Shown: positions 1 through 64,000 of the stretch, piece after piece | Layout of the letters: each line of letters begins with the position of its first letter | Numbering within the stretch: the stretch's first letter is position 1 | IMG/VR virus record: IMGVR_UViG_3300037258_000653 | Coordinates: 1,353 to 65,352 of that record | Reading direction: 5' to 3' (one strand) | Length of the DNA stretch: 64,000 nucleotides | DNA from: a virus | Taxonomy: Duplodnaviria > Caudoviricetes | The notes under the pieces: model-generated | Seen by the model: only the letters and a program-made list of their open reading frames with translations | The model's database searches: none | What the model was told of the DNA's origin: nothing | Position numbers and translations under genes: made by a program

Positions 1-71
1 GCCGCCCGCAGCTGGCCGGCCAGCTGAACGTAGGGATGGTCTGGCGACTCGGGGTCGATCTGGATCCGCAC
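1..71 (-). CDS. GntR-family winged-helix regulator, N-terminus only (runs off the window)
   Basis: Manual translation from GTG at 71 gives VRIQIDPESPDHPYVQLAGQLRA, a typical GntR start (cf. PSYRQLAAQLRA in 879-1139); not in the ORF track. Confidence 0.7.
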   Translation of the reverse strand, partial: MRIQIDPESPDHPYVQLAGQLRA

Positions 72-116
72 CGGCAAAGTCTGGCGTGGCAAGCTATGGC
101 GAAGCTACGCAAGCTA

Positions 117-146
117 ATGCTTGCCATAGCTTGCTATGGCAAGCAT
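117..146. promoter_or_regulatory. Perfect 14-bp inverted repeat, probable GntR operator
   Basis: atgcttgccatagc-tt-gctatggcaagcat; extra AAGCTA half-site copies at 87-116; lies just upstream of the GntR gene at 1-71. Confidence 0.7.
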
Positions 147-339
147 GCTGGAGAAATGGCCGGCCAGCGCCCGGCGGCGCTTTCTCCTATAGGCCCGGAT
201 CTGTGAGGGTCTGGCTGCTGGCCTGCGTGCTCGGCGCCTGCGTGGTTACCTACGCCATCGCCGCGTACCTGCGCCGCAGGTAATCCTGCCGGCCGCCGAG
301 CGCGTCTACCGATCACGTCATTTCCCGAAGGAGCACGAC

Positions 340-699
340 ATGGGAACTCCCCGCACCGCCGCCCGCCCGCGGCAGCATGGCTACCCCCAGCCGCCCCGGC
401 CGCCGCGGCGCAGGGCCGGCCGCGGCCCCCGGATCTTCCTGCTCGCCTGCGCGTCCGCGTTAACCATCGTGATCATCGCCGTCAGCCTTTCCGGGGGCGG
501 CAAGCCCGCGACCCCGGAACAGCGGTGCGCCTCGGCGATGCAGGCCTACAGCGCCGCCGGCCTCACCGGCGACTCACCCGCCCGGATCCGCCGCTACGGC
601 TCGCCCGATGACCAGCGGATCCTCATGGAGGCCCAGCAGGCCTGCGACTCGCTGGCGCCCGCGCAGCAGCGGAAGGCCGTCCAGGCCGCCATCCCCTAG
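340..699 (+). CDS. Hypothetical single-TM membrane/secreted protein
   Basis: RBS gaaggag; hydrophobic IFLLACASALTIVIIAVSLS segment; Cys pair in the extracellular part. Confidence 0.6.
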   Translation: MGTPRTAARPRQHGYPQPPRPPRRRAGRGPRIFLLACASALTIVIIAVSLSGGGKPATPEQRCASAMQAYSAAGLTGDSPARIRRYGSPDDQRILMEAQQACDSLAPAQQRKAVQAAIP

Positions 700-878
700 C
701 CAGGCCGCCGGCCGCGCAGCGCCGCGCGCCTATCGTGGGAAGCGCAGCGGGCGGCCGCGCAGAGCAGGGCTCCTGCCGCAGGACCGAGGGGGATCCTGGC
801 GGCGGGAGCCCCTGTGCCGTCAGCCGGGCGGCGTGAGGAACAGCCGCCGGGACCGGCCCGCCCCCCACGCCCTGGCCA

Positions 879-1139
879 TCAGCCGCCGCGGGCGTAGGTG
901 CCGCGGCCGGGAACCGTGTGGGCCAGCCCCTCGGCGACGAGGATGGCGATAGATCGCCGCACGGTGGCGACGGCCAGGCCGGTGTCCTGGACCAGGCTCG
1001 TGATGCTCGGCAGGGGCCTGCCGGGCGGGATGACACCATTCTCGATGTCGGCGCGGAGCTGGGCGGCGAGCTGCCGGTAGCTGGGCTCGGCGGCGTAGGT
1101 GTTGATCTCGTATCCCGGCACGGCTACCACGGTAAGCAT
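879..1139 (-). CDS. GntR-family winged-helix regulator
   Basis: PSYRQLAAQLRADIENG..PGRPLPSITSL...VATVRRSIAILVAEGL..TVPGRGTY. Confidence 0.9.
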   Translation of the reverse strand: MLTVVAVPGYEINTYAAEPSYRQLAAQLRADIENGVIPPGRPLPSITSLVQDTGLAVATVRRSIAILVAEGLAHTVPGRGTYARGG

Positions 1140-1166
1140 GCTTGCTATTGTTCCCTGCTCTAGCTC

Positions 1167-1195
1167 ATGGTTACCATGCTAGCCATGGTAACCAT
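1167..1195. promoter_or_regulatory. 12-bp inverted repeat, probable operator between gntR and the divergent genes
   Basis: atggttaccatg-ctagc-catggtaaccat in an AT-richer divergent intergenic region. Confidence 0.7.
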
Positions 1196-1418
1196 AGTAG
1201 TCGCGGCCGAGCCGGGCACCGCGGCGGCGGAAGAGGCCCTGCCAGGGCTCGGGGAACTGGCAGGCAAGATCCGCCTGCTCTCGCAGGAAGTGCAGTTCGC
1301 GGCCGTCGCCGGGGAGACGGCCGAGTTCATGGCCGCGGCCCGCGCGCTGCGGGCGGCCCAGGCCGAGTGGGATTCCCGGTACGAGTCGTGGCTGGCCTTC
1401 CGGCAGGCGACGCTCTGA
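1167..1418 (+). CDS. Small hypothetical protein (true start may be further downstream)
   Basis: ORF divergent from gntR; TGATG coupling to the next gene. Confidence 0.5.
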   Translation: MVTMLAMVTIVVAAEPGTAAAEEALPGLGELAGKIRLLSQEVQFAAVAGETAEFMAAARALRAAQAEWDSRYESWLAFRQATL

Positions 1419-1585
1419 TGGAGCCGCGCCTGTCGGTCCTGGCCCGGATCCTCAACACCCACCCCGGCTGCTGCCCGGTCCAGCTGCCGTCCGGCAGGTG
1501 GCAGGCCACGGTGAACGGCCAGCCGGTCGAGCAGGGGGACATCTACCGCCTGTCGATGGCGATCGACGACCTCGACCGGCGCTAG
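1418..1585 (+). CDS. Small hypothetical protein
   Basis: MEPRLSVLARILNTHPG...; starts at the TGATG overlap. Confidence 0.5.
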   Translation: MEPRLSVLARILNTHPGCCPVQLPSGRWQATVNGQPVEQGDIYRLSMAIDDLDRR

Positions 1586-1696
1586 CCCGACCGGCCCGTG
1601 CGCGCTGTCCCCGTGCGCGGGCCGGCGGCCGTTCCGGGTCTCTGTCTCTCCTGGCTCGCCGCGCCTCAGGGCACCAGCCCGGCTAGAGTGACAGGC

Positions 1697-1792
1697 GGCC
1701 CCGCGCCGGCTCCATTGAGGCATCGGTCCCGGTGATTGCCGGACTGGCCTTGTGAGGCGTCCTGCTGACGAGGATGTTTCCGGCGCGGGGTC
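1697..1792 (+). ncRNA. Candidate three-stem structured RNA
   Basis: 13-bp closing stem 1697-1709/1780-1792 encloses two hairpins (1718-1750, 1754-1780) that need G-U pairs on the + strand; TAGAGT -10-like box at 1684-1689. Confidence 0.4.
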
Positions 1793-1799
1793 CTCCGTG

Positions 1800-1887
1800 T
1801 GCCGCATTATGGTTGACGGTCGGTCCCACAATGCGGCATTATGCGGGTGTCAGCAGGACCGCACTCACCCCCACGGAGCCTCAGATG
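1800..1887 (+). repeat. Repeated promoter/operator/leader, copy 1
   Basis: tgccgcatt..ggTTGAC..ccacaatgcggCATTAT..gggtgtcagcagga.cgcactcaccc..acggagcc..agATG; close match to 3217-3303. Confidence 0.85.
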
Positions 1888-2508
1888 ACCAGGTACATGA
1901 TCGCGTGCATCGCCACCGATGACCCCAGCCACCCGGAGTTCGAGCGCGCGGAGATCGTCACCGCCGGCAGCGTCCGCGCCCGCATGGACGAGGAACTGGC
2001 CCGGCACGGCCGCTTCTTCCGCGCGCACCCGAACGCGCAGATGATCGGGGAGGGCGAGACGGCCCTGTCGCTGATGGGCCGCTGGCACGGCGAGGCCACC
2101 CGGCTGTGCGGCTATCTCGTCCGCTGGGACATCTACCCCGTCCCGCAGTCGATGTACGCACCCGGCGCGGACGAGCGGACGTGGAAGCACCTGGCGGCCG
2201 CGCACGAGCGGGCCGCCGCCGACGCGGAGCACCGCGACCGCGCCGCCCGCGCCGGGGAGGCCCTGCGCCAGATCGACGCGAGCGGCAGGCCCGGCCTGGT
2301 GAACTGGGTGCTGGGCAGCGGCCTGGATATCACCAGCGCGGCCGCCAAGCTGCGCCAGCTCCACGAGCTGCGCGAGCGTCCCGGCATCGTGCCGCTGATC
2401 CCGGCGGCCTACCAGCCGTGGCAGTGGGAGCTGGCGACCGCGCAGGCCGGCGGCAGCGTCGCCGCCGTCGAGCGGGAGCTGCTGGCCGAGATCGCGGCAC
2501 GCGCGTGA
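1885..2508 (+). CDS. Hypothetical protein
   Basis: ATG at the end of the repeated leader with ggag RBS; high GC3. Confidence 0.7.
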   Translation: MTRYMIACIATDDPSHPEFERAEIVTAGSVRARMDEELARHGRFFRAHPNAQMIGEGETALSLMGRWHGEATRLCGYLVRWDIYPVPQSMYAPGADERTWKHLAAAHERAAADAEHRDRAARAGEALRQIDASGRPGLVNWVLGSGLDITSAAAKLRQLHELRERPGIVPLIPAAYQPWQWELATAQAGGSVAAVERELLAEIAARA

Positions 2509-3218
2509 CCCGCGTTCCCGCCTCGCCAGAGGACAAGGAGCGCGCCCGCACGCTCTACCGGAGCATGGGCGCGCGTCAGGTCGCCGCCGAGATGCGCGTC
2601 AGCGAGCGCACGGTGCGCCGCTGGCTTGACGGCGAGCTGCGGCCTCCTGGCCGCGTGCCGGCCGTCCCGCAGGTCCGGCAGGTCCGGCAGAACTTCGGCC
2701 TGCCGCCCGAGCTGGCCCCCGCACCCGGCGACCGGGAGTGGCTGGAGTCCCGCGCCGCGGCCGAGGGGAAGACCGCAGCCGACCTGGAGGCCGAGGCCAT
2801 CGCCGCGCTGCGCTACGCGCGCAAGCGCGGCGACCCCGCCCGGGCGGCCTTCCCGCGCGCCGACCGGGGCACCACGGCGATGCGGCTCGGCGACCTGCCC
2901 AGGACGCTGCTGGTCATGAGCGAGCCGGACTGGCGGACTGCCTGCCTGGTGTGGCGCGGCAAGACCGACGGCGAGGGCTACGGCCACCTGGGGCCCGGCA
3001 GGGTGCACCGGGTGGCGTGGGAGATCATCGTCGGCCCGATCGGCGAGGGCATGACCCTGGACCACCTGCGCAGGCGGGGGTGCCGGTACCGGGCGTGCTG
3101 GGCGCCGTGGCACCTGGAAGAGGTCACCGCGGAGGAGAACATGCGCCGGACCGGGCTCCCGCGCGGCTACCGGCACAGCCGGCCGCGCCGGCAGCAGCCC
3201 GGACTGCCACCCGCATAA
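2505..3218 (+). CDS. N-terminal HTH + C-terminal HNH endonuclease
   Basis: GTGA overlap; ARQVAAEMRVSERTVRRWL (HTH); CLVWRG..DGEGYG..VHRVAW..LDHL..C..RAC..PWHLEEVTAEEN (HNH_3-type). Confidence 0.85.
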   Translation: MTRVPASPEDKERARTLYRSMGARQVAAEMRVSERTVRRWLDGELRPPGRVPAVPQVRQVRQNFGLPPELAPAPGDREWLESRAAAEGKTAADLEAEAIAALRYARKRGDPARAAFPRADRGTTAMRLGDLPRTLLVMSEPDWRTACLVWRGKTDGEGYGHLGPGRVHRVAWEIIVGPIGEGMTLDHLRRRGCRYRACWAPWHLEEVTAEENMRRTGLPRGYRHSRPRRQQPGLPPA

Positions 3219-3303
3219 TGCCGCATTGCGGTTGACAATCGCGCCACAATGCGGCATTATCGGGGTGTCAGCAGGAACGCACTCACCCACGGAGCCCGAG
3301 ATG
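3217..3303 (+). repeat. Repeated promoter/operator/leader, copy 2
   Basis: aatgccgcattgcggTTGACAatcgcgccacaatgcggCATTAT...ggagcccgagATG. Confidence 0.85.
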
Positions 3304-4392
3304 GCAGGCACCACCCAGATCCACCCCGACATCCCCCTGGACCGCGCATGGAAGGCCGGCCGCCGCATCTACGTGCGCAGCGCCTACAAGTCACAGCTCA
3401 ACGCCGACCTGCGCGCCATCGGCGCGACCTGGGACCGCGACGAGGAATGCCTGTGGGTCGGCTCCGGCAAGCTCGACGCGGTCATCCCCCTCATCCAGGC
3501 CCAGGCCGGCCGCGCCGCCGCCGTCCAGGCCGTCAAGGACGCCGGCCACTGGATCGCCATCCCCTTCCAGGCCGAGCACGTCCGCGACCAGGCCAAGCAG
3601 CTCGGCGCCCGCTGGGACCGCGACCGCAAGGAATGGGCACTCCCCGACGCCGAGGCCCTGGCCGCTGTCCAGGCCGCGCTCACCGCCTGGAACGACCAGC
3701 AAGCCGAAGCCCGCGCCCGCAGCGCCGCCGAGAGCCGCGCCCGCAAGACCGAGACCGCCGGCGCGGCCCGCGACCGCATCGTCGCCGCGTCGGGCCGCAC
3801 CGTCACCGGCGACCCGGTCCAGGTGACCTACCGCCTCGAAGGACGCGGGCGCCGCGCATGGGCCGAGACCTGCGTGCCCGAGGCCGGCACCGTGATGGAC
3901 AGCAGCCACGGCCGGCTCCTGGTCCTCAGCGGCAGCGCCGAGTTCCGGTCCGAGGACGCCCTGGCCGACCAGTCCCCGCACCTGGAGCCCGGCTGGCGCG
4001 TCATCGTCAGCGGCGTCCCCGTCGAGCCCACCGCTGACGAGCGCGCCGCCGACCAGGCCGCCGCCGACGCTAAGGCCGACGCCGCGCACCTGGCCGCCGA
4101 GTTCACCAGCATCGCAAAGGCATGCACGGACCCGGTCACCCCGGCAAAGCTGACCGGGCAGCAGATCAGCAAGCACACCGGGAGCACCGGCCTGGCGCCC
4201 CCCGAGTACCTGGCCCTCACCGACGCCGGCACCGTCCGCTACCACCACCCCGGCCACTACGACGACTGGCGCGTCGCCGAGGGCGAGTCCGCCGACCCGG
4301 ACGTGATAGCCCGGTTCGGCAACCTGCTCACCGCCGGCGCACGCCAGGCCAGCCACGACCGCAGCACCTACCACGTCGCCCTGGAGGGCTAG
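3301..4392 (+). CDS. Hypothetical protein with DUF5710-like repeats
   Basis: LRAIGATWDRDEECLW and AKQLGARWDRDRKEW motifs. Confidence 0.7.
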   Translation: MAGTTQIHPDIPLDRAWKAGRRIYVRSAYKSQLNADLRAIGATWDRDEECLWVGSGKLDAVIPLIQAQAGRAAAVQAVKDAGHWIAIPFQAEHVRDQAKQLGARWDRDRKEWALPDAEALAAVQAALTAWNDQQAEARARSAAESRARKTETAGAARDRIVAASGRTVTGDPVQVTYRLEGRGRRAWAETCVPEAGTVMDSSHGRLLVLSGSAEFRSEDALADQSPHLEPGWRVIVSGVPVEPTADERAADQAAADAKADAAHLAAEFTSIAKACTDPVTPAKLTGQQISKHTGSTGLAPPEYLALTDAGTVRYHHPGHYDDWRVAEGESADPDVIARFGNLLTAGARQASHDRSTYHVALEG

Positions 4393-4394
4393 CC

Positions 4395-5441
4395 ATGACC
4401 GAGTCAGCAGGCACCCTCAGCATCACGCTGCCCCCCGGCATTCATGCCGAGATCCTGTCCGGCACCAACGTGGACAGCGTCCCCGTCAAGCGTGCTGTCG
4501 TGTGGGCCGACCGCCTTATCCGTGCCTGCCCTCAGTGCAAGAAGCCGGCGGCGCGGAACAGCGGATGCCCGGCTGTCGTGGGCGATCACGGCCAGCTTGA
4601 GTCCGTCAGCCAGCGGTGCGCCAGCCTGAACGGCACCTGCGGCGAGTGGCTGTCTGTCCTCTACTGGGCTGCTGACGACACCAGCGACGCGGCCATCGCA
4701 GCAGCCGCCGCCGAGCTGGCCGGCCGCCGCGACCGCGAGCTGGCCGGCGAGCGCGAGCGCATCGCCGGCCGCCTGGGCGGCGCCATCGGCGACGCGCTCA
4801 CCGCACTGGGCCGGGGCGATGACCTGGCCTCCGTGATCACCGGTTCGGACGCCGACCCCGGCATCTACGCCGACGGCGGCGGCCTGGTCGCGTGGGACTA
4901 CGACCCCTTTGACGATGACGCCACGATCACCGTCGCGGCGGACATCCCAGGCTGGGCGCTGGCCGGCCGGGAGACGGCAGAAGGAGAGCGGGACCTGGAC
5001 GTCATGAGCATCGAAGCTGCCCGGCCGGTGCTCGGCGAGCTGGCCGACCGCGCCCGCCTCGCCGGCGAGACCACACTGATCACCCGCAACGGCAAGCCGG
5101 CCGTCATGATCGTGCCCGTGCCCCCCGGCAGCGTCTGCGATGACACCAGCCGCGACCCGCGCGACTGGACCGACCAGGCCCTGACCGCCGCTCACATCGG
5201 CTACGGGTACGGCGGCCACGAGCAGGTCGACGCCGAGTTCTGGCGCCGGAACCCCGTCCTGCACGGCTTCCGGAATGCTGGCACGCACCTTAGCCGGTGC
5301 CACTACCAGGAATGGTGCGCCGCGTACCCCGAGGGCGACCCGCTGGGTCCCGGCTCGGGCTATGAGCCGCACCCCGGGGGACTGCGGCTGCAGCAGGCCT
5401 ACCGGGACGCGGTCGGACGGCTCGCGGAGAGCCTGGCGTGA
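4395..5441 (+). CDS. Mosaic protein: Zn-ribbon-like N-terminus and an internal Phd/YefM antitoxin-type domain
   Basis: CPQC..C..C; MSIEAARPVLGELADRARLAGETTLITRNGKPAVMIVPV. Confidence 0.7.
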   Translation: MTESAGTLSITLPPGIHAEILSGTNVDSVPVKRAVVWADRLIRACPQCKKPAARNSGCPAVVGDHGQLESVSQRCASLNGTCGEWLSVLYWAADDTSDAAIAAAAAELAGRRDRELAGERERIAGRLGGAIGDALTALGRGDDLASVITGSDADPGIYADGGGLVAWDYDPFDDDATITVAADIPGWALAGRETAEGERDLDVMSIEAARPVLGELADRARLAGETTLITRNGKPAVMIVPVPPGSVCDDTSRDPRDWTDQALTAAHIGYGYGGHEQVDAEFWRRNPVLHGFRNAGTHLSRCHYQEWCAAYPEGDPLGPGSGYEPHPGGLRLQQAYRDAVGRLAESLA

Positions 5442-5848
5442 AGGCCGCGTTCGGCGTCGAGGCAGTCGGCTACGGCCTGTGGCTGGAGCTGCGCATGCCC
5501 CTGGCCATGGTCCGCGCGGTGGGCGCGGAGGAAGCACTGGGAACCCGGTCCTACGGGTCGCATTACCGTCCGTGGCTCGCGCAGGTCACCGGGACCGATC
5601 CCCGGTACGGGCTGGCCCGGCAGTTCGTCCGCGCCCGGATCGACTACCGCGGTGCCAACAGCCGGGCCACCCGGGGCGCCTGGTTCTGGTGGACGCTCGA
5701 CGAGGGGCTCCTCTATGAGACCAGGTACCTGTCGGCGTGGAGCCGGCAGGAGCACCGGTTCCTGACGGCCTCCGGCGGCGATGTCAGGGACGTCACCGGG
5801 GAGGAGGCCCTGGCGTGGGCAAGCGGTATCTCGGCACAGACGTCCTGA
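5438..5848 (+). CDS. Hypothetical protein upstream of the ibrA-like gene
   Basis: GTGA overlap; RPWLAQVTGTDPRYGLARQFVR. Confidence 0.65.
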   Translation: MKAAFGVEAVGYGLWLELRMPLAMVRAVGAEEALGTRSYGSHYRPWLAQVTGTDPRYGLARQFVRARIDYRGANSRATRGAWFWWTLDEGLLYETRYLSAWSRQEHRFLTASGGDVRDVTGEEALAWASGISAQTS

Positions 5849-7029
5849 CCGCGGCCCGGCAGCGGATCTGCCGGGTGTTCGAGGACTTCCCCCGGGTCTA
5901 CGTCTCGTTCAGCGGCGGGAAAGACAGTTCGGTCCTACTCGACCTGGCCTGCGCCGAGGCCCGGCGCCGAGGCCGCCGCATCGGCGTCCTGTTCATCGAC
6001 CTCGAGGCTCAGTACAAGATGACGGTCAGCTACATCGCCGCGATGATGGAGCGCAACAGCGACATCGCCGACCCGCACTGGGTGGCGCTGCCGCTGAACC
6101 TCCGCAACGCCGTCAGCCAGTTCGAGCCGCAGTGGATGTGCTGGGAGCCCGGCCGCGAGGCCAGCTGGGTCCGCCAGCCCCCGGCCGGCGCGATCACCCG
6201 CGAGGACTACTTCCCGTTCTTCCGCCGGCGCATGGAGTTCGAGGAGTTCACCCCGTCTTTCAGCCACTGGTACGCCGGCGGCATCCACCGCGGGAAGCTG
6301 ACCTGCTGCCTCGTCGGGATCCGCACCCAGGAATCCCTCAACCGGTGGCGTGCCATCGCCGGCCGCAAGAACACCCACGACGGCCTCCAGTGGACTACCT
6401 GGGTCGGCGGCCCCGCCTACAACGCCTACCCCATCTACGACTGGCGCACCGAGGACATCTGGGGATACACCGCCCGGGAGAAGATGCCCTACAACCCGCT
6501 GTACGACCGGATGCACCAGGCCGGCCTGACCATCCATCAGGCCCGGATCTGCCAGCCCTACGGCGACGATCAGCGCAAGGGCCTGTGGCTCTACCAGATG
6601 ATCGAGCCCGAGACCTGGGGCCGCGTCGTCGCGCGGGTCAGCGGCGCGAACTTCGGCGCGATCTACGCTCGCCAGACCGGCAACGTGCTGGGCCGGATCA
6701 AGGTCACCAAGCCGGACGGGATCACCTGGCAGCAGTTCGCCGAGCGGCTCCTGGAATCCATGCCCCCGGCCGCCGCCGAGCACTACCGAAACAAGATCGC
6801 CGTGTTCGCCAAGTACTACCGCGACCGCGGCTACGACGAGATCCCCGACGAGGGGCCGGCCAGCGCGAAGGGCCAGCCGTCCTGGACCCGGATCTGCAAG
6901 ACGATCCTCGGCAACGACTACTGGTGCAAAGGCCTGACATTCAGCCCCACCACCTCCGAGGGATATTCGAGATACATGCAGCTCATGAAGCGCAGGAGGC
7001 AGGAATGGGGCCTGATGTCGTCGCGGTGA
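5815..7029 (+). CDS. ibrA: IbrA/YbdN-like PAPS-reductase-family PP-loop protein (DUF3440 C-terminus)
   Basis: VSFSGGKDSS PP-loop; LVGIRTQESLNR; YPIYDWRTEDIW; RICQPYGDDQRKGL; ICKTILGNDYWCKGLTF. Confidence 0.9.
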   Translation: MGKRYLGTDVLTAARQRICRVFEDFPRVYVSFSGGKDSSVLLDLACAEARRRGRRIGVLFIDLEAQYKMTVSYIAAMMERNSDIADPHWVALPLNLRNAVSQFEPQWMCWEPGREASWVRQPPAGAITREDYFPFFRRRMEFEEFTPSFSHWYAGGIHRGKLTCCLVGIRTQESLNRWRAIAGRKNTHDGLQWTTWVGGPAYNAYPIYDWRTEDIWGYTAREKMPYNPLYDRMHQAGLTIHQARICQPYGDDQRKGLWLYQMIEPETWGRVVARVSGANFGAIYARQTGNVLGRIKVTKPDGITWQQFAERLLESMPPAAAEHYRNKIAVFAKYYRDRGYDEIPDEGPASAKGQPSWTRICKTILGNDYWCKGLTFSPTTSEGYSRYMQLMKRRRQEWGLMSSR

Positions 7030-8096
7030 CCAACGATCACCCCGGCTTCTACCAGCTGATCGGGCCGTTCCTCGGCCGCCGCGAGATCGCCGCCGAGACC
7101 GGCGGCCCGCTGCACGACGACGACGGCAAGACCTGGCTCGCCGCCCTGGAAGACGGCCGCGCCGCCGGCATCTGCGCCGCCCGGCCCGCCGCCGACGGCG
7201 TCACCGTCTACCAGTCCGACTACGTCCTGCCCGCCTGCCGCGGCCGCGGCGTTTACCGGGCGCTGTCGGCCGCCCGGGCAGCGGCGTTCCCCGGGAAGGC
7301 CAGGGCCGTCTGCTCGGCTGCGGTGCTGCCCGCCTACCTCGCCGGAGGGTTCCGCGAGGTCCGCCGCAGGGGCCGGTTCACCGTCACCGAGCGCGACGCC
7401 ACCGGCGCGGCGCCCGTCATGCCGCCAGCACCGGCCGCGCACCCGGAGCCAGTCGCGCCGGCGGATCCCGCGGCCGCGGCCCGCGCCGCGTTCGACGGCC
7501 TGGACGCCATCCCGGCCGTCGACCGGATCGACGTGATCAACGAGATCCGGCTCGCGCTCGCCGAGCACTCCCCGATGCGCGGCGAGCCAGTCGACTGCGT
7601 CCTGTGGGTCCCCCTGGACCAGGTCCGGGCCAACGACTACAACCCCAACGTGGTCGCGCCCGCCGAGATGCGCCTGCTCACCCTCTCGATCATGGAAGAC
7701 GGCTACACCCAGCCAGTCGTCGCCTGGCCCGACCCCGACGGCAGCGGATACGAGGTCGTGGACGGCTTCCACCGCAACCGCGTCGCGCGTGAAGCCCGCG
7801 CGGTCGGCAAGCGAGTCCGCGGCCGCCTGCCCGTCGCGGTGATCCGCCCGGACCGCGGGGGCGCCCCCGACCGGATGGCCGCGACGATCCGGCACAACCG
7901 GGCACGCGGCGTCCATACCGTCGACGGCATGTCCGCGATCGTCATCGACCTGGCCCGCCGCAACCACTCCGACGAGTGGATCGCCCGCGAGCTCGGCATG
8001 GAGGCCGACGAGGTGCTGCGGCTCAAGCAGGTTCAGGCCATGGCGGAGCTGTTCGCCGATCACGAGTTCTCGCAGGCGTGGGAAGCAGCCAGGTGA
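7005..8096 (+). CDS. ibrB: GNAT acetyltransferase-like domain fused to an IbrB/YbdM ParB-Srx-like domain
   Basis: YVLPACRGRGVYRAL (acetyl-CoA motif A); Pro/Ala linker; ANDYNPNVVAPAEMRLL..GYTQPVV..VVDGFHR..ATIRHNRARG. Confidence 0.85.
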   Translation: MGPDVVAVTNDHPGFYQLIGPFLGRREIAAETGGPLHDDDGKTWLAALEDGRAAGICAARPAADGVTVYQSDYVLPACRGRGVYRALSAARAAAFPGKARAVCSAAVLPAYLAGGFREVRRRGRFTVTERDATGAAPVMPPAPAAHPEPVAPADPAAAARAAFDGLDAIPAVDRIDVINEIRLALAEHSPMRGEPVDCVLWVPLDQVRANDYNPNVVAPAEMRLLTLSIMEDGYTQPVVAWPDPDGSGYEVVDGFHRNRVAREARAVGKRVRGRLPVAVIRPDRGGAPDRMAATIRHNRARGVHTVDGMSAIVIDLARRNHSDEWIARELGMEADEVLRLKQVQAMAELFADHEFSQAWEAAR

Positions 8097-8299
8097 CCGC
8101 GCTGCCCGCTGGCCCGGCTGCCGTAGCAGCGTGCCCGCGACGGCTTGACACTATGCCTCGCTCCGACTCCGGCTACATCTACTCGGCCAGGGTCCGCGAC
8201 CTGACCGCCCGGGAGACGGAGACCTGGGCCGCGGAGCAGGCCGCCACCGCCGAGAAGCTCCGCGCCCTGGGCGTCGGCAGCGGAATCGGACGCCTGTGA
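8093..8299 (+). CDS. Small hypothetical protein
   Basis: GTGA overlaps at both ends. Confidence 0.45.
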   Translation: MTALPAGPAAVAACPRRLDTMPRSDSGYIYSARVRDLTARETETWAAEQAATAEKLRALGVGSGIGRL

Positions 8300-8550
8300 C
8301 CGACACGGAAACCTGGACGCTCACCGAGGTAGCCGGGTACCTCAAGGCGACGTCCGCCGGCTCAGCCCGCCGCACCCTGTCCCGCTGGGGAGTCGCGGCC
8401 GTCGGCCGGCAGCCGGGACGCGGCGGGGAATCCGTCTACGACCGCGCCGCTGTCGAGGCCGCGCGGGCGGCGCGCCCTGGCCGCGGGCACCGCAGCGACC
8501 TCACCGCACGCCAGGCCGAAGAGGAAGGCGACCCCTCGGAGGGGCGATAA
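8296..8550 (+). CDS. Small HTH DNA-binding protein
   Basis: WTLTEVAGYL..SARRTLSRWGV..RPGRGHRSDL. Confidence 0.7.
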   Translation: MTDTETWTLTEVAGYLKATSAGSARRTLSRWGVAAVGRQPGRGGESVYDRAAVEAARAARPGRGHRSDLTARQAEEEGDPSEGR

Positions 8551-8668
8551 GGCTGCCTCAGTCAGCTATCCCAGCAGAAACCGAGTCAGTTGCAACCCCC
8601 CGGCAGGGGGGCAATGAATTTCATGAGTCTAGCCGCCCCGATGAGGCGGCAGAAGGAGAGCGGAACAG

Positions 8669-9852
8669 ATGAGCGAAACGGAAACCGCGCGCGGCCTGGT
8701 ACGCGACATAGCCCGCGCGGCCAGGGAAATCGACCCTGCGGTCCCGCTGACAGCAGACGGCGACGGGTTCATCCTGCTGACAGCACGCCGGTGCTGGGGA
8801 ACCGACGGCGGCCACAGCCCCGACTTCGCCCGGGCATGCGGCGAAGGGCATGACGGCGACGGCTGGATGGTCAGCGCCTCGGACCAGAACCAGAAGATGC
8901 CAGACAGCCACACGATGTTCCTGTCCGACGCGCACCTTCGCGGCGACCGCCAGGGCCACATCGACGGCGCCGCCACGGCCGCCGCCTCGTACGCGCGCAA
9001 GGCAGCCGCGCTCTCGGGATGGGAAGACACCAGCCACGCGCTGCCCACATGACCCGCGACGAGGCCGTGGAGCGGCAGGAGTGAGCAATCACCAGATACA
9101 CCTGATGGCAGGCGTGAGCGGCGAGGACCAGCTACCCCAGCTCAGCCCGGAAGTCCTCGAGAAGCTCGCCGAGGCCGGCCGCCAGCTCGGCCGGAGCCTG
9201 GAGGGCATGGTCCGGGCCTTCAGCAGGCTGCCAGCCGAAGCGGAGACCGCCGCCAGAACACTCCTGCGGGTTCCCCAGCCCCCTGCTCGGCAGGGTGAGA
9301 CGATGCGGCCATGAGCGAGCAGCCTGACCGGGCCAGGGAACTTCACGACGTCCTCATTGCGATGGGCTCCGCGCTGACCAAGCTCTTCGAGGACGCCCGC
9401 CCAGGATTCCGGGCACTCGCCGAGCTTGCCTCACGGCCGGAAATCCGGGCCGAGCTGCGCCGCCGCGAGGGCCTCCGGCTAGCCCTGGCCGGCGGCTGCC
9501 ACTGCCTGTGCGGCGCCGCCCACCCCGCCGATAGGGGCATCTGCGACGGCAGGCCCGTCACCACGATCCGCCAGCACGATGCGCTCACCGGCACAGTGGA
9601 CGTGCCGGCGTGCCGGCCGTGCGCGACCGCACAGCTCGCCGCGACCGCGCGATGAGCGAGCAGCCGCACCCGGCGCTCAGGATGCCTGAAGCCCAGCGCC
9701 TGGCCAGGATCAGGCTGCGCTGCAAGATCGAGGACGCTATCGGGGCGTGGCGAGACGATGGCCACACCGCCGAGCACGGCATCCTGCACCTGCATGACCC
9801 GAGCGAGGTCAAGGAACTGGCCAGGGCCATCCGGAACGCCCTGCTGGACTGA
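8669..9852 (+). CDS. Four small hypothetical genes (8669-9052, 9081-9314, 9311-9655, 9652-9852)
   Basis: RBSs and ATGA overlaps; 9311-9655 has CHCLC..C..CRPC Zn ligands. Confidence 0.55.
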
Positions 9853-9873
9853 TGCCGGCCCGGCATCCAGCCG

Positions 9874-10668
9874 TTACTCCTCGAACACCATGGCGACGTC
9901 GGCGCCGTGCCCGGACACCTGGACGACCGCCGCGAACACACCGGCGGGCACCTCGACCCAGGCGGAGCCGTGCTCCCAGGTCAGCTGCCGGGTGTCGGTG
10001 CGGCCGCCGTGGAAATCGACGGTCACGTCCCGGCTGTCCTGGCTGGCGAAATGCAGGACCCTCGCCCACCGCGGGATCGCCACGGACCTCTTTCCGCTGG
10101 TCAGCGTCACCATGCCGGCCTCCTTCCGGGCGGACGATTTCTCGGCCTGGCCGAAGAAGTCGTCCGCTAGCAGCGATTCGTCGATGTGAGAGCCGCCGAC
10201 TCCGGCGGCCTGATCCGTCCACTGGGTGCCGTCGCACGCCGGGACGCCTTCCCAGGCGCAGGTGGCCGGCCCGCAGATGTGCTTCCCGGCCGCGTCGGGG
10301 CGCCAGTCGTAGTGCGCGGTCAGCAGCCGGACGCTGGCCCGGCTGATCCCGGCCTTCGCCAGCCCGGCGACGATCTCGGCCATGCCGCTGACCGACCGGT
10401 ACACCACGGGCCGCCACACGCCCCGGCCGAGCTGCCGCGCCACCCAGGGCACGACCTGCGCGGCGGTCAGGTCGCCTGTCTCGCAGTCGCAGCCCTCAGC
10501 GTCCTGGCCGGCCTCGACCGCCATCGACAGCAGGTGCGCCCTGCCGCCGAACCGGGCCACCAGCTCCGGCCAGGTGACATAGTCGCCGAACGGGTAGCCG
10601 AGGTAGGCGTCCGCGCCGTCCGGCAGGTCCGCGACCGTGACCGAGTCGAGCATCTCCAGGCCGGTCAT
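9874..10668 (-). CDS. Endolysin, GH25-like muramidase fold
   Basis: DCETGD, RPVVYRS, TAHYD, TQWTD..IDES motifs; next to membrane genes at the end of the late operon. Confidence 0.75.
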   Translation of the reverse strand: MTGLEMLDSVTVADLPDGADAYLGYPFGDYVTWPELVARFGGRAHLLSMAVEAGQDAEGCDCETGDLTAAQVVPWVARQLGRGVWRPVVYRSVSGMAEIVAGLAKAGISRASVRLLTAHYDWRPDAAGKHICGPATCAWEGVPACDGTQWTDQAAGVGGSHIDESLLADDFFGQAEKSSARKEAGMVTLTSGKRSVAIPRWARVLHFASQDSRDVTVDFHGGRTDTRQLTWEHGSAWVEVPAGVFAAVVQVSGHGADVAMVFEE

Positions 10669-10943
10669 GCCGTCTGCGCGACTTCCCAGTCGGCGGCCAG
10701 GATGTCGCCCTGCGAGGCCGCCCAGGGCGCGAAGTCACCCTGCGCGGTCCGCATCATGAGGTACGGCGCGAACCGGCACACGGTGCCCTCCGGCTGGCCC
10801 GTCGCAGCGGCGGTGTTGCCGTTGATGGCGATGCCATCGGGGTAGCCGGGCTGGTAGGCGACGTACATGTTGCTGCCGTTCCACCCGGGCCGGGTGATCC
10901 GCTGGCCGGACCGCACCGCGGCGAGCGCCTCGCCGAAATCCAT
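10665..10943 (-). CDS. DUF2829 / Tad2-like nucleotide-signal sponge
   Basis: MDFGEAL..G.RI.R.GWNG..MY...PYLMMRTAQG..PWAASQGDILAADW. Confidence 0.85.
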   Translation of the reverse strand: MDFGEALAAVRSGQRITRPGWNGSNMYVAYQPGYPDGIAINGNTAAATGQPEGTVCRFAPYLMMRTAQGDFAPWAASQGDILAADWEVAQTA

Positions 10944-10983
10944 CCCGTTCTCCTTCCTCCGGCCGGGCCGGCTGGCCCGGCTC

Positions 10984-11259
10984 CTATCTGCAGCCCAGCT
11001 TCACGAGGAGCCGCGAGTCATCCTGCTCGCCGATGCGCCGCGCCCGGACCTGCGGCAGCAGCTCCGCCGCCCGCCGGTGCACGGCGAGGTAGTCACAGAA
11101 ATCGCCCTGGATGTCGTTGACCTTCTGCGCGTCAAACAGGAATCCGCAGGCGACCAGCGCGATCAGGATGACCAGCAGCACGGTGAACGCCCGGACCTGC
11201 CCGGCACGCCGCAGCGCCCGCCGGGCGAGCCTGAGCGCCCGGCCTGCGACGGCGGTCAC
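10984..11259 (-). CDS. Membrane protein in the lysis cassette
   Basis: FTVLLVILIALVACGFLF TM segment; GTGA overlap. Confidence 0.55.
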   Translation of the reverse strand: MTAVAGRALRLARRALRRAGQVRAFTVLLVILIALVACGFLFDAQKVNDIQGDFCDYLAVHRRAAELLPQVRARRIGEQDDSRLLVKLGCR

Positions 11260-11705
11260 GGGCGCGGCCTTGCGGGGAAGCCCGGCGCAGGCTGCGGTGC
11301 GGGGCCGGCTGCCAGCTGGCCGCAGCGCAGGTCGCCCAGGACGTCCGTCCAGACGGCGTGCTGGCCCTGGAGGTAGGCGCGCGAGGGGTTCCTGACGGGG
11401 TTGCCGGCGGGCGGCTTCAGCGACGCTGCCAGCCCGAACGTGCTGCACAGCTTCATCTCGAACGCCACGCCCTGGCGGCGCTGCGAGGCCTGGCCGCGCT
11501 GCAGGCCGGCCTCGAACTGCCGTTCCTGCCGCTGGATCTCGGTGCGGGTGGTGCTGGCCTGGTGCGCGGTCCAGCCCAGGCACAGGCCGAACATGGCGAG
11601 CACGACGCCGACGAGGAACAGCAGGTCACCGTGCCGCCGGGCCGCGGCCGCCGCGCCGCCGGCGTGCCGCCGGGCCTGGGCTGCCAGGGCTGCGGGGCGG
11701 CTCAC
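11256..11705 (-). CDS. Membrane protein with coiled coil in the lysis cassette
   Basis: LLFLVGVVLAMFGLCLGW TM segment followed by a Q/R-rich coil. Confidence 0.6.
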   Translation of the reverse strand: MSRPAALAAQARRHAGGAAAAARRHGDLLFLVGVVLAMFGLCLGWTAHQASTTRTEIQRQERQFEAGLQRGQASQRRQGVAFEMKLCSTFGLAASLKPPAGNPVRNPSRAYLQGQHAVWTDVLGDLRCGQLAAGPAPQPAPGFPARPRP

Positions 11706-11949
11706 CGGATGCCGCCGGCAATCGCGGTGGCGATGGCGGCTCCGGCGGCTCCGGCGGAGACGGAGATGACACCCCACCGCCAGAGCCGGACAGCAGTGCT
11801 CTCGCGTGCTCGGCCACCGGCCAGCCGATCAGGCCCAGAGCGGTCGCCAGCAGCACGTCGCTGGGATGAGGGCTGTACACCTGGCTGACGATCACGAAGA
11901 TCGCCAGGCCGGTCAGCAGCACGTCCTTGACTGGCTGCCACCACTTCAC
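11626..11949 (-). CDS. Putative holin-like 2-TM protein
   Basis: Two hydrophobic segments; RBS aaggaggcgag; position upstream of the lysin. Confidence 0.55.
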   Translation of the reverse strand: MKWWQPVKDVLLTGLAIFVIVSQVYSPHPSDVLLATALGLIGWPVAEHARALLSGSGGGVSSPSPPEPPEPPSPPRLPAASGEPPRSPGSPGPAARRRRGGRGPAAR

Positions 11950-11998
11950 CTCGCCTCCTTGCCGTAGGCCCGCGGACCGCGCGGGCGCGGGGCGGCGG

Positions 11999-12502
11999 TC
12001 ATGTCACCCGCCACAGGGACAGGTAGGACTGGGCGTGCACGATGGTCGGGGTGGCGCTGCTGGTGTTCTGCGCCCACTGGAGCTGGAGGGTGCCGCCGGT
12101 GCTGGACATGACCAGCGAGCCGGTCATGGTGACGCCCATCAGCGTCCCGGCGCCGTTGCTGCCGGCCGTCTGCGTGCCCGACCCGGTGCAGGTCGGGCAG
12201 ACGGCGGTGCCCGACAGGTTGACGCACTCTTTCTGGTAGCGCAGCGTCGCGGACCCCGGCGTGGACCAGGTCCACTTGATGTCGCTGGCGCCCTGGGTGC
12301 CGCCCTCGTAGTCGAGGTAGCAGGCGAACAGGTAGGTGGCGGAGGCGACCAGGCTCCGCAGGAGCAGCGCGTTGTCGTTCTGCAGCGTGGTGCTCGAGGT
12401 CACCGGCTCGTCGGCGCCCTTGATCACCGCGAGCGGCGCGATCGACGCCAGCAGGCTGGCGGTGATCCGGGTGCCTGCCTGGATCAGGCCTGACGCGGCC
12501 AA
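11999..12502 (-). CDS. Minor tail protein
   Basis: AGTRITASLL..IKGADEPVTSSTTLQND..LQLQWAQNTSSAT, typical of actinophage tail-tip proteins. Confidence 0.7.
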   Translation of the reverse strand: MAASGLIQAGTRITASLLASIAPLAVIKGADEPVTSSTTLQNDNALLLRSLVASATYLFACYLDYEGGTQGASDIKWTWSTPGSATLRYQKECVNLSGTAVCPTCTGSGTQTAGSNGAGTLMGVTMTGSLVMSSTGGTLQLQWAQNTSSATPTIVHAQSYLSLWRVT

Positions 12503-12518
12503 CGCGTCCTCCTCACGC

Positions 12519-15500
12519 TCATGCGATCGCCTGGACCGGCGGGTAGAACAGGGACAGCGGCGTGCCCGCGGCCTGGGCCTTGATGAGGCCGTTGACGCCG
12601 CGGGTGACGGTCAGGACCTGGGGGCTGGCGGTGCCGGACACGCCGGTCACGGTCATCCGCTCGCCGCCGCACTGGACGTCGAACGGGAAGTCGGCCGCGG
12701 CGGTGGTCCACAGCGGGAGGACCTCGGTCTCGCCGATCGCGGTGATCCCGGCCAGCCGTCCGTCCGAGGCGGACTGGATCATGGTGGAGTTCACGCCGGG
12801 CGAGTTGAAGCGCAGGATGTCGGCGTTGGGCAGGCCGCCCTGGGCGCGGCTGGCGAAGTACTGCTGGATGTAGGCCAGGTAGGCGCTGACCTGGGCGGCG
12901 GAGTAGCCGTCGGCCAGGTCAGCGAGCGACACGTCGTCCACGTAGTGGACCTCGCCGGACGCGGCTGACACGACGGTGGGCTGCGCCCGGCACCAGGCGG
13001 AGTTCGCCGGCGCGGTGACCGTGCAGGACCCCTGCGTCCACCCGGTCGCCGAGTCGGCCACGGTGCTGCCGGACAGCGTGCCGAGCGACGCCCCGGCCGC
13101 ATTATAAAAAGTGACGCCCATCTGCACCGAGCGGGCCGTGGCGGCCGCGCGGAAGAACGCCGCCGCCGCGATGCTGTCGCCGGGCGAGCACGGCATCCCG
13201 TTCGCGGTGATCGCCGCGGCGGTGCTGGACGCGGCCGACATGTTCCCGGCGGCGGACGCGGTCAGCGCCAGGGAGTAGCTGCCGGAGTGGGCCTGGGCGG
13301 ATGACGGCGCGATGGCGCAGTTCCCGGCGGTCGTCCACGTCCCCGCGCTGTTCGGCTCGAATCCGCTGTTCGGCTGGGTCAGGTAGTTGCCGCCGCTGAG
13401 CAGGTCGCCGAATTCCCACAGGGCGAACGGCTTGGGCGGCCTGGCGTTGTTGGCGATCGACGCGGCCAGGTCGAGGCTGTAGCCGTTGACGTAGTTGACG
13501 GCGTAGAAGTCGGTGGCGATCTTGTCGACCCAGGCGTCGCCGGGGTAGTAGCTGTTCTCGCCGTTGTTCGCGACGGCCGACAGCGACGTGCAGAAGACCA
13601 GCGGGTAGTACTGGCGCACCGCCGGGCCGTAGTACTGGATCATGGCGATGTACTGGGCGGCGGTCAGGCCGTTGTAGTAAGGCTCGTGCCACAGGCTGAT
13701 CTCGCAGGTGACGCCGAGGGCCTGCAGGCCGGCGAGCAGCGCCTGGAGGCTGGCCAGGTCGCCGGCGCTGACCGGGCTGAAGGCGGGCTTGAGGTCCAGG
13801 CACAGCTTCGCGCCGCCGGCGGTTTCCTGGGTGTACCGGGAGTGCAGGGTGAAGTCGGACAGGCCGTTGCTGTAGTCGCGGACCGCGGCGAGCGGGACGC
13901 CGGTCCAGGATCCCCACGCGGCCATCGCCGCGGCGATGCCGGAGTACCCCATGCCGGCGTAGTTGAGGTAGGCGCCGGTGGCCAGGCCGCCCGCGCTGGC
14001 GACGAGCAGCTGCGTCGCCGACGCATCCACGCTGGTGTACAGGGCCGCCCCGTCGGTGTCGGCCCGCCCGTACACCGGGTCGTCGAGGATCCCGGTCTCG
14101 TAAGGCGACTCGGGGACGCAGTTCCACTCGAGCTGGAGGAAGAACCCGCCGAGGGACTCGGTGACTCCGGCGGCGAGCTGCCGGATCGTGTTGACCGACG
14201 TCGCCTGCGGCGGGGTGGACAGCCCGATGCAGTCGCCGATCTCGGCGTCCAGGACCTCGTAGAAGATCGAGGAGCACTGCGAGCGGGTCAGGTCGACGGC
14301 GATCGCGGGGAACCGGTCCTCGTCCACGGTGCCCCGGTGCACGAGCCAGCCGGTCATGTCGGGGAGCTGGCCGTCGGCCTGGACGTTGACGTCGTCCTGG
14401 TCGGCGTAGTCCCCGGCGCCGGCCGGCGGCGGGGAGATGCTCCTCGGCGAGCCGTCGTCGAGCTGGAACGTGTAGGTCGCGCCGCTCGTCTGGTTCCCCG
14501 ACGACCCGGTGTCGCGGGTCAGCGTCCAGTCATTCAGGAGGTTCTGGTCGTCGCCGACGGGCGGCTGCCAGCCCTTCCAGCCGAGCTGGCCGCTGGACCA
14601 GTCCACGGTCACCGCGAACGCCTGGTTCAGCAGGCTGGCCAGCGTCCGGTAGCCCAGGGCGTAGCAGCCCCTCGGCTCGAACATCATGCCGAGATCCGCG
14701 TCCTCGCACTGCTGCAGCAGCTCCGGGAGAGTCCCGGCGGGCTGCGCGCCCATCGCCGCCGACACCGCCGGCGCGCCGAATACCCGGGCCGGGATGCCGT
14801 TCTCCGCGCACAGCCGGCCGAACCGGGACCCGGCCGGCTCGCCGTCCCAGGCGTTCAGCGGCTGGTACAGGTCATAGATGGAGTCGGGGGCCGCCTGGAC
14901 GCTGACATGGCCGATGGTCACGCCGTCCAGCGCGGCTGTCGGCGCCGGGGCCACCGCGGTGGCGTTCCCGACGGTGCCCGCGCCCGCGGACCCGGTCCAG
15001 ACGTTCCCGGTCGCCTGCCCCGGGATCAGGGTGGTCAGCGAGAAGTCGACCGTGCCGCCGGAGCCGGGCTGCAGCAGCATCTGCACCCAGACCGGCTGGT
15101 TCAGGATCCCGAAGTTGATGCCGCCGGTGTCGAAGACGACGGCGCCGCCGGCGGCGATGCCGGTCAGGCCGAGCTGCCCGCCGGTGCCGTAGTAGCAGGA
15201 GAATTCCGCGCAGGTGCCGGTGGTGATGACCCGCATGATCCGGGCGCCGTTCGCCGGGGCGGTCTGGGCGTTCATCAAGAAGCGGACCTGGATGCTGCCG
15301 CCGCCGGTGTAGGCGGGGATGACGGCGTAGGCGCTGGCGCCGGGCCCGAACACCGGCAGCGGGCTGGAGCAGGCGAAGCTGGAGTCGTCGGCGAGCTGCG
15401 GGCTGCCGGTGATCTGCATCAGGCCGCCGCCGATCGCCGACCCGAACGCGGTGGCGCCCTGGCTGTCTTCCATCGGCCAGTACCCGACGACCGGGTTCGC

Positions 15501-16631
15501 GGTGAAGGAGGTCGTGGCGCGGCGCAGCGGGCTGTACAGCGGCGCGTCGCCTTGCTGGATGCGGCGCAGGATCCCGCCGCAGGCGTAGGGCACCCACAGG
15601 TCCGTGCCGGTCGAGTCCTGCGCTTTCGGTGCGGAGCTCATCTCGCCGTGGAACCGGTAGGACCGGTTGTCGATGGTCGCGGTGCCGCCGAGCGTCCAGG
15701 TGTTGCCCTGCGCGTCGGCGAAGCTGGTTGTCCCGGCGGGCTGGGCGGTGATCACCGGGTGGGCGGCGACGGTGCCGCCGATGCCCTGCCGGACCTCCAG
15801 CTCGTACACGTCGCCGGTCATGGCGGCCAGGCCGGTGGTGTCGGCGGCGATGTCAGCGGAGTAGCCGATGGCCAGCGGCGCTGCCGAGGACGCGAACACT
15901 GATATCGAGCTGGCGGTGACGGTCTCGCCGAGCTGGGCCCACGGCCCGGTGTCGGCGTCACCCGCCGCGGCCGTCCAGAAGGTGAGGGTGCCGGAGGCCA
16001 TGGCGACGGTGACCCGGACGGCGGTGCGGCCCTGCGGCACGGGCATCGTGCTCGCCGCAGACCACAGGGTGCTGTCGGTGCCGTCCTTGGAGGCACCCAG
16101 CATGAGGGTGCCGTCCTGCTGGACGGCGAGGAACCAGCATCGCTGGTTCCCCGCGAGCTGCCACTGGGCGGCGATCACCGACGCCCAGTAGCCGTCGTAG
16201 ACGGCGGCCGCGTCCGAGGGAGCGGCCCAGCCGGACAGGCGGATGTCGGAGCGGATGTCCAGGTCGCCGGTGACAGCCAGCCCGGAGCCGCCGGGGCACG
16301 ACAGGCCGGACTGGTAGTCGTCCTCGGCCCGCAGCCGCACGGTCTGCCCCGGCACCGATACCCGCACTGGCGTGTTCGCGCCTAGCTGCCCGTACCAGGC
16401 GCCGAGCGGGTACCGGGGGCTGAACCGGCCGTCCCGGTTGTTGACCTGCATGGCCATGGAGCTGGGGGAGATCTGGGAGCCCTCGCCGGGCCGGCCGCGC
16501 TTGATGCTGATCGGCGCGCTGGTGCCCTCCCGCTGGTAGACGCAGGAGGTGATGTCGGTCCAGGCGCCGACCTGGGCCAGCGCGATCGACACCCGGGCGT
16601 CCAGCGGGGCCTGCGGGAACGTGACGGCCAT
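12519..16631 (-). CDS. Large tail-tip/minor tail protein with inserted GH26-like glycosidase and CBM
   Basis: Follows the tape measure/fibre genes; LWHEP, YYPGDAWVD, KPFALWEFG; CBM4/9-like NSGFE..W..AHSGSYSL..YVDDVSL. Confidence 0.85.
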   Translation of the reverse strand: MAVTFPQAPLDARVSIALAQVGAWTDITSCVYQREGTSAPISIKRGRPGEGSQISPSSMAMQVNNRDGRFSPRYPLGAWYGQLGANTPVRVSVPGQTVRLRAEDDYQSGLSCPGGSGLAVTGDLDIRSDIRLSGWAAPSDAAAVYDGYWASVIAAQWQLAGNQRCWFLAVQQDGTLMLGASKDGTDSTLWSAASTMPVPQGRTAVRVTVAMASGTLTFWTAAAGDADTGPWAQLGETVTASSISVFASSAAPLAIGYSADIAADTTGLAAMTGDVYELEVRQGIGGTVAAHPVITAQPAGTTSFADAQGNTWTLGGTATIDNRSYRFHGEMSSAPKAQDSTGTDLWVPYACGGILRRIQQGDAPLYSPLRRATTSFTANPVVGYWPMEDSQGATAFGSAIGGGLMQITGSPQLADDSSFACSSPLPVFGPGASAYAVIPAYTGGGSIQVRFLMNAQTAPANGARIMRVITTGTCAEFSCYYGTGGQLGLTGIAAGGAVVFDTGGINFGILNQPVWVQMLLQPGSGGTVDFSLTTLIPGQATGNVWTGSAGAGTVGNATAVAPAPTAALDGVTIGHVSVQAAPDSIYDLYQPLNAWDGEPAGSRFGRLCAENGIPARVFGAPAVSAAMGAQPAGTLPELLQQCEDADLGMMFEPRGCYALGYRTLASLLNQAFAVTVDWSSGQLGWKGWQPPVGDDQNLLNDWTLTRDTGSSGNQTSGATYTFQLDDGSPRSISPPPAGAGDYADQDDVNVQADGQLPDMTGWLVHRGTVDEDRFPAIAVDLTRSQCSSIFYEVLDAEIGDCIGLSTPPQATSVNTIRQLAAGVTESLGGFFLQLEWNCVPESPYETGILDDPVYGRADTDGAALYTSVDASATQLLVASAGGLATGAYLNYAGMGYSGIAAAMAAWGSWTGVPLAAVRDYSNGLSDFTLHSRYTQETAGGAKLCLDLKPAFSPVSAGDLASLQALLAGLQALGVTCEISLWHEPYYNGLTAAQYIAMIQYYGPAVRQYYPLVFCTSLSAVANNGENSYYPGDAWVDKIATDFYAVNYVNGYSLDLAASIANNARPPKPFALWEFGDLLSGGNYLTQPNSGFEPNSAGTWTTAGNCAIAPSSAQAHSGSYSLALTASAAGNMSAASSTAAAITANGMPCSPGDSIAAAAFFRAAATARSVQMGVTFYNAAGASLGTLSGSTVADSATGWTQGSCTVTAPANSAWCRAQPTVVSAASGEVHYVDDVSLADLADGYSAAQVSAYLAYIQQYFASRAQGGLPNADILRFNSPGVNSTMIQSASDGRLAGITAIGETEVLPLWTTAAADFPFDVQCGGERMTVTGVSGTASPQVLTVTRGVNGLIKAQAAGTPLSLFYPPVQAIA

Positions 16632-16632
16632 G

Positions 16633-18090
16633 TCAGCTGGCCCCCGTCCACACGTTCGTCGCGGCCGCCGTCGACAGCGCGGACGGCGTGAACGACGCTG
16701 GCAGCGACGTCTGCCCGGTGCCGGCGACCGCTGTCCGGGACGCGGCCGCGGCCAGTGCCGCCGCGTCCTGCGGTCCTGACCCGTTGGGCAGCCCGGTGAC
16801 CTTGTGGCCGTTCATCGCGATCGCGCCGGCCATCGTCCCGCCGGCCAGCGGCAGGGAAGCTGCCTCGGCGGCCGACGCGGCGGCGCCCTCGCCGGCCTCG
16901 GCCCGCGTGGTCTCCGTTCCTGCCGCGGACGCCGCCGCGGCCGCCGCGAACGCGTCAGTGGCGATCTTCGTGCTGGTGTCCCCGGCGGACTGCGTCGGCG
17001 CGGTCGGGGCGCCGGTCAGGGCCGGGCTGGACAGCGGGGCCTTCGCTGCCTCGGCTGCCTCGGCGCGCGCGGTCTCGGTGCTGGTCGCCGCGTCGGCGTA
17101 CGCGGTGGTGGCCAGCTGCGTGCTGTCGGTCAGCGGCGCGGCGGTGGGCGCGGTGGGCGTGCCGGTGAGCGCCGGGCTGGCCTTCGCCGCGAGGAGGCCC
17201 TCGGCGGTCTCCGCCCGGCTGGCTTCCCCGGCGGCAGCCGAGGTCGCGAAGCTCTCCGCGGCGGACTGGGCGGCCGAGGCCTGGGAGGCGGCGTAGGTCT
17301 CGGCGGCGGACTGGGCCGCGGCCGCGGCGCCGGCCTGGTCGGCGCCGACGCTGGACCAGGTGAGGACGACGGCGCCGGTCATGCTGTTGACGCTGGCGAC
17401 AGCACCGCCGCCTCCGCCTCCGGATGCGGGCTGCTGCCAGGATCCGTTGCCGTCGGCGTCGGAGGTCCATACGTACCCGGCGGCCGCGCCGTCCTGGTAC
17501 TGGAGCGGCAGGTACTCGACGGGCCCGGCGACGTCGCTGGCTACGGCGAGGGAGGACAGGTAGACGGCGTCGGTGGCGACGGTGCCGCTGCCCGGCGACG
17601 TCGAGGCGATCGCGGGGCCGCCGGGGGTGGCGGCCACGCTGAACGATGTCCCGGACGGGCTGACGACGTAGTAGGTGGCGCCGGCGGCCAGGCCGCCGGG
17701 CAGGCTGTCGCCGGTCAGGGCGACCATGGCGCCGGCCTGGTAGGAGCTGCCGGCCGCGGTGAGCACGCACGGGGCGCCCTGGGTGGCGGTGAAGCTGAGC
17801 GGCGCGGCGGGCAGGAAGAACGGCCAGCCGGCGGGGTCGCCGGGGACGCCGCTGAAGCTGATGCTCCAGCCCCACCCGGACGGGGACATGCCGCCGGTGT
17901 CGGTGGCCAGGAGCTTGACCTGCGGCGGCGCGGCCGGGCGGAACACCGCGGGGACGGGCGCCTGGGTGTAGATCCCGCCGCCGGGCTCGGTGATCTGCGC
18001 GGAGGGGGCGAGAGCGGCGGCCCCGGAGATGACCGGGGCGCCGGTGCCGTCGTACAGGTCGCAGATCAGGGTCACGTAGCTCAGCGGCAT
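16633..18090 (-). CDS. Tail fibre-like protein
   Basis: VASVNSMTGAVVL; two SPALTG.PTAPT..D.ST..AT repeats; LPLAGGTMAGAIAM..KVTGL. Confidence 0.8.
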   Translation of the reverse strand: MPLSYVTLICDLYDGTGAPVISGAAALAPSAQITEPGGGIYTQAPVPAVFRPAAPPQVKLLATDTGGMSPSGWGWSISFSGVPGDPAGWPFFLPAAPLSFTATQGAPCVLTAAGSSYQAGAMVALTGDSLPGGLAAGATYYVVSPSGTSFSVAATPGGPAIASTSPGSGTVATDAVYLSSLAVASDVAGPVEYLPLQYQDGAAAGYVWTSDADGNGSWQQPASGGGGGGAVASVNSMTGAVVLTWSSVGADQAGAAAAAQSAAETYAASQASAAQSAAESFATSAAAGEASRAETAEGLLAAKASPALTGTPTAPTAAPLTDSTQLATTAYADAATSTETARAEAAEAAKAPLSSPALTGAPTAPTQSAGDTSTKIATDAFAAAAAASAAGTETTRAEAGEGAAASAAEAASLPLAGGTMAGAIAMNGHKVTGLPNGSGPQDAAALAAAASRTAVAGTGQTSLPASFTPSALSTAAATNVWTGAS

Positions 18091-18092
18091 GG

Positions 18093-21056
18093 TCACCACC
18101 TCTGGCCGAAGGTCCGCTGGACGCTGTCGGTGCCGCCGCCGCCGGTCGCGCGGACCTCGGCGCGCAGCAGCCGCAGCAGCACGTTCATCAGCGGCGCGTC
18201 GCCGCCTTCGGGGCGGAGCACGACCTGCACCGGCCGGCCGGAGCCGCCGCCGTAGCCGGCCAGGGCCGGGAACCCGCCGCCGGCCAGGCCGGGCATGCCG
18301 GGGACGGAGGGGAGCATCGCGCGGCCCATCCGCTGCGCCGCGGCGCGCAGGACGCCGCGCATGGAGTCCATGCCGTTGGCCAGGCCCAGGCCGAGCATCT
18401 GGCCGCGCTTGTGGCCTTCCTTCGAGGGGGAGGCGATGCCGAGGGCGCCCTCGATGCCGCGCAAGATCGACTTGCCGACGCCCTCGGCGGTCCGGACGAC
18501 GTAGGAGACCTGCGACTCGATGCCGTGGATCAGGCCCAGCAGCAGGTCCTGGCCGGCGCGCAGCAGCAGCCGGCCGAACCCGGCGACCGCGTGGAGGATG
18601 TCGCCGGGGAGCCGGCGGAAGAATCCGGTGACGTCGGAGACCATGTGCTCCGCTCCGGAGACGAGCTCGCGCCAGTGCCGGGCGACCCACAGGACGGCCA
18701 GGCCGACGGGGCCGGTCAGGATGGCCAGGACCAGCGTCCAGTGCGACCTGATCCAGGCGATCAGGTCCCCGATGCCCTGGATCAGGGGATGGATCATGCC
18801 GCCGTCGATGATGTGCCAGGCCTCGACGCCGATGGCGGCCACGACTTTCCAGGCGTCTTTCCAGAAGTCGCGGAAGGCCTTGCAGTGCTTCCACAGCTCG
18901 ATGAAGCCGATGACCAGCAGGGCGATGCCCTCGACGATCAGCCCGATCGGGGAGACGAGGAACGCCAGGTTCAGGCCGTCCTGCGCGACCTCGGCCTCGC
19001 CGCTGGCGGCGGCCTGCTCCTCGGTCGCCGCGGTCATCAGGCCGAGCTTCCCGGCCAGCCATTTCGCGCCGGACCCGACGGACTCGATGCCGGACTTGGT
19101 GCTGCTCAGCGCCCCGGCGAGCTTGCTGCCCAGCGCCCCGGCCAGGACGCTGCCCAGCATGACGGCCAGCGCGGCCGACGCGATCTTGTTCTTGGCGACG
19201 ACGTTCAGGAACCCGGTGAGGGGCTTCAGGACGGCGGTGACGGTCGGCAGCAGGGCCATGCCGAGGGAGTCGCCCATGGCCTCGGCGGCCTTGGCCGCGG
19301 ACCCGAGCTGGAAGTTGGCCTCGCCCTGGATCTTGGACCAGCCCTTGACGTCGCCGCCGGCCTTCCGCGCGGACCCGGCGATCGCCGAGACGTTCTTGCT
19401 GAAGGTCGCGGCGTGCGGGCCGGTGAGCATCAGGGCGGTGTTCAGGCCAGTGGCACCGCCCATCATCTTGCCCAGCGCCGCGGCGAAGGTCTGCGCGTCC
19501 GGGTTCCCGGAGGCCAGCAGCTGGTTGAAGCCGTGGGCCTTGTTCGCGACGGTCGCGAACTGGGTGGCCAGGTTCCTGACCAGCGGCGGAGCGGCCTTGG
19601 TCGCCTGGTACCACGTGTTGTAGGAGGTCTTGCCGTCCAGGTAGGACTGAGCCAGTGCCCGCATGGTCGGCGGGAGCTTCGACAGCATCGTCTGCGCATC
19701 CGCGGCCGCGGACCGGGACTGGTTGAACGTCTTGAGCAGGACGACACCGGACTTGCCCATCCGGCTGGTGATCTGCTCGGCGAGGTAGCCGATGGTGCCG
19801 GTCAGGCCCCGCTTCCCGAGTTGCTCGGAAACATGGACCGAGGAGATGCCGAACTGGCTCATCTCCTGGATCGCGACGTTGTTGGGAGCCAGCAGGGAAT
19901 GGATGCTGCTCGCCAGGTCCTGGGACGCCTGCCGGGCTGACATGCCCTGGCTGGTCATGGTGGCGATCGCGCCGGCGACCTGCGCGAAGGAGATATGCGC
20001 CGACGCGGCGATGGGCAGCACCGCGGACAGGCTCGAGGCCAGGTCCTGCATGGTCATCTTGCCCTGGCCGACCGCCGTCACCATCTCGTTGGTGAAGCTG
20101 GTGGCCTGGCTCGCCTTCAGCCCGTAGGCGTTCAGCCCGGAAGTGACCGCGTTGGCCACGTCGGCCAGGTCGGCGCCCTCGGCTTTCGCGCCCTCCGCGG
20201 CGGCCTTCAGGACCGTCAGGCCCTCCGCGCCGTGAAATCCGGCCGATTCGACCATGTACATGCCGCTGGCCAGCTCTTTCGACCCGGTGTCCGCCGAGGA
20301 GGACAGGGCCAGGATGCCGCGCTGGACCAGGCCGAGATTCTTCGCTGACTCCCCGGCCGAAGTGACGAGCTTCGTGGTTTCCTGCTGGAGGTTCGCGGCG
20401 CCTTTCACCGCGACGCCCATGCCGATGCCGACGCCGAGGGCGGCGAGCTTCAGCTTGCTGCCCCATCCGCTGGACGCCTCGGCTGCCTCGTCCTGCGCGG
20501 CGGCGACCTTCCGGGTCCGGGACGCGACCTCGGTGTCGGCGGCCTCGACCCTGGCCAGGGCGGCGGCCTGCTCGTCGGCGGAGGCGCCGGCGGTGCCGGC
20601 GAGCTCGCGCAGCGCGGCTTCCTGCCGGGCGGTGGCCTCGGTCAGGGCGTTCTGCTCGGCGCGGAGCCGCACGGCGGCGGCGGCCTGCCGGTCCATGGCG
20701 GCGGTCTCGGTGTCGTATCCTTCGGCGGCTTCCGCGGCGGCCTGCCGCTCGCGGGCTGACTGCTCCAGCTCGGCCTGCCCGAGCCGGACCTGGGCGTCCA
20801 TGGACCGCAGCACCGCCGCGGTGAGCTCGTTGTTCGCGGCGGCGAGCTCCTCCGCGGTGGCGGCCCCTGATTTCTCGAGGCCGGTCACCCGGGCCTGCGC
20901 GGCGGCTGCCTCGTCCTGGGCGGAGGTGAACTCGCCCATGGCGGCGGTGACCTTGGCCGCCATTTCCTCGGCGCTGATCGCGGTCTCGTCGAATCCGGCC
21001 GTCGCGGGGGCGCTGTCGGCGCTGATGAGGATCTTGACGACGTTCGCGTCACCCAT
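18093..21056 (-). CDS. Tape measure protein
   Basis: 987 aa, Ala-rich; TP901-type core; FIELWKHCKAFRDFWK; LGIASPSK. Confidence 0.95.
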   Translation of the reverse strand: MGDANVVKILISADSAPATAGFDETAISAEEMAAKVTAAMGEFTSAQDEAAAAQARVTGLEKSGAATAEELAAANNELTAAVLRSMDAQVRLGQAELEQSARERQAAAEAAEGYDTETAAMDRQAAAAVRLRAEQNALTEATARQEAALRELAGTAGASADEQAAALARVEAADTEVASRTRKVAAAQDEAAEASSGWGSKLKLAALGVGIGMGVAVKGAANLQQETTKLVTSAGESAKNLGLVQRGILALSSSADTGSKELASGMYMVESAGFHGAEGLTVLKAAAEGAKAEGADLADVANAVTSGLNAYGLKASQATSFTNEMVTAVGQGKMTMQDLASSLSAVLPIAASAHISFAQVAGAIATMTSQGMSARQASQDLASSIHSLLAPNNVAIQEMSQFGISSVHVSEQLGKRGLTGTIGYLAEQITSRMGKSGVVLLKTFNQSRSAAADAQTMLSKLPPTMRALAQSYLDGKTSYNTWYQATKAAPPLVRNLATQFATVANKAHGFNQLLASGNPDAQTFAAALGKMMGGATGLNTALMLTGPHAATFSKNVSAIAGSARKAGGDVKGWSKIQGEANFQLGSAAKAAEAMGDSLGMALLPTVTAVLKPLTGFLNVVAKNKIASAALAVMLGSVLAGALGSKLAGALSSTKSGIESVGSGAKWLAGKLGLMTAATEEQAAASGEAEVAQDGLNLAFLVSPIGLIVEGIALLVIGFIELWKHCKAFRDFWKDAWKVVAAIGVEAWHIIDGGMIHPLIQGIGDLIAWIRSHWTLVLAILTGPVGLAVLWVARHWRELVSGAEHMVSDVTGFFRRLPGDILHAVAGFGRLLLRAGQDLLLGLIHGIESQVSYVVRTAEGVGKSILRGIEGALGIASPSKEGHKRGQMLGLGLANGMDSMRGVLRAAAQRMGRAMLPSVPGMPGLAGGGFPALAGYGGGSGRPVQVVLRPEGGDAPLMNVLLRLLRAEVRATGGGGTDSVQRTFGQRW

Positions 21057-21300
21057 CTAGGTCCTCATCTCCCTCCGGCAGGTCAGGGCCGTCGGGCGCG
21101 GCGAGCGCCTCGATGGCCAGGAGCTTGAGCAGGTCCGCGTCGTGCGCGCGCACTTCTTCGGGGAGCTTGCGGAACCGGTCGCAGAGGCCGAGGATCAGCC
21201 GGGCTTCGGCGAGCTCCGGCGGCTCCGTGACGATTTCGCCAGTACTGGAGGAGCCGCCTCCGAGGTCTCGCCACCGGGTGATGCGGGCTGCGAGGTAGGG
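21049..21300 (-). CDS. Tail assembly chaperone -1 frameshift extension (gpT-like)
   Basis: Start-less -1 frame GPYLAARITRWR..EPPELAEARLILGLCDRFRKLPEE..LLKLLAIE; its TGA overlaps the start of the tape measure gene. Confidence 0.65.
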   Translation of the reverse strand, partial: PYLAARITRWRDLGGGSSSTGEIVTEPPELAEARLILGLCDRFRKLPEEVRAHDADLLKLLAIEALAAPDGPDLPEGDEDLDG

Positions 21301-21644
21301 TCCACGCCCGCGACTCCCTCGGCCCAGCGGGTGAAGATCTCCGAGACGACGGGGAAGTCGAGGCTGACCAGGCCGTCGTAGTCGGTGGTGACGGGCTCGC
21401 CTTCGCTGGTGATGTTCCAGGAGAGGAGCCGGCCGCCGAGGATCCGGAAGATCTTCTCCATGTCATCCGGCGGCGGCATCGCGGCCAGTCCGCTGCCCTG
21501 GCCGGCGAGCTTGCCGGCCAGCTTCATGATCTCCAGGAACGCCCCGGTGCTGGCGCCCCGCGCCCGGACCTCCATGCCCGCCCAGGCGGTGTCGTCGCCC
21601 CAGGTCAGGTCGTAGATCTTCGGCGCGGCCTCGAATGTGGTCAT
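21195..21644 (-). CDS. Tail assembly chaperone (gpG-like)
   Basis: Between the major tail and tape measure genes; LLSWNI..GEPV. Confidence 0.8.
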   Translation of the reverse strand: MTTFEAAPKIYDLTWGDDTAWAGMEVRARGASTGAFLEIMKLAGKLAGQGSGLAAMPPPDDMEKIFRILGGRLLSWNITSEGEPVTTDYDGLVSLDFPVVSEIFTRWAEGVAGVDPTSQPASPGGETSEAAPPVLAKSSRSRRSSPKPG

Positions 21645-21686
21645 GTCCTCGTGTCTCCCTTGCGGCGGCGGGTTGCGGGGGGCGGG

Positions 21687-22100
21687 TCAGGACCAGGTCG
21701 GCGTGGCGCCGTCGGCCAGCGCGCCCTCGCTGCTCCACGTCAGGTCGGCGCCCGATGCGCGGCTGACGTCGTAGGAGCTGAAGTAGGCGTTGAAGCCGAG
21801 CTGCGGGTGCGTGGACGCTGTCGGGGAGACCACGACGCCGCGGATCACCGAGGTCGAGGAGATGGTCGACAGGACGGCGTGCGACATGTTGGCCGCGGGG
21901 TTGACGACGCCCTTGAGGCTGATCGTCGCGTCGGCCAGCAGCAGCAGCCGCTGCCGGGCGTAGACGTCGACGCCGGTGGTGTCCTGCTCGGCGCGGGGGG
22001 TCGCCAGGGAGAACTCGTTGACGTCGTCGCTGATGTTCTGCGGGGTCTGGGTCGCGTCGGCGACCGACACGGCCGCGCCGAGGCCTGAGGTCTTTGCCAC
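21687..22100 (-). CDS. Major tail (tube) protein
   Basis: AKTSGLG..ATPRAEQDTTGVD..RLLLLADATISLKG..LADGATPTWS; position. Confidence 0.8.
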   Translation of the reverse strand: MAKTSGLGAAVSVADATQTPQNISDDVNEFSLATPRAEQDTTGVDVYARQRLLLLADATISLKGVVNPAANMSHAVLSTISSTSVIRGVVVSPTASTHPQLGFNAYFSSYDVSRASGADLTWSSEGALADGATPTWS

Positions 22101-22108
22101 TGGTCAGC

Positions 22109-22525
22109 TCACCCTTTCCGGTGCTCGCCGGCCAGCTGGCCGGCGTGGTCTTCGAGGTCGTGCATCCATGCGTCGATCGAGGCGTGGCGGGTGAGGACGT
22201 GGCGGCCGCAGCGGATGAGCCAGCTGCCGCGGCGGGTGCGGTGCTCGGTGAAGCACCGCTGGCCGGGCCCGAACCGGAACACGGTCAGGCCGCCCTCGGC
22301 GGTGCGGCCGCCGAGCTCGGTGAAGGTGCGGCCGGACTGGCCGGAGCGGATCCACACGGCGCCGTCGGCGCCCTCGGCGGTCCGCTCGTCGAGGGTGATG
22401 TCCCAGCCGTAGCGCCAGTTGTCGCACTCCACCTGGTGGCAGGCGGCGATGACGTACCGGTCGTGCGGCATCCTGACGACGTAGTCGCGGGTCGCGGGGC
22501 CGCGGTTCAGGAGCGCTGCTGGCAT
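22109..22525 (-). CDS. Hypothetical virion-module protein
   Basis: Coupled ORF; AACHQVEC..WRYGW..PGQRCF..H. Confidence 0.65.
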   Translation of the reverse strand: MPAALLNRGPATRDYVVRMPHDRYVIAACHQVECDNWRYGWDITLDERTAEGADGAVWIRSGQSGRTFTELGGRTAEGGLTVFRFGPGQRCFTEHRTRRGSWLIRCGRHVLTRHASIDAWMHDLEDHAGQLAGEHRKG

Positions 22526-22528
22526 GGC

Positions 22529-23491
22529 TTACCCCCAGGGAGCGGTGTTGCGGTTGACCACCACGGCGTACGTGGCGGAGCTGAAGGTGCCGGCGGAGAT
22601 GACCCGCAGGTACTGCTGCACGGCCTGGGTGACCGTCCCGGACCCCGCCGAGCTGCTGGCGATCGCGGAGCCGCCGGCGGTCGCGGCCACGCTGAACGAG
22701 GTCCCCGCCGGGCTGACGACGTAGTACGTCGTCCCGGCCGAGAACCCGCCGGGCAGGCTGTAGCCGGGGACGCCCGGCGCGGCCAGGGCCACGGGCGTGC
22801 CGGCGGCCAGGGCGCTGCCCGCCGCGGTGAACACCGCCGGGGTGCCCAGCGTCGCGGTGAACGGCCCGCTGAATGCCTGGACGCGCTGCGTCGCCGGCGC
22901 GGCGGTGAACGCGGTGAACGCGGCCAGCGCCGACCAGGTGGCGTTGTCGGGTGACTGCTGGACGGTGACGGTGACGCTCGTGCCGGTGAAGCTGGTGAGC
23001 TGCAGGTAGCACTGCGCGCCGAACAGCGTCCCTGCGCTGTTATTCAGCGCCGCGCCGTTGGCCGCGCCGGCGTCGGTGCGCAGGCCGGGGGTGAGCATGA
23101 GCCCCCAGTCCAGGGCGAATCCCTGGCCGTGCCCGTCGACCTTCATGGTCAGGCCGCCGTCGCCGGCGCGGGAAGGCGGGTAGTCGGCCTGCTTGGCGTT
23201 CAGGCACGCTGCGATGCTGCCGACGGCCATGGGCGGCAGCAGCGCGGTCAGCAGGACGTCGGTGCGGGGCAGCGCGGACAGCACCGGGTGGGCGTTCGCC
23301 GCGTCGAAGAACGAGGTGAACGACATGCTCCCGTCGAGCAGCGCGGCCAGCCGGGAGTGCGCGGACTGGGTGATGTCGGTGGCGTCCAGCAGGCCCATCC
23401 CGGCGGCGATGGAGTCCAGCGCGCTGATGTTCCCGGACAGGTCGTAGCCCCCGACGAGGAACCGGGCGCCGAGCCCGGACTGCTTGCTCAC
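22529..23491 (-). CDS. Tail-tube-like structural protein with an inserted beta domain
   Basis: N-terminus SKQSGLG resembles 21687-22100; insert shared with the fibre gene. Confidence 0.7.
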   Translation of the reverse strand: MSKQSGLGARFLVGGYDLSGNISALDSIAAGMGLLDATDITQSAHSRLAALLDGSMSFTSFFDAANAHPVLSALPRTDVLLTALLPPMAVGSIAACLNAKQADYPPSRAGDGGLTMKVDGHGQGFALDWGLMLTPGLRTDAGAANGAALNNSAGTLFGAQCYLQLTSFTGTSVTVTVQQSPDNATWSALAAFTAFTAAPATQRVQAFSGPFTATLGTPAVFTAAGSALAAGTPVALAAPGVPGYSLPGGFSAGTTYYVVSPAGTSFSVAATAGGSAIASSSAGSGTVTQAVQQYLRVISAGTFSSATYAVVVNRNTAPWG

Positions 23492-23940
23492 GGGCTCAGC
23501 CCCCAGAGGTCGTCAACTACAACTGGCAGGGTTATCTGCAGGACGCGGAACTGCTTGCCTTCCTGGGTCACGTAGAGGGGCTCGGCGCGCAGGCTGAACA
23601 GGTCGATCTCGCGGACCAGGCCGCCGAGGGTGAAGTTGCCGGAGTACTCCGCGAGCAGGGCGCTGGCCGCGGCCAGGATGGCGGGGTCGATGCCGTCGAG
23701 GGGCTTCTGCGTCATCGGGTCGAAGATCATCACCAGGAAGGTGATGGTCCCGCTGACCGAGCTGAGCCCGGACTTGCTGCCGTCGGGGACGACCGGGCCC
23801 AGGGTGATGGAGCAGGACAGGGCGCTCCCCGGCGAGCTCCGCGGCTCGTGGGTGTTGACCCGCGCGAACAGGTTGAGCTTCGAGGCGTGGGATTCCAGGG
23901 CGTCGAACAGCGCCTTCGCGGCCGCGGCGTCGAAGGCCAT
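23488..23940 (-). CDS. Tail terminator-like protein
   Basis: FARVNTHEPRSSPG..YSGNFTLGGLVREIDL..ITLPVVVDDLW; position. Confidence 0.7.
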   Translation of the reverse strand: MAFDAAAAKALFDALESHASKLNLFARVNTHEPRSSPGSALSCSITLGPVVPDGSKSGLSSVSGTITFLVMIFDPMTQKPLDGIDPAILAAASALLAEYSGNFTLGGLVREIDLFSLRAEPLYVTQEGKQFRVLQITLPVVVDDLWGLSP

Positions 23941-24347
23941 CAGGCACCGCCGCCGAGCTTCTCGATGAGGGCGGCCATCTGGGCCCGGGCGAACGGGGTG
24001 ACCTGCCGGCGCATCCGCAGCCGGGTGCGCCGGAAGGTGTGGTAGCCGCGGAACCCGGTGGACTGGTTGCGCTGGCTGGTGCCCTCCAGCCACGGCCAGG
24101 AGTACTCGCCCTTGCGGATGCCGCCGAAAATGATCATCCCGTCGCCGTCGCCGGCGATGCTGACGCCGCCGGCGGCGGCGCCGGTGCCGCCCCGCCCGGA
24201 CTTGTCCATCCGCTCGGTGTCCAGCTGGATCCAGGTCTGGCCGATCTCGGCGACCTCGACGGCCAGGGCGCGGCCGAACTGGCGGACGGCGGCCGCGGCG
24301 CGGGCGTCGAACACCGGGCCGCTGATCGAGACCTTCGTGGTGGCCAT
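23940..24347 (-). CDS. HK97 gp10-like neck protein
   Basis: YSWPWLEGTSQRNQSTGFRGYHTFR; position. Confidence 0.7.
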   Translation of the reverse strand: MATTKVSISGPVFDARAAAAVRQFGRALAVEVAEIGQTWIQLDTERMDKSGRGGTGAAAGGVSIAGDGDGMIIFGGIRKGEYSWPWLEGTSQRNQSTGFRGYHTFRRTRLRMRRQVTPFARAQMAALIEKLGGGA

Positions 24348-24940
24348 CAGCCCGCTCCCCCGGCTGGCGGGAAGCCAGGCGGCCGGCGCGGCGGCCCGGC
24401 CGGGCGCGTGCCGGCGGCCGGGGCAGCGGCGGACGGCGGGACCATGCGCTCCGCGCCGGCCGCCAGGTCACCGCCTGCTGGCGGCCCGCCCTCGGTGCCG
24501 TTCCCTGCCGGAGCGGCGGCGGTCGCCGGCGCACGGGCGGCGAGCAGCGCGGCGACGTGCCTCTTCATGTCCTGGTGCCGGGCGTCCGCGGCGTCTGACT
24601 GCCGCTTCTCGGCGGCCGCGGCGTGCTCAGCGACCTTCGCCGAGGTTCGCTTCGCGGCGTGCCGGGCGGTCAGCACGCCGAGGACCGCGGCGGACAGCGG
24701 CACGCCGGTGAGGATCACCAGCGTGATCGCGGCCCGGCCGCCGGGCGACGCCGGGCCGGCGTCGCAGCCGGCGGTCGCCGCGGTGCCCACCGCGCAGTAC
24801 AGGCCGTGCCAGAACGACAGGTGCCACGCCGCTGACAGCAGCCACCCCGCGGCCGCCAGGTAGCCGACGGCCCCGGCGGCGGCCCCGGCGCGCCTCGTCG
24901 TCACCGCGGCCCGCGCGGCCGCCAGGCGCCGGGCCGTCAT
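24347..24940 (-). CDS. KcsA-like two-TM ion-channel pore domain with a degenerate filter
   Basis: TM1-SFWHGLYCAVGTAATAGCDAGPASPGGR-TM2 aligns by eye to the KcsA pore helix/filter/TM2; ATGA overlap. Confidence 0.7.
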   Translation of the reverse strand: MTARRLAAARAAVTTRRAGAAAGAVGYLAAAGWLLSAAWHLSFWHGLYCAVGTAATAGCDAGPASPGGRAAITLVILTGVPLSAAVLGVLTARHAAKRTSAKVAEHAAAAEKRQSDAADARHQDMKRHVAALLAARAPATAAAPAGNGTEGGPPAGGDLAAGAERMVPPSAAAPAAGTRPAGPPRRPPGFPPAGGAG

Positions 24941-25380
24941 GTCAGTCCCCCGGCGGCGCAGACCAGCGCGCCGAGGACCAGCAGGCCGTAGGTCTGGGCG
25001 ACGGCCAGGGCGCCGCGCTCGGGCCGCAGCCACGCGATCACCCCGGCCTCGGCCGCGGTCAGGGCCAGCGACACCGCCACGGCGGCGGTGCCTGCCCAGG
25101 CCAGGAACGGCAGCGCGGGGATGATCGCCCCGGCCGCTGAGGCGATGCCGCAGGCCAGGGCCGGGGCGGCCCGGCGGCCGTTGGCCAGCCACATCGGGCC
25201 GGCCATTCCGACGAGCTCGGCCAGGCCGTCGGACAGCGCGGCGTGCCAGATGCCGCCCCGTCCCTGCCGGGCGATGATCATCCCGGCGACCAGGCCGAGG
25301 ACGAGGATCGCGCCGTCCGCGGCGCCGAGGACCATCGCGGAGCGGGTGCCGCCGGGCAGCGGCGGCGCGGCGGCCGTCAC
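24937..25380 (-). CDS. Minimal VIT1/CCC1-family transporter-like membrane protein
   Basis: VLGAADG..LGLVAG; LAELVGMAG..WLA; A.GAIIPALPF; five hydrophobic segments. Confidence 0.7.
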   Translation of the reverse strand: MTAAAPPLPGGTRSAMVLGAADGAILVLGLVAGMIIARQGRGGIWHAALSDGLAELVGMAGPMWLANGRRAAPALACGIASAAGAIIPALPFLAWAGTAAVAVSLALTAAEAGVIAWLRPERGALAVAQTYGLLVLGALVCAAGGLT

Positions 25381-25733
25381 GGCGCGCCGCCGCAGGTGAC
25401 CTCGTCGCCGGGCTTGGCGACCCGGTCGCGGGGCGGCAGCTCGTACAGCGGCAGCCCGCAGCACGGCGTCATGCCGTCGCCGTCGTCCGGCGGGCAGGCG
25501 TGCGCCACGATGACCCTGCGGCCGGTGATCGCCGGCTGGCCGTCGTCGTCGCGGGCCATCCGCAGCTCGACGTCGCGGCCCTCCAGCTCCGGCGGCGCGG
25601 CGGGGTCGTCCAGGTCGTGCCAGTGCGCGCCGGTGCCGTCGGCGTCCAGCGACGGGCCGAGGGTGACACCGGCCGGCCACACCATGCCCATCCCGAGGTA
25701 GGCACCGGGGATGAGGACGCGGTAGGTGGTCAT
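25377..25733 (-). CDS. Hypothetical protein
   Basis: RBS aggagg; HACPP..TPCCG..VTC motif. Confidence 0.6.
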   Translation of the reverse strand: MTTYRVLIPGAYLGMGMVWPAGVTLGPSLDADGTGAHWHDLDDPAAPPELEGRDVELRMARDDDGQPAITGRRVIVAHACPPDDGDGMTPCCGLPLYELPPRDRVAKPGDEVTCGGAP

Positions 25734-25749
25734 CGGGGCTGCCTCCTGG

Positions 25750-26892
25750 TCATATGGCGTCGATCCGGGCCATGCGCCCGCAGGCGGTGCGGGCCTCGTC
25801 CCACAGCTCGGCGAGGGCCGCCCCGGACGCGGGCACCGCTGACTCGCCGGAGCCGGTGACGCGGGCGTAGCCGGAGGTCTCCTGGAGGATCTGGACGGAT
25901 GCCTCGGCGATGGCCAGGTCGCGGATCAGGCTGGGGTACCGGTGCTTGGACACGGCCGTGGCGGTGTCCCAGGACTGGGCGGTCGTGCCGAGGAAGCCGC
26001 GCTGCACCGTCAGGGACCGGTAGGCCCAGATGTCGTCGCCGGAGTGCTCCTGCACCGGGGTGCCGTTAAAGCCCCGGGTGACCGTGGCCACGGCGGCCTG
26101 GACGCGCAGGACGAGCATCTGCTCGGTGCCCGCCAGCAGGACCTCGCCCTGCGCCGGCGCTGTGCCGGTGCCTGACCACTGGAGCTGGGTGTCGCCGACG
26201 CTGGCGGTGGTGCAGCCCGAGCCGGCCATGTCCAGCCCGGTGTCGGCGCCCTGCCGGCCGGACACCAGGATCCGCTCGCCGAGGTAGGGCGCGATCAGCC
26301 CGGCGTGGCCCAGGGCGTCGCCGGGGAACGGCGCCTCGCCGCGGCCGTAGCCGAGGATCAGCAGGTCCCCGACGCCGACCGGCCCGGCGGAGGCGACCTC
26401 GATCGTGGTGTCCGAGGAGCCGATCCCGGCGTTGAGGGTGGTGACCTGGTCAGCGTCGGCGGTGAAGTTCCACGTGCCCGTCGCCATGATCGCGTTCTGC
26501 GGCGTGGAGGAATTCCCGCCGAACGTCGCCGACCCGGACCGGTCCAGCTCGATCGACGTCCAGGGGAAGCCGGGCCGCTTGTTCGCCGGCCGCAGGAAGC
26601 ACTGGTCCAGGCCTATGGCCACGCCGCCGGAGACGAGCGAGGTGAGGCACAGGACCTCGTCGCGGCGCAGCTTCAGCTTCCACGGGGACACCCACTGGTA
26701 GTTCGGCCAGTCCCACCACTTCGTCCCGTCCCACGGGTAGTAGAGCCGGTGGAACTCGCCCTCGATCTTCCGGGACGCGGTGGTGATCGCCCGGTCGGAC
26801 CTGCCCTGGATATCGGCGGTGATCCCGTCGCGGAAGTCGATCGCGCCCTGGACGTCCTCCCGCGAGCAGTACGCCGGCTCGTAGACCGTCAC
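25750..26892 (-). CDS. Head-to-tail adaptor
   Basis: YCSREDV..RAITTASRKIE..PSLIRDLAIAEA; downstream of the capsid genes. Confidence 0.75.
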   Translation of the reverse strand: MTVYEPAYCSREDVQGAIDFRDGITADIQGRSDRAITTASRKIEGEFHRLYYPWDGTKWWDWPNYQWVSPWKLKLRRDEVLCLTSLVSGGVAIGLDQCFLRPANKRPGFPWTSIELDRSGSATFGGNSSTPQNAIMATGTWNFTADADQVTTLNAGIGSSDTTIEVASAGPVGVGDLLILGYGRGEAPFPGDALGHAGLIAPYLGERILVSGRQGADTGLDMAGSGCTTASVGDTQLQWSGTGTAPAQGEVLLAGTEQMLVLRVQAAVATVTRGFNGTPVQEHSGDDIWAYRSLTVQRGFLGTTAQSWDTATAVSKHRYPSLIRDLAIAEASVQILQETSGYARVTGSGESAVPASGAALAELWDEARTACGRMARIDAI

Positions 26893-27482
26893 GGCCAGGT
26901 CACCGTCCAGGCCTCCCCGTCCGGCACCGCGCCGAGCCCGGCCAGGTCATGCAGCTCGCCCCACGACCAGACCGCGCCGGACGGGTCGACGGCGAGCGCG
27001 TGCGGGCCGCCGGGCAGCTCGGCGCCGATGATCAGCCCGGCGGCCCCGGTCACGTGAAGCCCGGATAGCTCTTCGAGGAGGTCATGGGGCATCACCTCCT
27101 CGAAGGCGGGCCGGCAGCCCGCCAGGCCCGCGGCGGCGGCCGCGCGCAGCGCGCCGGCGATGCTGACGCCCTGATCCGCGGTGCCGCCGGCAGCGAAGTG
27201 CAGGGCGAGCACGTCGTCGCCGGTGACCCGCTGGCCGGCCAGCCGCAGCGAGGCCGCGAGGGCCTCGGCGCAGCAGCAGTCGGCGTCCGCGGGGGCCAGC
27301 GCGAGGCCGCGCCTGGTGCCGTGCTTGCGGGAGGTCGTCTTGTGCTTCTTGGTGCCGTCTTCCCGGTGCTTGGCCGGCTGCATGGGGTGGGTGGCGAGGC
27401 CGCCGGGCAGCTTCTGCTGGCGCAGCACGGGGATTGTCGGGGGCTTGGCGGTCTTCCCGACGCGGACCCTGAGCTTGGTCAT
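26889..27482 (-). CDS. Hypothetical protein, possibly a papain/C39-like Cys-His protein
   Basis: Basic N-terminus; DCCCAEALA..GPHALAV..VWSWG. Confidence 0.5.
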   Translation of the reverse strand: MTKLRVRVGKTAKPPTIPVLRQQKLPGGLATHPMQPAKHREDGTKKHKTTSRKHGTRRGLALAPADADCCCAEALAASLRLAGQRVTGDDVLALHFAAGGTADQGVSIAGALRAAAAAGLAGCRPAFEEVMPHDLLEELSGLHVTGAAGLIIGAELPGGPHALAVDPSGAVWSWGELHDLAGLGAVPDGEAWTVTWP

Positions 27483-28687
27483 GCGGGCTGCCCGAGGACG
27501 ACGACGGGGCTGACCTGCTGCCCGGAGCTGGTGGTGGTCTGCGACCGGATCCAGTACCGGCCGTCCAGCCGGGCCTTGGTCCGGAAGCTGGTGGTCGCCG
27601 ACCCGAACCCGGCGCCGCGCGGGGAGGTCTCGACGAGCATTTCCATCCGGTCGGCGATGACGTAGTTCCGCAGGTCGGCGAGGATCATGTCGCCGGTGGT
27701 GCCGACGGCGGGCTGGTGGTCGGTGATCGCTGCGGGAATGCCCAGCAAGGACGGGCTGGTGTGGGTGCCGTCGCCGAGCTGCAGCCAGTCCGACAGCGTG
27801 ACCGCCGCCGACGCCGGCGCCGTCCCGACGGTCAGGTACATCTCCAGGATCTGGTCCAGGACGGCCGAGGAGATCAGCCAGCCCACGCCGGGAACCCCGG
27901 CGGTGAGGCCGGCCTGCTTGGCGGCCGGGTGCAGGCCCTTGAGCATGCCGACGACGTCGGCCAGCACGACCTCGTCCGAGGTCTGCCGCTGCACGGTCAG
28001 AGCGCAGCCGGCGGCCGCCAGTGCCTCGGGCTCCCCGGCGCCCGTGCCGGAGCAGATGAACGCGTCGTCCTCGGTCCAGGCCAGGCCCCGGCCGATGACC
28101 CGCGCCAGCAGGTCCCCCAGGGCGCCCGCGGCGTCGTCTACGAGCTCGTTGGGCACCTCAGACAGCAGCGCGGCGAGCTTGCGGGCCTCCATGACCTCCC
28201 GCTGCACCTGCGGGCTGCTGGCCGCGATCGGGGCTCCGGTCTCGGTCCAGCCGAAGGTCAGGCCGCCGAGCGCCTGCCGCCCCGAGGCCTGCGAGGAGTT
28301 GTCGATGGAAGGCAGGCCGTAGCGCAGCGACGACGACGCCAGGACCATCGCCTGCGGCCGGACGATGGCCTCGGTCATGTAGGCCATGACCTCTGACCGC
28401 AGCGTCTCGGGCACCAGGAAGCCGCCCTGAGCGGGCACCGACTCGGAGAACCCGGCGTTGCGCGGCCGGGTCATCGCGTTCGCGATCTGCTGCCGGGCGG
28501 TGTCATCGCCGGGGTCGGTGACGGCGCGCATGTACGTCCCCCACGACCGGGCCCACGGCATGCCGTCCAGGACGGCGCCGGGGGCGTCGGCGCGGTTCAG
28601 CGCGGCCTTCCAGCTCCCGGGCCCGGGCAGTTCCCCGGAGACCGCGAGGCCGGCGAGCACGTCGCCGGCGTCCTGCGTGGTGGTCAT
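27479..28687 (-). CDS. Second HK97-fold capsid protein paralogue
   Basis: RPRNAG..GGFLVPETLRSE; EARKL..VPNEL; GTGAGEPE; DLRNYVIADR; RLDGR. Confidence 0.85.
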   Translation of the reverse strand: MTTTQDAGDVLAGLAVSGELPGPGSWKAALNRADAPGAVLDGMPWARSWGTYMRAVTDPGDDTARQQIANAMTRPRNAGFSESVPAQGGFLVPETLRSEVMAYMTEAIVRPQAMVLASSSLRYGLPSIDNSSQASGRQALGGLTFGWTETGAPIAASSPQVQREVMEARKLAALLSEVPNELVDDAAGALGDLLARVIGRGLAWTEDDAFICSGTGAGEPEALAAAGCALTVQRQTSDEVVLADVVGMLKGLHPAAKQAGLTAGVPGVGWLISSAVLDQILEMYLTVGTAPASAAVTLSDWLQLGDGTHTSPSLLGIPAAITDHQPAVGTTGDMILADLRNYVIADRMEMLVETSPRGAGFGSATTSFRTKARLDGRYWIRSQTTTSSGQQVSPVVVLGQPA

Positions 28688-29392
28688 CCGTCTCTCCCCA
28701 TGGCGATCCCGGGCGCGGGCGTGACCACGTCACGCGGCGCGCGCCACCCGCAGAACCCGCAGAAGGCGGTCACTGCCGCGCCGGCGTCGGTCGACGGCGC
28801 GCCCGTCAGCGGCTCGCCGTCCCGGGGGCAGGCCAGGCCGCCGGTGGCCATCACCTCGGACCTCCACCAGCCGAACTCGCGTTCCTTGTCCTCGAAGATC
28901 GCCGCCAGGCCGTACCAGGCGCCGGTCGCGGGCTTGGCGTCAGCGGCCACCGGCGCCCTTCCCGGTCCCCGGCGGCCCCGCCGCCTTCGGGGCCTTGGCG
29001 GCCGCCGGCGCCGCGGCGGCGCTGTCCCCGGCATCCGCCGTGCCGGGCTCTTCTGCCGGGGCGGCCTCGGGGTCCTCCGCGGCGGCGTCCGCCAGGCCGG
29101 CCGCGGCGGCCGCTGCAGCCTCGGCGGCGGCCGCGGTGTCCTGCGGGGCTCCGTCCGTGGTGTCCGCCGGTGACGGGCTCGCGCTCCCGTCACCGGCGGA
29201 GCCTGTCCCGGTCTCCGAGGCCGACACGGAGATGACCCGGTCGCCGATGGTCGCGATTCCGGTGCTGCTGATCTTCGGCATGTCCTGGCCTTCCTGGGGG
29301 GTCTCGGGAGCGGGGATGCTCGCCCGGCATTCCGGGCAGCACGGGGCGCCGGCCGTGTAGAGGCAGCCGCAGCTGCCGCACCGCCAGCGCAC
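28684..29392 (-). CDS. Two small hypothetical genes (28684-28950; 28940-29392, Zn-ribbon plus Ala/Pro-rich tail)
   Basis: CPRDG..CGFCG; CGSC..CPEC. Confidence 0.55.
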
Positions 29393-29394
29393 GG

Positions 29395-30263
29395 CTAGCA
29401 GCCGACCGCGGTCTGGGCGGCCAGCGTGGTGGTCGTGCCGGACCACTTCAGGTACCAGCCGGCGGGCAGCCGGAAGGTGATGACCTGCCCGGCGGTCACC
29501 GGGCCGCTGGGCGACACCGCGGCGTCGGACGCCGCCGAGGTGTGCCCGATCGTCACCGTGGTGGCGGTGCCCGCCGTGCCGACGGTCAGGTACACCTCGT
29601 AGTCCCGGCTGGTGTCGGCCAGCTGCCTCGCCGTGCCGTTGACCGCGCCGATGCTCGCGATCACCGGCGCCGACGCCGCGGTGCTCGACCCGGCGCCGAG
29701 CGGCGCGGTCACCGCGAACGGGCTGACGTACTGGCCGTCCTTGCGCAGGTACTCGCTGACCTGGTCGGCGGTCTCGCCCGCGCCGCCGGTCTGCCCGGCC
29801 GCCGCGCTGATCTTCAGGTCCGCTGTCATCGCCGTCCCCCTTACGAGCCCGACCCGGACAGGGGCCGGAGCATGTCCGGGGACCGCTGCACGAGCAGGTC
29901 GTGGGGGATCGCGGTGACCAGGCCGCCGGCGGCGACGGACACCTCGAGGTACTCGGCGCCTGACGGGAGCTCCGCGGCGTCGACGTACACCATCGCCGCG
30001 CCGGACGCGATGACGATCGTCGAGGCCGCCGCCTGGCTCTGCGCGACCCACTGGGCGCCGCCCCCGGTGGAGGTGTTCGTCCAGTAGCTCGTGATCACCG
30101 GCAGCGCCGTGGGGGAGCCGTTGTATGAGCCGGCGGACTTGAGGGTGAACGTGTCGTTGCCGGTGAGCACGAACGTGTAGCCCGCGCAGTCCTTGACGGA
30201 CAGCAGGGTGCCCGCCGCGATCGCGGCGGGGTTGAACAGCCGTCCCGCGCCTTCCATCCCCAT
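29395..30263 (-). CDS. Two probable capsid decoration proteins (29395-29829, 29841-30263)
   Basis: Beta-rich, Thr/Ala-rich ORFs immediately after the major capsid gene, with RBSs. Confidence 0.6.
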
Positions 30264-30336
30264 GTCGGGGCCTCCTTCGTTGCCGTGGCCGGGTGGCCGG
30301 CGGACTGCCGGCGGCCAGGTGGCCGCCGGCAGGCGG

Positions 30337-31836
30337 TCAGGCCGGGGTGTTGAGCAGGACGACGGGCGACAGGGTGCTCGCGGACCCGTTCGCCGGGGTG
30401 ATCGGCGACTGCTGCCAGATCCGGCCGTCCATGCGCTGGATGACCCGGTAGGCCACCAGGTCGGACGCGAACAGGTACTCCTCGCTGGTGGCGATCTGCA
30501 TCGACTGCCGGTCGCCCAGGAGGTAGTAGGAGAGGTCCACGAAGGACAGCGCGCCGGCCGTGGTGGTGTTGCCGCTCGCGGAGGACGGCATCTTCTCGGA
30601 GACGATCAGCGGGCGGCCCATGAGCATGTAGCTCTGGCCGTCGCCCTTGCTGCCGCCCGGCGCGCCCAGCGCCTGGAAGCCCTGCAGCCACAGCGGCGGC
30701 GCGACGTTGCTGGCCGCCATCTGCAGCAGGCTCGCGATCACGTCCGGCGAGCACAGCCACACCGCGCTGCCCAGGCTGGCCGGCCACATCCGGGAGTACA
30801 TGGCCGCGATGTCGGCGAACGCGACCACGTAGTCGGTGCCCGAGTTGATCTTCACGGCGGCCGGGCTGTTGAGGAAGCCCTGCGGCTCCGCAGTCCCGTT
30901 GCCGTTGATGAAGGCCATGTCCTCGAACCACGCCATGGCCCGCGGGAAGAAAGCGTTGAACCACCGGTCAAGCGGCGTGATCGCGTCCTGCAGCAGCTCG
31001 TTGGGGATCGTGGTGTAGGCCGTGAGCTTGCGGGCCTCCAGCTCGACCCTCCCCCACTTCGGCGCGGACGCCGCGAGGGTGCCGCCCTCAGCGGTCCAGT
31101 AAGCCGCGACGCCGCCGTACACGTTGCTCGCGTGGCTGGTGTCGTCGATGGCGGGCAGCGGCACCCGCAGGCTGTCCATCGGGATGACCGTCGACCGGGG
31201 CCGGACCACCGAGGTCTCCAGCGACAGCATGAGGATCTCCGAGCGGAGGATCTCGGGGACCAGGTAGCCGCCCTCGGACGGCAGCCGCTCGGCCATGCCC
31301 GCGTTCCGCGGCCTCGTCAGCGCGTTGAACAGGGCCTGCTTGTAGCCCTTGATCTCCTCCAGCCGCGCGGTGTCGCCCTGGTCCTTGGCGACGTGCTCCC
31401 CCTTCCACATCGTGTAGAGGAAGGAGCGCATCGACTCGGCGTACGGCGCGTCGTCGAGGACGGCGCCGTACGCCGCGTCGTCGAACGCGCCCTGCACCCG
31501 CACCTGGTGCTTGGCGTCGGCGACCCGGGACCTGGTGATCGCGCGGTCGCGGCGGACGTCGCGGGCGGTCAGCTGGGTGGTGCCCGGCTTGAAGCCGCGC
31601 GGGGAGTAGCCGCCGTCGGCCTGGGCCTGGAGGAACTGCTGCATGCCGAGCTGCATTTCCTCCCGCATCTGCTGGCCCAGCTCGGCCTTCTTGCTCTCCA
31701 TTGCCTTGACCATGTAGGCCTGGGTGAACTCGCCGAACTTGCCGGGCTCCGTCAGCAGGCCGGCCAGGCGGCCGTCGTCGTTGAGGAGCTCCTCCATCTG
31801 CTCGGCGGTCTCGGGGATCGCGGTCTGGCCCTTCAT
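30337..31836 (-). CDS. Major capsid protein (HK97 fold)
   Basis: EGGYLVPE, WTAEG, LEARKLTAYTTIPNELLQD, FINGNGTAEPQG, RMDGR. Confidence 0.95.
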   Translation of the reverse strand: MKGQTAIPETAEQMEELLNDDGRLAGLLTEPGKFGEFTQAYMVKAMESKKAELGQQMREEMQLGMQQFLQAQADGGYSPRGFKPGTTQLTARDVRRDRAITRSRVADAKHQVRVQGAFDDAAYGAVLDDAPYAESMRSFLYTMWKGEHVAKDQGDTARLEEIKGYKQALFNALTRPRNAGMAERLPSEGGYLVPEILRSEILMLSLETSVVRPRSTVIPMDSLRVPLPAIDDTSHASNVYGGVAAYWTAEGGTLAASAPKWGRVELEARKLTAYTTIPNELLQDAITPLDRWFNAFFPRAMAWFEDMAFINGNGTAEPQGFLNSPAAVKINSGTDYVVAFADIAAMYSRMWPASLGSAVWLCSPDVIASLLQMAASNVAPPLWLQGFQALGAPGGSKGDGQSYMLMGRPLIVSEKMPSSASGNTTTAGALSFVDLSYYLLGDRQSMQIATSEEYLFASDLVAYRVIQRMDGRIWQQSPITPANGSASTLSPVVLLNTPA

Positions 31837-33293
31837 GCGTGTGCTCCTCTCAGAGCCGTGCGGATGGACTCCAGGTCGGGCCTGGAGTGGTTCTCGCCGA
31901 CGCTGTCGCTGGTGTCCGGCTCGTAGTCGGGGTTGACGCGCTTCATGAGGCGCTGGAGCAGGGCCTTCGCCTCGCTGGCGTTGGTCAGGCCGTCGGTCTG
32001 CGGGAGTCGCGACAGGGCGTTCTCCACGCCGGCGGCGTTCGGCGGGCTGGACGGCGTGTACTTGTAGGGCAGCGCCCAGGCGTCCTGGGTGGCCTTGTCG
32101 CCGGCCTTCTTCCCGGCGCAGATCCCGCCGTAGAACGCGGCCGGGTCGTCGGACTCGGCCCCGTTGTGCCAGGCCTTGCTGGCGTCCCAGTCGCTGTCGT
32201 CCACGCCGCCGCCGGCCGCGGCGATCTCCTCGCGGATCAGCGCGCGGAGCTGCTCCGCGTCCAGGCCGTCGCCGGCGGGCAGGGGCTTGCCGGGCAGGCT
32301 CTTGAGCTGCTTGCCGTCCTTCGACCAGTAGTCGTGGTCGGTGTCGCCCTCGGGGCAGGCGTCGCAGTCGCCGTCGCCGTCGGGGTCGGTGCGCTCGTGG
32401 TCGCCGTGCATGTCCTTGCCGGCCGCCCGGGCGATCTCCTCGCGGGCGATGGCCCGGGCCGCGTCCGCGGTCAGGGCGTCGGCCGGGGCGTCCGGGGTGT
32501 CGGGGGTGGCCTCGTCGCCGTTGTCGCCGCCGTCGCCGTCGTCGGGGGCGTTCCCCGACCCGCCGCAGGAGGGGCAGGTGCGGCCTGCCTTGCCGGTACG
32601 CGGGTGCTTCAGCCGGCCGGTGCCGCCGCAGGTCTTGCAGTCCCCGCCCGAGGCGGCGGCGGGCAGCTCGCGGAGCGCGGCCGCGATCCGGCTGGGCAGC
32701 TGCCAGGCGGCGACGTCCATGCCGGCCGGCAGCTCGGCCCGGCCGGCGCCGACCGTGTCGGCCAGGCCCGCGTCGACGGCTTCCTGCGCCTTGTACCAGG
32801 TCTCGGCCTTCATGGCGGCCCGCCAGGTCGCGGAGTCGCCGGCGGCGGACCGCTCGGCGTAGATGTCGGCCAGGTTCGCGGACACCTCGTCGAGGGTCTG
32901 CGCGGTCTTGGCCATCTCGTCGGCGTTGCCCTGGCAGCAGCCGAACGCGTCGTGGATCATGATCATGGCGCCGGGCTGGATGACGCGTTCCTGCCCGGCC
33001 TGGAAGATGACGCTGGCGATGCTGGCGGCCAGGCCGTCGGCTATGGTGGTCACCGGGCCGGGGTGGTTGCGGATCACGCTGCCGATCGCGATGCCGTCGA
33101 AGACGTCGCCGCCGCCGGAGTTGATGTGGACCTCGATCGCGCCGCTCACGCCGGACATCTGGCCGGCGAAGTCAGCCGAGGAGATCCCGCCGAACCAGCC
33201 GCCGCCCCCGATGTCGTCGTACACGTCGACCCGGGTCACGCCGCCGCCGGCGTCGCCGCGGATCCGGCACTTCATCGGGTATGCGTGCTTCAC
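31833..33293 (-). CDS. ClpP-like prohead protease with extended C-terminus
   Basis: HINSGGGDVFDG, GLAASIAS, MIHDA, ETWY..EAVDAGLAD; CxxCxGxG x2 insert. Confidence 0.9.
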   Translation of the reverse strand: MKHAYPMKCRIRGDAGGGVTRVDVYDDIGGGGWFGGISSADFAGQMSGVSGAIEVHINSGGGDVFDGIAIGSVIRNHPGPVTTIADGLAASIASVIFQAGQERVIQPGAMIMIHDAFGCCQGNADEMAKTAQTLDEVSANLADIYAERSAAGDSATWRAAMKAETWYKAQEAVDAGLADTVGAGRAELPAGMDVAAWQLPSRIAAALRELPAAASGGDCKTCGGTGRLKHPRTGKAGRTCPSCGGSGNAPDDGDGGDNGDEATPDTPDAPADALTADAARAIAREEIARAAGKDMHGDHERTDPDGDGDCDACPEGDTDHDYWSKDGKQLKSLPGKPLPAGDGLDAEQLRALIREEIAAAGGGVDDSDWDASKAWHNGAESDDPAAFYGGICAGKKAGDKATQDAWALPYKYTPSSPPNAAGVENALSRLPQTDGLTNASEAKALLQRLMKRVNPDYEPDTSDSVGENHSRPDLESIRTALRGAHA

Positions 33294-33874
33294 CGTGCAC
33301 CTGCCAGTGCTAGGGCGCGGTCCCAGCCGGACGCCGGCCGGGGCGCGGCATCGGCGGGGGCGGCGCTGAACGGGTAGGTCGTGCGCTGCGCGGCGTGCTG
33401 CGCGGACACGCCGGCGAAGGTGACCGGGACCGGGCCGATCCGGCCGACGGGGTCGGGGTCGCCGGGGTCCTGGTAGCAGAGGGTCATGTGGGCGGTGAAC
33501 CCGTGGGCGGAGGCGATCTCGATGCCGGCGGCGGCCAGGGCCTCCTCGGCGTCGCGGCGCAGGACGTCCAGGGCCGGCGAGTCGACGATGGCGACGATCG
33601 CGTCGCCGCCGTCGCCGCCGGTGAACCGGGCGTGCCCGGACACGGTGGCCGCCAGCGGGGGCCGGGCGGCCAGCGACGCGGCGGCGCTGTTCACCGCGGC
33701 GGCGGAGATGCCGGCGGAGTCGCCGAGGTAGGCGATCGTGACGTGCATGTCGGCCGGGTCGAGGCCGCCGTCGACGGCGAGCTGCTCCGCGACTTCCGGC
33801 GGCGGGTACAGGGCGATCATGCAGGCGCCGGTGAAGTCCGGCTGGCTGCCCGCTTGCTGCTCCTGGCCGGTCAT
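33290..33874 (-). CDS. 2H phosphoesterase (2'-5' RNA ligase / Acb1-like)
   Basis: Two HxT motifs, MHVTIAYLG and FTAHMTLCY; overlaps both the portal and protease genes. Confidence 0.85.
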   Translation of the reverse strand: MTGQEQQAGSQPDFTGACMIALYPPPEVAEQLAVDGGLDPADMHVTIAYLGDSAGISAAAVNSAAASLAARPPLAATVSGHARFTGGDGGDAIVAIVDSPALDVLRRDAEEALAAAGIEIASAHGFTAHMTLCYQDPGDPDPVGRIGPVPVTFAGVSAQHAAQRTTYPFSAAPADAAPRPASGWDRALALAGAR

Positions 33875-35280
33875 GCCGCGGCCCCGAGCGCGTTCCACGC
33901 CGCCTGGTTGCGGCGGAGCATCTCGACTGCGTCCCAGGGCCGCAGCCGCAGCACCGCCTGCGCGGCCTGGCCGCCGTCGCCGGCGTCCTGCCCGGCCGGG
34001 GCCAGCTCGCCGGCGCCTGGCGAGGGCGGCATCCCGGCCGGCAGGCCGCCGGGCGGCGGCGAGCTGATCATCTTCATGTCCGGCAGGCCGACGATCTTCG
34101 CGGCGTCGTGCGGGTCGCATCCCGAGGTCACCAGCACGGCGAACGCCCCGGCCTTGGCGGTCAGCTCGAGGTTGTCCTGCTCCCGGTTGACCGGCGACGG
34201 GTAGGAGAAGTCGAACTCCACGCCGTCGCCGGTGGCGCCGAACTTCGGCAGGTACTGGTAGTTCAGGACGTCGCGCCAGCGGCGGAGCCGGGGCGCGACC
34301 TTCCACGCCGCGAAGATCTCCTCGCCGGTCTGGGCGTTCGCCCTGTTCACGTCATCGACGAGCCCGGTCATGATCTTGTGCATGCCGGCGGACTCGCGGA
34401 TCCGGTCACCGCCGGTGGACATCAGGTTCGCGAAGTCCATGTCCTTCGCGGAGGCTGACGTGGGCACCCAGGTGACGCCCTCGAGGACCGCGACCCGGTG
34501 GGCGCGGGAGACGCCGCGGTGCGCGTCGCGCCACCGGTCGGTCAGCTCATCCCATTCCTCGTCCGAGATGCGGTGATCGACGCTCAGCACTCCGTCGGGC
34601 CGCGCGGAGTTGTAGAAGAACTGCTTGTTGTACTGGGCGGCGTACCGGACGGCGTCGATCTCGTCCAGGACGGGCTGCACCCAGCCGGTCCCGTTGTAGG
34701 GATCCATCGGGTCGGGCAGCGGGTTGAAGATCACCTCGTCGGGCAGCAGCGGGATCCGCTCCCGCCCGTCGGGCGTGGAGTACACCCAGCCCCGCAGGTA
34801 GGTCTCCGGGTCGGGCACCGGCGTCATCCGGTCCGGGCGCACCGGCCAGATCCCGATCGGGAGATCGCTGCCCGGCAGCCGGGTCAGCACCCAGTGGCAC
34901 TTGCCGGTGAGCTCCTGGTACAGCTGGGAGATCTCGAACAGCCGGGACCGGGACCAGAACTTGTTCGGCCTCTTCAGCAGCGCCAGCGCGGCGTGCTGGA
35001 CGACCTCGGTGCGCTGGTCAGAACCCTGGCTGGACGTGGAGTAGCGGACCCGGCCGTCCTGCGGCTGCTGGCGGTACAGGCCCCACGCCGGGCCGGCTGT
35101 CGCCTCGGCGAGCAGCCCGGCGTTGGAGTGCGTCGTCCCGTTCGAGCCGAAAGCCCGCAGCAGCCGCTCGTCCGGGCTCGTTCCCGTCGGCATCGCCCGG
35201 GCCACGGCCTCGCCGATCGGCACCGGCGGCCTGTCCTGCGGGCCGGCCGCCGCGGCAATCGCCTTCCCGAGCAGGCTCAC
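33871..35280 (-). CDS. Portal protein (HK97-type)
   Basis: LLKRPNKFWS, IWPVRPDRM, FFYNSARPDGVL, SAKDMDF, VNRANA. Confidence 0.95.
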   Translation of the reverse strand: MSLLGKAIAAAAGPQDRPPVPIGEAVARAMPTGTSPDERLLRAFGSNGTTHSNAGLLAEATAGPAWGLYRQQPQDGRVRYSTSSQGSDQRTEVVQHAALALLKRPNKFWSRSRLFEISQLYQELTGKCHWVLTRLPGSDLPIGIWPVRPDRMTPVPDPETYLRGWVYSTPDGRERIPLLPDEVIFNPLPDPMDPYNGTGWVQPVLDEIDAVRYAAQYNKQFFYNSARPDGVLSVDHRISDEEWDELTDRWRDAHRGVSRAHRVAVLEGVTWVPTSASAKDMDFANLMSTGGDRIRESAGMHKIMTGLVDDVNRANAQTGEEIFAAWKVAPRLRRWRDVLNYQYLPKFGATGDGVEFDFSYPSPVNREQDNLELTAKAGAFAVLVTSGCDPHDAAKIVGLPDMKMISSPPPGGLPAGMPPSPGAGELAPAGQDAGDGGQAAQAVLRLRPWDAVEMLRRNQAAWNALGAAA

Positions 35281-35651
35281 TGGCCCGTCAGCTCCAGGTC
35301 CAGGGCCAGCAGCGACACGCCGGTCACGACCCAGCCCCACACCGGGCCGGCGTGAAACGCCCCGATATCGACCGAGGTCAGCGCGGCCACGGCGATCACG
35401 TGCTCACGGGCCTGCGCCACGAGTGCCTGAGCGCGGCCCCGGCCCGGACGCTCGCGGCCCCGGCTCCGCGCGAGCACGGAGCTGACCGCGCCGATGCCGG
35501 TCCCCAGCAGCGACCGGCGTCCTGACGGGGCTCCGGCCGCGGTCACCGGCGGCCTGCCAGGCGACGCGCGCGAGACCACCCGGCCAGGGGCCGGGCAGCC
35601 CGCCCCGGCAGCGAGCCGGGAACCGTGACGACCGCCACGCTCTGCCTCCAC
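35277..35651 (-). CDS. Small membrane protein upstream of the portal gene
   Basis: Two hydrophobic segments; GTGA overlap with the portal gene. Confidence 0.55.
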   Translation of the reverse strand: MEAERGGRHGSRLAAGAGCPAPGRVVSRASPGRPPVTAAGAPSGRRSLLGTGIGAVSSVLARSRGRERPGRGRAQALVAQAREHVIAVAALTSVDIGAFHAGPVWGWVVTGVSLLALDLELTGQ

Positions 35652-35784
35652 CGCAGGGCGCCCCGCGACCGCAGGACGCGCTGTGTGCGATCACTGTAAC
35701 TCACAGAAACCGTAAATCCTGCGGTGTAATGGCTCCAGAACGCTAAATCTTGTTGCCAAGAAGGCGGATTGGACGGCAGGACAC

Positions 35785-36132
35785 TTGCAGGACGTCGCGA
35801 AGATGCTCTGGCCGTCCATCGTCGAGACTCTCGCCGCGCTGCCGGACGATCCCGCGTACGCCGCGCTCCGGAAGCTCATCGAGCGCTACGCCAAGGTCAT
35901 CGACGGCCTCCCCGAGCACGGCGACGCCCGCACCCGCGACCAGGCCTGGGGCCTGCGGTGGATCGGCCCCGAGCTCCTGCGCGCCCTCGACGCCCTCGGC
36001 GCCACCCCCGAGGCGAAGGCCCGCATCGACAAGCTCGCCAGCGCAGGCAAGGGAGGAGGCGGGAAACCCGATGCCTCCGGCGGCAAGCTCCCTGGCCTCC
36101 GCAGCGCCCTCGCTTCGCGCAGCGCCCCGTAA
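35785..36132 (+). CDS. Terminase small subunit
   Basis: IERYAKVID..IGPELLRALDALGATPEAKA; overlaps the terL start. Confidence 0.8.
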   Translation: MQDVAKMLWPSIVETLAALPDDPAYAALRKLIERYAKVIDGLPEHGDARTRDQAWGLRWIGPELLRALDALGATPEAKARIDKLASAGKGGGGKPDASGGKLPGLRSALASRSAP

Positions 36133-37684
36133 CCTCCGCGGCAAGACCACCCCGCGGCTGTTCACCCCGCCGCTGCGGCAGCTGTCCCGCCGGACCAGCA
36201 ACGGCTACTACGTCGCCGACTTCGCCGAGGCCATCGGCACCCCGCTGCAGCCCTGGCAGCGGTGGGCCGCCATCCACGCCATGGAGCTGCTGCCCGGCGG
36301 CGAGTACCGGTTCAAGATCGTCCTGGTCATCGTCGCCCGCCAGAACGGCAAGTCGAACCTGAAGAGGGCCGTCACCCTCTGGCGGATGTACATGCAGCCC
36401 AGGTGCCGCGTCCTCGGCATCGCCCAGGACCTCTCCCTGGCCCGCGACCAGTGGCAGATGTGCCAGGACACCATCCAGGAAGACGCCGACCTGCTGGAGG
36501 AGTGGGGCGGCGTCCGGAACGTCAACGGCGACGAGAAATTCTGGCTCGCCAACAAGGCCCTCTACGCCATCAAGGCCCCCAACCGGAAGGCCGGCCGCGG
36601 CGGCTCCAACGACGAAGTCAACATCGACGAGCTCCGCGAGCATCAGACATGGAAACCATGGGCCGCCGTCTCCAAGACCACCATGGCCCGCCCGAACAGC
36701 CAGATCTGGTGCATGTCCAACGCCGGCGACGACACCTCGGTCGTGCTCAACCGGCTCCGCGACCGGGCGCTCACCGGCGACGACCCCACCATCGGCCTCT
36801 TCGAGTGGTCAGGCGCCTACGACGACGACGGTGACAGCTACTGCGCCATCGACGACTGGGCCCAGATAGCCCAGGCCAACCCCGTCCTCGGCTCGCTCAT
36901 CTCAGCCGCCGCCATCGGCTCCTCGATGAGCAACGACCCGCCCGACATCTACCGCACCGAGGTCCTGTGCCAGCGCGTCCGCCAGATCGACGGCGCCATC
37001 AGCATGATCGCCTGGGGCAGCTGCTCCGACCCCGGCGTCACCATGGACTCCCTCCGCACCCGCCTGTGCTGCGGCTTCGACGTCGCGCCCGACGACGGCC
37101 ACGCCACCCTCGCCGTCGCCGCCAGGACCGGCGACGGGAAGATCCGCGGCGAGATCGTCAAGTCCTGGCCCTCCGCCATGGCCGCCCGCGCCGAGCTCCC
37201 CGCCATCCTCGCCCGCATCAGGCCCTGCGTCGTCACCTGGTTCCCCGCCGGGCCCGCCGCCGCGCTCGCCCCCATCATGTGCAACCCCGGCGGCCGGCCC
37301 GTCAAGCTCGAGAAAGCCGGCCCTGGCCGCACCGCCTGGGTCGAGCTCACCGGCGCCGACGTCGCCAAGGCCTGCCAGGGCCTCGGCAACCTCATCAAGG
37401 GCCGCCAGATCCTCCACAACAACGACCCGCTCCTCAAGGACCACCTCGGCGCCGCCACCCGCCGCAAGGTCGGCGACGGCTGGGTCTTCGCCCGCCGCCC
37501 GAAGAACCCCGGCAACACCGCCCCCGCCCCCGACCCCGGCGAGGACCCCGCCGCCGCCGACCCGGCCGCCCAGCAGGCCGCCCGCGACGGCGCCGTCGAC
37601 GCCGCCTACGCCTTCGCCGGCGCCGTCCACGGCGCCCTCATCCTCCCCGAGCCGGCCCGCGCCCGGATCCGGCTCCTCGCCTAG
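36071..37684 (+). CDS. terL: Terminase large subunit
   Basis: LQPWQ Q-motif; VARQNGKS Walker A; VNIDELRE Walker B; MSNAGD; GFDVAPD nuclease; VDAAYA. Confidence 0.95.
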   Translation: MPPAASSLASAAPSLRAAPRNLRGKTTPRLFTPPLRQLSRRTSNGYYVADFAEAIGTPLQPWQRWAAIHAMELLPGGEYRFKIVLVIVARQNGKSNLKRAVTLWRMYMQPRCRVLGIAQDLSLARDQWQMCQDTIQEDADLLEEWGGVRNVNGDEKFWLANKALYAIKAPNRKAGRGGSNDEVNIDELREHQTWKPWAAVSKTTMARPNSQIWCMSNAGDDTSVVLNRLRDRALTGDDPTIGLFEWSGAYDDDGDSYCAIDDWAQIAQANPVLGSLISAAAIGSSMSNDPPDIYRTEVLCQRVRQIDGAISMIAWGSCSDPGVTMDSLRTRLCCGFDVAPDDGHATLAVAARTGDGKIRGEIVKSWPSAMAARAELPAILARIRPCVVTWFPAGPAAALAPIMCNPGGRPVKLEKAGPGRTAWVELTGADVAKACQGLGNLIKGRQILHNNDPLLKDHLGAATRRKVGDGWVFARRPKNPGNTAPAPDPGEDPAAADPAAQQAARDGAVDAAYAFAGAVHGALILPEPARARIRLLA

Positions 37685-38424
37685 GCCTGGGTCACCACGG
37701 CCGGCGACACGATGAGGTCCGTCCGCCCGATCCGGATCCTGTCGCCCTTCGCCAGCAGCGCCGGCCCGTAGACCCGCTCGTCGTTGAGCCACGTGCCGTT
37801 CGTGCTCGCCAGGTCCTCCAGGTACCACCCGTCGTCCCGCAGCACGCACTTCGCGTGCTTTACCGACGCGAACTCATCGGCCACGACCAGGTCCCCCGTC
37901 TTCCCGATCGTGAAGTCAGCGCTGAACAGCAAGCCAGCGCCAGTGCCGCCCCGGATGATCAGCGCCGTCAGCGGAAGCGCCGGGTCCGCATCCCAGCCCG
38001 GCAGGAAACCGGGGTGATCGGACCAGCTCGCCGCGGCAGCGCGCAGCGTCGGGCAGCGATCCAGCGTCGCCGACCTCGGCCGGCCGCGCCCGTCCTGCCC
38101 GCAGCCCAGGCAATGCGGCAGCCGCGCCTCGATCGTGCCGTCCTCGCCGTGCCGCTCCGCCCAGGTGCAGTGCTCGCGGCGGATCCGGCGCTTCACCTCG
38201 ATCTCCCGCAGCATCCGGCCGGTCGCGGACGGCGGCAGCCCGCGCAGTTCCTGCGCCGCGATGATCTCCCTCGTTGCCTGGTCGGCCATCATGGCCATCA
38301 GCACGCTGACGAGGACCTCACGTTCCTCTTCGCTCTCCCCGGCCTGGGCCCCGGCCTCGGCCATTGACGACAGGAACTCCGCGTCATCAGCCAGCCGGCC
38401 GTCGATGAAACCGCCGATGCTCAC
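37681..38424 (-). CDS. DUF6221-like domain fused to an FHA domain
   Basis: FIDGRLADD..REIEVKRRI..WSDHPGF; IGK..ASVKHA..WYLEDLASTNGTWLN..LAKGDRIRIG. Confidence 0.8.
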   Translation of the reverse strand: MSIGGFIDGRLADDAEFLSSMAEAGAQAGESEEEREVLVSVLMAMMADQATREIIAAQELRGLPPSATGRMLREIEVKRRIRREHCTWAERHGEDGTIEARLPHCLGCGQDGRGRPRSATLDRCPTLRAAAASWSDHPGFLPGWDADPALPLTALIIRGGTGAGLLFSADFTIGKTGDLVVADEFASVKHAKCVLRDDGWYLEDLASTNGTWLNDERVYGPALLAKGDRIRIGRTDLIVSPAVVTQA

Positions 38425-38448
38425 GCTTCCCCATCCTGCCGCAGGCCG

Positions 38449-38847
38449 CTAAGCCGGGACTACCACGAGCGACGTCCGGCCCACGCCGATCCAGTCGCCC
38501 TTCGCCAGCGGCACCGGCCCGTGCACCCGCTGCCCGTTCAGCCGCGTCCCGCTCGTGCTCGCCAGGTCCTCCAGGTACCACACGCCGTCCGCGAGCCGGG
38601 CCAGCGCATGCTTCCCCGACGCGTGCTCATCGGCCACGGCCAGGTCCCCGGCCTGCCCGATCACGAAATCCCCGGTGAACATCGACGGCTCGCCGCCCCG
38701 CGGCTGGATGATCAGCACGGTGCTCGCCATTCCGCCGGAGGCCGCGCGGCCGAGCCCGGCCAGTGCCTCGGCCGCTTCCCGCGCCGCGGCGCCGATACCG
38801 CCGATGTCGTGCTCGGCGCCCGCGATGCCGGCCTCGTCCGTGTTCAT
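38449..38847 (-). CDS. FHA domain protein
   Basis: IGQ..ASGKHA..WYLEDLASTSGTRLNG..LAKGDWIGVG. Confidence 0.85.
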   Translation of the reverse strand: MNTDEAGIAGAEHDIGGIGAAAREAAEALAGLGRAASGGMASTVLIIQPRGGEPSMFTGDFVIGQAGDLAVADEHASGKHALARLADGVWYLEDLASTSGTRLNGQRVHGPVPLAKGDWIGVGRTSLVVVPA

Positions 38848-39169
38848 GGCCGAAGCGTAGCCCCGGCCCCGGATGGTCACCATCCGGCGGCCGCCGCGCG
38901 CCGCGGTCCTGGCCGCGCGCCAGATGCTAGATGTACTCCGCCGCCTCCGGGTGCAGCTCGATCCACCGGTCCCGGTGGCGGCTCATCCAGTGCAGCGTGA
39001 TCACGGCAAGATCTGAGCAGAGCGGATCCCGCCGCAGGAGATCCGCGCAAGCGGTGCAGCGGATCCAGCCCGGCGGCCTCGCCCGCAGCGGATCACGCAT
39101 GACGACCATCCTCCCGCAGGTTTCGGCCCTCCCGCCGTACGCCGCCACGATGGTTACCCTCCGTCGCCA

Positions 39170-39310
39170 CAGCGCATTCTGGCGAATGTGGAGGGGGGGA
39201 TTGGGAGGGCGGCGCTCTGGGGCGCCGTTGACCCACTGGACTTTTCCGCGATCACACGATGATAGATATGTGTGTTTATGCAGGTCAGAGGCATGTTGAT
39301 AAGTGCTGCT
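39170..39310. other. Putative packaging (cos-like) region
   Basis: Apparently non-coding and AT-richer, with G/C runs (minus strand: gaaaagtcc..cgccgccctcccaatcccccctcc); lies between the HNH/ATPase genes and the terminase. Confidence 0.35.
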
Positions 39311-40150
39311 GATGGTGGCGGATAGTTTGGCGGACTCGGTGCCGGTGTGTGGTGCCGCAGTAGCGGCCGGAGTTTTCGTGTCCAGGGACGGGTGGTTTCT
39401 GGCCAGGATCGCGGTGACAGGGTGTGGCACGGCCGCAGGTAGCGGGCGGGGACGCTGGCCGGGGTCCAGGCATGGGCTCGCCGGGGCGGGGCCGGCCTGC
39501 CGGGCTGGCTGCGGGTAGCCGGGCCGGGGGTCTCGCCAGGTACTGGCCTGGCCGCGCGGGCCAGGCCAGTACCTGGGCCCGGGCGGCCTTCCGGCTGGTG
39601 CCTGGCCAGCCGCCCTTCGCCGGCCAGGCCGGGCCAGCGGCTGGGCGGGGGTGCTATTGGCCGGGCGCTGCGGCTCGTAGCATGACCCTGTTCCGGACTT
39701 GGAGGCGACGGTGGAGCGTGCTGAGGAGTATCCGTGATTGCGCCACGGCAGTGGAGGCTTCGCTGGTGGGATGGGTCGCTCTGGTGGCGCACCGGCGGCT
39801 GCCGTGCGCGACGCTGCTGACGGCCTTGTCGCGTCCTGAGATGCGGAATGAGATCAGGAAGCTGGCCAGGCGCCGGGCGACTCGCGGCCGGGCGAAGAGA
39901 TGAGCGCCGGTCCCGGGAGCTAAAAGCGGCGGTAGAGCGCGATGGGCCGCCGGATCAGGATCACCGGGACTTCACGCATGATCTCCTGGATCGCGTGGAT
40001 CTCGTCATCGGTCTTGTCGAGGGGGACCAGGAGCGGCTGCGAGAACCATCGATACGGGTAATAGCCGCGCGGCCAGAACCTCAGCCGGGGCGCCGGATCG
40101 GTGCTCGGGCCCGCGCTTCTCACAGGGCCAGCGTATGCGCGGGGAGCTGG

Positions 40151-40579
40151 CTACCAGCGCGTGGTGGGCGCGGGCTGGGCTCCGGCGTCCTGGCGAGCCA
40201 GGTACTGGTCGATGCGGTGGTGCCATTGCGGCGGCCGTTTCGCCGCGGTCGCGCGGGCGTGGAGCTCCCCGGGCGTTGCGGTGCAGTGGACGATGCGGGC
40301 GTTCGCGGCGGCGTACTGGGCGCGGCGGGCTGGTCCGGGGTCGGTGTCGATGATCCAGACGCGGTAGCCCTTGCGGTGCCATTTGAGGGCCTCGACGATG
40401 GCGGCGTGGCGGGCTTCCCTGGTGACGGCGGTGATGTGGTCGCTGTGGCCGTGGCTGGTCTGCGAGCCGAGCGCCTGGGCGAGCTGGTCGTAGTCGATGA
40501 GGAGGTCGCCGGGGTGCGCGTGCTGGGCGGCGTAGGTGGTCTTGCCGCTGCAGGGCGCGCCGGTGATGACGGTCAGCAT
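40151..40579 (-). CDS. Small P-loop ATPase/kinase
   Basis: VITGAPCSGKTTY..LIDYDQLA; typical neighbour of packaging HNH genes. Confidence 0.85.
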   Translation of the reverse strand: MLTVITGAPCSGKTTYAAQHAHPGDLLIDYDQLAQALGSQTSHGHSDHITAVTREARHAAIVEALKWHRKGYRVWIIDTDPGPARRAQYAAANARIVHCTATPGELHARATAAKRPPQWHHRIDQYLARQDAGAQPAPTTRW

Positions 40580-40917
40580 GGCCCGGGGTTGGTCTCGGAT
40601 ATCGAGGACACCTTGCCGTCGACGAGGGTGACGATGGCCGCCGGCGTCCTGAGCATGAGCTGCTTGACTTGCTCCTCGTATGCGAGCCTGCGCTGAATGG
40701 CTTCGCTGTAGTCCGGCATGCAGGCCATGATCAGCCCCTGCAGGATGTACTCGGCCTGGACTGGGTTCGTGCCGGGTGTGTGCTCGAGGACGAAGCCCAG
40801 CTTGGTGAGGGCGCGGCTGAGGAACTCGTACTCGCCCAGGAAGAGCGCGTCTGGCGGCTCGTGGATTCCCTGCCGCTGGAGGTGGTCGGCGAGCATCTGG
40901 TCGGTGTCGAAGTACAT
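40573..40917 (-). CDS. Hypothetical protein
   Basis: RBS ggagga; MYFDTDQ... Confidence 0.6.
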   Translation of the reverse strand: MYFDTDQMLADHLQRQGIHEPPDALFLGEYEFLSRALTKLGFVLEHTPGTNPVQAEYILQGLIMACMPDYSEAIQRRLAYEEQVKQLMLRTPAAIVTLVDGKVSSISETNPGPC

Positions 40918-40934
40918 GGCGGTTCCTCCGGGGG

Positions 40935-41267
40935 TTACCAGGTGGTGGTGGGGCGCGGCGCGGGGTCCGCGGGCCGGGTGTTCTGCGCGGCGCGGTAGCC
41001 GCCGCCTTCGAGGGCGGTCTTGCGGGCGTGGCAGGACGCGGGGCCTGAGCAGAGGGCGCGGAGGTTGGCCAGGTCGTGGGTGCCGCCCTGGCTGACGGGG
41101 ATGGTGTGGTCGACCTGGAGGCGGCGGCCTCGGCGGCGGCATGCTGAGCACTTGCCGTAGCGGCCGCCGGCCTGCTCCAGGACGATGGCGGCGTTGCGGA
41201 CGTACTCGGAGTCGTGGTAGGTCGCGTCGGATGCGGCGCGGGTTTCGGGGGTGTTCTTCCACGGCAT
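40935..41267 (-). CDS. HNH endonuclease (HK97 gp74-like packaging HNH)
   Basis: CSAC..QVDHTIPVSQGG..NLRALC..CHARKT. Confidence 0.9.
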   Translation of the reverse strand: MPWKNTPETRAASDATYHDSEYVRNAAIVLEQAGGRYGKCSACRRRGRRLQVDHTIPVSQGGTHDLANLRALCSGPASCHARKTALEGGGYRAAQNTRPADPAPRPTTTW

Positions 41268-41599
41268 GGCTACCGCCTGGTGCGGCGCCCCTGGTACAGG
41301 CGGGTGCTGGCGTGGCCGAGGATGCCGCCGGCGGTCTCGCGGCGGTGAGCGAGGAGCCAGGTGGATGCGCGGGTGAGGTGGTGCGCGCACCACCAGCGGA
41401 TCCGGGTGCGGACAGGCAGGTCGGCTACCTGGCTGATGGCTGCCCAGCTGCCCGGCCGCATGCGCTTCTGGGCCGCGTGCCAGCGCCGCTCGAGCTCGGC
41501 AATCTGCTCCGTGCTGAGGCTCACTGCGGTGCTCCCGGGCTGGGCAGTGGTTCCGTGCTGGTCAGCCCGCGCATCAGGGAATGTCCTCAGGCCCGATCG

Positions 41600-41887
41600 T
41601 CACGGGAGCCGCCATTCTGCCCGGTAGCCCGGGTGGTCGCGCCAGGCCGCGGCGTCGAGCTTGACGGCGACTGCGGCGGCGCGGGCCCGGCCGATGGCCA
41701 TGGCCTGGGCGACGCGGGTTGCGTGCTGGTCGGCGAGGAGCCGGTTCATGTCGGCGGTGGCTTCGGCGAGCTGGGTGACGCGGCTGCGTTTGGCCTCGAT
41801 GTCGTCCAGGATGCGGTGGGTCGCGATCGGCGGATAGCCGTCGCGCAGGGAGCAGGCGACGGCCGCGGCGACTTCCGGGGCACTCAT
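41600..41887 (-). CDS. DUF6221-like protein
   Basis: RILDDIEAKR..AAWRDHPGYRAEWR. Confidence 0.7.
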   Translation of the reverse strand: MSAPEVAAAVACSLRDGYPPIATHRILDDIEAKRSRVTQLAEATADMNRLLADQHATRVAQAMAIGRARAAAVAVKLDAAAWRDHPGYRAEWRLP

Positions 41888-41945
41888 CACCGAGGCGGGG
41901 ATCATCGGCGCGACGCCGACGGCCGCCGCGATGGCATGGCGAGCC

Positions 41946-42425
41946 TCATAGGTCCGGGTGCCATTCCGGCCGGTAATCGGGATGGCCGTCCCAGATCGCG
42001 GCGACATCGATGACGTCGCGTTTCAGCGCGGCGGCGATCTTCTCCCAGGCTGTTTTCTCGGCGCCGGTGCTCACGACGGCCGCCGCGCCGGCGCACTCGT
42101 AGCGGTTGATGATCTTCCGCATGGCCGCGATCTCGCGCAGGGCGCGGAACGGGTCGTGGCCAGCTATGAAGATTGCATCTGCGCGGGTGAAACCGCGTTC
42201 GCGGAGCCTGTCGGCGCCGTACCACGGCCTGTCGGCGCCGTGCCACGGCAGCTCCTGGCCAAGCAGGCCGCGTGCCGCGTTTGCCTGGGCCTCTTCCTTG
42301 TCCAGGCGCGCCGCCACGAACATCGGAAGCGCCATCAGCGCCTGCCAGTCAGCATGCCGGGCGGCGCGGGCCTGGCGGCTGGCTGCCAGGCGTTCCTGGC
42401 GGGCGTGCTTGTCACTGATGTTCAT
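41946..42425 (-). CDS. DUF6221-like protein
   Basis: FVAARLDKEE..HDPFRALREIAAMRKII..WDGHPDYRPEW. Confidence 0.8.
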   Translation of the reverse strand: MNISDKHARQERLAASRQARAARHADWQALMALPMFVAARLDKEEAQANAARGLLGQELPWHGADRPWYGADRLRERGFTRADAIFIAGHDPFRALREIAAMRKIINRYECAGAAAVVSTGAEKTAWEKIAAALKRDVIDVAAIWDGHPDYRPEWHPDL

Positions 42426-42748
42426 GGCCGCCGCGCTTCCGGGTAGTCCGGATGGTCGCTCCAGGTCGCAGCTACCTGGCTGAGCACGTCTTCCAGCGTA
42501 TTCCGCTTGGCGGCCACGTCGCGGAGCGCCCAGCCGGGGTCTTGCACTGGCTGGGCGCCGGTCAGCATGCCGGGGCATCGCTGCCACTGCCACTGGCCGT
42601 GGTGGGTGTATCCGGTGATCCCGATCAGGTTGCGCAGCGGGATCACCGGGTGCCCGCAGCGGATGCAGAGGTGCCCGTTGATGCAGCGCTCGAGGTCGTC
42701 GAGGCGCGCGGCGGTGAACGCCGCCAGCGCGGCCGGAGGCGGTGTCAT
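42422..42748 (-). CDS. DUF6221-like protein
   Basis: FTAARLDD..DPGWALRDVAAKR..WSDHPDY. Confidence 0.75.
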   Translation of the reverse strand: MTPPPAALAAFTAARLDDLERCINGHLCIRCGHPVIPLRNLIGITGYTHHGQWQWQRCPGMLTGAQPVQDPGWALRDVAAKRNTLEDVLSQVAATWSDHPDYPEARRP

Positions 42749-43101
42749 GGCCGCTGGCCGCGTTTCCAGTTGCAGCGCCGGAGCGTGTGCCTGCGCCAGT
42801 CCCCGGTTTCCCAGATCCCGCGTTTCCAGGTGCCGTCGCGGCCCTTCTTCTCCGGGACGGCGCAGATCCGGGTGCCGCAGCATTCGCAGGGGATCGGCTC
42901 GGTGGCCTGGTCGCCGGCGGTGATGTAAGGGCAGCTTTCTGCGGTGCAGCGGCAGTCTTCGGCGAGGTCAGGATTGGTGGCGACCTGGGCGGCGAGGTCC
43001 AGGTGGTCGCTGAGGATCCGGCGCTCGGACGTCCAGGTGCTGAGGTAGATGCGGCGGGATGAGGTGTCAGCGAGGGCTGCGCCCGGGTCTGGCGAGGGCA
43101 T
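42745..43101 (-). CDS. Cys-rich hypothetical protein
   Basis: CRC..C..CECC..C; ATGA overlap. Confidence 0.5.
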   Translation of the reverse strand: MPSPDPGAALADTSSRRIYLSTWTSERRILSDHLDLAAQVATNPDLAEDCRCTAESCPYITAGDQATEPIPCECCGTRICAVPEKKGRDGTWKRGIWETGDWRRHTLRRCNWKRGQRP

Positions 43102-43154
43102 GGCCCAAGGCTATCGGCGGTCCTGGCGTGGTGCGGGCGGCCTAGGCTCGCGGC

Positions 43155-43466
43155 ATGGTCGCGGATGATCGGACGCTTGCCGATGAGGTCATCGACCTCG
43201 CGGAGATCTACGCCGGTGACTACCCGGCGCCCCTGTCGGCGTGGCAGCAGCAGTTGCTCCGCCAGCTGTTCAGCGAGCCGCGCCCGCGGGCCTGCCTGGC
43301 GCACGCCGCGGGGACGGCCATGGCGCGGCGGAACATCCAGCGGCTCGTCATCGAGCAGCAGGTGCTGCACGGTGAGCATGTCCACGTCGCCACGCCGGGC
43401 GGCACGTTCTGCGCGGGCGGCGATCCGGGCTGCCCGCTGCCGCAGTGGGAACGCCCTGGCTTGTGA
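43155..43466 (+). CDS. Hypothetical protein
   Basis: ORF after a TAGGCT -10-like box; contains LSAWQ. Confidence 0.55.
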   Translation: MVADDRTLADEVIDLAEIYAGDYPAPLSAWQQQLLRQLFSEPRPRACLAHAAGTAMARRNIQRLVIEQQVLHGEHVHVATPGGTFCAGGDPGCPLPQWERPGL

Positions 43467-44143
43467 TGACGGCCGGGCTGGCCCGCTGGGAAGATGGCCG
43501 CATGATGATGAACGAGGCTACGGCGGCTGCTGACGCGGAGTGGATGCCCCGGATGGCCGGCGAGCTGTACGAGCACGCCGGGGGCTCCCTCACCGCCGCG
43601 CAGGACGAGGTGATCGCCGCGCTGTACGCGGCCGGGCCGGACGGCCGGCCGAAGTCGGGTGTGGTGGCCGCCTGCCTCCCGCCAGGGGAGGAGCTGCCGG
43701 GGCTGCATGCGGCGGTGGTGCTGGCGTGGCTGTTCCTGGAGGAGCGCCAGCGGATCCTGTGGTCCGCGCCGGGCACGGACGCTTGCCGCCACGCGCACCA
43801 GGACCTGGCTGACCTGATCACCGGCGTCCCGGAGCTGGCCGCCGGAACGCGGATTTCCTGGGCGAACGGGGCGCAGGAGATCCGCTCGGCCACCGGCAGC
43901 GTGGTGCGTTTCCGGGCGCGCCGGCCGCGCCGGGATCTCAGCCTGCGCGGCGTCACCGGGCGCCGGGTCCTGGTCACTGAGGCCAGGGAACTCTCGGACT
44001 GGCAGGCCTGGGACCTGGGCGCCGGGGCCACGCAGCAGCTGTGGACGTCGCATCGTGCGCCGCTGCCCGATACTCCGCTGGCCAGCGTCCGCGCGGGCCA
44101 GGCCGTCGCACGCGTCGCCTACTTCGGGCCGGCCGGGCCATGA
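43463..44143 (+). CDS. Degenerate terminase-large-subunit ATPase-domain homologue
   Basis: LTAAQ..PDGR..AWLFL..RILWSA..LITGVPEL..ANGAQEI..GSVVRFRAR..RGVTGRRVLVTEA; Walker A and B degenerate. Confidence 0.65.
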   Translation: MMTAGLARWEDGRMMMNEATAAADAEWMPRMAGELYEHAGGSLTAAQDEVIAALYAAGPDGRPKSGVVAACLPPGEELPGLHAAVVLAWLFLEERQRILWSAPGTDACRHAHQDLADLITGVPELAAGTRISWANGAQEIRSATGSVVRFRARRPRRDLSLRGVTGRRVLVTEARELSDWQAWDLGAGATQQLWTSHRAPLPDTPLASVRAGQAVARVAYFGPAGP

Positions 44144-45030
44144 GCCGTATTTACTTCCACACCCCGTCCGGCGAGGCGGAGCTGTGGGGCGGTGAGAAGG
44201 CATGGCTGCGCAGCGTGTGCGAGGACATGGCGATCGGCCTCCTGCCCGGCGACTGGCGGCACGAGCGGTCCCGCGAGCTGATCGCCCCGGGCCACGACCT
44301 GGCCGACCCGCGCTACCAGCCGCCCCAGGAGTACCTGAGGTGGCGTAACCACCTGGAGACGGCGCTGCAGGTAGGGCACGGCACGCTGGCATGGAACGGC
44401 TGCCACGTCGACGAGTACCACCTCCTGCTGAACACCGTCATGCGGGCGGGCAGCGACCCGGTGAAGCTCGCCGCGCGGATCGCGGGACAGAGCGAGATCC
44501 ACTGCTACATCGAGGGCATCGACCGGGCCTGGGCCGCGCAGCTCATCGACGCCGGGCTCGGCGCGGGGGTGTTCCGCGACCTGTCGGGCATCGCGAACGC
44601 GCCTGGCTGGGATGGCGTAACCCGGCTGCTCCGCGACCGCGACGACGAGCCCGTAGTCCTGTCCTACTCGATCTCGGACCCGTTCCCCGGCCCGTACGCG
44701 CCGGGCTGGACTCCGCCCGAGGACCCGGCGTGGATGCCGGAGTTCTACCGCGGCCGCCCCGGCGACTGGGCGGCCCTGGCCGACGGCGAGCGCGCCCAGG
44801 AGACAGCGGACGCGCTGTGGGAGCGGTGGGAGGAGCTGGGCGCGGCCGAGCAGTGGCGCATCGGGATCACCGCGGTGCGCGCGGAAGAAGCCGGGCTGCG
44901 GATCGACCCGGCGCGGTGGGACGGCTTCCTGTTCGGCCACAAGCTCAGCGTCCTGGACGTGCTCGCCCCTGACTGGCGGGAGCGCCTGGACGCCGCGTTC
45001 CCGGCGCCATCGGCAGCCGTGACCTCGTGA
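44140..45030 (+). CDS. Hypothetical protein
   Basis: ATGA overlap; SRIYFHTPSGEAEL.G.E; GSDPVKLAARI..QSEIHCYIEG. Confidence 0.75.
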   Translation: MSRIYFHTPSGEAELWGGEKAWLRSVCEDMAIGLLPGDWRHERSRELIAPGHDLADPRYQPPQEYLRWRNHLETALQVGHGTLAWNGCHVDEYHLLLNTVMRAGSDPVKLAARIAGQSEIHCYIEGIDRAWAAQLIDAGLGAGVFRDLSGIANAPGWDGVTRLLRDRDDEPVVLSYSISDPFPGPYAPGWTPPEDPAWMPEFYRGRPGDWAALADGERAQETADALWERWEELGAAEQWRIGITAVRAEEAGLRIDPARWDGFLFGHKLSVLDVLAPDWRERLDAAFPAPSAAVTS

Positions 45031-45320
45031 CGGCGCGGACCGGCGCGGGCAACCCGGTCGTCGAGTGCCTGACTCACGGCCCGATGATCTACCGGATGGG
45101 CTGCGACTGGTGGGAATGCGTCGGGTTCGACGGCGAGGGATGCAGCGTGCCTCTTGTCTCCTCGGAGGACGCCGCGCGCGAGGACCACGGGATACCCGGC
45201 ATCAGGGTGACCCGGGCAGCCTGACGCTCAGCGTCGTGCGGCATCGGCCCGGCTGCCGGCAGGCACCGGGCGCGAGAGGAGCACCGTGGTCCGGGCGGAG
45301 CGGGCCGGACCGCAGACAGC

Positions 45321-46347
45321 TCAGGTGGTGACCGGGGCCGTGGTGAGCATCAGCGGCTTGACCGGTTCACCAGTCCGCGAGTCGCGGTCCCCGGCCCAGG
45401 CCGCGAAGCCGTTGCACCGGCACGGCTCATACGGCCCGGGCGTCGCCGACCCGATGTAGCCGTGGCAGACGTCGGTGTTCGCGGTCAGTCCGCTAGCTGC
45501 GTGGACGTGCCAGTGGTGGCCGCAGCCGCATATCGCGGTCTCGGTCATGTGCTGGTCCTTTCGGGGGCTAGGTGGCGGCTGGCCACGCCTAGGCGAGCCG
45601 CGTGCCGAACGGCGCGTCGATGGTCAGCTCGATGTGGTGCTCGGCGCCGATCCCGGTCGGCAGGATGCGCAGCGGCCACGGCGGCATCGGCCGGTCGTCG
45701 CTGGCCGTGCCGACGCCGAGCAGCCATGTGCCGTGCCGGTAGCGGGCCATGACGTGCATCGCGGTGTCGTCGAGGGCGATTAGGCAGGCGTGCCAGCCGA
45801 GGTCGTTCACGGCGGGGCCGCGTGCTTCGTACCGGGCGTGGCCAACGCGGCCGTCGATCTCGATGCCGTCGACGGCGACCGTGCCGTCGCCGACGCCGTG
45901 GATGGTGATCACGGACTGGTCCTCACCCAGCTAGCCGCCCTGGCCTGGGCGCTGGCGAACCTGGGAGCCCGGCGTTCGCGCCGGGTGCTGGCCCGACGGG
46001 CGCGACTGCATCGTGGGTGTCTACGAGCTGGGGTGGCGGGCGTGGAGCCAGCTAGAGCCAGCCTCGGCGCAAGCGGCTGCGCCCGGCGCAGCCGCGACCC
46101 GGCGCCCCGCAGCGACGACGGGTCAGGCATCATCGCGGGCCTGGCTGCTGCCGCGACGGGCCCACGCCCGCGCGAAGACCTGGCCGCTCCACCCGAACGC
46201 GGCCGCGGCGGTGATGGCGGCACTGGCGGTATCCCAGTGGCTGGCCAGTGCCGCGCGGGTGGCTATCGCGGCCATCATCGCCGCGGCCGCGAGAGCCGCC
46301 AGGGACAGGCCGCCGAGGACGCGTACGGTGCCGTCGTCCGGGGTCAT
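45321..46347 (-). CDS. Cluster of small hypothetical genes (45321-45548, 45589-45912, 46123-46347)
   Basis: RBSs and stop/start overlaps. Confidence 0.45.
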
Positions 46348-46640
46348 CGCGTGTTCTCTTTCCGCTGGGCTTCGCTGCGCCGCTCCCCGGCGGACGTCCT
46401 GTCGGCGTGGTCGGCGAGGACCTGCCTGGCTTCGGCCATGGTGATGCTGCCCAGCGTCTCGCGCAGCAGCTCGATGCCCTCACGCTGGCGCTCGGCCTTC
46501 CGCAGCCTGCGCTCGGCTTCTCGCCTGGCGCCGCTGACGACGATCGAGTTCATCGACTGCCGGCTGTCGAATGCCAGCTGGCGCAGCTGCTCGTGCAGCT
46601 CCCTCGGGAAGCGGATGGTCGCCGCCTGCTCGTCTGCCAT
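46344..46640 (-). CDS. Arc/ribbon-helix-helix DNA-binding protein
   Basis: ATIRFPRELHEQLRQLAFDSRQSMNSIVV. Confidence 0.8.
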   Translation of the reverse strand: MADEQAATIRFPRELHEQLRQLAFDSRQSMNSIVVSGARREAERRLRKAERQREGIELLRETLGSITMAEARQVLADHADRTSAGERRSEAQRKENTR

Positions 46641-46872
46641 GTCGCCAAAATATCGTCGTATCAGATTCCGGGCGCGGGGGCATCTGGCCGGCTGGCTGCG
46701 TCCGCGACGACGCGCAGCCTTCCGCCTAGCAACTTGCAGTCCTCAGCAGATACCGAGTAAAAGTCCCTCATGGCCTGGCTGAGGGCCTGTATTCCCTGCT
46801 GGGCCTCAGCCATGGTCACGCCGGGCAGCGCGGCGGCCAGGCGGTCGCGGATCTCCTGCTCGCGGCCGGGGG

Positions 46873-47664
46873 TCACGGAGTCTGCGCCGGGCTGATCACG
46901 AAGGCCGGCAGGCCGTCTTCGCCGTCAGGCATCCGGGCGAGCATCTGCCCGCGGCCGGCCAGCCACGCCCGCAGCGGGCCGTCCATCCCCGGCCGCACGA
47001 CAACCTGGAAGATGCCGTGCCCATCATCGCCCGCGCGCGACGCCGGCGCGGCGAACCGCTCAAGGGCAGGCCAGAGGACGTCGTTACGACCCCATTCCGG
47101 GTCGATGACAGCGACCTGCCAGGCGTCGCAGGCAGCGCCGATCGTGTCGGGATGGCACGGGCTGAGCGTGTCGGCCAGCTCGTCCGGGCCGCAGGCAGCG
47201 CCGAACCAGGTGACCGGCTTCTCGTCGGCGCACGTCACCGGGATGGCATCCCGGTAGGAGACGCCCTGCACGTCGCGGCCGCGACGGGCGGTCAAGATGA
47301 GGCGGGTACCTGCGATGGCGGCGCGGAGACGGGCCACGGCCTGGTCGTCAGCGAGTCCGGTGACCCCTGCGCGCTGCTCCCATACGCGGTCGTCGTAGCC
47401 GGCGCAGGGCGCCTCGGCGGCCTGTGAGCAGTCGGTCCGGAAGCCGGCCCGGTTGACCGCGGCGAGCAGCGGGACGAGGACATCTGACCGGTCGATGTCG
47501 GAGCGGCCGAAGTAGCCGGGCTGCGATGCCAGGGTTCCCTCGATCCACTGCGCTGTCAGCTCGCCGAGGTCGGCCAGCGTCCGCGCTGACTGCCAGGCCG
47601 CGGCATTCTCCGGGCTCATGACGTCGTCGTCAGCGGGTGTCTCTGCCTGGGGGCGCGTCACCAC
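46873..47664 (-). CDS. DUF6919-like hypothetical protein
   Basis: WQSARTLADLGELTAQWIEG..QPGY..NRAGF.T..SQ..WEQRA.V.G..DPEWGRND.LW. Confidence 0.65.
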   Translation of the reverse strand: MVTRPQAETPADDDVMSPENAAAWQSARTLADLGELTAQWIEGTLASQPGYFGRSDIDRSDVLVPLLAAVNRAGFRTDCSQAAEAPCAGYDDRVWEQRAGVTGLADDQAVARLRAAIAGTRLILTARRGRDVQGVSYRDAIPVTCADEKPVTWFGAACGPDELADTLSPCHPDTIGAACDAWQVAVIDPEWGRNDVLWPALERFAAPASRAGDDGHGIFQVVVRPGMDGPLRAWLAGRGQMLARMPDGEDGLPAFVISPAQTP

Positions 47665-47836
47665 AGGCCGCCCTTGCGGAGCGCGCCGAACAGGCTGCGG
47701 GTGATGGCGCGGCGGGTCAGCCGCCGGGCGAGCGGCGCGGGGCCGCGGCGGGCGGCGCGGACGTCGAGGATGGTGCGGTCAGTGAGGCTGCCCGCGCGCT
47801 CGATCCGTCCGAGGTAGGTGTTCCTGCGCATGGCGA

Positions 47837-48776
47837 TCAGTCTCCTGCGGGATCGTCGGGGCTGCTGGCCGGATCGAGGAGGTCGGGTTCCAGGGAGAAG
47901 AACAGGACCGTGGCGGCCGGTACCTGCGCCGCCTTGCAGGTCTCATCCAGGATGCTGGCGAAGTGCGCGGCGCGCGTGTCACCCGGCCGGACGGTCCGGG
48001 GGCCTGCCGCCGTGCGAAACCCTATGACGTTCGGGACGTTCTGCCACTGGATTGTCAGGACGTAGTGGTAGAGGCGGCCCGGGTCGGGTGAGCGGCCGCG
48101 TGTCCGGGCGCTGGCGATCTGCCGGATGTTCGTGTCGCTGCCAGTGCTGTCGCCGGCGGCGTGCGCGCGTGCCTGGCTCAGGGCCACGATGCGGCTCACG
48201 GCGCTGGCATGGAATACCGGGGCGATGGCGCGCCGCGCCGCCTGCCGGGCTCCGGTGATCTGCTGGTCCAGCCAGGGCAGCAGCCCGTTCCCTGCTGCCT
48301 CGCCGGCTGTTGCGGTCACGGCGGCCTCAGCGGGCCGCGGGGGCGGGGACGGGCTGGCGGGCTGCCAGGGCGGCGCGGGCGAGGTCGAGGGCGCTGTGGG
48401 CGCCGTCGGCGATCGCGAGGAGGACCATGCGGCGCAGCCGGTCCCCGGCCTGGCCGATCTCGCGGAAGTCGTCTTCGTCCTCGGCCGCGGCGGCCGAGGA
48501 GCGGACCGAGGCCGCCATCTCCGTGACCTGGGCGACGGTCAGGCCGCGGGCCGGCCGCCATTCCCAGGGGCCGGCGTCGCCGCGGCAGGTGATGGCGGTG
48601 CCGTCGGCGAGCATGAGCTGGGTAACCTCGGCGCCGTCAGCGTGATAGCTCATGTCCTCGATCTCGTCGATGTACTCGTGCAGGACGTCGCGCCAGATGT
48701 CGCGCCGCCCGGGCGGGGTGAAGTCGTAGTAGAAGTTCAGGAATACCGTGATGTTCCTGGCCGTGGCGCTGCTCAT
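47837..48776 (-). CDS. Two hypothetical genes (47837-48319, 48327-48776)
   Basis: High-GC3 ORFs; RBS ggag before 48776. Confidence 0.55.
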
Positions 48777-48779
48777 GAC

Positions 48780-48825
48780 TCCACCTTAGCAGTTCCTTAC
48801 AGTCCTTAAGGAGTGTACTGTTCAG
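48780..48825. promoter_or_regulatory. Divergent promoter/operator
   Basis: Three CCTTA repeats (ccttagc, ccttac, ccttaagg) and a TACTGT -10-like box between divergent genes. Confidence 0.5.
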
Positions 48826-48828
48826 CTC

Positions 48829-49017
48829 GTGGAAGAAATCGCGCTCGAACAAGCCCGCGCCACCCTCGGCGACCTCGTGGACCGCGCCCGGCTCCAGGGC
48901 AGCCCGACGCTGATCACCCGCCACGGCCGGCCAGCCGCGGTCCTCGTCGGCAGCGACTGGTACGAGCGGGCGGCGGCCGCCCTGGCCGGGGCGGAGGGCC
49001 AGCCCGGTGAGCGGTGA
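48829..49017 (+). CDS. Phd/YefM-family antitoxin (no adjacent toxin recognised)
   Basis: IALEQARATLGDLVDRARLQGSPTLITRHGRPAAVLV. Confidence 0.85.
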   Translation: MEEIALEQARATLGDLVDRARLQGSPTLITRHGRPAAVLVGSDWYERAAAALAGAEGQPGER

Positions 49018-49410
49018 CGCCGCGGCGCTGATCGCGCGGGCCCGCGAGCTGCTCCCGCAGTGGCAGCGCTTCTCCTCAGATGGCCAGGTCGCCTCGCTGA
49101 TCAGCCGCGCCGAGGCGGTAGCCGCCCAGCGCGATCCGGCCGAGGCCGATATCCGGGCCCTGGGCGGGGCCGCTGACGCGGCCCGGGGAGCTGGCCGACG
49201 GCATCACCGACCCGGCCGCGGCTGAGTCCGTGCTCGCGGCCGCCGCGGCGGCGTGGGCGGTGCAGGCCGCTGCGCTGCGCGGCCGGCCGCCCGCTGACGT
49301 AGCGGAGGGCCTGGCGGCGCGCATCGGAGCCGCGCTCGCGGAGCACCAGGGCGCGGCAGCCGCGGAGATGGCCCGGACCCTGCGCGCACGCCGGGGACCG
49401 CGGCGGTGAC
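49007..49410 (+). pseudogene. Hypothetical gene with a +1 G frameshift
   Basis: Removing one G from GGGG at 49185-49188 gives ..AAR-ELADGITD.. open to TGA 49410. Confidence 0.45.
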
Positions 49411-49500
49411 GGCCGGCCAGCCGGCCGCGGCGTCCTGCGCCCAGTGCGGCAGCAGCCCGGCCGGGCCCGGCGGCATCCTGTGCGCGGGATGCAATGCCGG

Positions 49501-52155
49501 CTAGGCAGCCGGCGGCTGGCACGCCCAGGCGCTGACCCGGACGGCGAGCCACGTCCAGGAATCATCCGCGACCTCGGCCAGCCGCTTGCCGCCGGGAACC
49601 TCGGCGAGGCGCATCTCCTGCCACTCCTCCGGCTCGCCGAGCAGCGCGCGGCCGGCGTCCGCGACCTGGCGGGCCAGCTCGGCGCGCAGCATGCCGCGCA
49701 TGTCCTCCTGGCCGAGGTCCTCGGCGTGGCCGCGGGCGAAGTGCCGGACGATGGTCACCTGATACCGCGTGTTCACCAGGTGGCCTTCCAGTCGTCAGGC
49801 AGCCCGGTGGCGCGGAGCAGGGCGCGGGCGGTCCTGTCCAGGTAGTCGCAGACGGCGGCCTGCATCCCGGTCGGCGGCTGGGCCCGCTGCAGGATGCTCC
49901 TGGCGTCCATCAGCGTCACGAAGTCGTACCGGGCCGCGCGCAGCCCGGGGAACGCGTCCAGGACCGCCTCGTAGACGCGGCGCTCGCCGGGTGAGACCGG
50001 CTGGCTGTCCATCAGAGGAGGGTCACCACCACGACCGGCTGCGGGAAGTTGAAGCGCGCGAGCAGCCGCGCATCCTCCAGGCCCCGGCGGAACGCGGACT
50101 CCTCAGGAGAGATCCCCGGCTCGAAGCGCACAGGGATCTCGCGGGCCTGCCTGAGCGCCGTCTCGTTCACCAGCACGGTGTCCGTGCCGCCGAGCCACGG
50201 GTGCTCGCGGACGTCGGTGACGTTCTCGTCCGCGAACGCGGTGTCGATCACGGTCCGCTCGTAGGCGCCCGGCGGGTGGTAGGCGGTCCACTCGCCCAGC
50301 CGGGCCTCACCGGAGGCCATCGGCGGCCTCCGGGCCTGCGGCGTCCTTCTCGTGCTCGCCGGGCGGAGGGGCCCACCCGAGGGCGATCAGGGCCTCGCGC
50401 AGCTCGCCGACGACCTGAACGGGAGCGTCGGCCTCGACGGAGCCCGGGGCGACCTCCAGGTCGAGCGTGGCCACGCCGCCTCGGCCGTGCGGCCGGGCGA
50501 GCGTGAAGCCCATGACGTAGCTGCTGATGTCGTGGCCGCCGATGATTAGCGACCCGCAGCCAGTCTCGTCGAGGCGGATGCGGGTGTCGCGCCGCGGGGA
50601 TGGGGGCTGCTGCATGGGCTGCTCCTTGCGTCAGGAACCGGTCATCCGGGCGGCCAGAAGACGGCCGTCTCGGTGCCCTGGTTCTCGCTGGCTGTTACTG
50701 CGCGCTCCCTTTCCCCGTCGGCGGCCAGCGGCCGCAGGGGGACCGTGCCGGGGTGCCGGCTGTGCTCGGCTGTCTCGCCGAGGCGCCCTCGGGTGATCCG
50801 GGTGCCGGCCGGGAGCTGGCCGGCCAGGCACTCGTTCAGGGCCTGCTCGATGGCTGCCGCGCGGGCGGGCAGCACGACGGCGGCGTAGCCGGCTTCGGTG
50901 CCGTCCCAGGGCGGGTCGCGGTAGCCGGCGGGGTAGCCGGCCGTCGCAGCCGGCTGGCTGTGCGCGGCCGCCATGGCTGGCCTCCTAGTCCTGGTTGAGG
51001 AACCGGGTCATCTGCACCCGGAACTCGGCGTCGGCCGCTGCCGCGCCCAGCCGGCCGGCCTCGGGGCAGCTGCCATCGCGGCATCCGTGCTCCCGGCGGT
51101 GGTCCCGGATCGCGGCTCCCCCCTCGTCCAGCTCGTCTTGCAGCCCGCGGAGGATGCTGCGCAGCGACGGCGGCCGCTCCTGCTCGTCCGGGTCCTGGCC
51201 GGCGCCGGCCAGTTCGTCCCTGCCGGGGCCTGGCAGGACGCGCGGCAGGGTCACGCCGAGGCAGGAACCGGTGCCGCGCCGTCGGCGACGGTGCCCGCCG
51301 GGGCGGCGGGCGGCTGGGTGTCCGGCTGGCCGGCCGCCGGGGTGTCCTGGCCGAACCGGGAGATGAACACCCTGGCGATGCTGATCAGGTCGGCTTCCGC
51401 GTCGGCCGGGAGGATCTTCCCGCCGAGTGCCTCGGCGAGCTTCGCGACGGTCGAGTTGCCGAGGGCCGCGGCCGAGTCGATGAATCCCGGCGCGGCCTTC
51501 CTGAGCCGGCCGGCGAGGACTGCCAGGTAGTCCATGCCGTCGGTCAGGTCGCTGCGCACTTCTTCGGTCATGGGCTCGTGGTCCACGGGTTGCTCCTCGC
51601 TGGTGTCGGGGGTGCGGTGGGCGCGGTGCGGCAGGTGAGCTGTCACGTCGCGGGCTGCTGTGCGGGCCTCGTCTGCGAGGCGGCGGAAGATGGGCGTGGC
51701 GTCTGCGGTCACGCGCGGCCGCCCAGCCCGGCGTTCCACTGCTCGAACTGCGCGGCCTTGACGCGGGCGGTCCAGCCGCCGGACGTCTTGGCGAACGCGT
51801 CCAGGATGTTGGTGGCCAGCGCGCGCAGCGCGGCCGTCTCGCTGTCCGGCCCGGCGTCGCCAGCGTCCGGCAGGGCGGGCGGCGCGGCGGCCTGCTCGGC
51901 TTCCAACTCGCCGCGCCACCGGGCGCGCAGCTCCGCGAGCTGGTCCTCCGGCAGCTCCGCGGGCTGGCTCCCCGGCGGCGCGGCGGCCGGGGCCTGCCCG
52001 GCGCGGCCGCCGTCCGGCGCGTGCGCGGCCGCCGCGGAGGCCGCGAGGATGGCTGAGACGGCCTCGTCGTCGAACTGGGCGACCGGCATGACCCTGTACC
52101 GCATCCACAGGGTCGCGATCGCGTTCCGGAGCGCCGGCTCCAGGTCATCGGCCAC
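49501..52155 (-). CDS. Run of small hypothetical genes (49501-49776, 49773-50012, 50012-50320, 50307-50615, 50642-50974, ~51251-51585, 51709-52155)
   Basis: Tightly overlapping stops/starts and RBSs, phage-typical. Confidence 0.5.
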
Positions 52156-52285
52156 GGCGTGCGGCTCCTCGCGGGGTTCGGCTGTCGGCTGAATCCCACT
52201 CTGCCAGGACAGGCCCGGTTTCCTCCACGCACGGCCCTAGCCTGTTGGGCGGCAGGTGACAGCAAGCCCGGCGAGAGGGATGACG

Positions 52286-52519
52286 ATGGGATCAGCGGCA
52301 GAGGGAACCGAGATCACGGTGCGGTGCCTGCTGCTCTTCGGCGGCATGGCGGAGCTGGAGGTGCCCGGGCAGGATGAGCCGGTGCGCCAGTCGGCGGCGC
52401 AGGTCGCCGGGGAGGCCGGCGTCGATGTGGCGGACCTGCCGGGGCGGCTGCTGACGGCGCGGCTGGCCGAGACGCCGGAGGCGGGCCGGGTGCTCAGCGG
52501 GTTCCGGCTCGCGGGCTGA
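52286..52519 (+). CDS. Small hypothetical protein
   Basis: Preceded by a ggcggcaggtgaca motif and gagaggg RBS. Confidence 0.55.
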   Translation: MGSAAEGTEITVRCLLLFGGMAELEVPGQDEPVRQSAAQVAGEAGVDVADLPGRLLTARLAETPEAGRVLSGFRLAG

Positions 52520-52670
52520 CCGCGGCGCGGCCGCCGCGGCCCGGCGCTCCCGGACTTGCCGGGGTGCCGGGCCGCGCGCGTGGCAGGGGCGTGCTCAGCG
52601 CGGGAGGGTCGCGGGCCGGCGACCGCCGGTCCCCCGGCTGGCTGCGGGGGGACCGGTCCTGCGGGTGCTG

Positions 52671-53042
52671 CTAGCCGCCCAGCTCCTGCCTCAGGATGGT
52701 GAGGCCGACGCTGACCCTGACTTGCGCCAGGTCAAGGGCGTCGAGGCGCCATGGCGCGATACCCACCACCTTGATGACGGCCACCGTGTCGTACCCGGTG
52801 AGCCAGTCCAGGATGACGGTGTCGACTAGCCCGGCCGCCGGGCCGCTGATGGGCTCTTCCCGCGACACCGTCCTGGCCCTGACCAGGAGCGCTGCGGCGG
52901 AGTCCCAGTCATCGGACATCGGCGGGATCTCGACCGGGACGGGCAGCCCCGCCAGCATCTCGGCGATCACCGCGTAGCTGGCGATGTGGCCCGCGACGGC
53001 GGCTTCGAGCCGCTTGACCTCCGGGTCGTCGTGATGTTCCAC
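52671..53042 (-). CDS. HDDP-family paralogue A (unknown function)
   Basis: GTG after gaggagg; HDDPE..ML..LPVPVEIP..EEPI..VILDWLTGYD..PWR. Confidence 0.85.
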   Translation of the reverse strand: MEHHDDPEVKRLEAAVAGHIASYAVIAEMLAGLPVPVEIPPMSDDWDSAAALLVRARTVSREEPISGPAAGLVDTVILDWLTGYDTVAVIKVVGIAPWRLDALDLAQVRVSVGLTILRQELGG

Positions 53043-53287
53043 GCGAATCCTCCTCTGTTGAGTTGTCACCTGCCGCCCGGAGGGGTTCCGCCCCCTCCCG
53101 ACATGTATTAATTTACCACACTCGCGGATAGTTTTACAACATCAGGAGCCCTGCCCCGCGCGTGATGTAAAACACTCTTTCTATGTTGTAAATGCATCCT
53201 TGAACTGGTATTGTCAGTAGTGCCGGAAAGGGGCGCGGAAGCCCCGCCCGGCGGCAGGTAACAACTCAACAGAGGAGGAATCACGTG
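53040..53287. promoter_or_regulatory. Back-to-back copies of a conserved promoter/leader element
   Basis: TGTTGTAAA..ATCC..GGTA, then a GC hairpin, then GGCAGGTRACAACTCAACAGAGGAGGA on both strands. Confidence 0.85.
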
Positions 53288-53662
53288 GCAGATCACGACG
53301 ATCCGGAGCAGAAGCGGTGGGTAGCCGCCGCCGAGGGAGTGATCGACTGCCTGCTGACCCTGAAGGTCATGCTGGGCGCGCTCCCGATCCCGATCGAGAT
53401 CGCGCTCTCCGAGGACGACCCCGGAGCTTCCGTTCCGTCCCTGGTCAGGGCCGGAACGCTGCTGGCCGAGGAGCCCATCCCGGAGCTGGCGGCAGCCCTG
53501 ATCAGAACCGTCATCCTGGAGTGGCTCACCAGCTACGACCAGGTCGCCCTGATCAACCAGGCGGGCTTTGGTCCCTGGCGCCTTGAGGGCCTGGAGATGA
53601 CCATCCGCCGCATGGCCTACGGGCTGGCCGCCGCGGACGCCGAGCTGCGGAGCGAGAGCTAG
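53285..53662 (+). CDS. HDDP-family paralogue B
   Basis: HDDPE..MLGALPIPIEI..EEPI..VILEWLTSYD..PWR. Confidence 0.85.
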   Translation: MADHDDPEQKRWVAAAEGVIDCLLTLKVMLGALPIPIEIALSEDDPGASVPSLVRAGTLLAEEPIPELAAALIRTVILEWLTSYDQVALINQAGFGPWRLEGLEMTIRRMAYGLAAADAELRSES

Positions 53663-53681
53663 CAGGCAGCCGCCGGTGATC

Positions 53682-53712
53682 CCCCGTCCCTGGCAGCCAG
53701 CCAGGGACGGGG
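53682..53712 (+). repeat. Conserved CAGCCAG-loop hairpin (also 52626-52656 on - and 54341-54369)
   Basis: ccccgtccctgg-cagccag-ccagggacgggg; stems differ between copies but still pair. Confidence 0.8.
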
Positions 53713-53846
53713 CGGCGCGCCCGTCGCGGTTCCTCCCCCGCGAGCGTCCTGCGCGCTGACGGGCCGGCGCGCACGTCCCGCAGGGCTGCCGCCGGGCCGT
53801 CGGCCACGCCGGAGAGCGGCAGCCCGGGGTCAGGAAAGGGCGGCGC

Positions 53847-53950
53847 GTGTTGTAAATGTATCCTCAACTGTGGTAAAGTAATACATGTTGGGAGGGGCGG
53901 AAACCCGCCCGGCAGGCAGATTGACAAATCCACAGAGGAGGAAAGACGTG
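53847..53950 (+). promoter_or_regulatory. Third copy of the promoter/leader element
   Basis: gtgTTGTAAatgtatcctcaactgtggTAAAGTaatacatgttgggaggggcggaaacccgcccggcaggcagattgacaaatccacagaggagga. Confidence 0.85.
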
Positions 53951-54334
53951 GCAGGTAACCACGACGATCCGGACCGCGAGCGCAAGCGCCATGACGCGGC
54001 CCTGGGGGCGCTGCTGGCGCTCTACGAAGCGACCGGGCGGATGCTGGCACTGATGCCGGTGCCCATCACGATCCCGTCCACCAGCTCGGAGGACTGGATG
54101 CCCGGCCCGGCGAGCCAGGCTGTCCACCAGGCCGTGCGGCTCATCGGGGACGAGCCCGTCCCCGAGACGATCCAGGCCCTCGCCCGCTGGATCCTGCTGG
54201 ACTGGCTCACCGCCTACGACCTGGCGGCCAGGTGGGTCCAGGACCTGAGCCCCTGGCGGACCGAGGTGCTGGAGCAGGCGCTCAGCAGGACCGCCACCGG
54301 CCTGAAGCTCATGGAGCGCAAGCTCCGCGAGTAG
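53948..54334 (+). CDS. HDDP-family paralogue C
   Basis: HDDPD..MLALMPVPITIP..DEPV..ILLDWLTAYD..PWR. Confidence 0.85.
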   Translation: MAGNHDDPDRERKRHDAALGALLALYEATGRMLALMPVPITIPSTSSEDWMPGPASQAVHQAVRLIGDEPVPETIQALARWILLDWLTAYDLAARWVQDLSPWRTEVLEQALSRTATGLKLMERKLRE

Positions 54335-54499
54335 CCACGACCGGTCCCCGGCAGCCAGCCGGGGACCGGCACAGCGGCCAGGCCGCGGAAAGCAGGAAGG
54401 GCCGGAGGCCCGGCCCCCGGAGGGGCACCGGAGCCCGTGAAGGCTCCGGCTGGAAGGGCCGCCGGCCCGGCAGGTAACAACTCCTGAGGAGTCACCGAC

Positions 54500-54910
54500 A
54501 TGGTACACGCAGAAAAGCTGATCCTCCCCGAGATCGCCGCACGGTATGACCGCAAGCCCAACACGATCCGCACCAGGTGGATGCGCGACCCGGCATGGCC
54601 CGAGCCCGCCGGCAGGCGCGGCAGGTGGAACGAGTATGACGCCGCCGCCGTCGCCCGGGCCGTCGAGCTGATCGCCGGCCGGCGCCGCCTCGCCGGCGGC
54701 GGCCCTGACGAGCTGCTCGACGTCCCCGCCGCCGCCAGGTACACCGGGCTCGCCGCCGCCACCATCCGCTCCGATATCCGCCTCGGCCGCTGGCCGGCGC
54801 CTGACGACGACGCCAGCGGGGTCAGGAGGTGGAAGCGGTCCACGGTCGCCGCCGCGGTGGCCGGCCGCAGGAACTACCGCCGCCGCCCCGCCAGGCTGCC
54901 CGCGCAGTAG
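54500..54910 (+). CDS. Tandem (double) HTH DNA-binding protein, AlpA/Xis-like
   Basis: LPEIAARYDRKPNTIR..WPEP; LLDVPAAARYTGLAAATIRS..WPAPD..RRW. Confidence 0.75.
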   Translation: MVHAEKLILPEIAARYDRKPNTIRTRWMRDPAWPEPAGRRGRWNEYDAAAVARAVELIAGRRRLAGGGPDELLDVPAAARYTGLAAATIRSDIRLGRWPAPDDDASGVRRWKRSTVAAAVAGRRNYRRRPARLPAQ

Positions 54911-55115
54911 CCCGGCTGGTCAGCGGCCGGCGTGGCTGACCTGGCGGACGTGGCTCCACTGCCCCGGCGCGAACTCGCCGACCAGGCCGCCGGGCGGCCA
55001 GCACCCGGAGGCAGCAGCGGCCGGCCGGCAGCCAGCTCCGCGCCGGTGCCCGGCACCACCACAGCACGACGGCCGCAGGGATCGCCTGGACGGCGGCCCG
55101 CGGCCTGGGAAAGGT

Positions 55116-55277
55116 GAGGAGAGCGGGGCGGCTAGTTTCAGCCAGAAGTGAGAAGGAAGCCGCCTCATGGCCTCACAGCGCAAGTCTAGCGGGCGCGCCG
55201 CGCCGGCGCGGGGGCGAGGAGAGCGGGATGGCTGGTTCAGTCAGGTAAGGATGAGAAGGAAGCCATCCCATGGCCTC
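55116..55277 (-). ncRNA. Two tandem copies of a ~60-nt structured RNA motif (55116-55174, 55216-55277)
   Basis: Minus strand: GAGGCCATG-stem-TCCTTCTCA-var-CTGAA-stem-CGCTCTCCTC; compensatory stems GGCGGCT/AGCCGCC vs GGATGGCT/AGCCATCC. Confidence 0.6.
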
Positions 55278-55287
55278 GCCGGTGATG

Positions 55288-56409
55288 CTACTCCGGGATC
55301 AGGCTGGCCAGGTTCGCCGGGGTGATGACCCGCGACCCCTCCGGCAGCCCCTCGGGCTCCTCCAGGCCGATGAACGTCACCGGGTGCCCGGGCATCGTGC
55401 TGCCATCCCACGTGGCGACCTGGCCGCCGGGCATGCCCCGGACGAGCCCGGCGAGGTAGCTGACTCGCAGGTAGTCACGCTCGACGACCGCGCGGACCAG
55501 CCGCGAGGTGTCGTCCAGGCTGACCTCGGCGGTGCCGCCGCGGACGGGGCCCCTGGCGTACAGGTGCAGCCACTTGGCCCGCCACCGGCCGTCCTCGCCG
55601 CGCAGGAACACGACCGGCATCGCGGCCCGGCCGTCGCCGCGCATGCCGGACTTCATCCGCACCGTGGCGGGCTCGAACGGCGCGCCCTGCTGCGCCGTGT
55701 CGCGGATCATGAAGCCGAAGAACGACTCGGCGGCGTCGGCGAATGACTCGCCGTCGTAGACGTGGACCTGCGGGACGATCAGGCCGGTGAACGCGGCCAG
55801 CCGGATGTCGACGAACTCGGTGGCGCCGTGCGGGGCGCTGGTGATGTCCCCGGAGTAGACGGCCGCGCCGTCGCCGTGGTGGTAGCTGGTCCAGGACACG
55901 TGCCCGTCGTAGGCGTAGCCGGGGGTGAGCATCAGCGCGGACAGGTCATAGTCGGTGCGGATCGCGGCCTGCCGCCAGTAGCAGAAGAACCGCAGGATCT
56001 CCCCGCTGAACGACGCGACCGACCCGCGCGGCAGGACGCCGAGGCCGCCGGGGAACGCCTTGCCCGACAGCGGCAGCGCCACCCCGTACATGGCGGGGTC
56101 GATCAGCAGCGGGCTGGCCAGGCTGAGCCGGCAGGTGATCTCGGCGTCCAGGATCTCGGTCAGCCACGCGGCGCGCTCGCGGTCCAGCGGCGGCCGGGTG
56201 TCGGCGGCCGCGGTCGCGTGCGCGGCCTGGCCGGCGAACACGCGGCTGACATCGGTGGGCGTCACCCGGTTCTGCAGGTGCTCGCGCAGGGACAGCAGCA
56301 CGCGGCCCGAAGCCCGCGGCGCGCAGTCCGCCGCCGCGACGAGGACGGCGGCCGCGTCAGCGTCGCCGGCGGCCGTGCGGAGCAGCCGGTCGGCCGAGCG
56401 GAAGAACAT
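55288..56409 (-). pseudogene. C-terminal part of a TerD-like-domain protein (SCO0854-type); 5' end apparently deleted
   Basis: RFFCYW..RTDYDLSAL..HVSWT..YSGDITSAP.GATEFVDI (TerD-like); starts abruptly at a junction. Confidence 0.6.
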
Positions 56410-56749
56410 GCCGGCTGCCGTCGTAGCGCAGCCGCAGCTGCGGCGATGCCGGCGCCGCGTTCGGCGACGCGATCGGGACGCCCTCGCCGCGGCGCTGTGA
56501 CCAGGCGACCAGGGCGCGGCGGTCGCCGGGCGGCAGGAGCGACAGCACCCACTCGTGGAGCTCGTCGAACATGACGTCCTCGCCGGTGGCCTTGACGGTG
56601 TAGCTGCGGGACTGGGCCAGGCGGCCGCGGATCCGGCGGGCGGCCGGGGCGAGCGCCTGGCCGGCCGCGATGGCGATCGCGACGCGGGGCGCGCGGTCCT
56701 GGAGCGCCGCGGCGAGCGCGGCCGCCGGCGCCGCGCCGCCCTGGGTTAC
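56357..56749 (-). pseudogene. N-terminal fragment resembling a BCS1-like AAA ATPase N-domain, truncated
   Basis: YTVKATGEDVMFDELHEWVL..LRLRYDGSR, then out-of-frame sequence; no ATPase motifs follow. Confidence 0.4.
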
Positions 56750-56993
56750 TGACTGCGCGGGCACGCGGTCCTCCTTCCCCGGCACCGGAACGGCATCTGG
56801 CGGACGGCGGCCTGGAGCGCGGCGCGGGCCTCCGCGGACGCGGCGTCGCGGGCAGCCGCGGCGAGGCCGTACATGATCAGGCCGCGGATCTGCCGCCGGT
56901 ACCACCTGGTGGCGACAACGCGCAGGACCGCGTTGCACAGCCGCCAGGCGATCACGTCGCGGCGCCCGGACGGCGGCGGGGCATCATGAGCGG

Positions 56994-58163
56994 TCAGTCC
57001 CCCTTGACATTCACAATTTGGCGAAGCTCATGCTTGATCTCGACCAAGTCCGCTGCGTCTCGCATGACCTGCTCAACGTCCTTGTACGCCTGCGGGATCT
57101 CGTCAAGGAACTCGTCGGAGCGGCCCCACTCGATGCCCTCCATCGCCTCATCGAGCTGCGCGCGGGTGAACGTCTTGCGAGCGGCTGACCGGGAGTAGTT
57201 CCGGCCCGCGCCGTGCGGAGAGCTGTTCAGCGCCAGGCGGTTCCCCTTCCCGGTGACGACATAGGAGCGGGTGCCCATCGATCCGGGGATCAGGCCGGGC
57301 GTTCCCTCGCTGGCGTCGATCGCGCCCTTCCGCGACAGCCACACCTGCTTGCCGAAGTGGGTTTCCTGCTCGGTGTAATTGTGGTGACACTGCACCACCT
57401 CCAGCCCTGACACCGGCCGGCCGGTCCAGTCCTGCACGCAGCAGATGACCCGGTGCATCATCTCCTGGCGGTTCAGCAGGGCGAAGTGCTGCGCCCACCG
57501 CAGGTCGCGGATGTAGTCCCAGAACTCGCGGTCGCCCTGCACGAGGTAGGCGAGGTCCGGGTCGGGCAGCCTGATCCACCGCTGACGGCATTGTTCCTGC
57601 GCGATCCTGATGTGCCGCACGGCCAGCTTGTTGCCGACACCCCGGCTCCCGCTGTGCAGGAACAGCCAGACGCAGCCGCGCTCGTCAATGCTGACCTCGA
57701 TGAAGTGGTTGCCGCTGCCGAGCGAGCCGAGCTGCATGCGCCAGTTCGGGGCGATCTGCTCGGCGCTGGCCGAGCCGTCCCGCGCCTCCAGCTCGGCGAT
57801 GCGCTCCGACGTCTCGTCGCTGTCGAGGGCCGTGTTGTACTTGCCGGCCGACAGCGGGATCGCGTTCTCGATCGCCACGCGCAGCGCCGGGAGGTCGCCG
57901 CGGTTCCTGACGTCGTCCATCGTGAGCTGGGTGCGGACGGCATGCATCCCGCAGCCGATATCGACTCCCACCGCAGCGGGCATGATCGCGCCGAGCGTCG
58001 GGATGACTGACCCGACCGTGGCGCCCTTGCCGAGGTGAGCGTCGGGCATGAGCGCGATGTGGGGGTAAATGAACGGCATCTGCGACGCTCGGACAGCCTG
58101 CTCGCGAGCGTTCGGCTCCAGGATGGATGCCCAGTTCATGAGGCGCTTGCTGACCTGTTCCAT
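56994..58163 (-). CDS. rtcB: RtcB RNA 3'-phosphate/5'-OH ligase
   Basis: MPDAHLGKGATVG, VGVDIGCG, GSLGSGNHFIE, LHSGSRG, CHHNY, RKGA, PGSMG, SSPHGAGR, DEIPQAYKD. Confidence 0.97.
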   Translation of the reverse strand: MEQVSKRLMNWASILEPNAREQAVRASQMPFIYPHIALMPDAHLGKGATVGSVIPTLGAIMPAAVGVDIGCGMHAVRTQLTMDDVRNRGDLPALRVAIENAIPLSAGKYNTALDSDETSERIAELEARDGSASAEQIAPNWRMQLGSLGSGNHFIEVSIDERGCVWLFLHSGSRGVGNKLAVRHIRIAQEQCRQRWIRLPDPDLAYLVQGDREFWDYIRDLRWAQHFALLNRQEMMHRVICCVQDWTGRPVSGLEVVQCHHNYTEQETHFGKQVWLSRKGAIDASEGTPGLIPGSMGTRSYVVTGKGNRLALNSSPHGAGRNYSRSAARKTFTRAQLDEAMEGIEWGRSDEFLDEIPQAYKDVEQVMRDAADLVEIKHELRQIVNVKGD

Positions 58164-58467
58164 TACTTCGCTATCTCCTTCTCGGTGATCTGGCCGGCTG
58201 ACAGGGGGATGACTGCGCTGATCGCGGCGTGCAGAGTGCGGAGCGCGCCGCGGCCGCGGAGATCGGCGGCGGTGTACTGGGTGCGGACGGCCATCATGCC
58301 GCAGCCGATGTCGACCCCGGCTGCGGCGGGGATGGTCGCGCCGAGGGTCGGGATGACCGACCCGACGGTGGCGCCGGCGCCGAGGTGCGCGTCCGCTCAG
58401 CCTGCTCCCTGGTGGCGGGCTCGAGGATCGACGCCCAGCTCATGAGCTTCCTGCTGATCTGCTCCAT
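58163..58467 (-). pseudogene. rtcB: Truncated, frameshifted second rtcB 5' fragment
   Basis: MEQISRKLMSWASILEP..[deletion/frameshift]..DAHLGAGATVGSVIPTLG..GVDIGCGM..IPLSAG, then stop. Confidence 0.85.
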
Positions 58468-58812
58468 GTCGTTCCTCAGCCCTTTTCCCCGCCGCCCGGG
58501 CCGGTGCCCGGGGATGTGCGGTGGTCGTTGAAGTGGTGGTCGGACAGCAGGCGGCGGAGCATGGCGGCGGGGTCGCCGCCGTTCTCGATCGCCACCGACG
58601 AGATGGCCTCGCCCAGGTGCGGGGTGCTGTACAGGTACAGGAGGCAGCGGCCGCAGCGGGGCCGGCCGGCCTGGTCGAAGGCCAGCGGCGCGGGCCAGCT
58701 CCCGGTGCCGGGGCACGGGCCGCCGCCGGGGGCCTGGTGGCGGCCGAGGGTGCCGTCTCGGCAGCGGCGGTGCCGGCGAAGGCAGGACGGGCACTCGCCG
58801 CGCCGCGGCGGG

Positions 58813-59121
58813 TCAGTCCCGGTCACCGGGGTGCTCCAGGCCGAGGGCGGCCCGGCCGCGGTACTGGCCGCGGCGGGTCAGGTGCCAGGCCCGGCGGCGG
58901 TGGCCGCCGGCTGTCTCGGGTCCCCAGGTGCCGTCTGCCCAGCCCTCGGCTTCGAGCTGGTTCAGGAACCCGTAGAGGCGGCCGGCGCCGACCTGCGCGA
59001 CCCGCATGAGCGTGTAGCCGTGCAGGTTCGGGGCGCCGGTCAGCAGGGCGGCGAGGACGCGGCGCTCGGCGCGGCTGAGCCGCCGGGTGTACCCTCCGGG
59101 GCCGGTCAGAGCCCTGGCCAT
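58813..59121 (-). CDS. PadR-like winged-helix regulator
   Basis: HGYTLM..GRLYGFLNQLEAEGW..RRRAWHLTRRG. Confidence 0.8.
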   Translation of the reverse strand: MARALTGPGGYTRRLSRAERRVLAALLTGAPNLHGYTLMRVAQVGAGRLYGFLNQLEAEGWADGTWGPETAGGHRRRAWHLTRRGQYRGRAALGLEHPGDRD

Positions 59122-59401
59122 GGTGCCTCCGTGCGGATGAGGTGCTCGGTGAGCCACGGCAGCGCGGCCCAGTCCCGGACGCGGCGCGGCTGCTCGCCGG
59201 CCCGGGTGATGACCTGGGTGGCGAGGCGGTCTGCGGTGAGGTCCCACGCGGCGCCGGCGAGGTCGCTGTGCCCCTCGGCGATCAGGGCGCTGGTCTCGGT
59301 CACGTCGCCGGTGATCGCGTACCCCCAGGCCAGGAGCTGGAGGCCGATGCCGGCCGGGCTGTCGAGGAACTCGGCCACGCTGGCCGCCTCCGGCGGCGCG
59401 G

Positions 59402-59899
59402 TCATGTGGCGGCTGCCGGGGACATCGCGGCCAGGACAGAGTGCCGGTGGTGCAGGACGACGGTGCCGGCGCAGGCCACGTTCAGGGACACGGGCCGGGG
59501 TGTCTCGATCCGGACGAGGTGGTGGCAGCGGTCCAGGACCGCGGGCGGCAGGCCGTGGTCCTCGGCGCCGAGGAGGTAGCAGGCGCGCGGCGGGTGCCGG
59601 AAGCCGGCCAGCGGCACGGCGTCGTCGGTGAGCTCGACGCCGACCAGCGCGGCGGACCACGGCAGGTGCGCGGCCAGGTCGGTGATGCTGGCGAAGTGGA
59701 GCAGCGGGACGGCATGCGGGGTGCTGACGGTATCGCTGGCCTGCCGGTCGTAGCGGCAGCCGACGGTGAACACGAACGCGGCGCCGTACAGCCACGCTGA
59801 GCGGAGCAGCGACCCGGTGTTCGCGCTGTTCTTGGGGTGCCAGATCCCGACGGCGAAGTAGCCGCGGCGGGCGTCGCGGTCAGCGCGGCGGCGGGTCAC
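59402..59899 (-). CDS. SpoU/TrmH-family RNA 2'-O-methyltransferase
   Basis: N.GSLLRSA..YLLGAEDHGL..SLNVACAGTVV. Confidence 0.9.
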   Translation of the reverse strand: MTRRRADRDARRGYFAVGIWHPKNSANTGSLLRSAWLYGAAFVFTVGCRYDRQASDTVSTPHAVPLLHFASITDLAAHLPWSAALVGVELTDDAVPLAGFRHPPRACYLLGAEDHGLPPAVLDRCHHLVRIETPRPVSLNVACAGTVVLHHRHSVLAAMSPAAAT

Positions 59900-60110
59900 C
59901 GGCGGGCCGCCCGGGCGGGTGCTTCAGCCATGCTGTTCCTCCTCCTCTTCTTTCGTGCTGCGGGGCCAGCCGCAGGGCAGGGCGCGGGCCGCGTCGTCGT
60001 AACCGGGGTCGCCGGGCCGCACGAGGTGCCCGTGCTCGCGGAGCAGGCCGCGGTACTTGTCCGGGTCGCCGCCGGCCTGCTTCCACAGCTCAGCCGGCGA
60101 GGGGTCGTGG

Positions 60111-60410
60111 TCAGGCAAGGTCGTCTCCTGAGGGGAGCTGGGCGCGGATCGCGGTGGCCACCTCGGCGGCCGCGGGCCACAGGCGCTGCCGGCCGTCGCA
60201 GGGCACCGGGGAGCGCAGCGGCACGGGACTGCTGAGCTCCCAGTGGAACTGGGAGGGCCGCGCCCAGCGGCCGCAGGTGCCGGGCCTGCACTCGCCGTCG
60301 GGGTGGCAGCCGGCGAGGATGACGGCGCCTATGACGTTGCCCGTCCACAGCGACCTGGTCCAGTTCGCCCGGCTGAAGCGGCGGCCGCGGGGCGGCGGGA
60401 TCAGGCCGGC
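60111..60410 (-). pseudogene. ASCH/PUA-like C-terminal fragment
   Basis: GNVIGAVIL..C..WA..FHWELSSPVPL..PVPCDGRQRLW; N-terminal ASCH part not found. Confidence 0.5.
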
Positions 60411-60617
60411 GGCGGTAGTAGCCGCCGGCTTCCTTGACCCGGAATCCGCCGGTGACCGGGGCCAGCTCCGGCAGGAGCACGGTGTCCTGCTCAGCCACGG
60501 GGACGGTCCTTTCTCGCCTGGGCGTCGCGCCCGTGAAGGCGTGGCAGGCGCCGCAGTACCCATAGCGCTCGTCGTCGGGGTGGTGGGATGTGCGGCCGCA
60601 GTCCGGGCAGGTGAAGC

Positions 60618-61349
60618 TCACCGCTGCTGGTCCTCCGCGCCGAGCCGGATCACGCTGGCCAGCGCGGCCGGGTCGGCGCCGGTGATCAGCCGGGCCTCGG
60701 CGCATCCGCAGGGGACGCGGAGCGTGACGTCCTCCGCGGTGGCGCCGCCCTCGATGGTGGGGGCGTGCGTGGTGTAGCCCTGGACGGCGTTCCAGCCGCG
60801 GCCGGTGACGCACGACGGGCAGCGGTCCCGGCCGTCGCACTCGTCGTCCAGGGCGGCGAGCTCATCGGCGTAGCCGTCGTCCGGGTCGCCGGGCCAGGCG
60901 TGCATGTCCGCTGCGCAGTCCTGGTGGTCGCCGCCGTTCCCGCAGCCGCCGCAGGCCTTGCAGATCACGTCGCAGACCAGGATCGGGCCGTGGTCGCCGC
61001 GCATCTCGAACCGGTCGCCGGTGACGCCCAGGCCGCCGCAGCTGCCGCACGGCACCGCCCGCGCGGGGACCGTGACCTGCAGCACGGCGTAGCCAGGCCC
61101 GGCGGGCTCAGGCACCCCCGGCGGCCGCGCTGCCAGGTAGGCGCGGGCCAGCGCGACAGCCGGGTCCAGGTCCCCGGCGACGTCGCCGGCGCGGAACGCC
61201 TGGGTCACGGCGTCGTAGTCCTCGTAGTCCAGCGCCTCGGCGTCGAGCAGGCCGGCGAGGGCGGCGCCGACCGCGGGCGGCAGCGACGTGTCCGCCCGGG
61301 CCTGCTCCGCGGCCGCCCGCAGTTCGCGGGCGACAGTCAGGTCAGTCAT
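60618..61349 (-). CDS. Hypothetical protein with DnaJ-like CxxCxGxG motifs
   Basis: CGSCGGLG, CKACGGCG, CPSC..GRG; RBS ggaaagga. Confidence 0.6.
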   Translation of the reverse strand: MTDLTVARELRAAAEQARADTSLPPAVGAALAGLLDAEALDYEDYDAVTQAFRAGDVAGDLDPAVALARAYLAARPPGVPEPAGPGYAVLQVTVPARAVPCGSCGGLGVTGDRFEMRGDHGPILVCDVICKACGGCGNGGDHQDCAADMHAWPGDPDDGYADELAALDDECDGRDRCPSCVTGRGWNAVQGYTTHAPTIEGGATAEDVTLRVPCGCAEARLITGADPAALASVIRLGAEDQQR

Positions 61350-61562
61350 GATCGTTTTCCTTTCCGGGCCGCCGTGGTGCCGGCTGCCGCTGCCAGATCG
61401 CGCCGCATGGCGGCGCCGTTCGCGGGCGACGGCTTCGCCGATCCTGAACGGGTTGCCCCACTTCGACGGCCGGGCGGCCATCACGGCGCCGGGCGGCAGC
61501 CGCCAGCCCTTCGCCCGGCTCAGCTGGATCCGGGCGGCCTCCCGGCTCCCGGTGGCGGTCAC
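61350..61562 (-). pseudogene. DUF4326-like N-terminal fragment
   Basis: RIQLSRAKGWRLP..RPSKWGNPF; C-terminal half missing. Confidence 0.55.
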
Positions 61563-63766
61563 TGTGCACCGCCAGCCGCGCCGGGGTCCCGCAGGAGCCA
61601 GGGGGCCTCGGCGCGGACGCGGGCGAGCAGCAGCTGGAAGCAGTCGTCGCAGACAGTGGCCAGCTCGTCGTCGCCCTCGTGGGGCTGCCAGGTCTGGCGC
61701 ATCTCGGTGATCGCCTCGGCGTCGGGTCGGCCCCGGATGAACGTGCCGCCGCAGGCGCCGCACTGGTAGGTCTCGCCGGGGTGGCCGCTGGGCGGCGTCA
61801 CCGGCGGTCACCGCCGGCCGTGCTGCCCGCGCTCCCCTCGTCGCGGGCCAGGGCGGCTGTGCCGCCGGGCCGGATCCCGGTGATGCGCCACCGCCCGGAC
61901 AGGCTGGTCCCGGCACGGTTCGCCCGGGCGGCGGTCTCGGCGACGGCGGCGCGGCACGGGCAGTCACGCAGCATCCGGCCCGACAGGCGGCACTCCACGG
62001 GGTGCTCGATTGTCCAGCCGTCCGCGGCGAAGGTGACGTAATGGTCGGTGCCGACCCCGTCGTAGACCTTCTGCCGCTCGGCCGCCCGGATAGCGGCCGC
62101 GGCCTCGGCCAGCTCGGCGGTGGGCAGCGGCCCGAGCTGGCCGGCCATGATCTCTTCCATGATCCGCCGGCACTCTTCCAGGCTGGCCTGGCGTGCGGCG
62201 GCGTCACGCCACTCCAGGAGCCGGCCGCGCCGCTCTCGCCGGGCCCCGCCGATGATGGAGTCGAGCTCGCTTTCATTGCCTGTCATCAGGGATGTCCTTT
62301 CCGGCCTCGGTGGCCTCGGTGGCGGAGCGGATGGCCAGCACGCCGCGGAGCCCGGTCAGCTCCAGCAGCCGCATCACCTTCCCGTCGCCCAGGGCGATGC
62401 CCAGGGGGCATTCGTGCGCCCGGGAGTACTGGTAGGCGCCGATGAGGACGGCCACGCCGTGGCTGTCGATGAGCGTGCAGCCGGTCAGGTCGATGACCCG
62501 GGGGCCGGTGCGGGGCGCGCGGCGGACCTCGTCGCGGAGTGCGCCGCAGGTGCGGGCGTCGAGGCTGCCGGTGACCGCGATGACGGTGCCGGCGGCGCCG
62601 TCTGTGGTGGCGATGGCGAAGCCGGGCATCAGGACAGCGGCCCTTCGCCATGCCAGGCGCGGAGCCAGGCGCGGCGCCGGGCGGCGGTCAGGGCGGCGTA
62701 GTGCGCGCCGCCGCGCGCCAGGCCGCCGAATGGCCCGGGCTCGGCCGGGAGCTGCTCGGCTCGCACCGTCCCCGGGCAGTCGTGCGGGAGTTCCGGGTGG
62801 TCGGCGCAGTGCGGGCAGATCAGGGCCGAGGCCGGGTCTTGCAGCCGGGCGGTGCAGGCGGCGCAGGTGAGCGCCCGGTCCACGTGCTCGTGCGGGCACG
62901 CGACGGTGACCAGGGCGACGGCCGGCTGCGCGCACATGAGCGGCAGGGACAGCGGCAGCGGAGGCCGCGGCCCTGACGAGAAGCTGCCCGGGTCGACCGT
63001 GCAGGGCGCCCCGGCCAGGAGGGCCAGGCGGCCGGGGTCAGTCACCGGTGCCGCCGCCTGGGTAGACGTGGAGCGTGTCCAGGTAACGGGCGGCTTCCCT
63101 GAGGTTGAGGACCGCTACCTCGGCCCCCGATATCGCCATGATCAGGCGGCCGGCCGCCGCTGACGCTGTCCCGGGGCCGTTTACCGAGACGTCGGAATGG
63201 AGGCCGGCGAGTCGCTGGAGCGCGCTGGCGCGGCCGGAAAGCTCGCCGAGGAGCCGCGAGAGCATGGTGGCCGTCTTGTGCACCGGCTCGATGATGCGCA
63301 CCAGGTCCCGCGGGCCGGCGGGCACGCCGTCGGCCACGCCGGCAGTGAGCGTTTCGATCATCCCGGCCGCGGCCTTGGCCATGTCACGGGCCTCAGCGGC
63401 CGTGCGCGGCGCCATCGGGGCGGCCTGCGGGACCGCCGCGGCGAAGGCGCTGGCGACAGCGGCCGCGTGGCCGCGGCCCAGGCCGGACAGGCCGAGGGTG
63501 TCCTGCCCGAGGGCGATGGCGACGCCGAGGATCGTCAGCTCAGACGATGACGCGACGGCGCTGCTGTCGCGGAACGCGCGGGCGGCGCGCCAGTCGATGA
63601 CGGCACCTCCGGGCCCGCGGGGCCGGATGGCGGCGTCGCGGAAGTCCTGCCGCCGGAGCCACGTCTCGTGCCAGATCAGCAGGTCGACTGCCGCGATCTC
63701 GGTGCTGGCGCTGCCGCGCGCCGGCTCGCGCAGCCGTTCCGCCAGGCCATCAGGTATGTCAGTCAT
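61559..63766 (-). CDS. Further small hypothetical genes (61559-61801, 61798-62286, 62629-63045, 63038-63766)
   Basis: Overlapping stop/start junctions; several CxxC motifs. Confidence 0.5.
62273..62629 (-). CDS. STAS-domain anti-sigma-factor antagonist
   Basis: VIAVTGSLD..VIDLTGCTLIDSHGVAVL..RLLELTGL, with the phospho-acceptor Ser retained. Confidence 0.85.
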   Translation of the reverse strand: MPGFAIATTDGAAGTVIAVTGSLDARTCGALRDEVRRAPRTGPRVIDLTGCTLIDSHGVAVLIGAYQYSRAHECPLGIALGDGKVMRLLELTGLRGVLAIRSATEATEAGKDIPDDRQ

Positions 63767-64000
63767 TACCGGTTCCTTCCTGGCGGGCGGCGGCCGCGCC
63801 GTGGATGCGGCGCAGGAGCGTGCCGCCCTCGACGTGGCTGTGCAGGAACATGGCCAGCGCGGCGATCGTGCCGGCGGACGGCTGCGGCCGGGCCCGGGGC
63901 TGGAGGCGGTGGTGGCGCGGCGGCGGCCCGCGGCGGGCCAGCGGGACGCCGACGGCGGCGGCGTGGAGCTTCGCGGCCTCGGCGTCGATCCCGTAGATCC

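Follow-up and report, generated by a model that had tools for sequence, protein, structure and literature searches.

A KcsA-type channel subunit and a minimal VIT1-like membrane protein encoded by overlapping genes between the head and tail modules of a tailed phage

Results

Gene content of the locus

The window, as we call the whole 64-kb stretch of phage DNA analysed here, was found in sequencing runs from a soil metagenome only, which is its probable source, with no RNA run among those listed. On its minus strand lies a two-gene interval at 24347-25380, coordinates that an ORF check of the window returned exactly. The first gene, P0001 (24937-25380, 147 amino acids), encodes a predicted minimal VIT1-like membrane protein (mini-VIT), and the second, P0002 (24347-24940, 197 amino acids), a predicted KcsA-type pore subunit with two transmembrane segments (2-TM). 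The GTG start codon of P0001 overlaps the stop codon of the upstream gene as GTGA, the junction of P0001 and P0002 is an ATGA overlap, and the TGA of P0002 overlaps the following gene's ATG, at 24347. A first-pass annotation of this DNA had described two translationally coupled membrane genes at this position, and the GTGA and ATGA overlaps could be read directly. In view of these overlapping stop and start codons, both proteins are probably expressed along with the late structural proteins. Third-position GC content was high in the expected frames (0.95 for P0001 and 0.92-0.99 for P0002), and the frame plot changed exactly at the borders of both genes. An antisense ORF on the plus strand (25243-25701) was rejected as a real gene on two grounds: a GC2 of 0.74, as is usual for a shadow frame, and the existence of conserved homologues for the products of the minus strand. 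Together with the family matches given below, we consider it highly probable that P0001 and P0002 are real genes of the two families.

The interval is flanked on the same strand by p118 (25377-25733, 118 amino acids), an upstream late gene without a family match that adjoins the cassette also in relatives, and by the downstream gene p135 (23940-24347), for which ESM Atlas features and structure gave an HK97 gp10-like lead. Further out on the minus strand, a capsid-family gene (27479-28687; Phage_capsid, 5.9e-23; phrog_10) marks the head module upstream and a major tail protein gene (22529-23491; phrog_9522, 9.1e-15) the tail module downstream. The pair had originally been placed between adaptor and neck genes. 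The capsid gene, the tail gene and the gp10-like lead at p135 agree with part of this placement; the two genes upstream of P0001 had no family match in Pfam and PHROG searches.

P0002 and the channel family

P0002 matched the Pfam family Ion_trans_2 (PF07885) with 25.2 bits over residues 29-91 (E 1.5e-5; cut-off 22.5), and so did all six members of its family, the best with 61 bits. When a profile of these six sequences was compared with solved structures, the best match was full-length KcsA, the pH-gated K+ channel of Streptomyces lividans (3pjs, E 2.8e-9), in the same register as the KcsA alignment that had first been proposed. A residue-by-residue KcsA profile alignment confirmed the order of TM1, pore helix, filter loop and TM2, which is the layout of KcsA (3pjs, 3eff, 1f6g). 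By profile, the cellular proteins closest to the family were 2-TM channels of actinobacteria that carry a TrkA_N domain (E about 1e-18) rather than KcsA itself. A word-based protein search with P0002 and a tblastn search with it against GenBank phages returned no match. P0002 is, judged by its sequence, a KcsA-type 2-TM P-loop channel subunit.

As in KcsA, a long cytoplasmic C-terminal helix follows the pore region; it carries a conserved motif (EKR...AD.RH..M.RH) and is succeeded by a Pro/Ala-rich tail that sets P0002 apart from KcsA. The AF2 monomer model of P0002 placed helices at residues 3-52 and 66-136 and a loop at 53-65 with moderate confidence. As a whole, the monomer models of the two proteins were poor (pLDDT 67 and 59), and a Foldseek search with both gave no match at E<=0.001, a result that is uninformative given the low confidence of the models. 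Modelled as a tetramer, P0002 scored 0.63, compared with 0.00 for the best of three controls; of proteins with known structures, 20 of 30 solved as pairs of one chain attained this mark, as did 1 of 23 solved as single chains. Tetramer runs agreed in at least 94% of contacts, with a partner pLDDT of at least 80. The predicted contacts lay in the pore region (pore helix and filter), in TM2 and along the C-terminal helix (inter-chain contacts from about residue 87 to 136), and the conserved part of this helix (residues 100-136; 24533-24643, minus strand; pLDDT 85-95) is predicted to form a four-helix bundle. These predicted regions of contact would add to the likeness with KcsA, but as KcsA tetramers have already been solved, the favourable tetramer score may reflect this likeness only, through possible memory of those structures.

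The end of the pore helix and the filter of P0002 (residues 46-60, GLYCAVGTAATAGCD; 24761-24805, minus strand) were delimited by the KcsA profile alignment and a filter census. The filter reads TAGC-D, one residue shorter than the TVGYGD of KcsA, and the non-canonical TAGCD filter reported in the first-pass annotation was thereby recovered. Thr56 and Gly58 of the inner filter are retained in P0002, the filter Val is replaced by Ala, and the conserved GHCAD segment is missing. Cys49 and Cys59 occupy what we take to be the positions of KcsA Trp68 and Tyr78, with Gly in place of Glu71. The K+ signature T-[VI]-G-[YF]-G-D is absent from P0002, as it is from 20 of the 33 family sequences, and for this reason we regard P0002 as a member of the fold family and not as an established K+ channel. 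Among the same 33 channels, 19 had the Cys/Cys form, 13 were canonical and none was mixed. On the channel tree, the Cys/Cys rows require a single change, so that this variant represents one diversified clade, which was under purifying selection in the close pairs measured. The branch of the window's channel is long (0.69). Canonical TVGYGD channels occur in sister phages, an observation that was not part of the first annotation. Since a K+-selective filter alone would not depolarise the cell, and 13 of the 33 sister channels keep such a filter, a depolarising role common to the whole family is doubtful.

P0001 and the mini-VIT family

P0001 alone scored 16.3 bits against Pfam VIT1 (PF01988), below the cut-off of 28.1. 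All six members of its family matched VIT1 at E<=1, the best being the orthologue in relative L004 (43.3 bits), and 51 of the 58 members of a wider mini-VIT set matched at E<=1e-3 (best 1.8e-16), P0001 lying outside those 51. The VIT1 likeness first proposed for P0001 was thus borne out in a Pfam scan by the family rather than by the window's own copy. At E<=1e-3 the family comprised 291 representatives, mostly of about 135-175 amino acids, with some shorter fragments. A profile of the 58 members matched EgVIT1 (chain 6iu3_A), the sole solved VIT family member in the PDB profile search, with an E value of 2.5e-12 over TM1-2 and TM3-5; the A1 profile gave no PDB match, and EgVIT1 was reached only with the 58-member profile. 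The match consisted of two stretches, in which profile positions 7-61 correspond to chain residues 12-69 and positions 59-143 to chain residues 139-226. Chain residues 70-138, the site of the cytosolic metal-binding domain, had no counterpart, in line with the lack of this domain noted in the first reading.

For residue comparisons we inferred a numbering offset of 21 for 6iu3_A, as the Asp, Glu, Met and Tyr residues then land on 43, 72, 80 and 175. With this offset, Asp22 of P0001 (codon 25315-25317) aligns with Asp43 of EgVIT1 and Met59 (codon 25204-25206) with Met80, both being conserved in at least 90% of the 58 mini-VIT sequences; Gly44 of EgVIT1 is conserved as well. The near-invariant residues of the family (G19, D22, G23, G29, M59, P88, P91 and R119) are all kept in P0001, and they include the GxxDG motif and the Met that had been singled out earlier as VIT1-like. 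According to the available text of a study on VIT proteins, Asp43 and Met80 of EgVIT1 coordinate and discriminate metals (PMC7714665). The same text describes prokaryotic VIT groups IA, II and III, as well as plant VTL, as lacking the metal-binding domain, which is therefore not strictly defining for VIT1; the first annotation did not mention such proteins. Mini-VIT differs from EgVIT1/Ccc1 in its length of only about 140-150 amino acids, in having Ser or Thr at the position of Tyr175, and in that its Glu55 aligns with Gly76 instead of Glu72, which puts this Glu one helical turn off. P0001 itself has PMW where the family shows G-E-W, and so has lost the Glu of that motif. The model of P0001 had five helices (low confidence), and a tblastn search with P0001 against GenBank phages found no match. 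Altogether, we read P0001, a member of this mini-VIT family of roughly 140-160 amino acids, as the membrane-spanning core of a divalent-metal transporter of the VIT1/CCC1 type that has no cytosolic metal-binding domain, an assignment that comes from sequence comparison.

Distribution of the cassette

Neither blastn of 22000-29000 against GenBank phages nor viral scans with single window proteins gave a match, and the mini-VIT/channel family was reached via the neighbour gene p380 and alignments. The 58-sequence alignment was too diverse for locus scans, for which smaller alignments were used instead. Both genes occupied the same slot in five of six close relatives, and a channel gene was paired with mini-VIT at 10 of the 11 assessable channel-bearing viral loci, the window included. 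The first annotation had staked its reading on fold matches to the two families and on co-occurrence of the genes in related phages, and both were found. The five relatives also carry a third gene for a Cys/His membrane protein, which the window lacks; the usual cassette has three genes, encoding mini-VIT, the Cys/His protein in the middle, and the channel, a form that had gone unmentioned before. Some partner proteins were compared with DUF1003, but the likeness was not significant, either for partners of 150 and 140 amino acids (loci L014 and L017; E 1.7 and 3.1) or for an end-cut His-rich ORF in L003 (BLASTP E 0.24).

Mini-VIT was present on 15 viral contigs, and members of the family turned up on viral or metagenomic contigs alone; mini-VIT was absent from 50,697 GenBank phage records at the sensitivity of tblastn. 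Two motif scans of bacterial species-representative genomes, each with one motif and of low sensitivity, confirmed none of 68 and none of 75 stretches. Cassette-bearing phages have so far been seen only in metagenomic viral contigs. In close pairs, the VIT gene had dN/dS values of 0.03-0.19, the channel gene 0.12-0.47 and the neck gene 0.07-0.15, whereas values for the window against its relatives were unusable because synonymous differences were near saturation (pS 0.39-0.62). The position of the cassette differs between phages, the slot that follows p118 is taken up by different small membrane ORFs in L003, and the GC content of the interval (0.778) is higher than that of its neighbours. We regard the interval as the two-gene form of a mobile cassette of membrane-protein genes that high-GC siphophage-like phages carry.

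With the middle gene missing, we considered whether the window's copies are decaying, non-functional remnants of the three-gene cassette. The low VIT1 score of P0001 relative to the L004 copy, the replaced Glu of its G-E-W motif, the changed filter and missing GHCAD segment of P0002, and the long branch of its channel could all be taken as signs of decay. Both frames are intact, however, with the GC3 values given above, and all near-invariant family residues as well as both cysteines of the filter clade are retained. Moreover, several of the apparent losses (TAGC, or the absent G-E-W Glu) are common to L002, P0183, P0174 and L033 and for that reason mark subfamilies rather than decay. We therefore find it improbable that the copies are remnants.

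The mobility of the cassette also raises the possibility that it is lysogenic-conversion cargo (a moron), expressed from the prophage and serving host metal tolerance, K+ homeostasis in soil or superinfection exclusion. HK97 gp15 is a membrane moron in a tail operon that excludes superinfecting phages. A tyrosine integrase gene (PF00589, 53.9 bits) that the record carries close beyond the edge of the window indicates that the phage is temperate, and the varying placement of the cassette, the exchanged content of the L003 slot and the raised GC content would all suit such cargo. On the other hand, the tight overlaps with both flanking structural genes point to co-translation with late genes, and no promoter-like or terminator-like sites were found in 21000-31000 in a scan whose E. 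coli-type consensus is ill-suited to high-GC actinobacteria. Nor was a lysogen seen, the two motif scans of bacterial genomes having returned no copy. We judge the moron explanation unlikely.

Lysis context

Apart from the tape measure, the window encodes no multi-TM proteins other than P0001 and P0002, no separate lysis cassette was recognised there, and searches of the window's record for endolysin families PF08924, PF01510, PF01471, PF01551, PF00877 and PF01183 gave no match. At three loci, the cassette is followed immediately downstream by a gene for an Rv2525c-like glycoside hydrolase (77.4 bits in L010, 91.6 bits in L020 and, more weakly, 21.3 bits in L012), and in L012 a hydrophobicity screen revealed no other membrane-protein neighbour. 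These observations would fit a holin-like function, in which the two scaffolds serve as membrane-lesion or timing devices for an endolysin without selective transport. A holin would be unlikely, though, to keep either the near-invariant metal-pathway Asp and Met of mini-VIT or the canonical K+ filter found in 13 of the 33 channels. In addition, ordinary small holin candidates with one or two TM segments are present in L010 and L020, the L008 record has an endolysin-like gene about 11 kb from mini-VIT, and the window's record is about 80% complete, so that its lysis genes may simply be missing. Overall, a holin-like function appears even less likely than moron cargo, though not as improbable as decay.

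Discussion

Our analysis leads us to favour, by a small measure, the explanation that the interval encodes a late-expressed non-selective channel and a mini-VIT exporter that alter the ion and metal balance of the host. P0001 and P0002 would be inserted in the host cytoplasmic membrane, made alongside the late structural proteins. P0002 would assemble as a tetramer held together by its cytoplasmic helix bundle, with the outer filter rebuilt (TAGC-D, with Cys49 and Cys59 in place of the Trp/Tyr cuff), and because of this rebuilt outer filter it should pass cations without K+ selectivity, as NaK- and CNG-type pores do. Those channels, too, combine an intact inner filter (Thr, Val/Ala, Gly) with a changed outer half, a works-like analogy at the level of the motif. 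The NaK filter TVGDG gives non-selective cation passage; the TVGC(D/N) filter differs from it. P0001 would act as a VIT1-like dimer in which Asp22 and Met59 move ions of the Fe2+/Mn2+ type out of the cytoplasm against H+. That both proteins are active in transport is somewhat better than an even guess. The least certain step would be the effect on the cell, namely that the late flux lowers or re-sets the membrane potential and the cytoplasmic metal level and thereby tunes lysis timing or stops the entry of further phage DNA. We hold this physiological role of late ion and metal flux, in lysis timing or exclusion, as tentative and rather doubtful. The window's copies may also be relaxed, given that P0001 scores below the Pfam cut-off and lacks the G-E-W Glu, and that the middle gene is absent. 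The available text of a study of phage-infected Rhodococcus (PMC10986025) describes down-regulation of the host's VIT exporter, which is the opposite direction to a phage-supplied exporter and counts against the proposed role.

Kcv-type channels are located in a membrane inside the virion and function during entry. Tailed phages lack a membrane of this kind, and P0002 would therefore have to act from the host membrane, late in infection. The Kcv-type channels of chloroviruses and other algal viruses, which have no close sequence relationship to P0002, are described in available excerpts as virus-encoded minimal pores and offer a precedent for an altered host membrane potential. K+ channel genes have already been reported in tailed phages, among them Streptomyces phage BillNye, Mycobacterium phages Myrna and Phabba, and vibriophages (Greiner et al. 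2018, PMC6163359), a report that the first annotation did not mention. As far as the accessible part of that paper shows, these channels are, like P0002, small 2-TM Ion_trans_2 proteins, actinophages included, with function unassigned; unlike P0002, they have canonical filters, at lengths of 117-259 amino acids. The canonical sister channel of L002, encoded at 5281-5841, matched 23 GenBank records of such phage channels, at less than 60% identity. The words 'VIT' and 'iron' do not occur in the accessible text of PMC6163359, and our literature search, which took in that text, found no description of a phage VIT or of a channel and mini-VIT cassette. VIT1 homologues are encoded by giant viruses in NCLDV metagenomes, according to the available text of PMC7162819; those viruses have eukaryotic hosts, unlike the window's phage, and the likeness is one of description only.

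The cysteines of the filter clade allow a more specific reading, in which a K+-channel scaffold was re-tooled into a thiol/carboxylate-lined transition-metal pore as part of a phage-specific, three-part Fe/Mn/Zn conduit across the host membrane. Four Cys59 and four Asp60 residues would ring the outer mouth, Cys49 would replace the Trp of the aromatic cuff, and the partners in the conduit would be mini-VIT and, in most relatives, the Cys/His-rich membrane protein. We consider this a long shot. If this is true, the conduit would be an auxiliary system of a type not yet known from tailed phages, and its pore would represent a P-loop channel class of new selectivity.

The sister phages provide a natural series of TVGYGD, TVGC(D/N) and TAGCD filters on one small scaffold, which offers a way to study how the selectivity of P-loops is rebuilt. 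Likewise, structural and transport studies could profit from a VIT1 core of about 140 amino acids in which the metal-pathway residues are preserved. The genes described here form a recurrent membrane cassette with overlapping codons in the late operons of soil, actinobacterial-type phages, and tests of their function could reveal whether phages interfere with the metal and cation balance or the membrane potential of their hosts as infection ends.

A channel and mini-VIT gene pair in the late operon

P0001 (a 147-aa mini-VIT, i.e. a VIT1/CCC1 core without the cytosolic metal-binding domain) and P0002 (a 197-aa KcsA-like channel subunit) are real and conserved, belong to their respective families, and are embedded in the late operon of this virus. 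The source record is linear, 65,352 bp long and ~80% complete according to CheckV, with a GC content of 70-78%; a sequencing-run search found its DNA only in the probable source soil metagenome. On the minus strand, the operon runs from the portal gene (33871-35280) through a Clp-protease fusion (31833-33293), a capsid-family gene (30337-31836; Phage_capsid PF05065, 1.4e-46), four small genes and a second capsid-family gene (27479-28687; PF05065, 5.9e-23). The genes p197, p380 and p118 (named by product length), the latter two with no family match, precede P0001 (24937-25380) and P0002 (24347-24940). Directly thereafter come p135, for which the ESM Atlas alone indicates a gp10-like protein, and p154, then the major tail protein gene (22529-23491; phrog_9522), a tape-measure-sized gene and fibre-like genes. 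With capsid-family genes upstream and the major tail protein downstream, the placement of the pair inside a head-tail operon in the first-pass annotation was borne out. The capsid-gene doubling itself seems to be conserved, because the related contigs L004 and L005 also have a second weak capsid match upstream. At the cassette-gene junctions (GTGA, ATGA, TGATG) every start overlaps the preceding stop; third-position GC is 0.95 for P0001 and 0.92 for P0002, and the frame plot changes at the gene borders.

A tyrosine integrase gene (PF00589, 53.9 bits; G000:C1:621-1136) lies at the record end, outside the window and upstream of its first base, and the phage is therefore temperate. For the pair, a role as cargo expressed from the prophage seems unlikely.

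Elsewhere in the window, a Tad2-like gene (Thoeris anti-defence 2, PF11195, 84.9 bits) follows the tail genes at 10665-10943 (-), and a DUF6221 protein with a C-terminal FHA domain is encoded at 37681-38424 (-). The plus-strand block at 2505-8096 encodes an HNH/HTH protein, a DUF5710/ArdA-like protein, a PhdYeFM-like stretch, a PAPS-reductase plus DUF3440 protein and a GNAT plus ParB_N-like protein, and is probably anti-restriction or DNA-modification cargo.

P0002 is a member of a KcsA-like channel family

P0002 scored 25.2 bits against Pfam Ion_trans_2 (cut-off 22.5), and used alone it retrieved no relatives by word search or viral scan. All six aligned channels matched Ion_trans_2, including the copy in L002, a close relative, which reached 61 bits and has the canonical filter TVGYGD. 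The best solved match of the six-member profile was full-length KcsA (3pjs, E 2.8e-9), in an alignment that runs from TM1 through pore helix, filter and TM2 into the beginning of the cytoplasmic helix, in agreement with the KcsA-like pore proposed earlier. In a large protein collection this profile matched 107 proteins at E<=1e-5, of which ~29 were close family members of 122-241 aa, from metagenomes throughout; next came actinobacterial 2-TM channels with a TrkA_N domain (E ~1e-18).

The monomer models of P0001 and P0002 were poor, and Foldseek searches with them were uninformative. A four-copy model of P0002 residues 1-140 scored 0.63 (best of three controls, 0.00). Of proteins solved as one-chain pairs 20 of 30 attain this mark, and of those solved as single chains 1 of 23. 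Contact agreement between runs was at least 94% and partner pLDDT at least 80; the chains meet at the pore helix and filter, along TM2 and along the 100-136 helix. Since KcsA tetramers have already been solved, this model is a likeness, not proof.

P0001 is a VIT1-like protein that lacks the metal-binding domain

The VIT1 HMM scored P0001 itself below the cut-off (16.3 bits against 28.1, limited to TM1-2) and performed better with its family: all six orthologues matched at E<=1 (the L004 copy with 43.3 bits in two stretches), as did 51 of 58 aligned members against PF01988 at E<=1e-3. Searching 1.84 billion representatives exhaustively with a profile gave 291 proteins at E<=1e-3, of which 130 reached E<=1e-10; among the matches listed most were 135-175 aa, with some shorter fragments. 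All ten that were looked up came from metagenome sources, two of them bearing the JGI name "VIT1/CCC1 family predicted Fe2+/Mn2+ transporter".

Against the crystal structure of EgVIT1 (chain 6iu3_A), the 58-member profile gave a two-part match (E 2.5e-12), profile 7-61 on chain 12-69 and profile 59-143 on chain 139-226. Nothing in the profile corresponds to chain residues 70-138, in line with the suggested loss of the metal-binding domain. Conservation is 90% or more at G19, D22, G23, G29, M59, P88, P91 and R119 of P0001, and the VIT1-like GxxDG and Met residues noted earlier (D22, G23, M59) align with EgVIT1 Asp43, Gly44 and Met80. This numbering uses a chain offset of 21, which we infer because D, E, M and Y then land on 43, 72, 80 and 175. 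In contrast to EgVIT1, Glu55 of the mini-VIT falls on Gly76, a turn away from Glu72, and the Tyr175 position is Ser/Thr in the family. A published review (PMC7714665) places EgVIT1 Asp43 and Met80 at the cavity entrance, where they coordinate and discriminate metals, and describes some prokaryotic VIT groups and plant VTL proteins that lack the metal-binding domain. The AF2 model of P0001 has five helices at low confidence (pLDDT 58.8). Close mini-VIT pairs have dN/dS values of 0.03-0.19, a constraint as strong as that on the neck gene.

The pair is part of a three-gene cassette in related phages

Using p380 as query, we obtained six related viral contigs, and in five of these (L002 and L004-L007) channel and mini-VIT homologues occur together between the p118 and p135 homologues, so that the two genes do co-occur in related phages. 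In these five, a third gene lies between mini-VIT and channel (L002 4934-5284, L004 6399-6938, L005 7872-8411, L006 6250-6780, L007 5974-6498), and stop-to-start overlaps join all three. Its product is a membrane protein of 116-179 aa with a conserved C-H-x2-G-C-W ... C-x-x-H motif, no Pfam family match, and ESM Atlas hits in unnamed viral (Uroviricota) and actinobacterial (Actinomycetota) clusters. The middle gene is missing from the window without a trace; decay of the cassette in the window copy is nevertheless very unlikely.

In the sixth relative, L003, HMMs found none of the three genes within the ~790 bp before the contig end. The same slot (7177-7961) holds other small membrane ORFs instead; in the end-cut one a hydrophobic helix comes after a His-rich N-terminus, and it resembles DUF1003 only at a non-significant level (E 0.24).

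A motif scan with the mini-VIT alignment gave 15 viral loci, 14 of them new. The channel adjoins the mini-VIT in four (L009, L012, L013, L018) and the middle gene is present in five (L008, L009, L013, L018, L020); L012 also has a 99-aa ORF bearing the middle-gene motif, identified by eye only. Four new loci lie among homologues of the window structural genes but at different positions, for example between a capsid-like gene and p380 (L008). In L021 the mini-VIT follows protease, capsid and four small genes. The reverse scan with the channel alignment gave nine loci: seven lie on contigs already seen, one is truncated by its contig end, and the ninth, L033, carries middle gene and channel with no mini-VIT within 3 kb. 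By tblastn, neither mini-VIT nor middle gene had a match among 50,697 GenBank phage records, and a canonical channel matched 23 at <60% identity, including BillNye, Myrna and Phabba. In species-representative bacterial genomes, two scans with one motif each confirmed nothing.

In distant phages the mini-VIT sits in blocks at L010 5030-7941, L011 5121-6857, L012 5393-7844 and L020 5513-7700. A PLD-like gene (PLDc_2) lies upstream in L010, L011 and L012; downstream is a DUF1003 membrane protein (L010, L011) or a 111-aa canonical K+ channel, and then an Rv2525c-like glycoside hydrolase (L010, L020, weakly L012); these blocks are possibly lysis regions. Separately, two genes downstream of the mini-VIT's 140-150 aa partner, L014 has a 922-aa gene (7784-10552) with LAGLIDADG and homing-endonuclease matches, and L017 has a 573-aa gene without them in the corresponding place (7729-9450); position, lengths and domain matches suggest an intein-like insertion in L014.

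Altered selectivity filters probably arose once

Among 33 channels (the window channel, 29 representatives and the L004, L012 and L018 copies), the filter was T[VI]G[YF]GD in 13, T[VA]GC[DN] in 19 and TTDGAD in one. At the positions that we take to correspond to KcsA Trp68 and Tyr78, the canonical set has W/Y and all 19 others C/C, with no mixed form. On a 39-row tree (without the L004 copy and with six cellular outgroups) one change explains the C/C rows (branch support 77/74), and the covariation is therefore probably a single event. These rows are deeply diversified, and the form was then kept, since close C/C pairs have dN/dS values of 0.12-0.47. The window channel stands beside L033 as a long-branch join. 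P0002 (TAGC-D) keeps Thr56 and Gly58, presumably Thr75 and Gly77 in KcsA numbering, and no longer has the outer sites or the aromatic cuff; from these residues it is expected to pass cations without K+ selectivity.

Possible role in the late phase of infection

Tailed phages such as Streptomyces phage BillNye are known to carry K+ channel genes of unknown function (Greiner et al. 2018, PMC6163359; 'VIT' and 'iron' are absent from its main text), and giant viruses are described as carrying VIT1 (PMC7162819). A literature search, mostly at the level of abstracts, returned neither a phage VIT nor its pairing with a K+ channel, so the impression that the pairing had not been described still holds at that level, and we regard the cassette as a variation on known kinds.

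P0001 and P0002 would be co-translated with the late proteins and inserted into the cytoplasmic membrane, where the loop charge distribution fits an N-terminus-inside topology for both. P0002 would then form a tetramer with a cytoplasmic bundle, and P0001 a VIT1-type dimer exporting Fe2+/Mn2+-like ions against protons. Tape measure apart, they are the only multi-TM proteins, and six family searches found no recognisable endolysin in the record; a holin-like use is nonetheless quite improbable. These same two observations, together with the position of the cassette next to endolysin-like genes in other phages, are the main argument for a late role in lysis or exclusion. Against it speak the K+-type filters of 13 of the 33 sister channels, the Asp and Met conservation, which points to real metal transport, and one published actinophage infection in which the host VIT exporter is reported to be turned down, not up (PMC10986025). 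The role that we favour, as the weakest and a rather doubtful step of the proposal, is a late shift in membrane potential and cation/metal balance that would tune lysis or block superinfection.

Follow-up and report, generated by a model that had tools for sequence, protein, structure and literature searches.

A stand-alone TerL ATPase-core homologue without a P-loop in a phage that also encodes an intact terminase

Besides its intact large terminase subunit (TerL), the phage analysed here encodes a second, stand-alone copy of the TerL ATPase core. By sequence comparison and structure modelling, the open reading frame (ORF) at 43463..44143 is confirmed as a real gene for a folded homologue of this core. 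Its P-loop is replaced, and the Walker B aspartate, the lid and the nuclease are missing. The gene is probably maintained and not a decaying relic. As the best reading of its role we tentatively propose a pseudo-ATPase which acts by binding only and would modulate or interfere with the terminase motor.

Genomic setting of the candidate gene

The DNA belongs to a 65,352-bp IMG/VR virus contig with an estimated completeness of 80% (CheckV) and a GC content of 73%. The window, i.e. the whole stretch of 64,000 nucleotides that was analysed, covers bases 1353–65352 of this record. The single sequencing run containing the window DNA is a soil metagenome and may be its source. Most genes are located on the minus strand; the plus strand carries the TerS–TerL pair and a four-gene island (43155–45224) that includes the candidate. 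The genes considered here are the following.

33871..35340, minus strand: portal protein (PF04860, E 4e-42)
35750..37684, plus strand: resident full-length TerL (PHROG 9, E 7.5e-51) with Walker A VARQNGKS at 36338 and Walker B IDEL
35785..36132, plus strand: small conserved ORF at the place of a TerS gene (TerS-like), directly upstream of TerL and overlapping it
40935..41393, minus strand: HNH endonuclease belonging to the packaging neighbourhood; it shares 54% identity with the HNH protein encoded after a short TerL-like gene in the related contigs L027/L028
43155..43466, plus strand: upstream coupled ORF, 103 aa, not TerL-like
43463..44143, plus strand: candidate, a stand-alone paralogue of the TerL ATPase core that lacks P-loop, lid and nuclease (sequence homology and models)
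44140..45030, plus strand: downstream coupled ORF, 296 aa, without relation to TerL
45027..45224, plus strand: last ORF of the four-gene island, 65 aa, no family match

The resident TerL ORF is probably over-extended, with a true start near 36083. The small ORF preceding it is conserved in seven related contigs (43–61% identity); with the TerS position already occupied by this ORF, the candidate was rejected as the TerS of the phage. The candidate gene lies 2.1 kb from the HNH gene, which is on the opposite strand, and 5.8 kb from TerL.

In the ORF listing the widest open frame of the candidate extends over 43445..44143 (plus strand) and encodes 232 aa from its first GTG. Initiation at GTG 43463, ATG 43466 or ATG 43502 gives 226, 225 (the database protein, P0001) or 213 aa, respectively. 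The stop of the upstream ORF sits within the sequence GTGATGA, and the downstream ORF starts at an ATGA overlapping the stop of the candidate. Provided that the start is 43463 or 43466, the candidate is coupled to both neighbours. The ORF position, the motifs and the two overlaps given in a first-pass annotation of this DNA were all found as described there.

The coupled neighbours were also inspected for terminase relationships. The upstream ORF was rejected as another TerL fragment (phrog_9 at an E value of just 0.61, no blastp support); its C-terminal motif GEHVHVAT..G.FCA is also present in two related phage contigs. The downstream ORF was rejected as the missing nuclease half, since it shows no similarity to TerL. 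Its homologues are gp61 of Gordonia phage VanLee, gp11 of Rhodococcus phage Trogglehumper and a protein of one UViG, and those of VanLee and Trogglehumper have no TerL-like neighbour. Consensus scans of 42600–45700 for promoters and terminators gave no match.

Homology to TerL and altered motifs

The candidate had been described in the first-pass annotation as resembling the N-terminal domain of actinophage TerL, and this likeness was borne out by several searches. Blastp against TerL (gp2) of phage Charlie revealed 51 identical residues out of 156 (33%, E 5e-15). In a tblastn search of 50,697 phage records 71 were matched, and each of the 40 matches listed coincides with a gene annotated as terminase in a Mycobacterium phage (31% identity, residues 34–179, E 5e-6). 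A HMMER search of 1.84 billion representatives yielded 50 matches at E ≤ 1e-3, most of them proteins of 470–535 aa with TerL motifs; the only E value below 1e-10 was that of the candidate itself, and its closest relative is 36% identical. A profile built from 47 relatives matched the HK97 TerL structure 6z6d with an E value of 2.6e-12. Identity to the resident TerL amounts to only 27% (pairwise E 0.002). Origin as a recent duplicate of the resident gene was therefore rejected, with 25 bits to the resident TerL versus 60 bits to the Charlie TerL.

Other searches remained empty or returned little. Pfam assigned no family to the candidate at E ≤ 1 and thus neither TerL_ATPase nor Terminase_6N, and family scans detected no DNA-binding motif or other domain in it. 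A word-indexed homologue search with the candidate alone returned only the candidate, and with profile A1 only the candidate, P0006 and P0033. Nothing was found in viral contigs with P0001, P0026 and P0009 or in genome contigs with P0006 and alignment A4, and alignment A3 retrieved only ordinary full-length TerL proteins from viral contigs. In tblastn searches of phages, the related proteins P0003 and P0004 matched 207 and 232 records, respectively; the 30 and 25 matches listed were all on annotated terminase genes.

Structure prediction agreed with the sequence searches. The AF2 model calculated with an alignment reached a pLDDT of 88 and a pTM of 0.87, while the single-sequence AF2 model (pLDDT 38.6) was unusable. 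Foldseek placed the terminases of HK97, P74-26, Sf6, D6E and T4 at the top of the matches to the AF2 model, thereby providing the structural match to TerL that had been suggested as a check; among viral models, the best match was a cluster N TerL. Because the AF2 model depends on a terminase alignment, the single-sequence model of the ESM Atlas (pTM 0.80) serves as an independent check of the fold; it matched models of terminase ATPases at TM 0.76–0.79. The candidate is modelled with eight strands, a low-confidence N-terminal hairpin and the helices of the Q-motif. The packaging ATPases described in PMC9410871 have an eight-stranded core, that is, the same number of strands.

Four positions of the candidate are of particular interest (residue numbers refer to P0001).

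43601..43603, plus strand: Gln46 of the Q-motif LTAAQ, retained; conserved in at least 90% of 47 aligned relatives
43673..43702, plus strand: CLPPGEELPG, replacing the Walker A loop; 39 of 39 aligned terminase-like relatives have [PASCG]RQxxK[TSGD] here
43946..43951, plus strand: Arg161-Gly162, retained; this RG precedes the Walker B Glu by 11 residues and is conserved in at least 90% of relatives
43967..43984, plus strand: VLVTEA of the Walker B strand, Asp changed to Thr, Glu retained

Replacement of Walker A, loss of the Walker B aspartate and absence of a nuclease domain had all been noted before, and the alignments to the Charlie and HK97 TerL proteins agree with this. In the Charlie TerL, CARQNMKT is aligned with CLPPGEELP of the candidate and ILDEA with LVTEA. 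The RQxxK signature is kept in all 39 alignment rows carrying a terminase Walker A; five short rows among them resemble cut gene calls, and one of these clusters with a 479-aa member. Core hydrophobic motifs of the candidate are retained together with Q46, R152, R161 and G162. Its C-terminal end corresponds approximately to residue 230 of HK97 TerL. The lid and the RNase H-like nuclease are absent, and the lid-region residues R240, R254 and R270 described for HK97 (PMC9410871) lie beyond this end. For R161 no claim as a trans-acting arginine finger is made, since HK97 TerL has a His at this place in the printed profile alignment and no classical arginine finger was found in that enzyme.

In comparison with HK97-type TerL proteins (6z6d, cluster N mycobacteriophage proteins such as Charlie gp2, PHROG 9), sequence and fold of the candidate are homologous, and its Q-motif, RG, Walker B Glu and core of eight strands are in register; P-loop, Walker B Asp, lid and nuclease are lacking. 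Judged by these residues, it is unable to bind ATP in the normal way.

Short P-loop-less relatives and PHROG 6910

For the alignment of relatives 48 of the 50 HMMER matches were used, all except P0021 (879 aa) and P0039 (1493 aa). The P-loop is absent from the candidate and from eight proteins of 160–230 aa, which end within or just after the core. Among these eight, the candidate and a homologue on contig L028, only P0036 keeps the D-E pair of Walker B. In a tree of 50 rows, for which P0031, P0041, P0051 and P0052 were also left out, all ten short rows fall on one side of a branch with an SH-aLRT support of 98, or 94 when the Walker A/B columns were removed. The end branches of this clade (1.0–2.2) are long compared to the median of 0.46, and the grouping may have been helped by long-branch attraction. 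None of nine clade members matched a terminase family of Pfam.

All eight short proteins are metagenomic singletons on contigs of 0.9–8.8 kb, and genomic context was recovered for one of them: a relative of P0004 in L027/L028 is 78% identical to it and ends at the same residue. In L028 the short gene is located directly upstream of an HNH gene, which it abuts; next come a TerL gene of the window type in convergent orientation and then the portal gene. The distance from the short gene to TerL is 0.9 kb. Comparing this phage with the window, identity is 55% for TerL, 50% for the portal protein and 54% for HNH, but just 32% for the short protein. A second TerL-like match was found neither in four whole records of relatives (G001–G004) nor in the examined flanks of eight TerL-related contigs (L011–L018). 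According to this, the gene is dispensable for this type of terminase and represents an accessory gene with a patchy distribution.

The best PHROG for the candidate is 6910 (E 1.7e-6, positions 16–106 of 125 of the profile), a family annotated as 'hypothetical protein' in cluster O mycobacteriophages. This match is weak in comparison with the reference proteins gp4 of phage Catdawg (E 1.5e-56) and gp5 of phage Corndog (E 1.1e-50). Six of nine clade members match PHROG 6910, profile A1 detected gp4 in Catdawg at E 3e-9 in addition to the TerL of that phage, and the BFVD structural matches of the candidate include the 125-aa Catdawg protein. By these profile and fold comparisons the clade of the candidate, a small and rapidly evolving group with a patchy occurrence in actinophages of high GC content, is distantly related to PHROG 6910. 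Data on conservation, selection and peptides described below concern that family and not the candidate directly.

Like the candidate, PHROG 6910 proteins are fragments of the TerL core without a P-loop that keep the RG, and they are encoded by fast-evolving accessory genes of actinophages. Unlike the candidate, these proteins (125–156 aa) begin after the P-loop position and have neither the Q-motif nor the first strand, so that the candidate exceeds them by about 70 N-terminal residues. Furthermore, they keep the D-E pair of Walker B (LDE), which the candidate does not, and the gene neighbours differ. The gene occupies one site beside DNA methylase genes in each of the 34 matching records, which are all from Mycobacterium phages. 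In cluster O this site is at the left genome end, in a leftward early block about 12 kb from TerL. Two allele types with only 47–48% identity exist, while the adjacent methylase is 96–99.5% identical in the same phages. Between the types dN/dS is 0.65–0.76; within a type it is 0.9–2.6, a range derived from just 0–3 synonymous and 5–9 non-synonymous changes. Corndog gp5 is among the proteins listed with N-terminally acetylated peptides in an LC-MS/MS study (PMC4351075) and is therefore translated. As Corndog and Catdawg are phages of M. smegmatis, a cultured relative (gp5 or gp4) makes the question of function testable.

The first-pass annotation had considered the candidate as maintained rather than decaying. 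The opposite explanation is a functionless relic: a 5′ remnant of a terminase gene, former or foreign, whose frame stayed open only since stops are rare at 73% GC. Indeed, an open frame by itself is weak evidence at this GC content, long chance ORFs being abundant in the window, and a relic would fit the lack of a close homologue, the very long branch, the absence from relatives with the same terminase and the place among unrelated accessory genes. On the other hand, the candidate aligns with TerL without any frameshift from about residue 30 almost to its C-terminal end, although approximately 1.6–1.9 substitutions per site have accumulated. Codon-position GC is intact (0.76/0.58/0.89 at positions 1/2/3) and resembles that of the neighbouring genes. 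The losses are specific: the P-loop and the Asp are gone, while the hydrophobic core motifs and the four conserved residues named above are kept. Nine other proteins (the eight short ones and the L028 homologue) are likewise truncated, have no P-loop and group with the candidate, P0004 and the L028 homologue stop at the same residue, and the L028 gene lies upstream of HNH and not at the place of an old TerL. On these grounds, together with the conservation of the related family, the candidate is probably maintained as previously suggested, and we consider a relic distinctly unlikely.

Possible roles and known truncated terminases

Replacement of the nucleotide-binding loop in a fold that is otherwise kept indicates a binding rather than an enzymatic role. 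Without P-loop, Walker B Asp, lid and nuclease the protein would neither hydrolyse ATP nor translocate or cut DNA, and would have to act by binding. TerL ATPase domains form a ring motor and are at the same time prime targets of immune sensors, which makes a dead core a natural candidate for interference with packaging or for immune stealth. We tentatively favour the first. In this mechanism the dead core would occupy a surface that normally receives the ATPase core of TerL, such as the lid of a neighbouring TerL subunit, the tail of TerS or a surface of another packaging partner. Lacking a lid itself, it could accept a neighbouring subunit yet would be unable to extend the ring. As a result the phage's own terminase might be tuned or, more likely, the terminase of a competing phage poisoned; poisoning is favoured over self-tuning because the spread of the gene is patchy and its evolution fast. 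A dominant-negative or packaging-inhibitor role is possible. Some observations count against a function in packaging. The candidate belongs to an inverted island of unrelated accessory genes at a distance from TerL, and the location of the related cluster O gene beside a methylase, likewise remote from TerL, does not indicate packaging. Co-folding of the candidate with the ATPase plus lid of the resident TerL (residues 125–435), scored 0.00 in a run without controls, speaks neither for nor against such a role. Alternative partners would be TerS, HNH or a host sensor. A contact of the HNH protein GP74 with TerL, about which the HK97 paper speculates, is placed on the nuclease domain and hence on a part that the candidate does not have.

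The same locations could speak for a core re-purposed outside packaging, for example to bind nucleic acids or to regulate early steps of infection; the TerL fold would then be only a scaffold. Besides the position of the related gene in the leftward early block next to DNA methylase genes in all 34 matching Mycobacterium phage records, the non-packaging island neighbours in the window and an additional Cys-rich tail of Corndog gp5 would agree with this, as would two record labels of the PHROG 6910 gene, one reading 'DNA binding protein' and one 'ASCE ATPase'. These labels, however, are unexplained and not tests. The only other context known within the candidate's own clade abuts HNH close to TerL (L028), and the family scans revealed neither a DNA-binding motif nor another domain. 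Such a re-purposing appears quite unlikely to us.

An interplay with host immunity was the other main suggestion of the first-pass annotation, which proposed a decoy for Avs proteins. More generally, a dead core could soak up or block a host sensor of TerL ATPases, or it could have lost its active site to avoid triggering such sensors. Terminase ATPase domains do trigger Avs2 directly: EcAvs2 is reported to be activated by the isolated domain (PMC13601566). Small TerL-like proteins do so as well, namely T4 vs.8 for EcAvs2 (PMC13601566) and Ksap2, which is weakly TerL-ATPase-like, for KpAvs2 (PMC11564622). The AF2 model of the candidate weakly matches the Avs3-bound terminase 8dgc_E in Foldseek, and the patchy, fast-evolving and hypervariable character of the family (PHROG 6910 alleles 48% identical, with the between-type dN/dS given above) would suit a role in immunity. 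Nevertheless, the decoy in its proposed form is not sustained by the features of the protein. SeAvs3 is described as recognising active-site residues of the terminase and the bound ATP, and the interface of EcAvs2 as being sealed by a bridging ATP in contact with the ATP on the terminase (PMC13601566); these features are missing from a P-loop-less core. Loss of the active site may instead make the candidate invisible to Avs sensors. Upx, in turn, is modelled as binding the unfolded TerL ATPase core by beta-augmentation with no need for a nucleotide (PMC13601566), so that it is a conceivable target of the dead core. In the published cases examined, as far as they are described in the cited sources, binding of TerL-like proteins activates the sensor and does not block it. 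PADLOC models gave no match among seven island and flanking proteins, and no TerL-derived anti-defence protein was found in the literature searched. Taken together, we regard an immune function as unlikely.

A broader and more speculative version links the two fields. P-loop-less TerL cores might be repeatedly evolved phage conflict proteins which mimic the packaging ATPase without the ATP-loaded site that sensors read. They would cap or poison rival terminase rings, titrate TerS, or occupy Upx-like sensors which recognise TerL independently of a nucleotide. We rate this as rather unlikely, but if true these would be the first TerL-derived pseudoenzymes in phage–phage or phage–host warfare.

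Truncated TerL paralogues as such are already known from several phage groups without relation to each other, namely from Rak2-like phages, from T4 (vs.8) and from cluster O phages (gp4/gp5). No function was found for any of them in the literature searched. New in the present case is a core of the HK97-type actinophage lineage with a retained Q-motif and a replaced P-loop that is linked to PHROG 6910. T4, too, encodes a stand-alone protein resembling the TerL ATPase, vs.8, in addition to its normal TerL; vs.8 is described as homologous to the ATPase domain of gp17 and as keeping Walker A and B (PMC13601566), whereas neither motif is intact in the candidate. For Rak2-like jumbo phages a truncated 'terminase-like protein' in addition to TerL is reported (PMC7760394). 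This protein belongs to another terminase lineage and another phage group than the candidate. Compared by fold alone, the representative from Pectobacterium phage CBB (235 aa) is similar to the candidate and was found at rank 37 of the BFVD matches with a TMq of 0.61.

Orientation of the packaging genes and the TerL start

The customary packaging order is HNH-cos-TerS-TerL-portal, and the packaging cassette of the window is inverted relative to it. Within 33871-37684 the TerS-TerL pair is divergent from the portal gene and convergent with the HNH-bearing operon. The same inverted arrangement is present in those of the contigs with a related TerL (L011-L018) and of L028, a related phage with a short TerL-like gene beside HNH and TerL, where both genes are present. 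The TerS position is occupied by a small ORF, which is kept in seven related contigs with 43-61% identity:

35785-36132, + strand, small ORF, PHROG 10594 (unknown function)

At its 5′ end, the listed TerL ORF (35750-37684, +; 644 aa) overlaps with this small ORF. Because residues 1 to about 110 of the listed ORF are of low complexity and do not align in most relatives, the true TerL start is probably located near 36083. In L018, a related UViG, the TerL ORF (7800-9101 and upstream) comprises 918 aa, including an insertion of about 390 aa, which is located between the Q-motif region and the residues just past Walker A and looks like an intein within the P-loop.

The PHROG 6910 locus and the end of the plus-strand island

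The PHROG 6910 gene (gene 4/5) is a divergence hotspot in the cluster O mycobacteriophages L030 and L033-L036. Two allele types occur, about 48% identical to each other, while the methylase gene that overlaps and adjoins it is 96-99.5% identical. A Cys-rich C-terminal tail is an extra feature of the Corndog-type alleles.

In the window, an inverted repeat lies between the end of the plus-strand island and the end of the next, convergent minus-strand gene:

45289-45312, GC-rich inverted repeat (ggtccgg...ccggacc)

This repeat, which lacks a T tract, is a possible bidirectional terminator.

Small minus-strand proteins and RNA-related genes

Several neighbouring small minus-strand proteins have a HPDY/W..P-type C-terminal motif in common:

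37681-38424, - strand, DUF6221 fused to FHA domain
41600-42007, - strand, small protein
about 41946-42400, - strand, small protein
42422-42883, - strand, small protein

They look like a paralogous family within the early operon, and similar proteins are also encoded by the related phage L027. Four genes suggest phage functions in RNA repair or modification:

56994-58163, - strand, RtcB RNA ligase (E 9.6e-117)
40151-40579, - strand, small P-loop kinase-like protein
59402-59899, - strand, SpoU-type methylase
5737-7029, + strand, PAPS-reductase/DUF3440 protein
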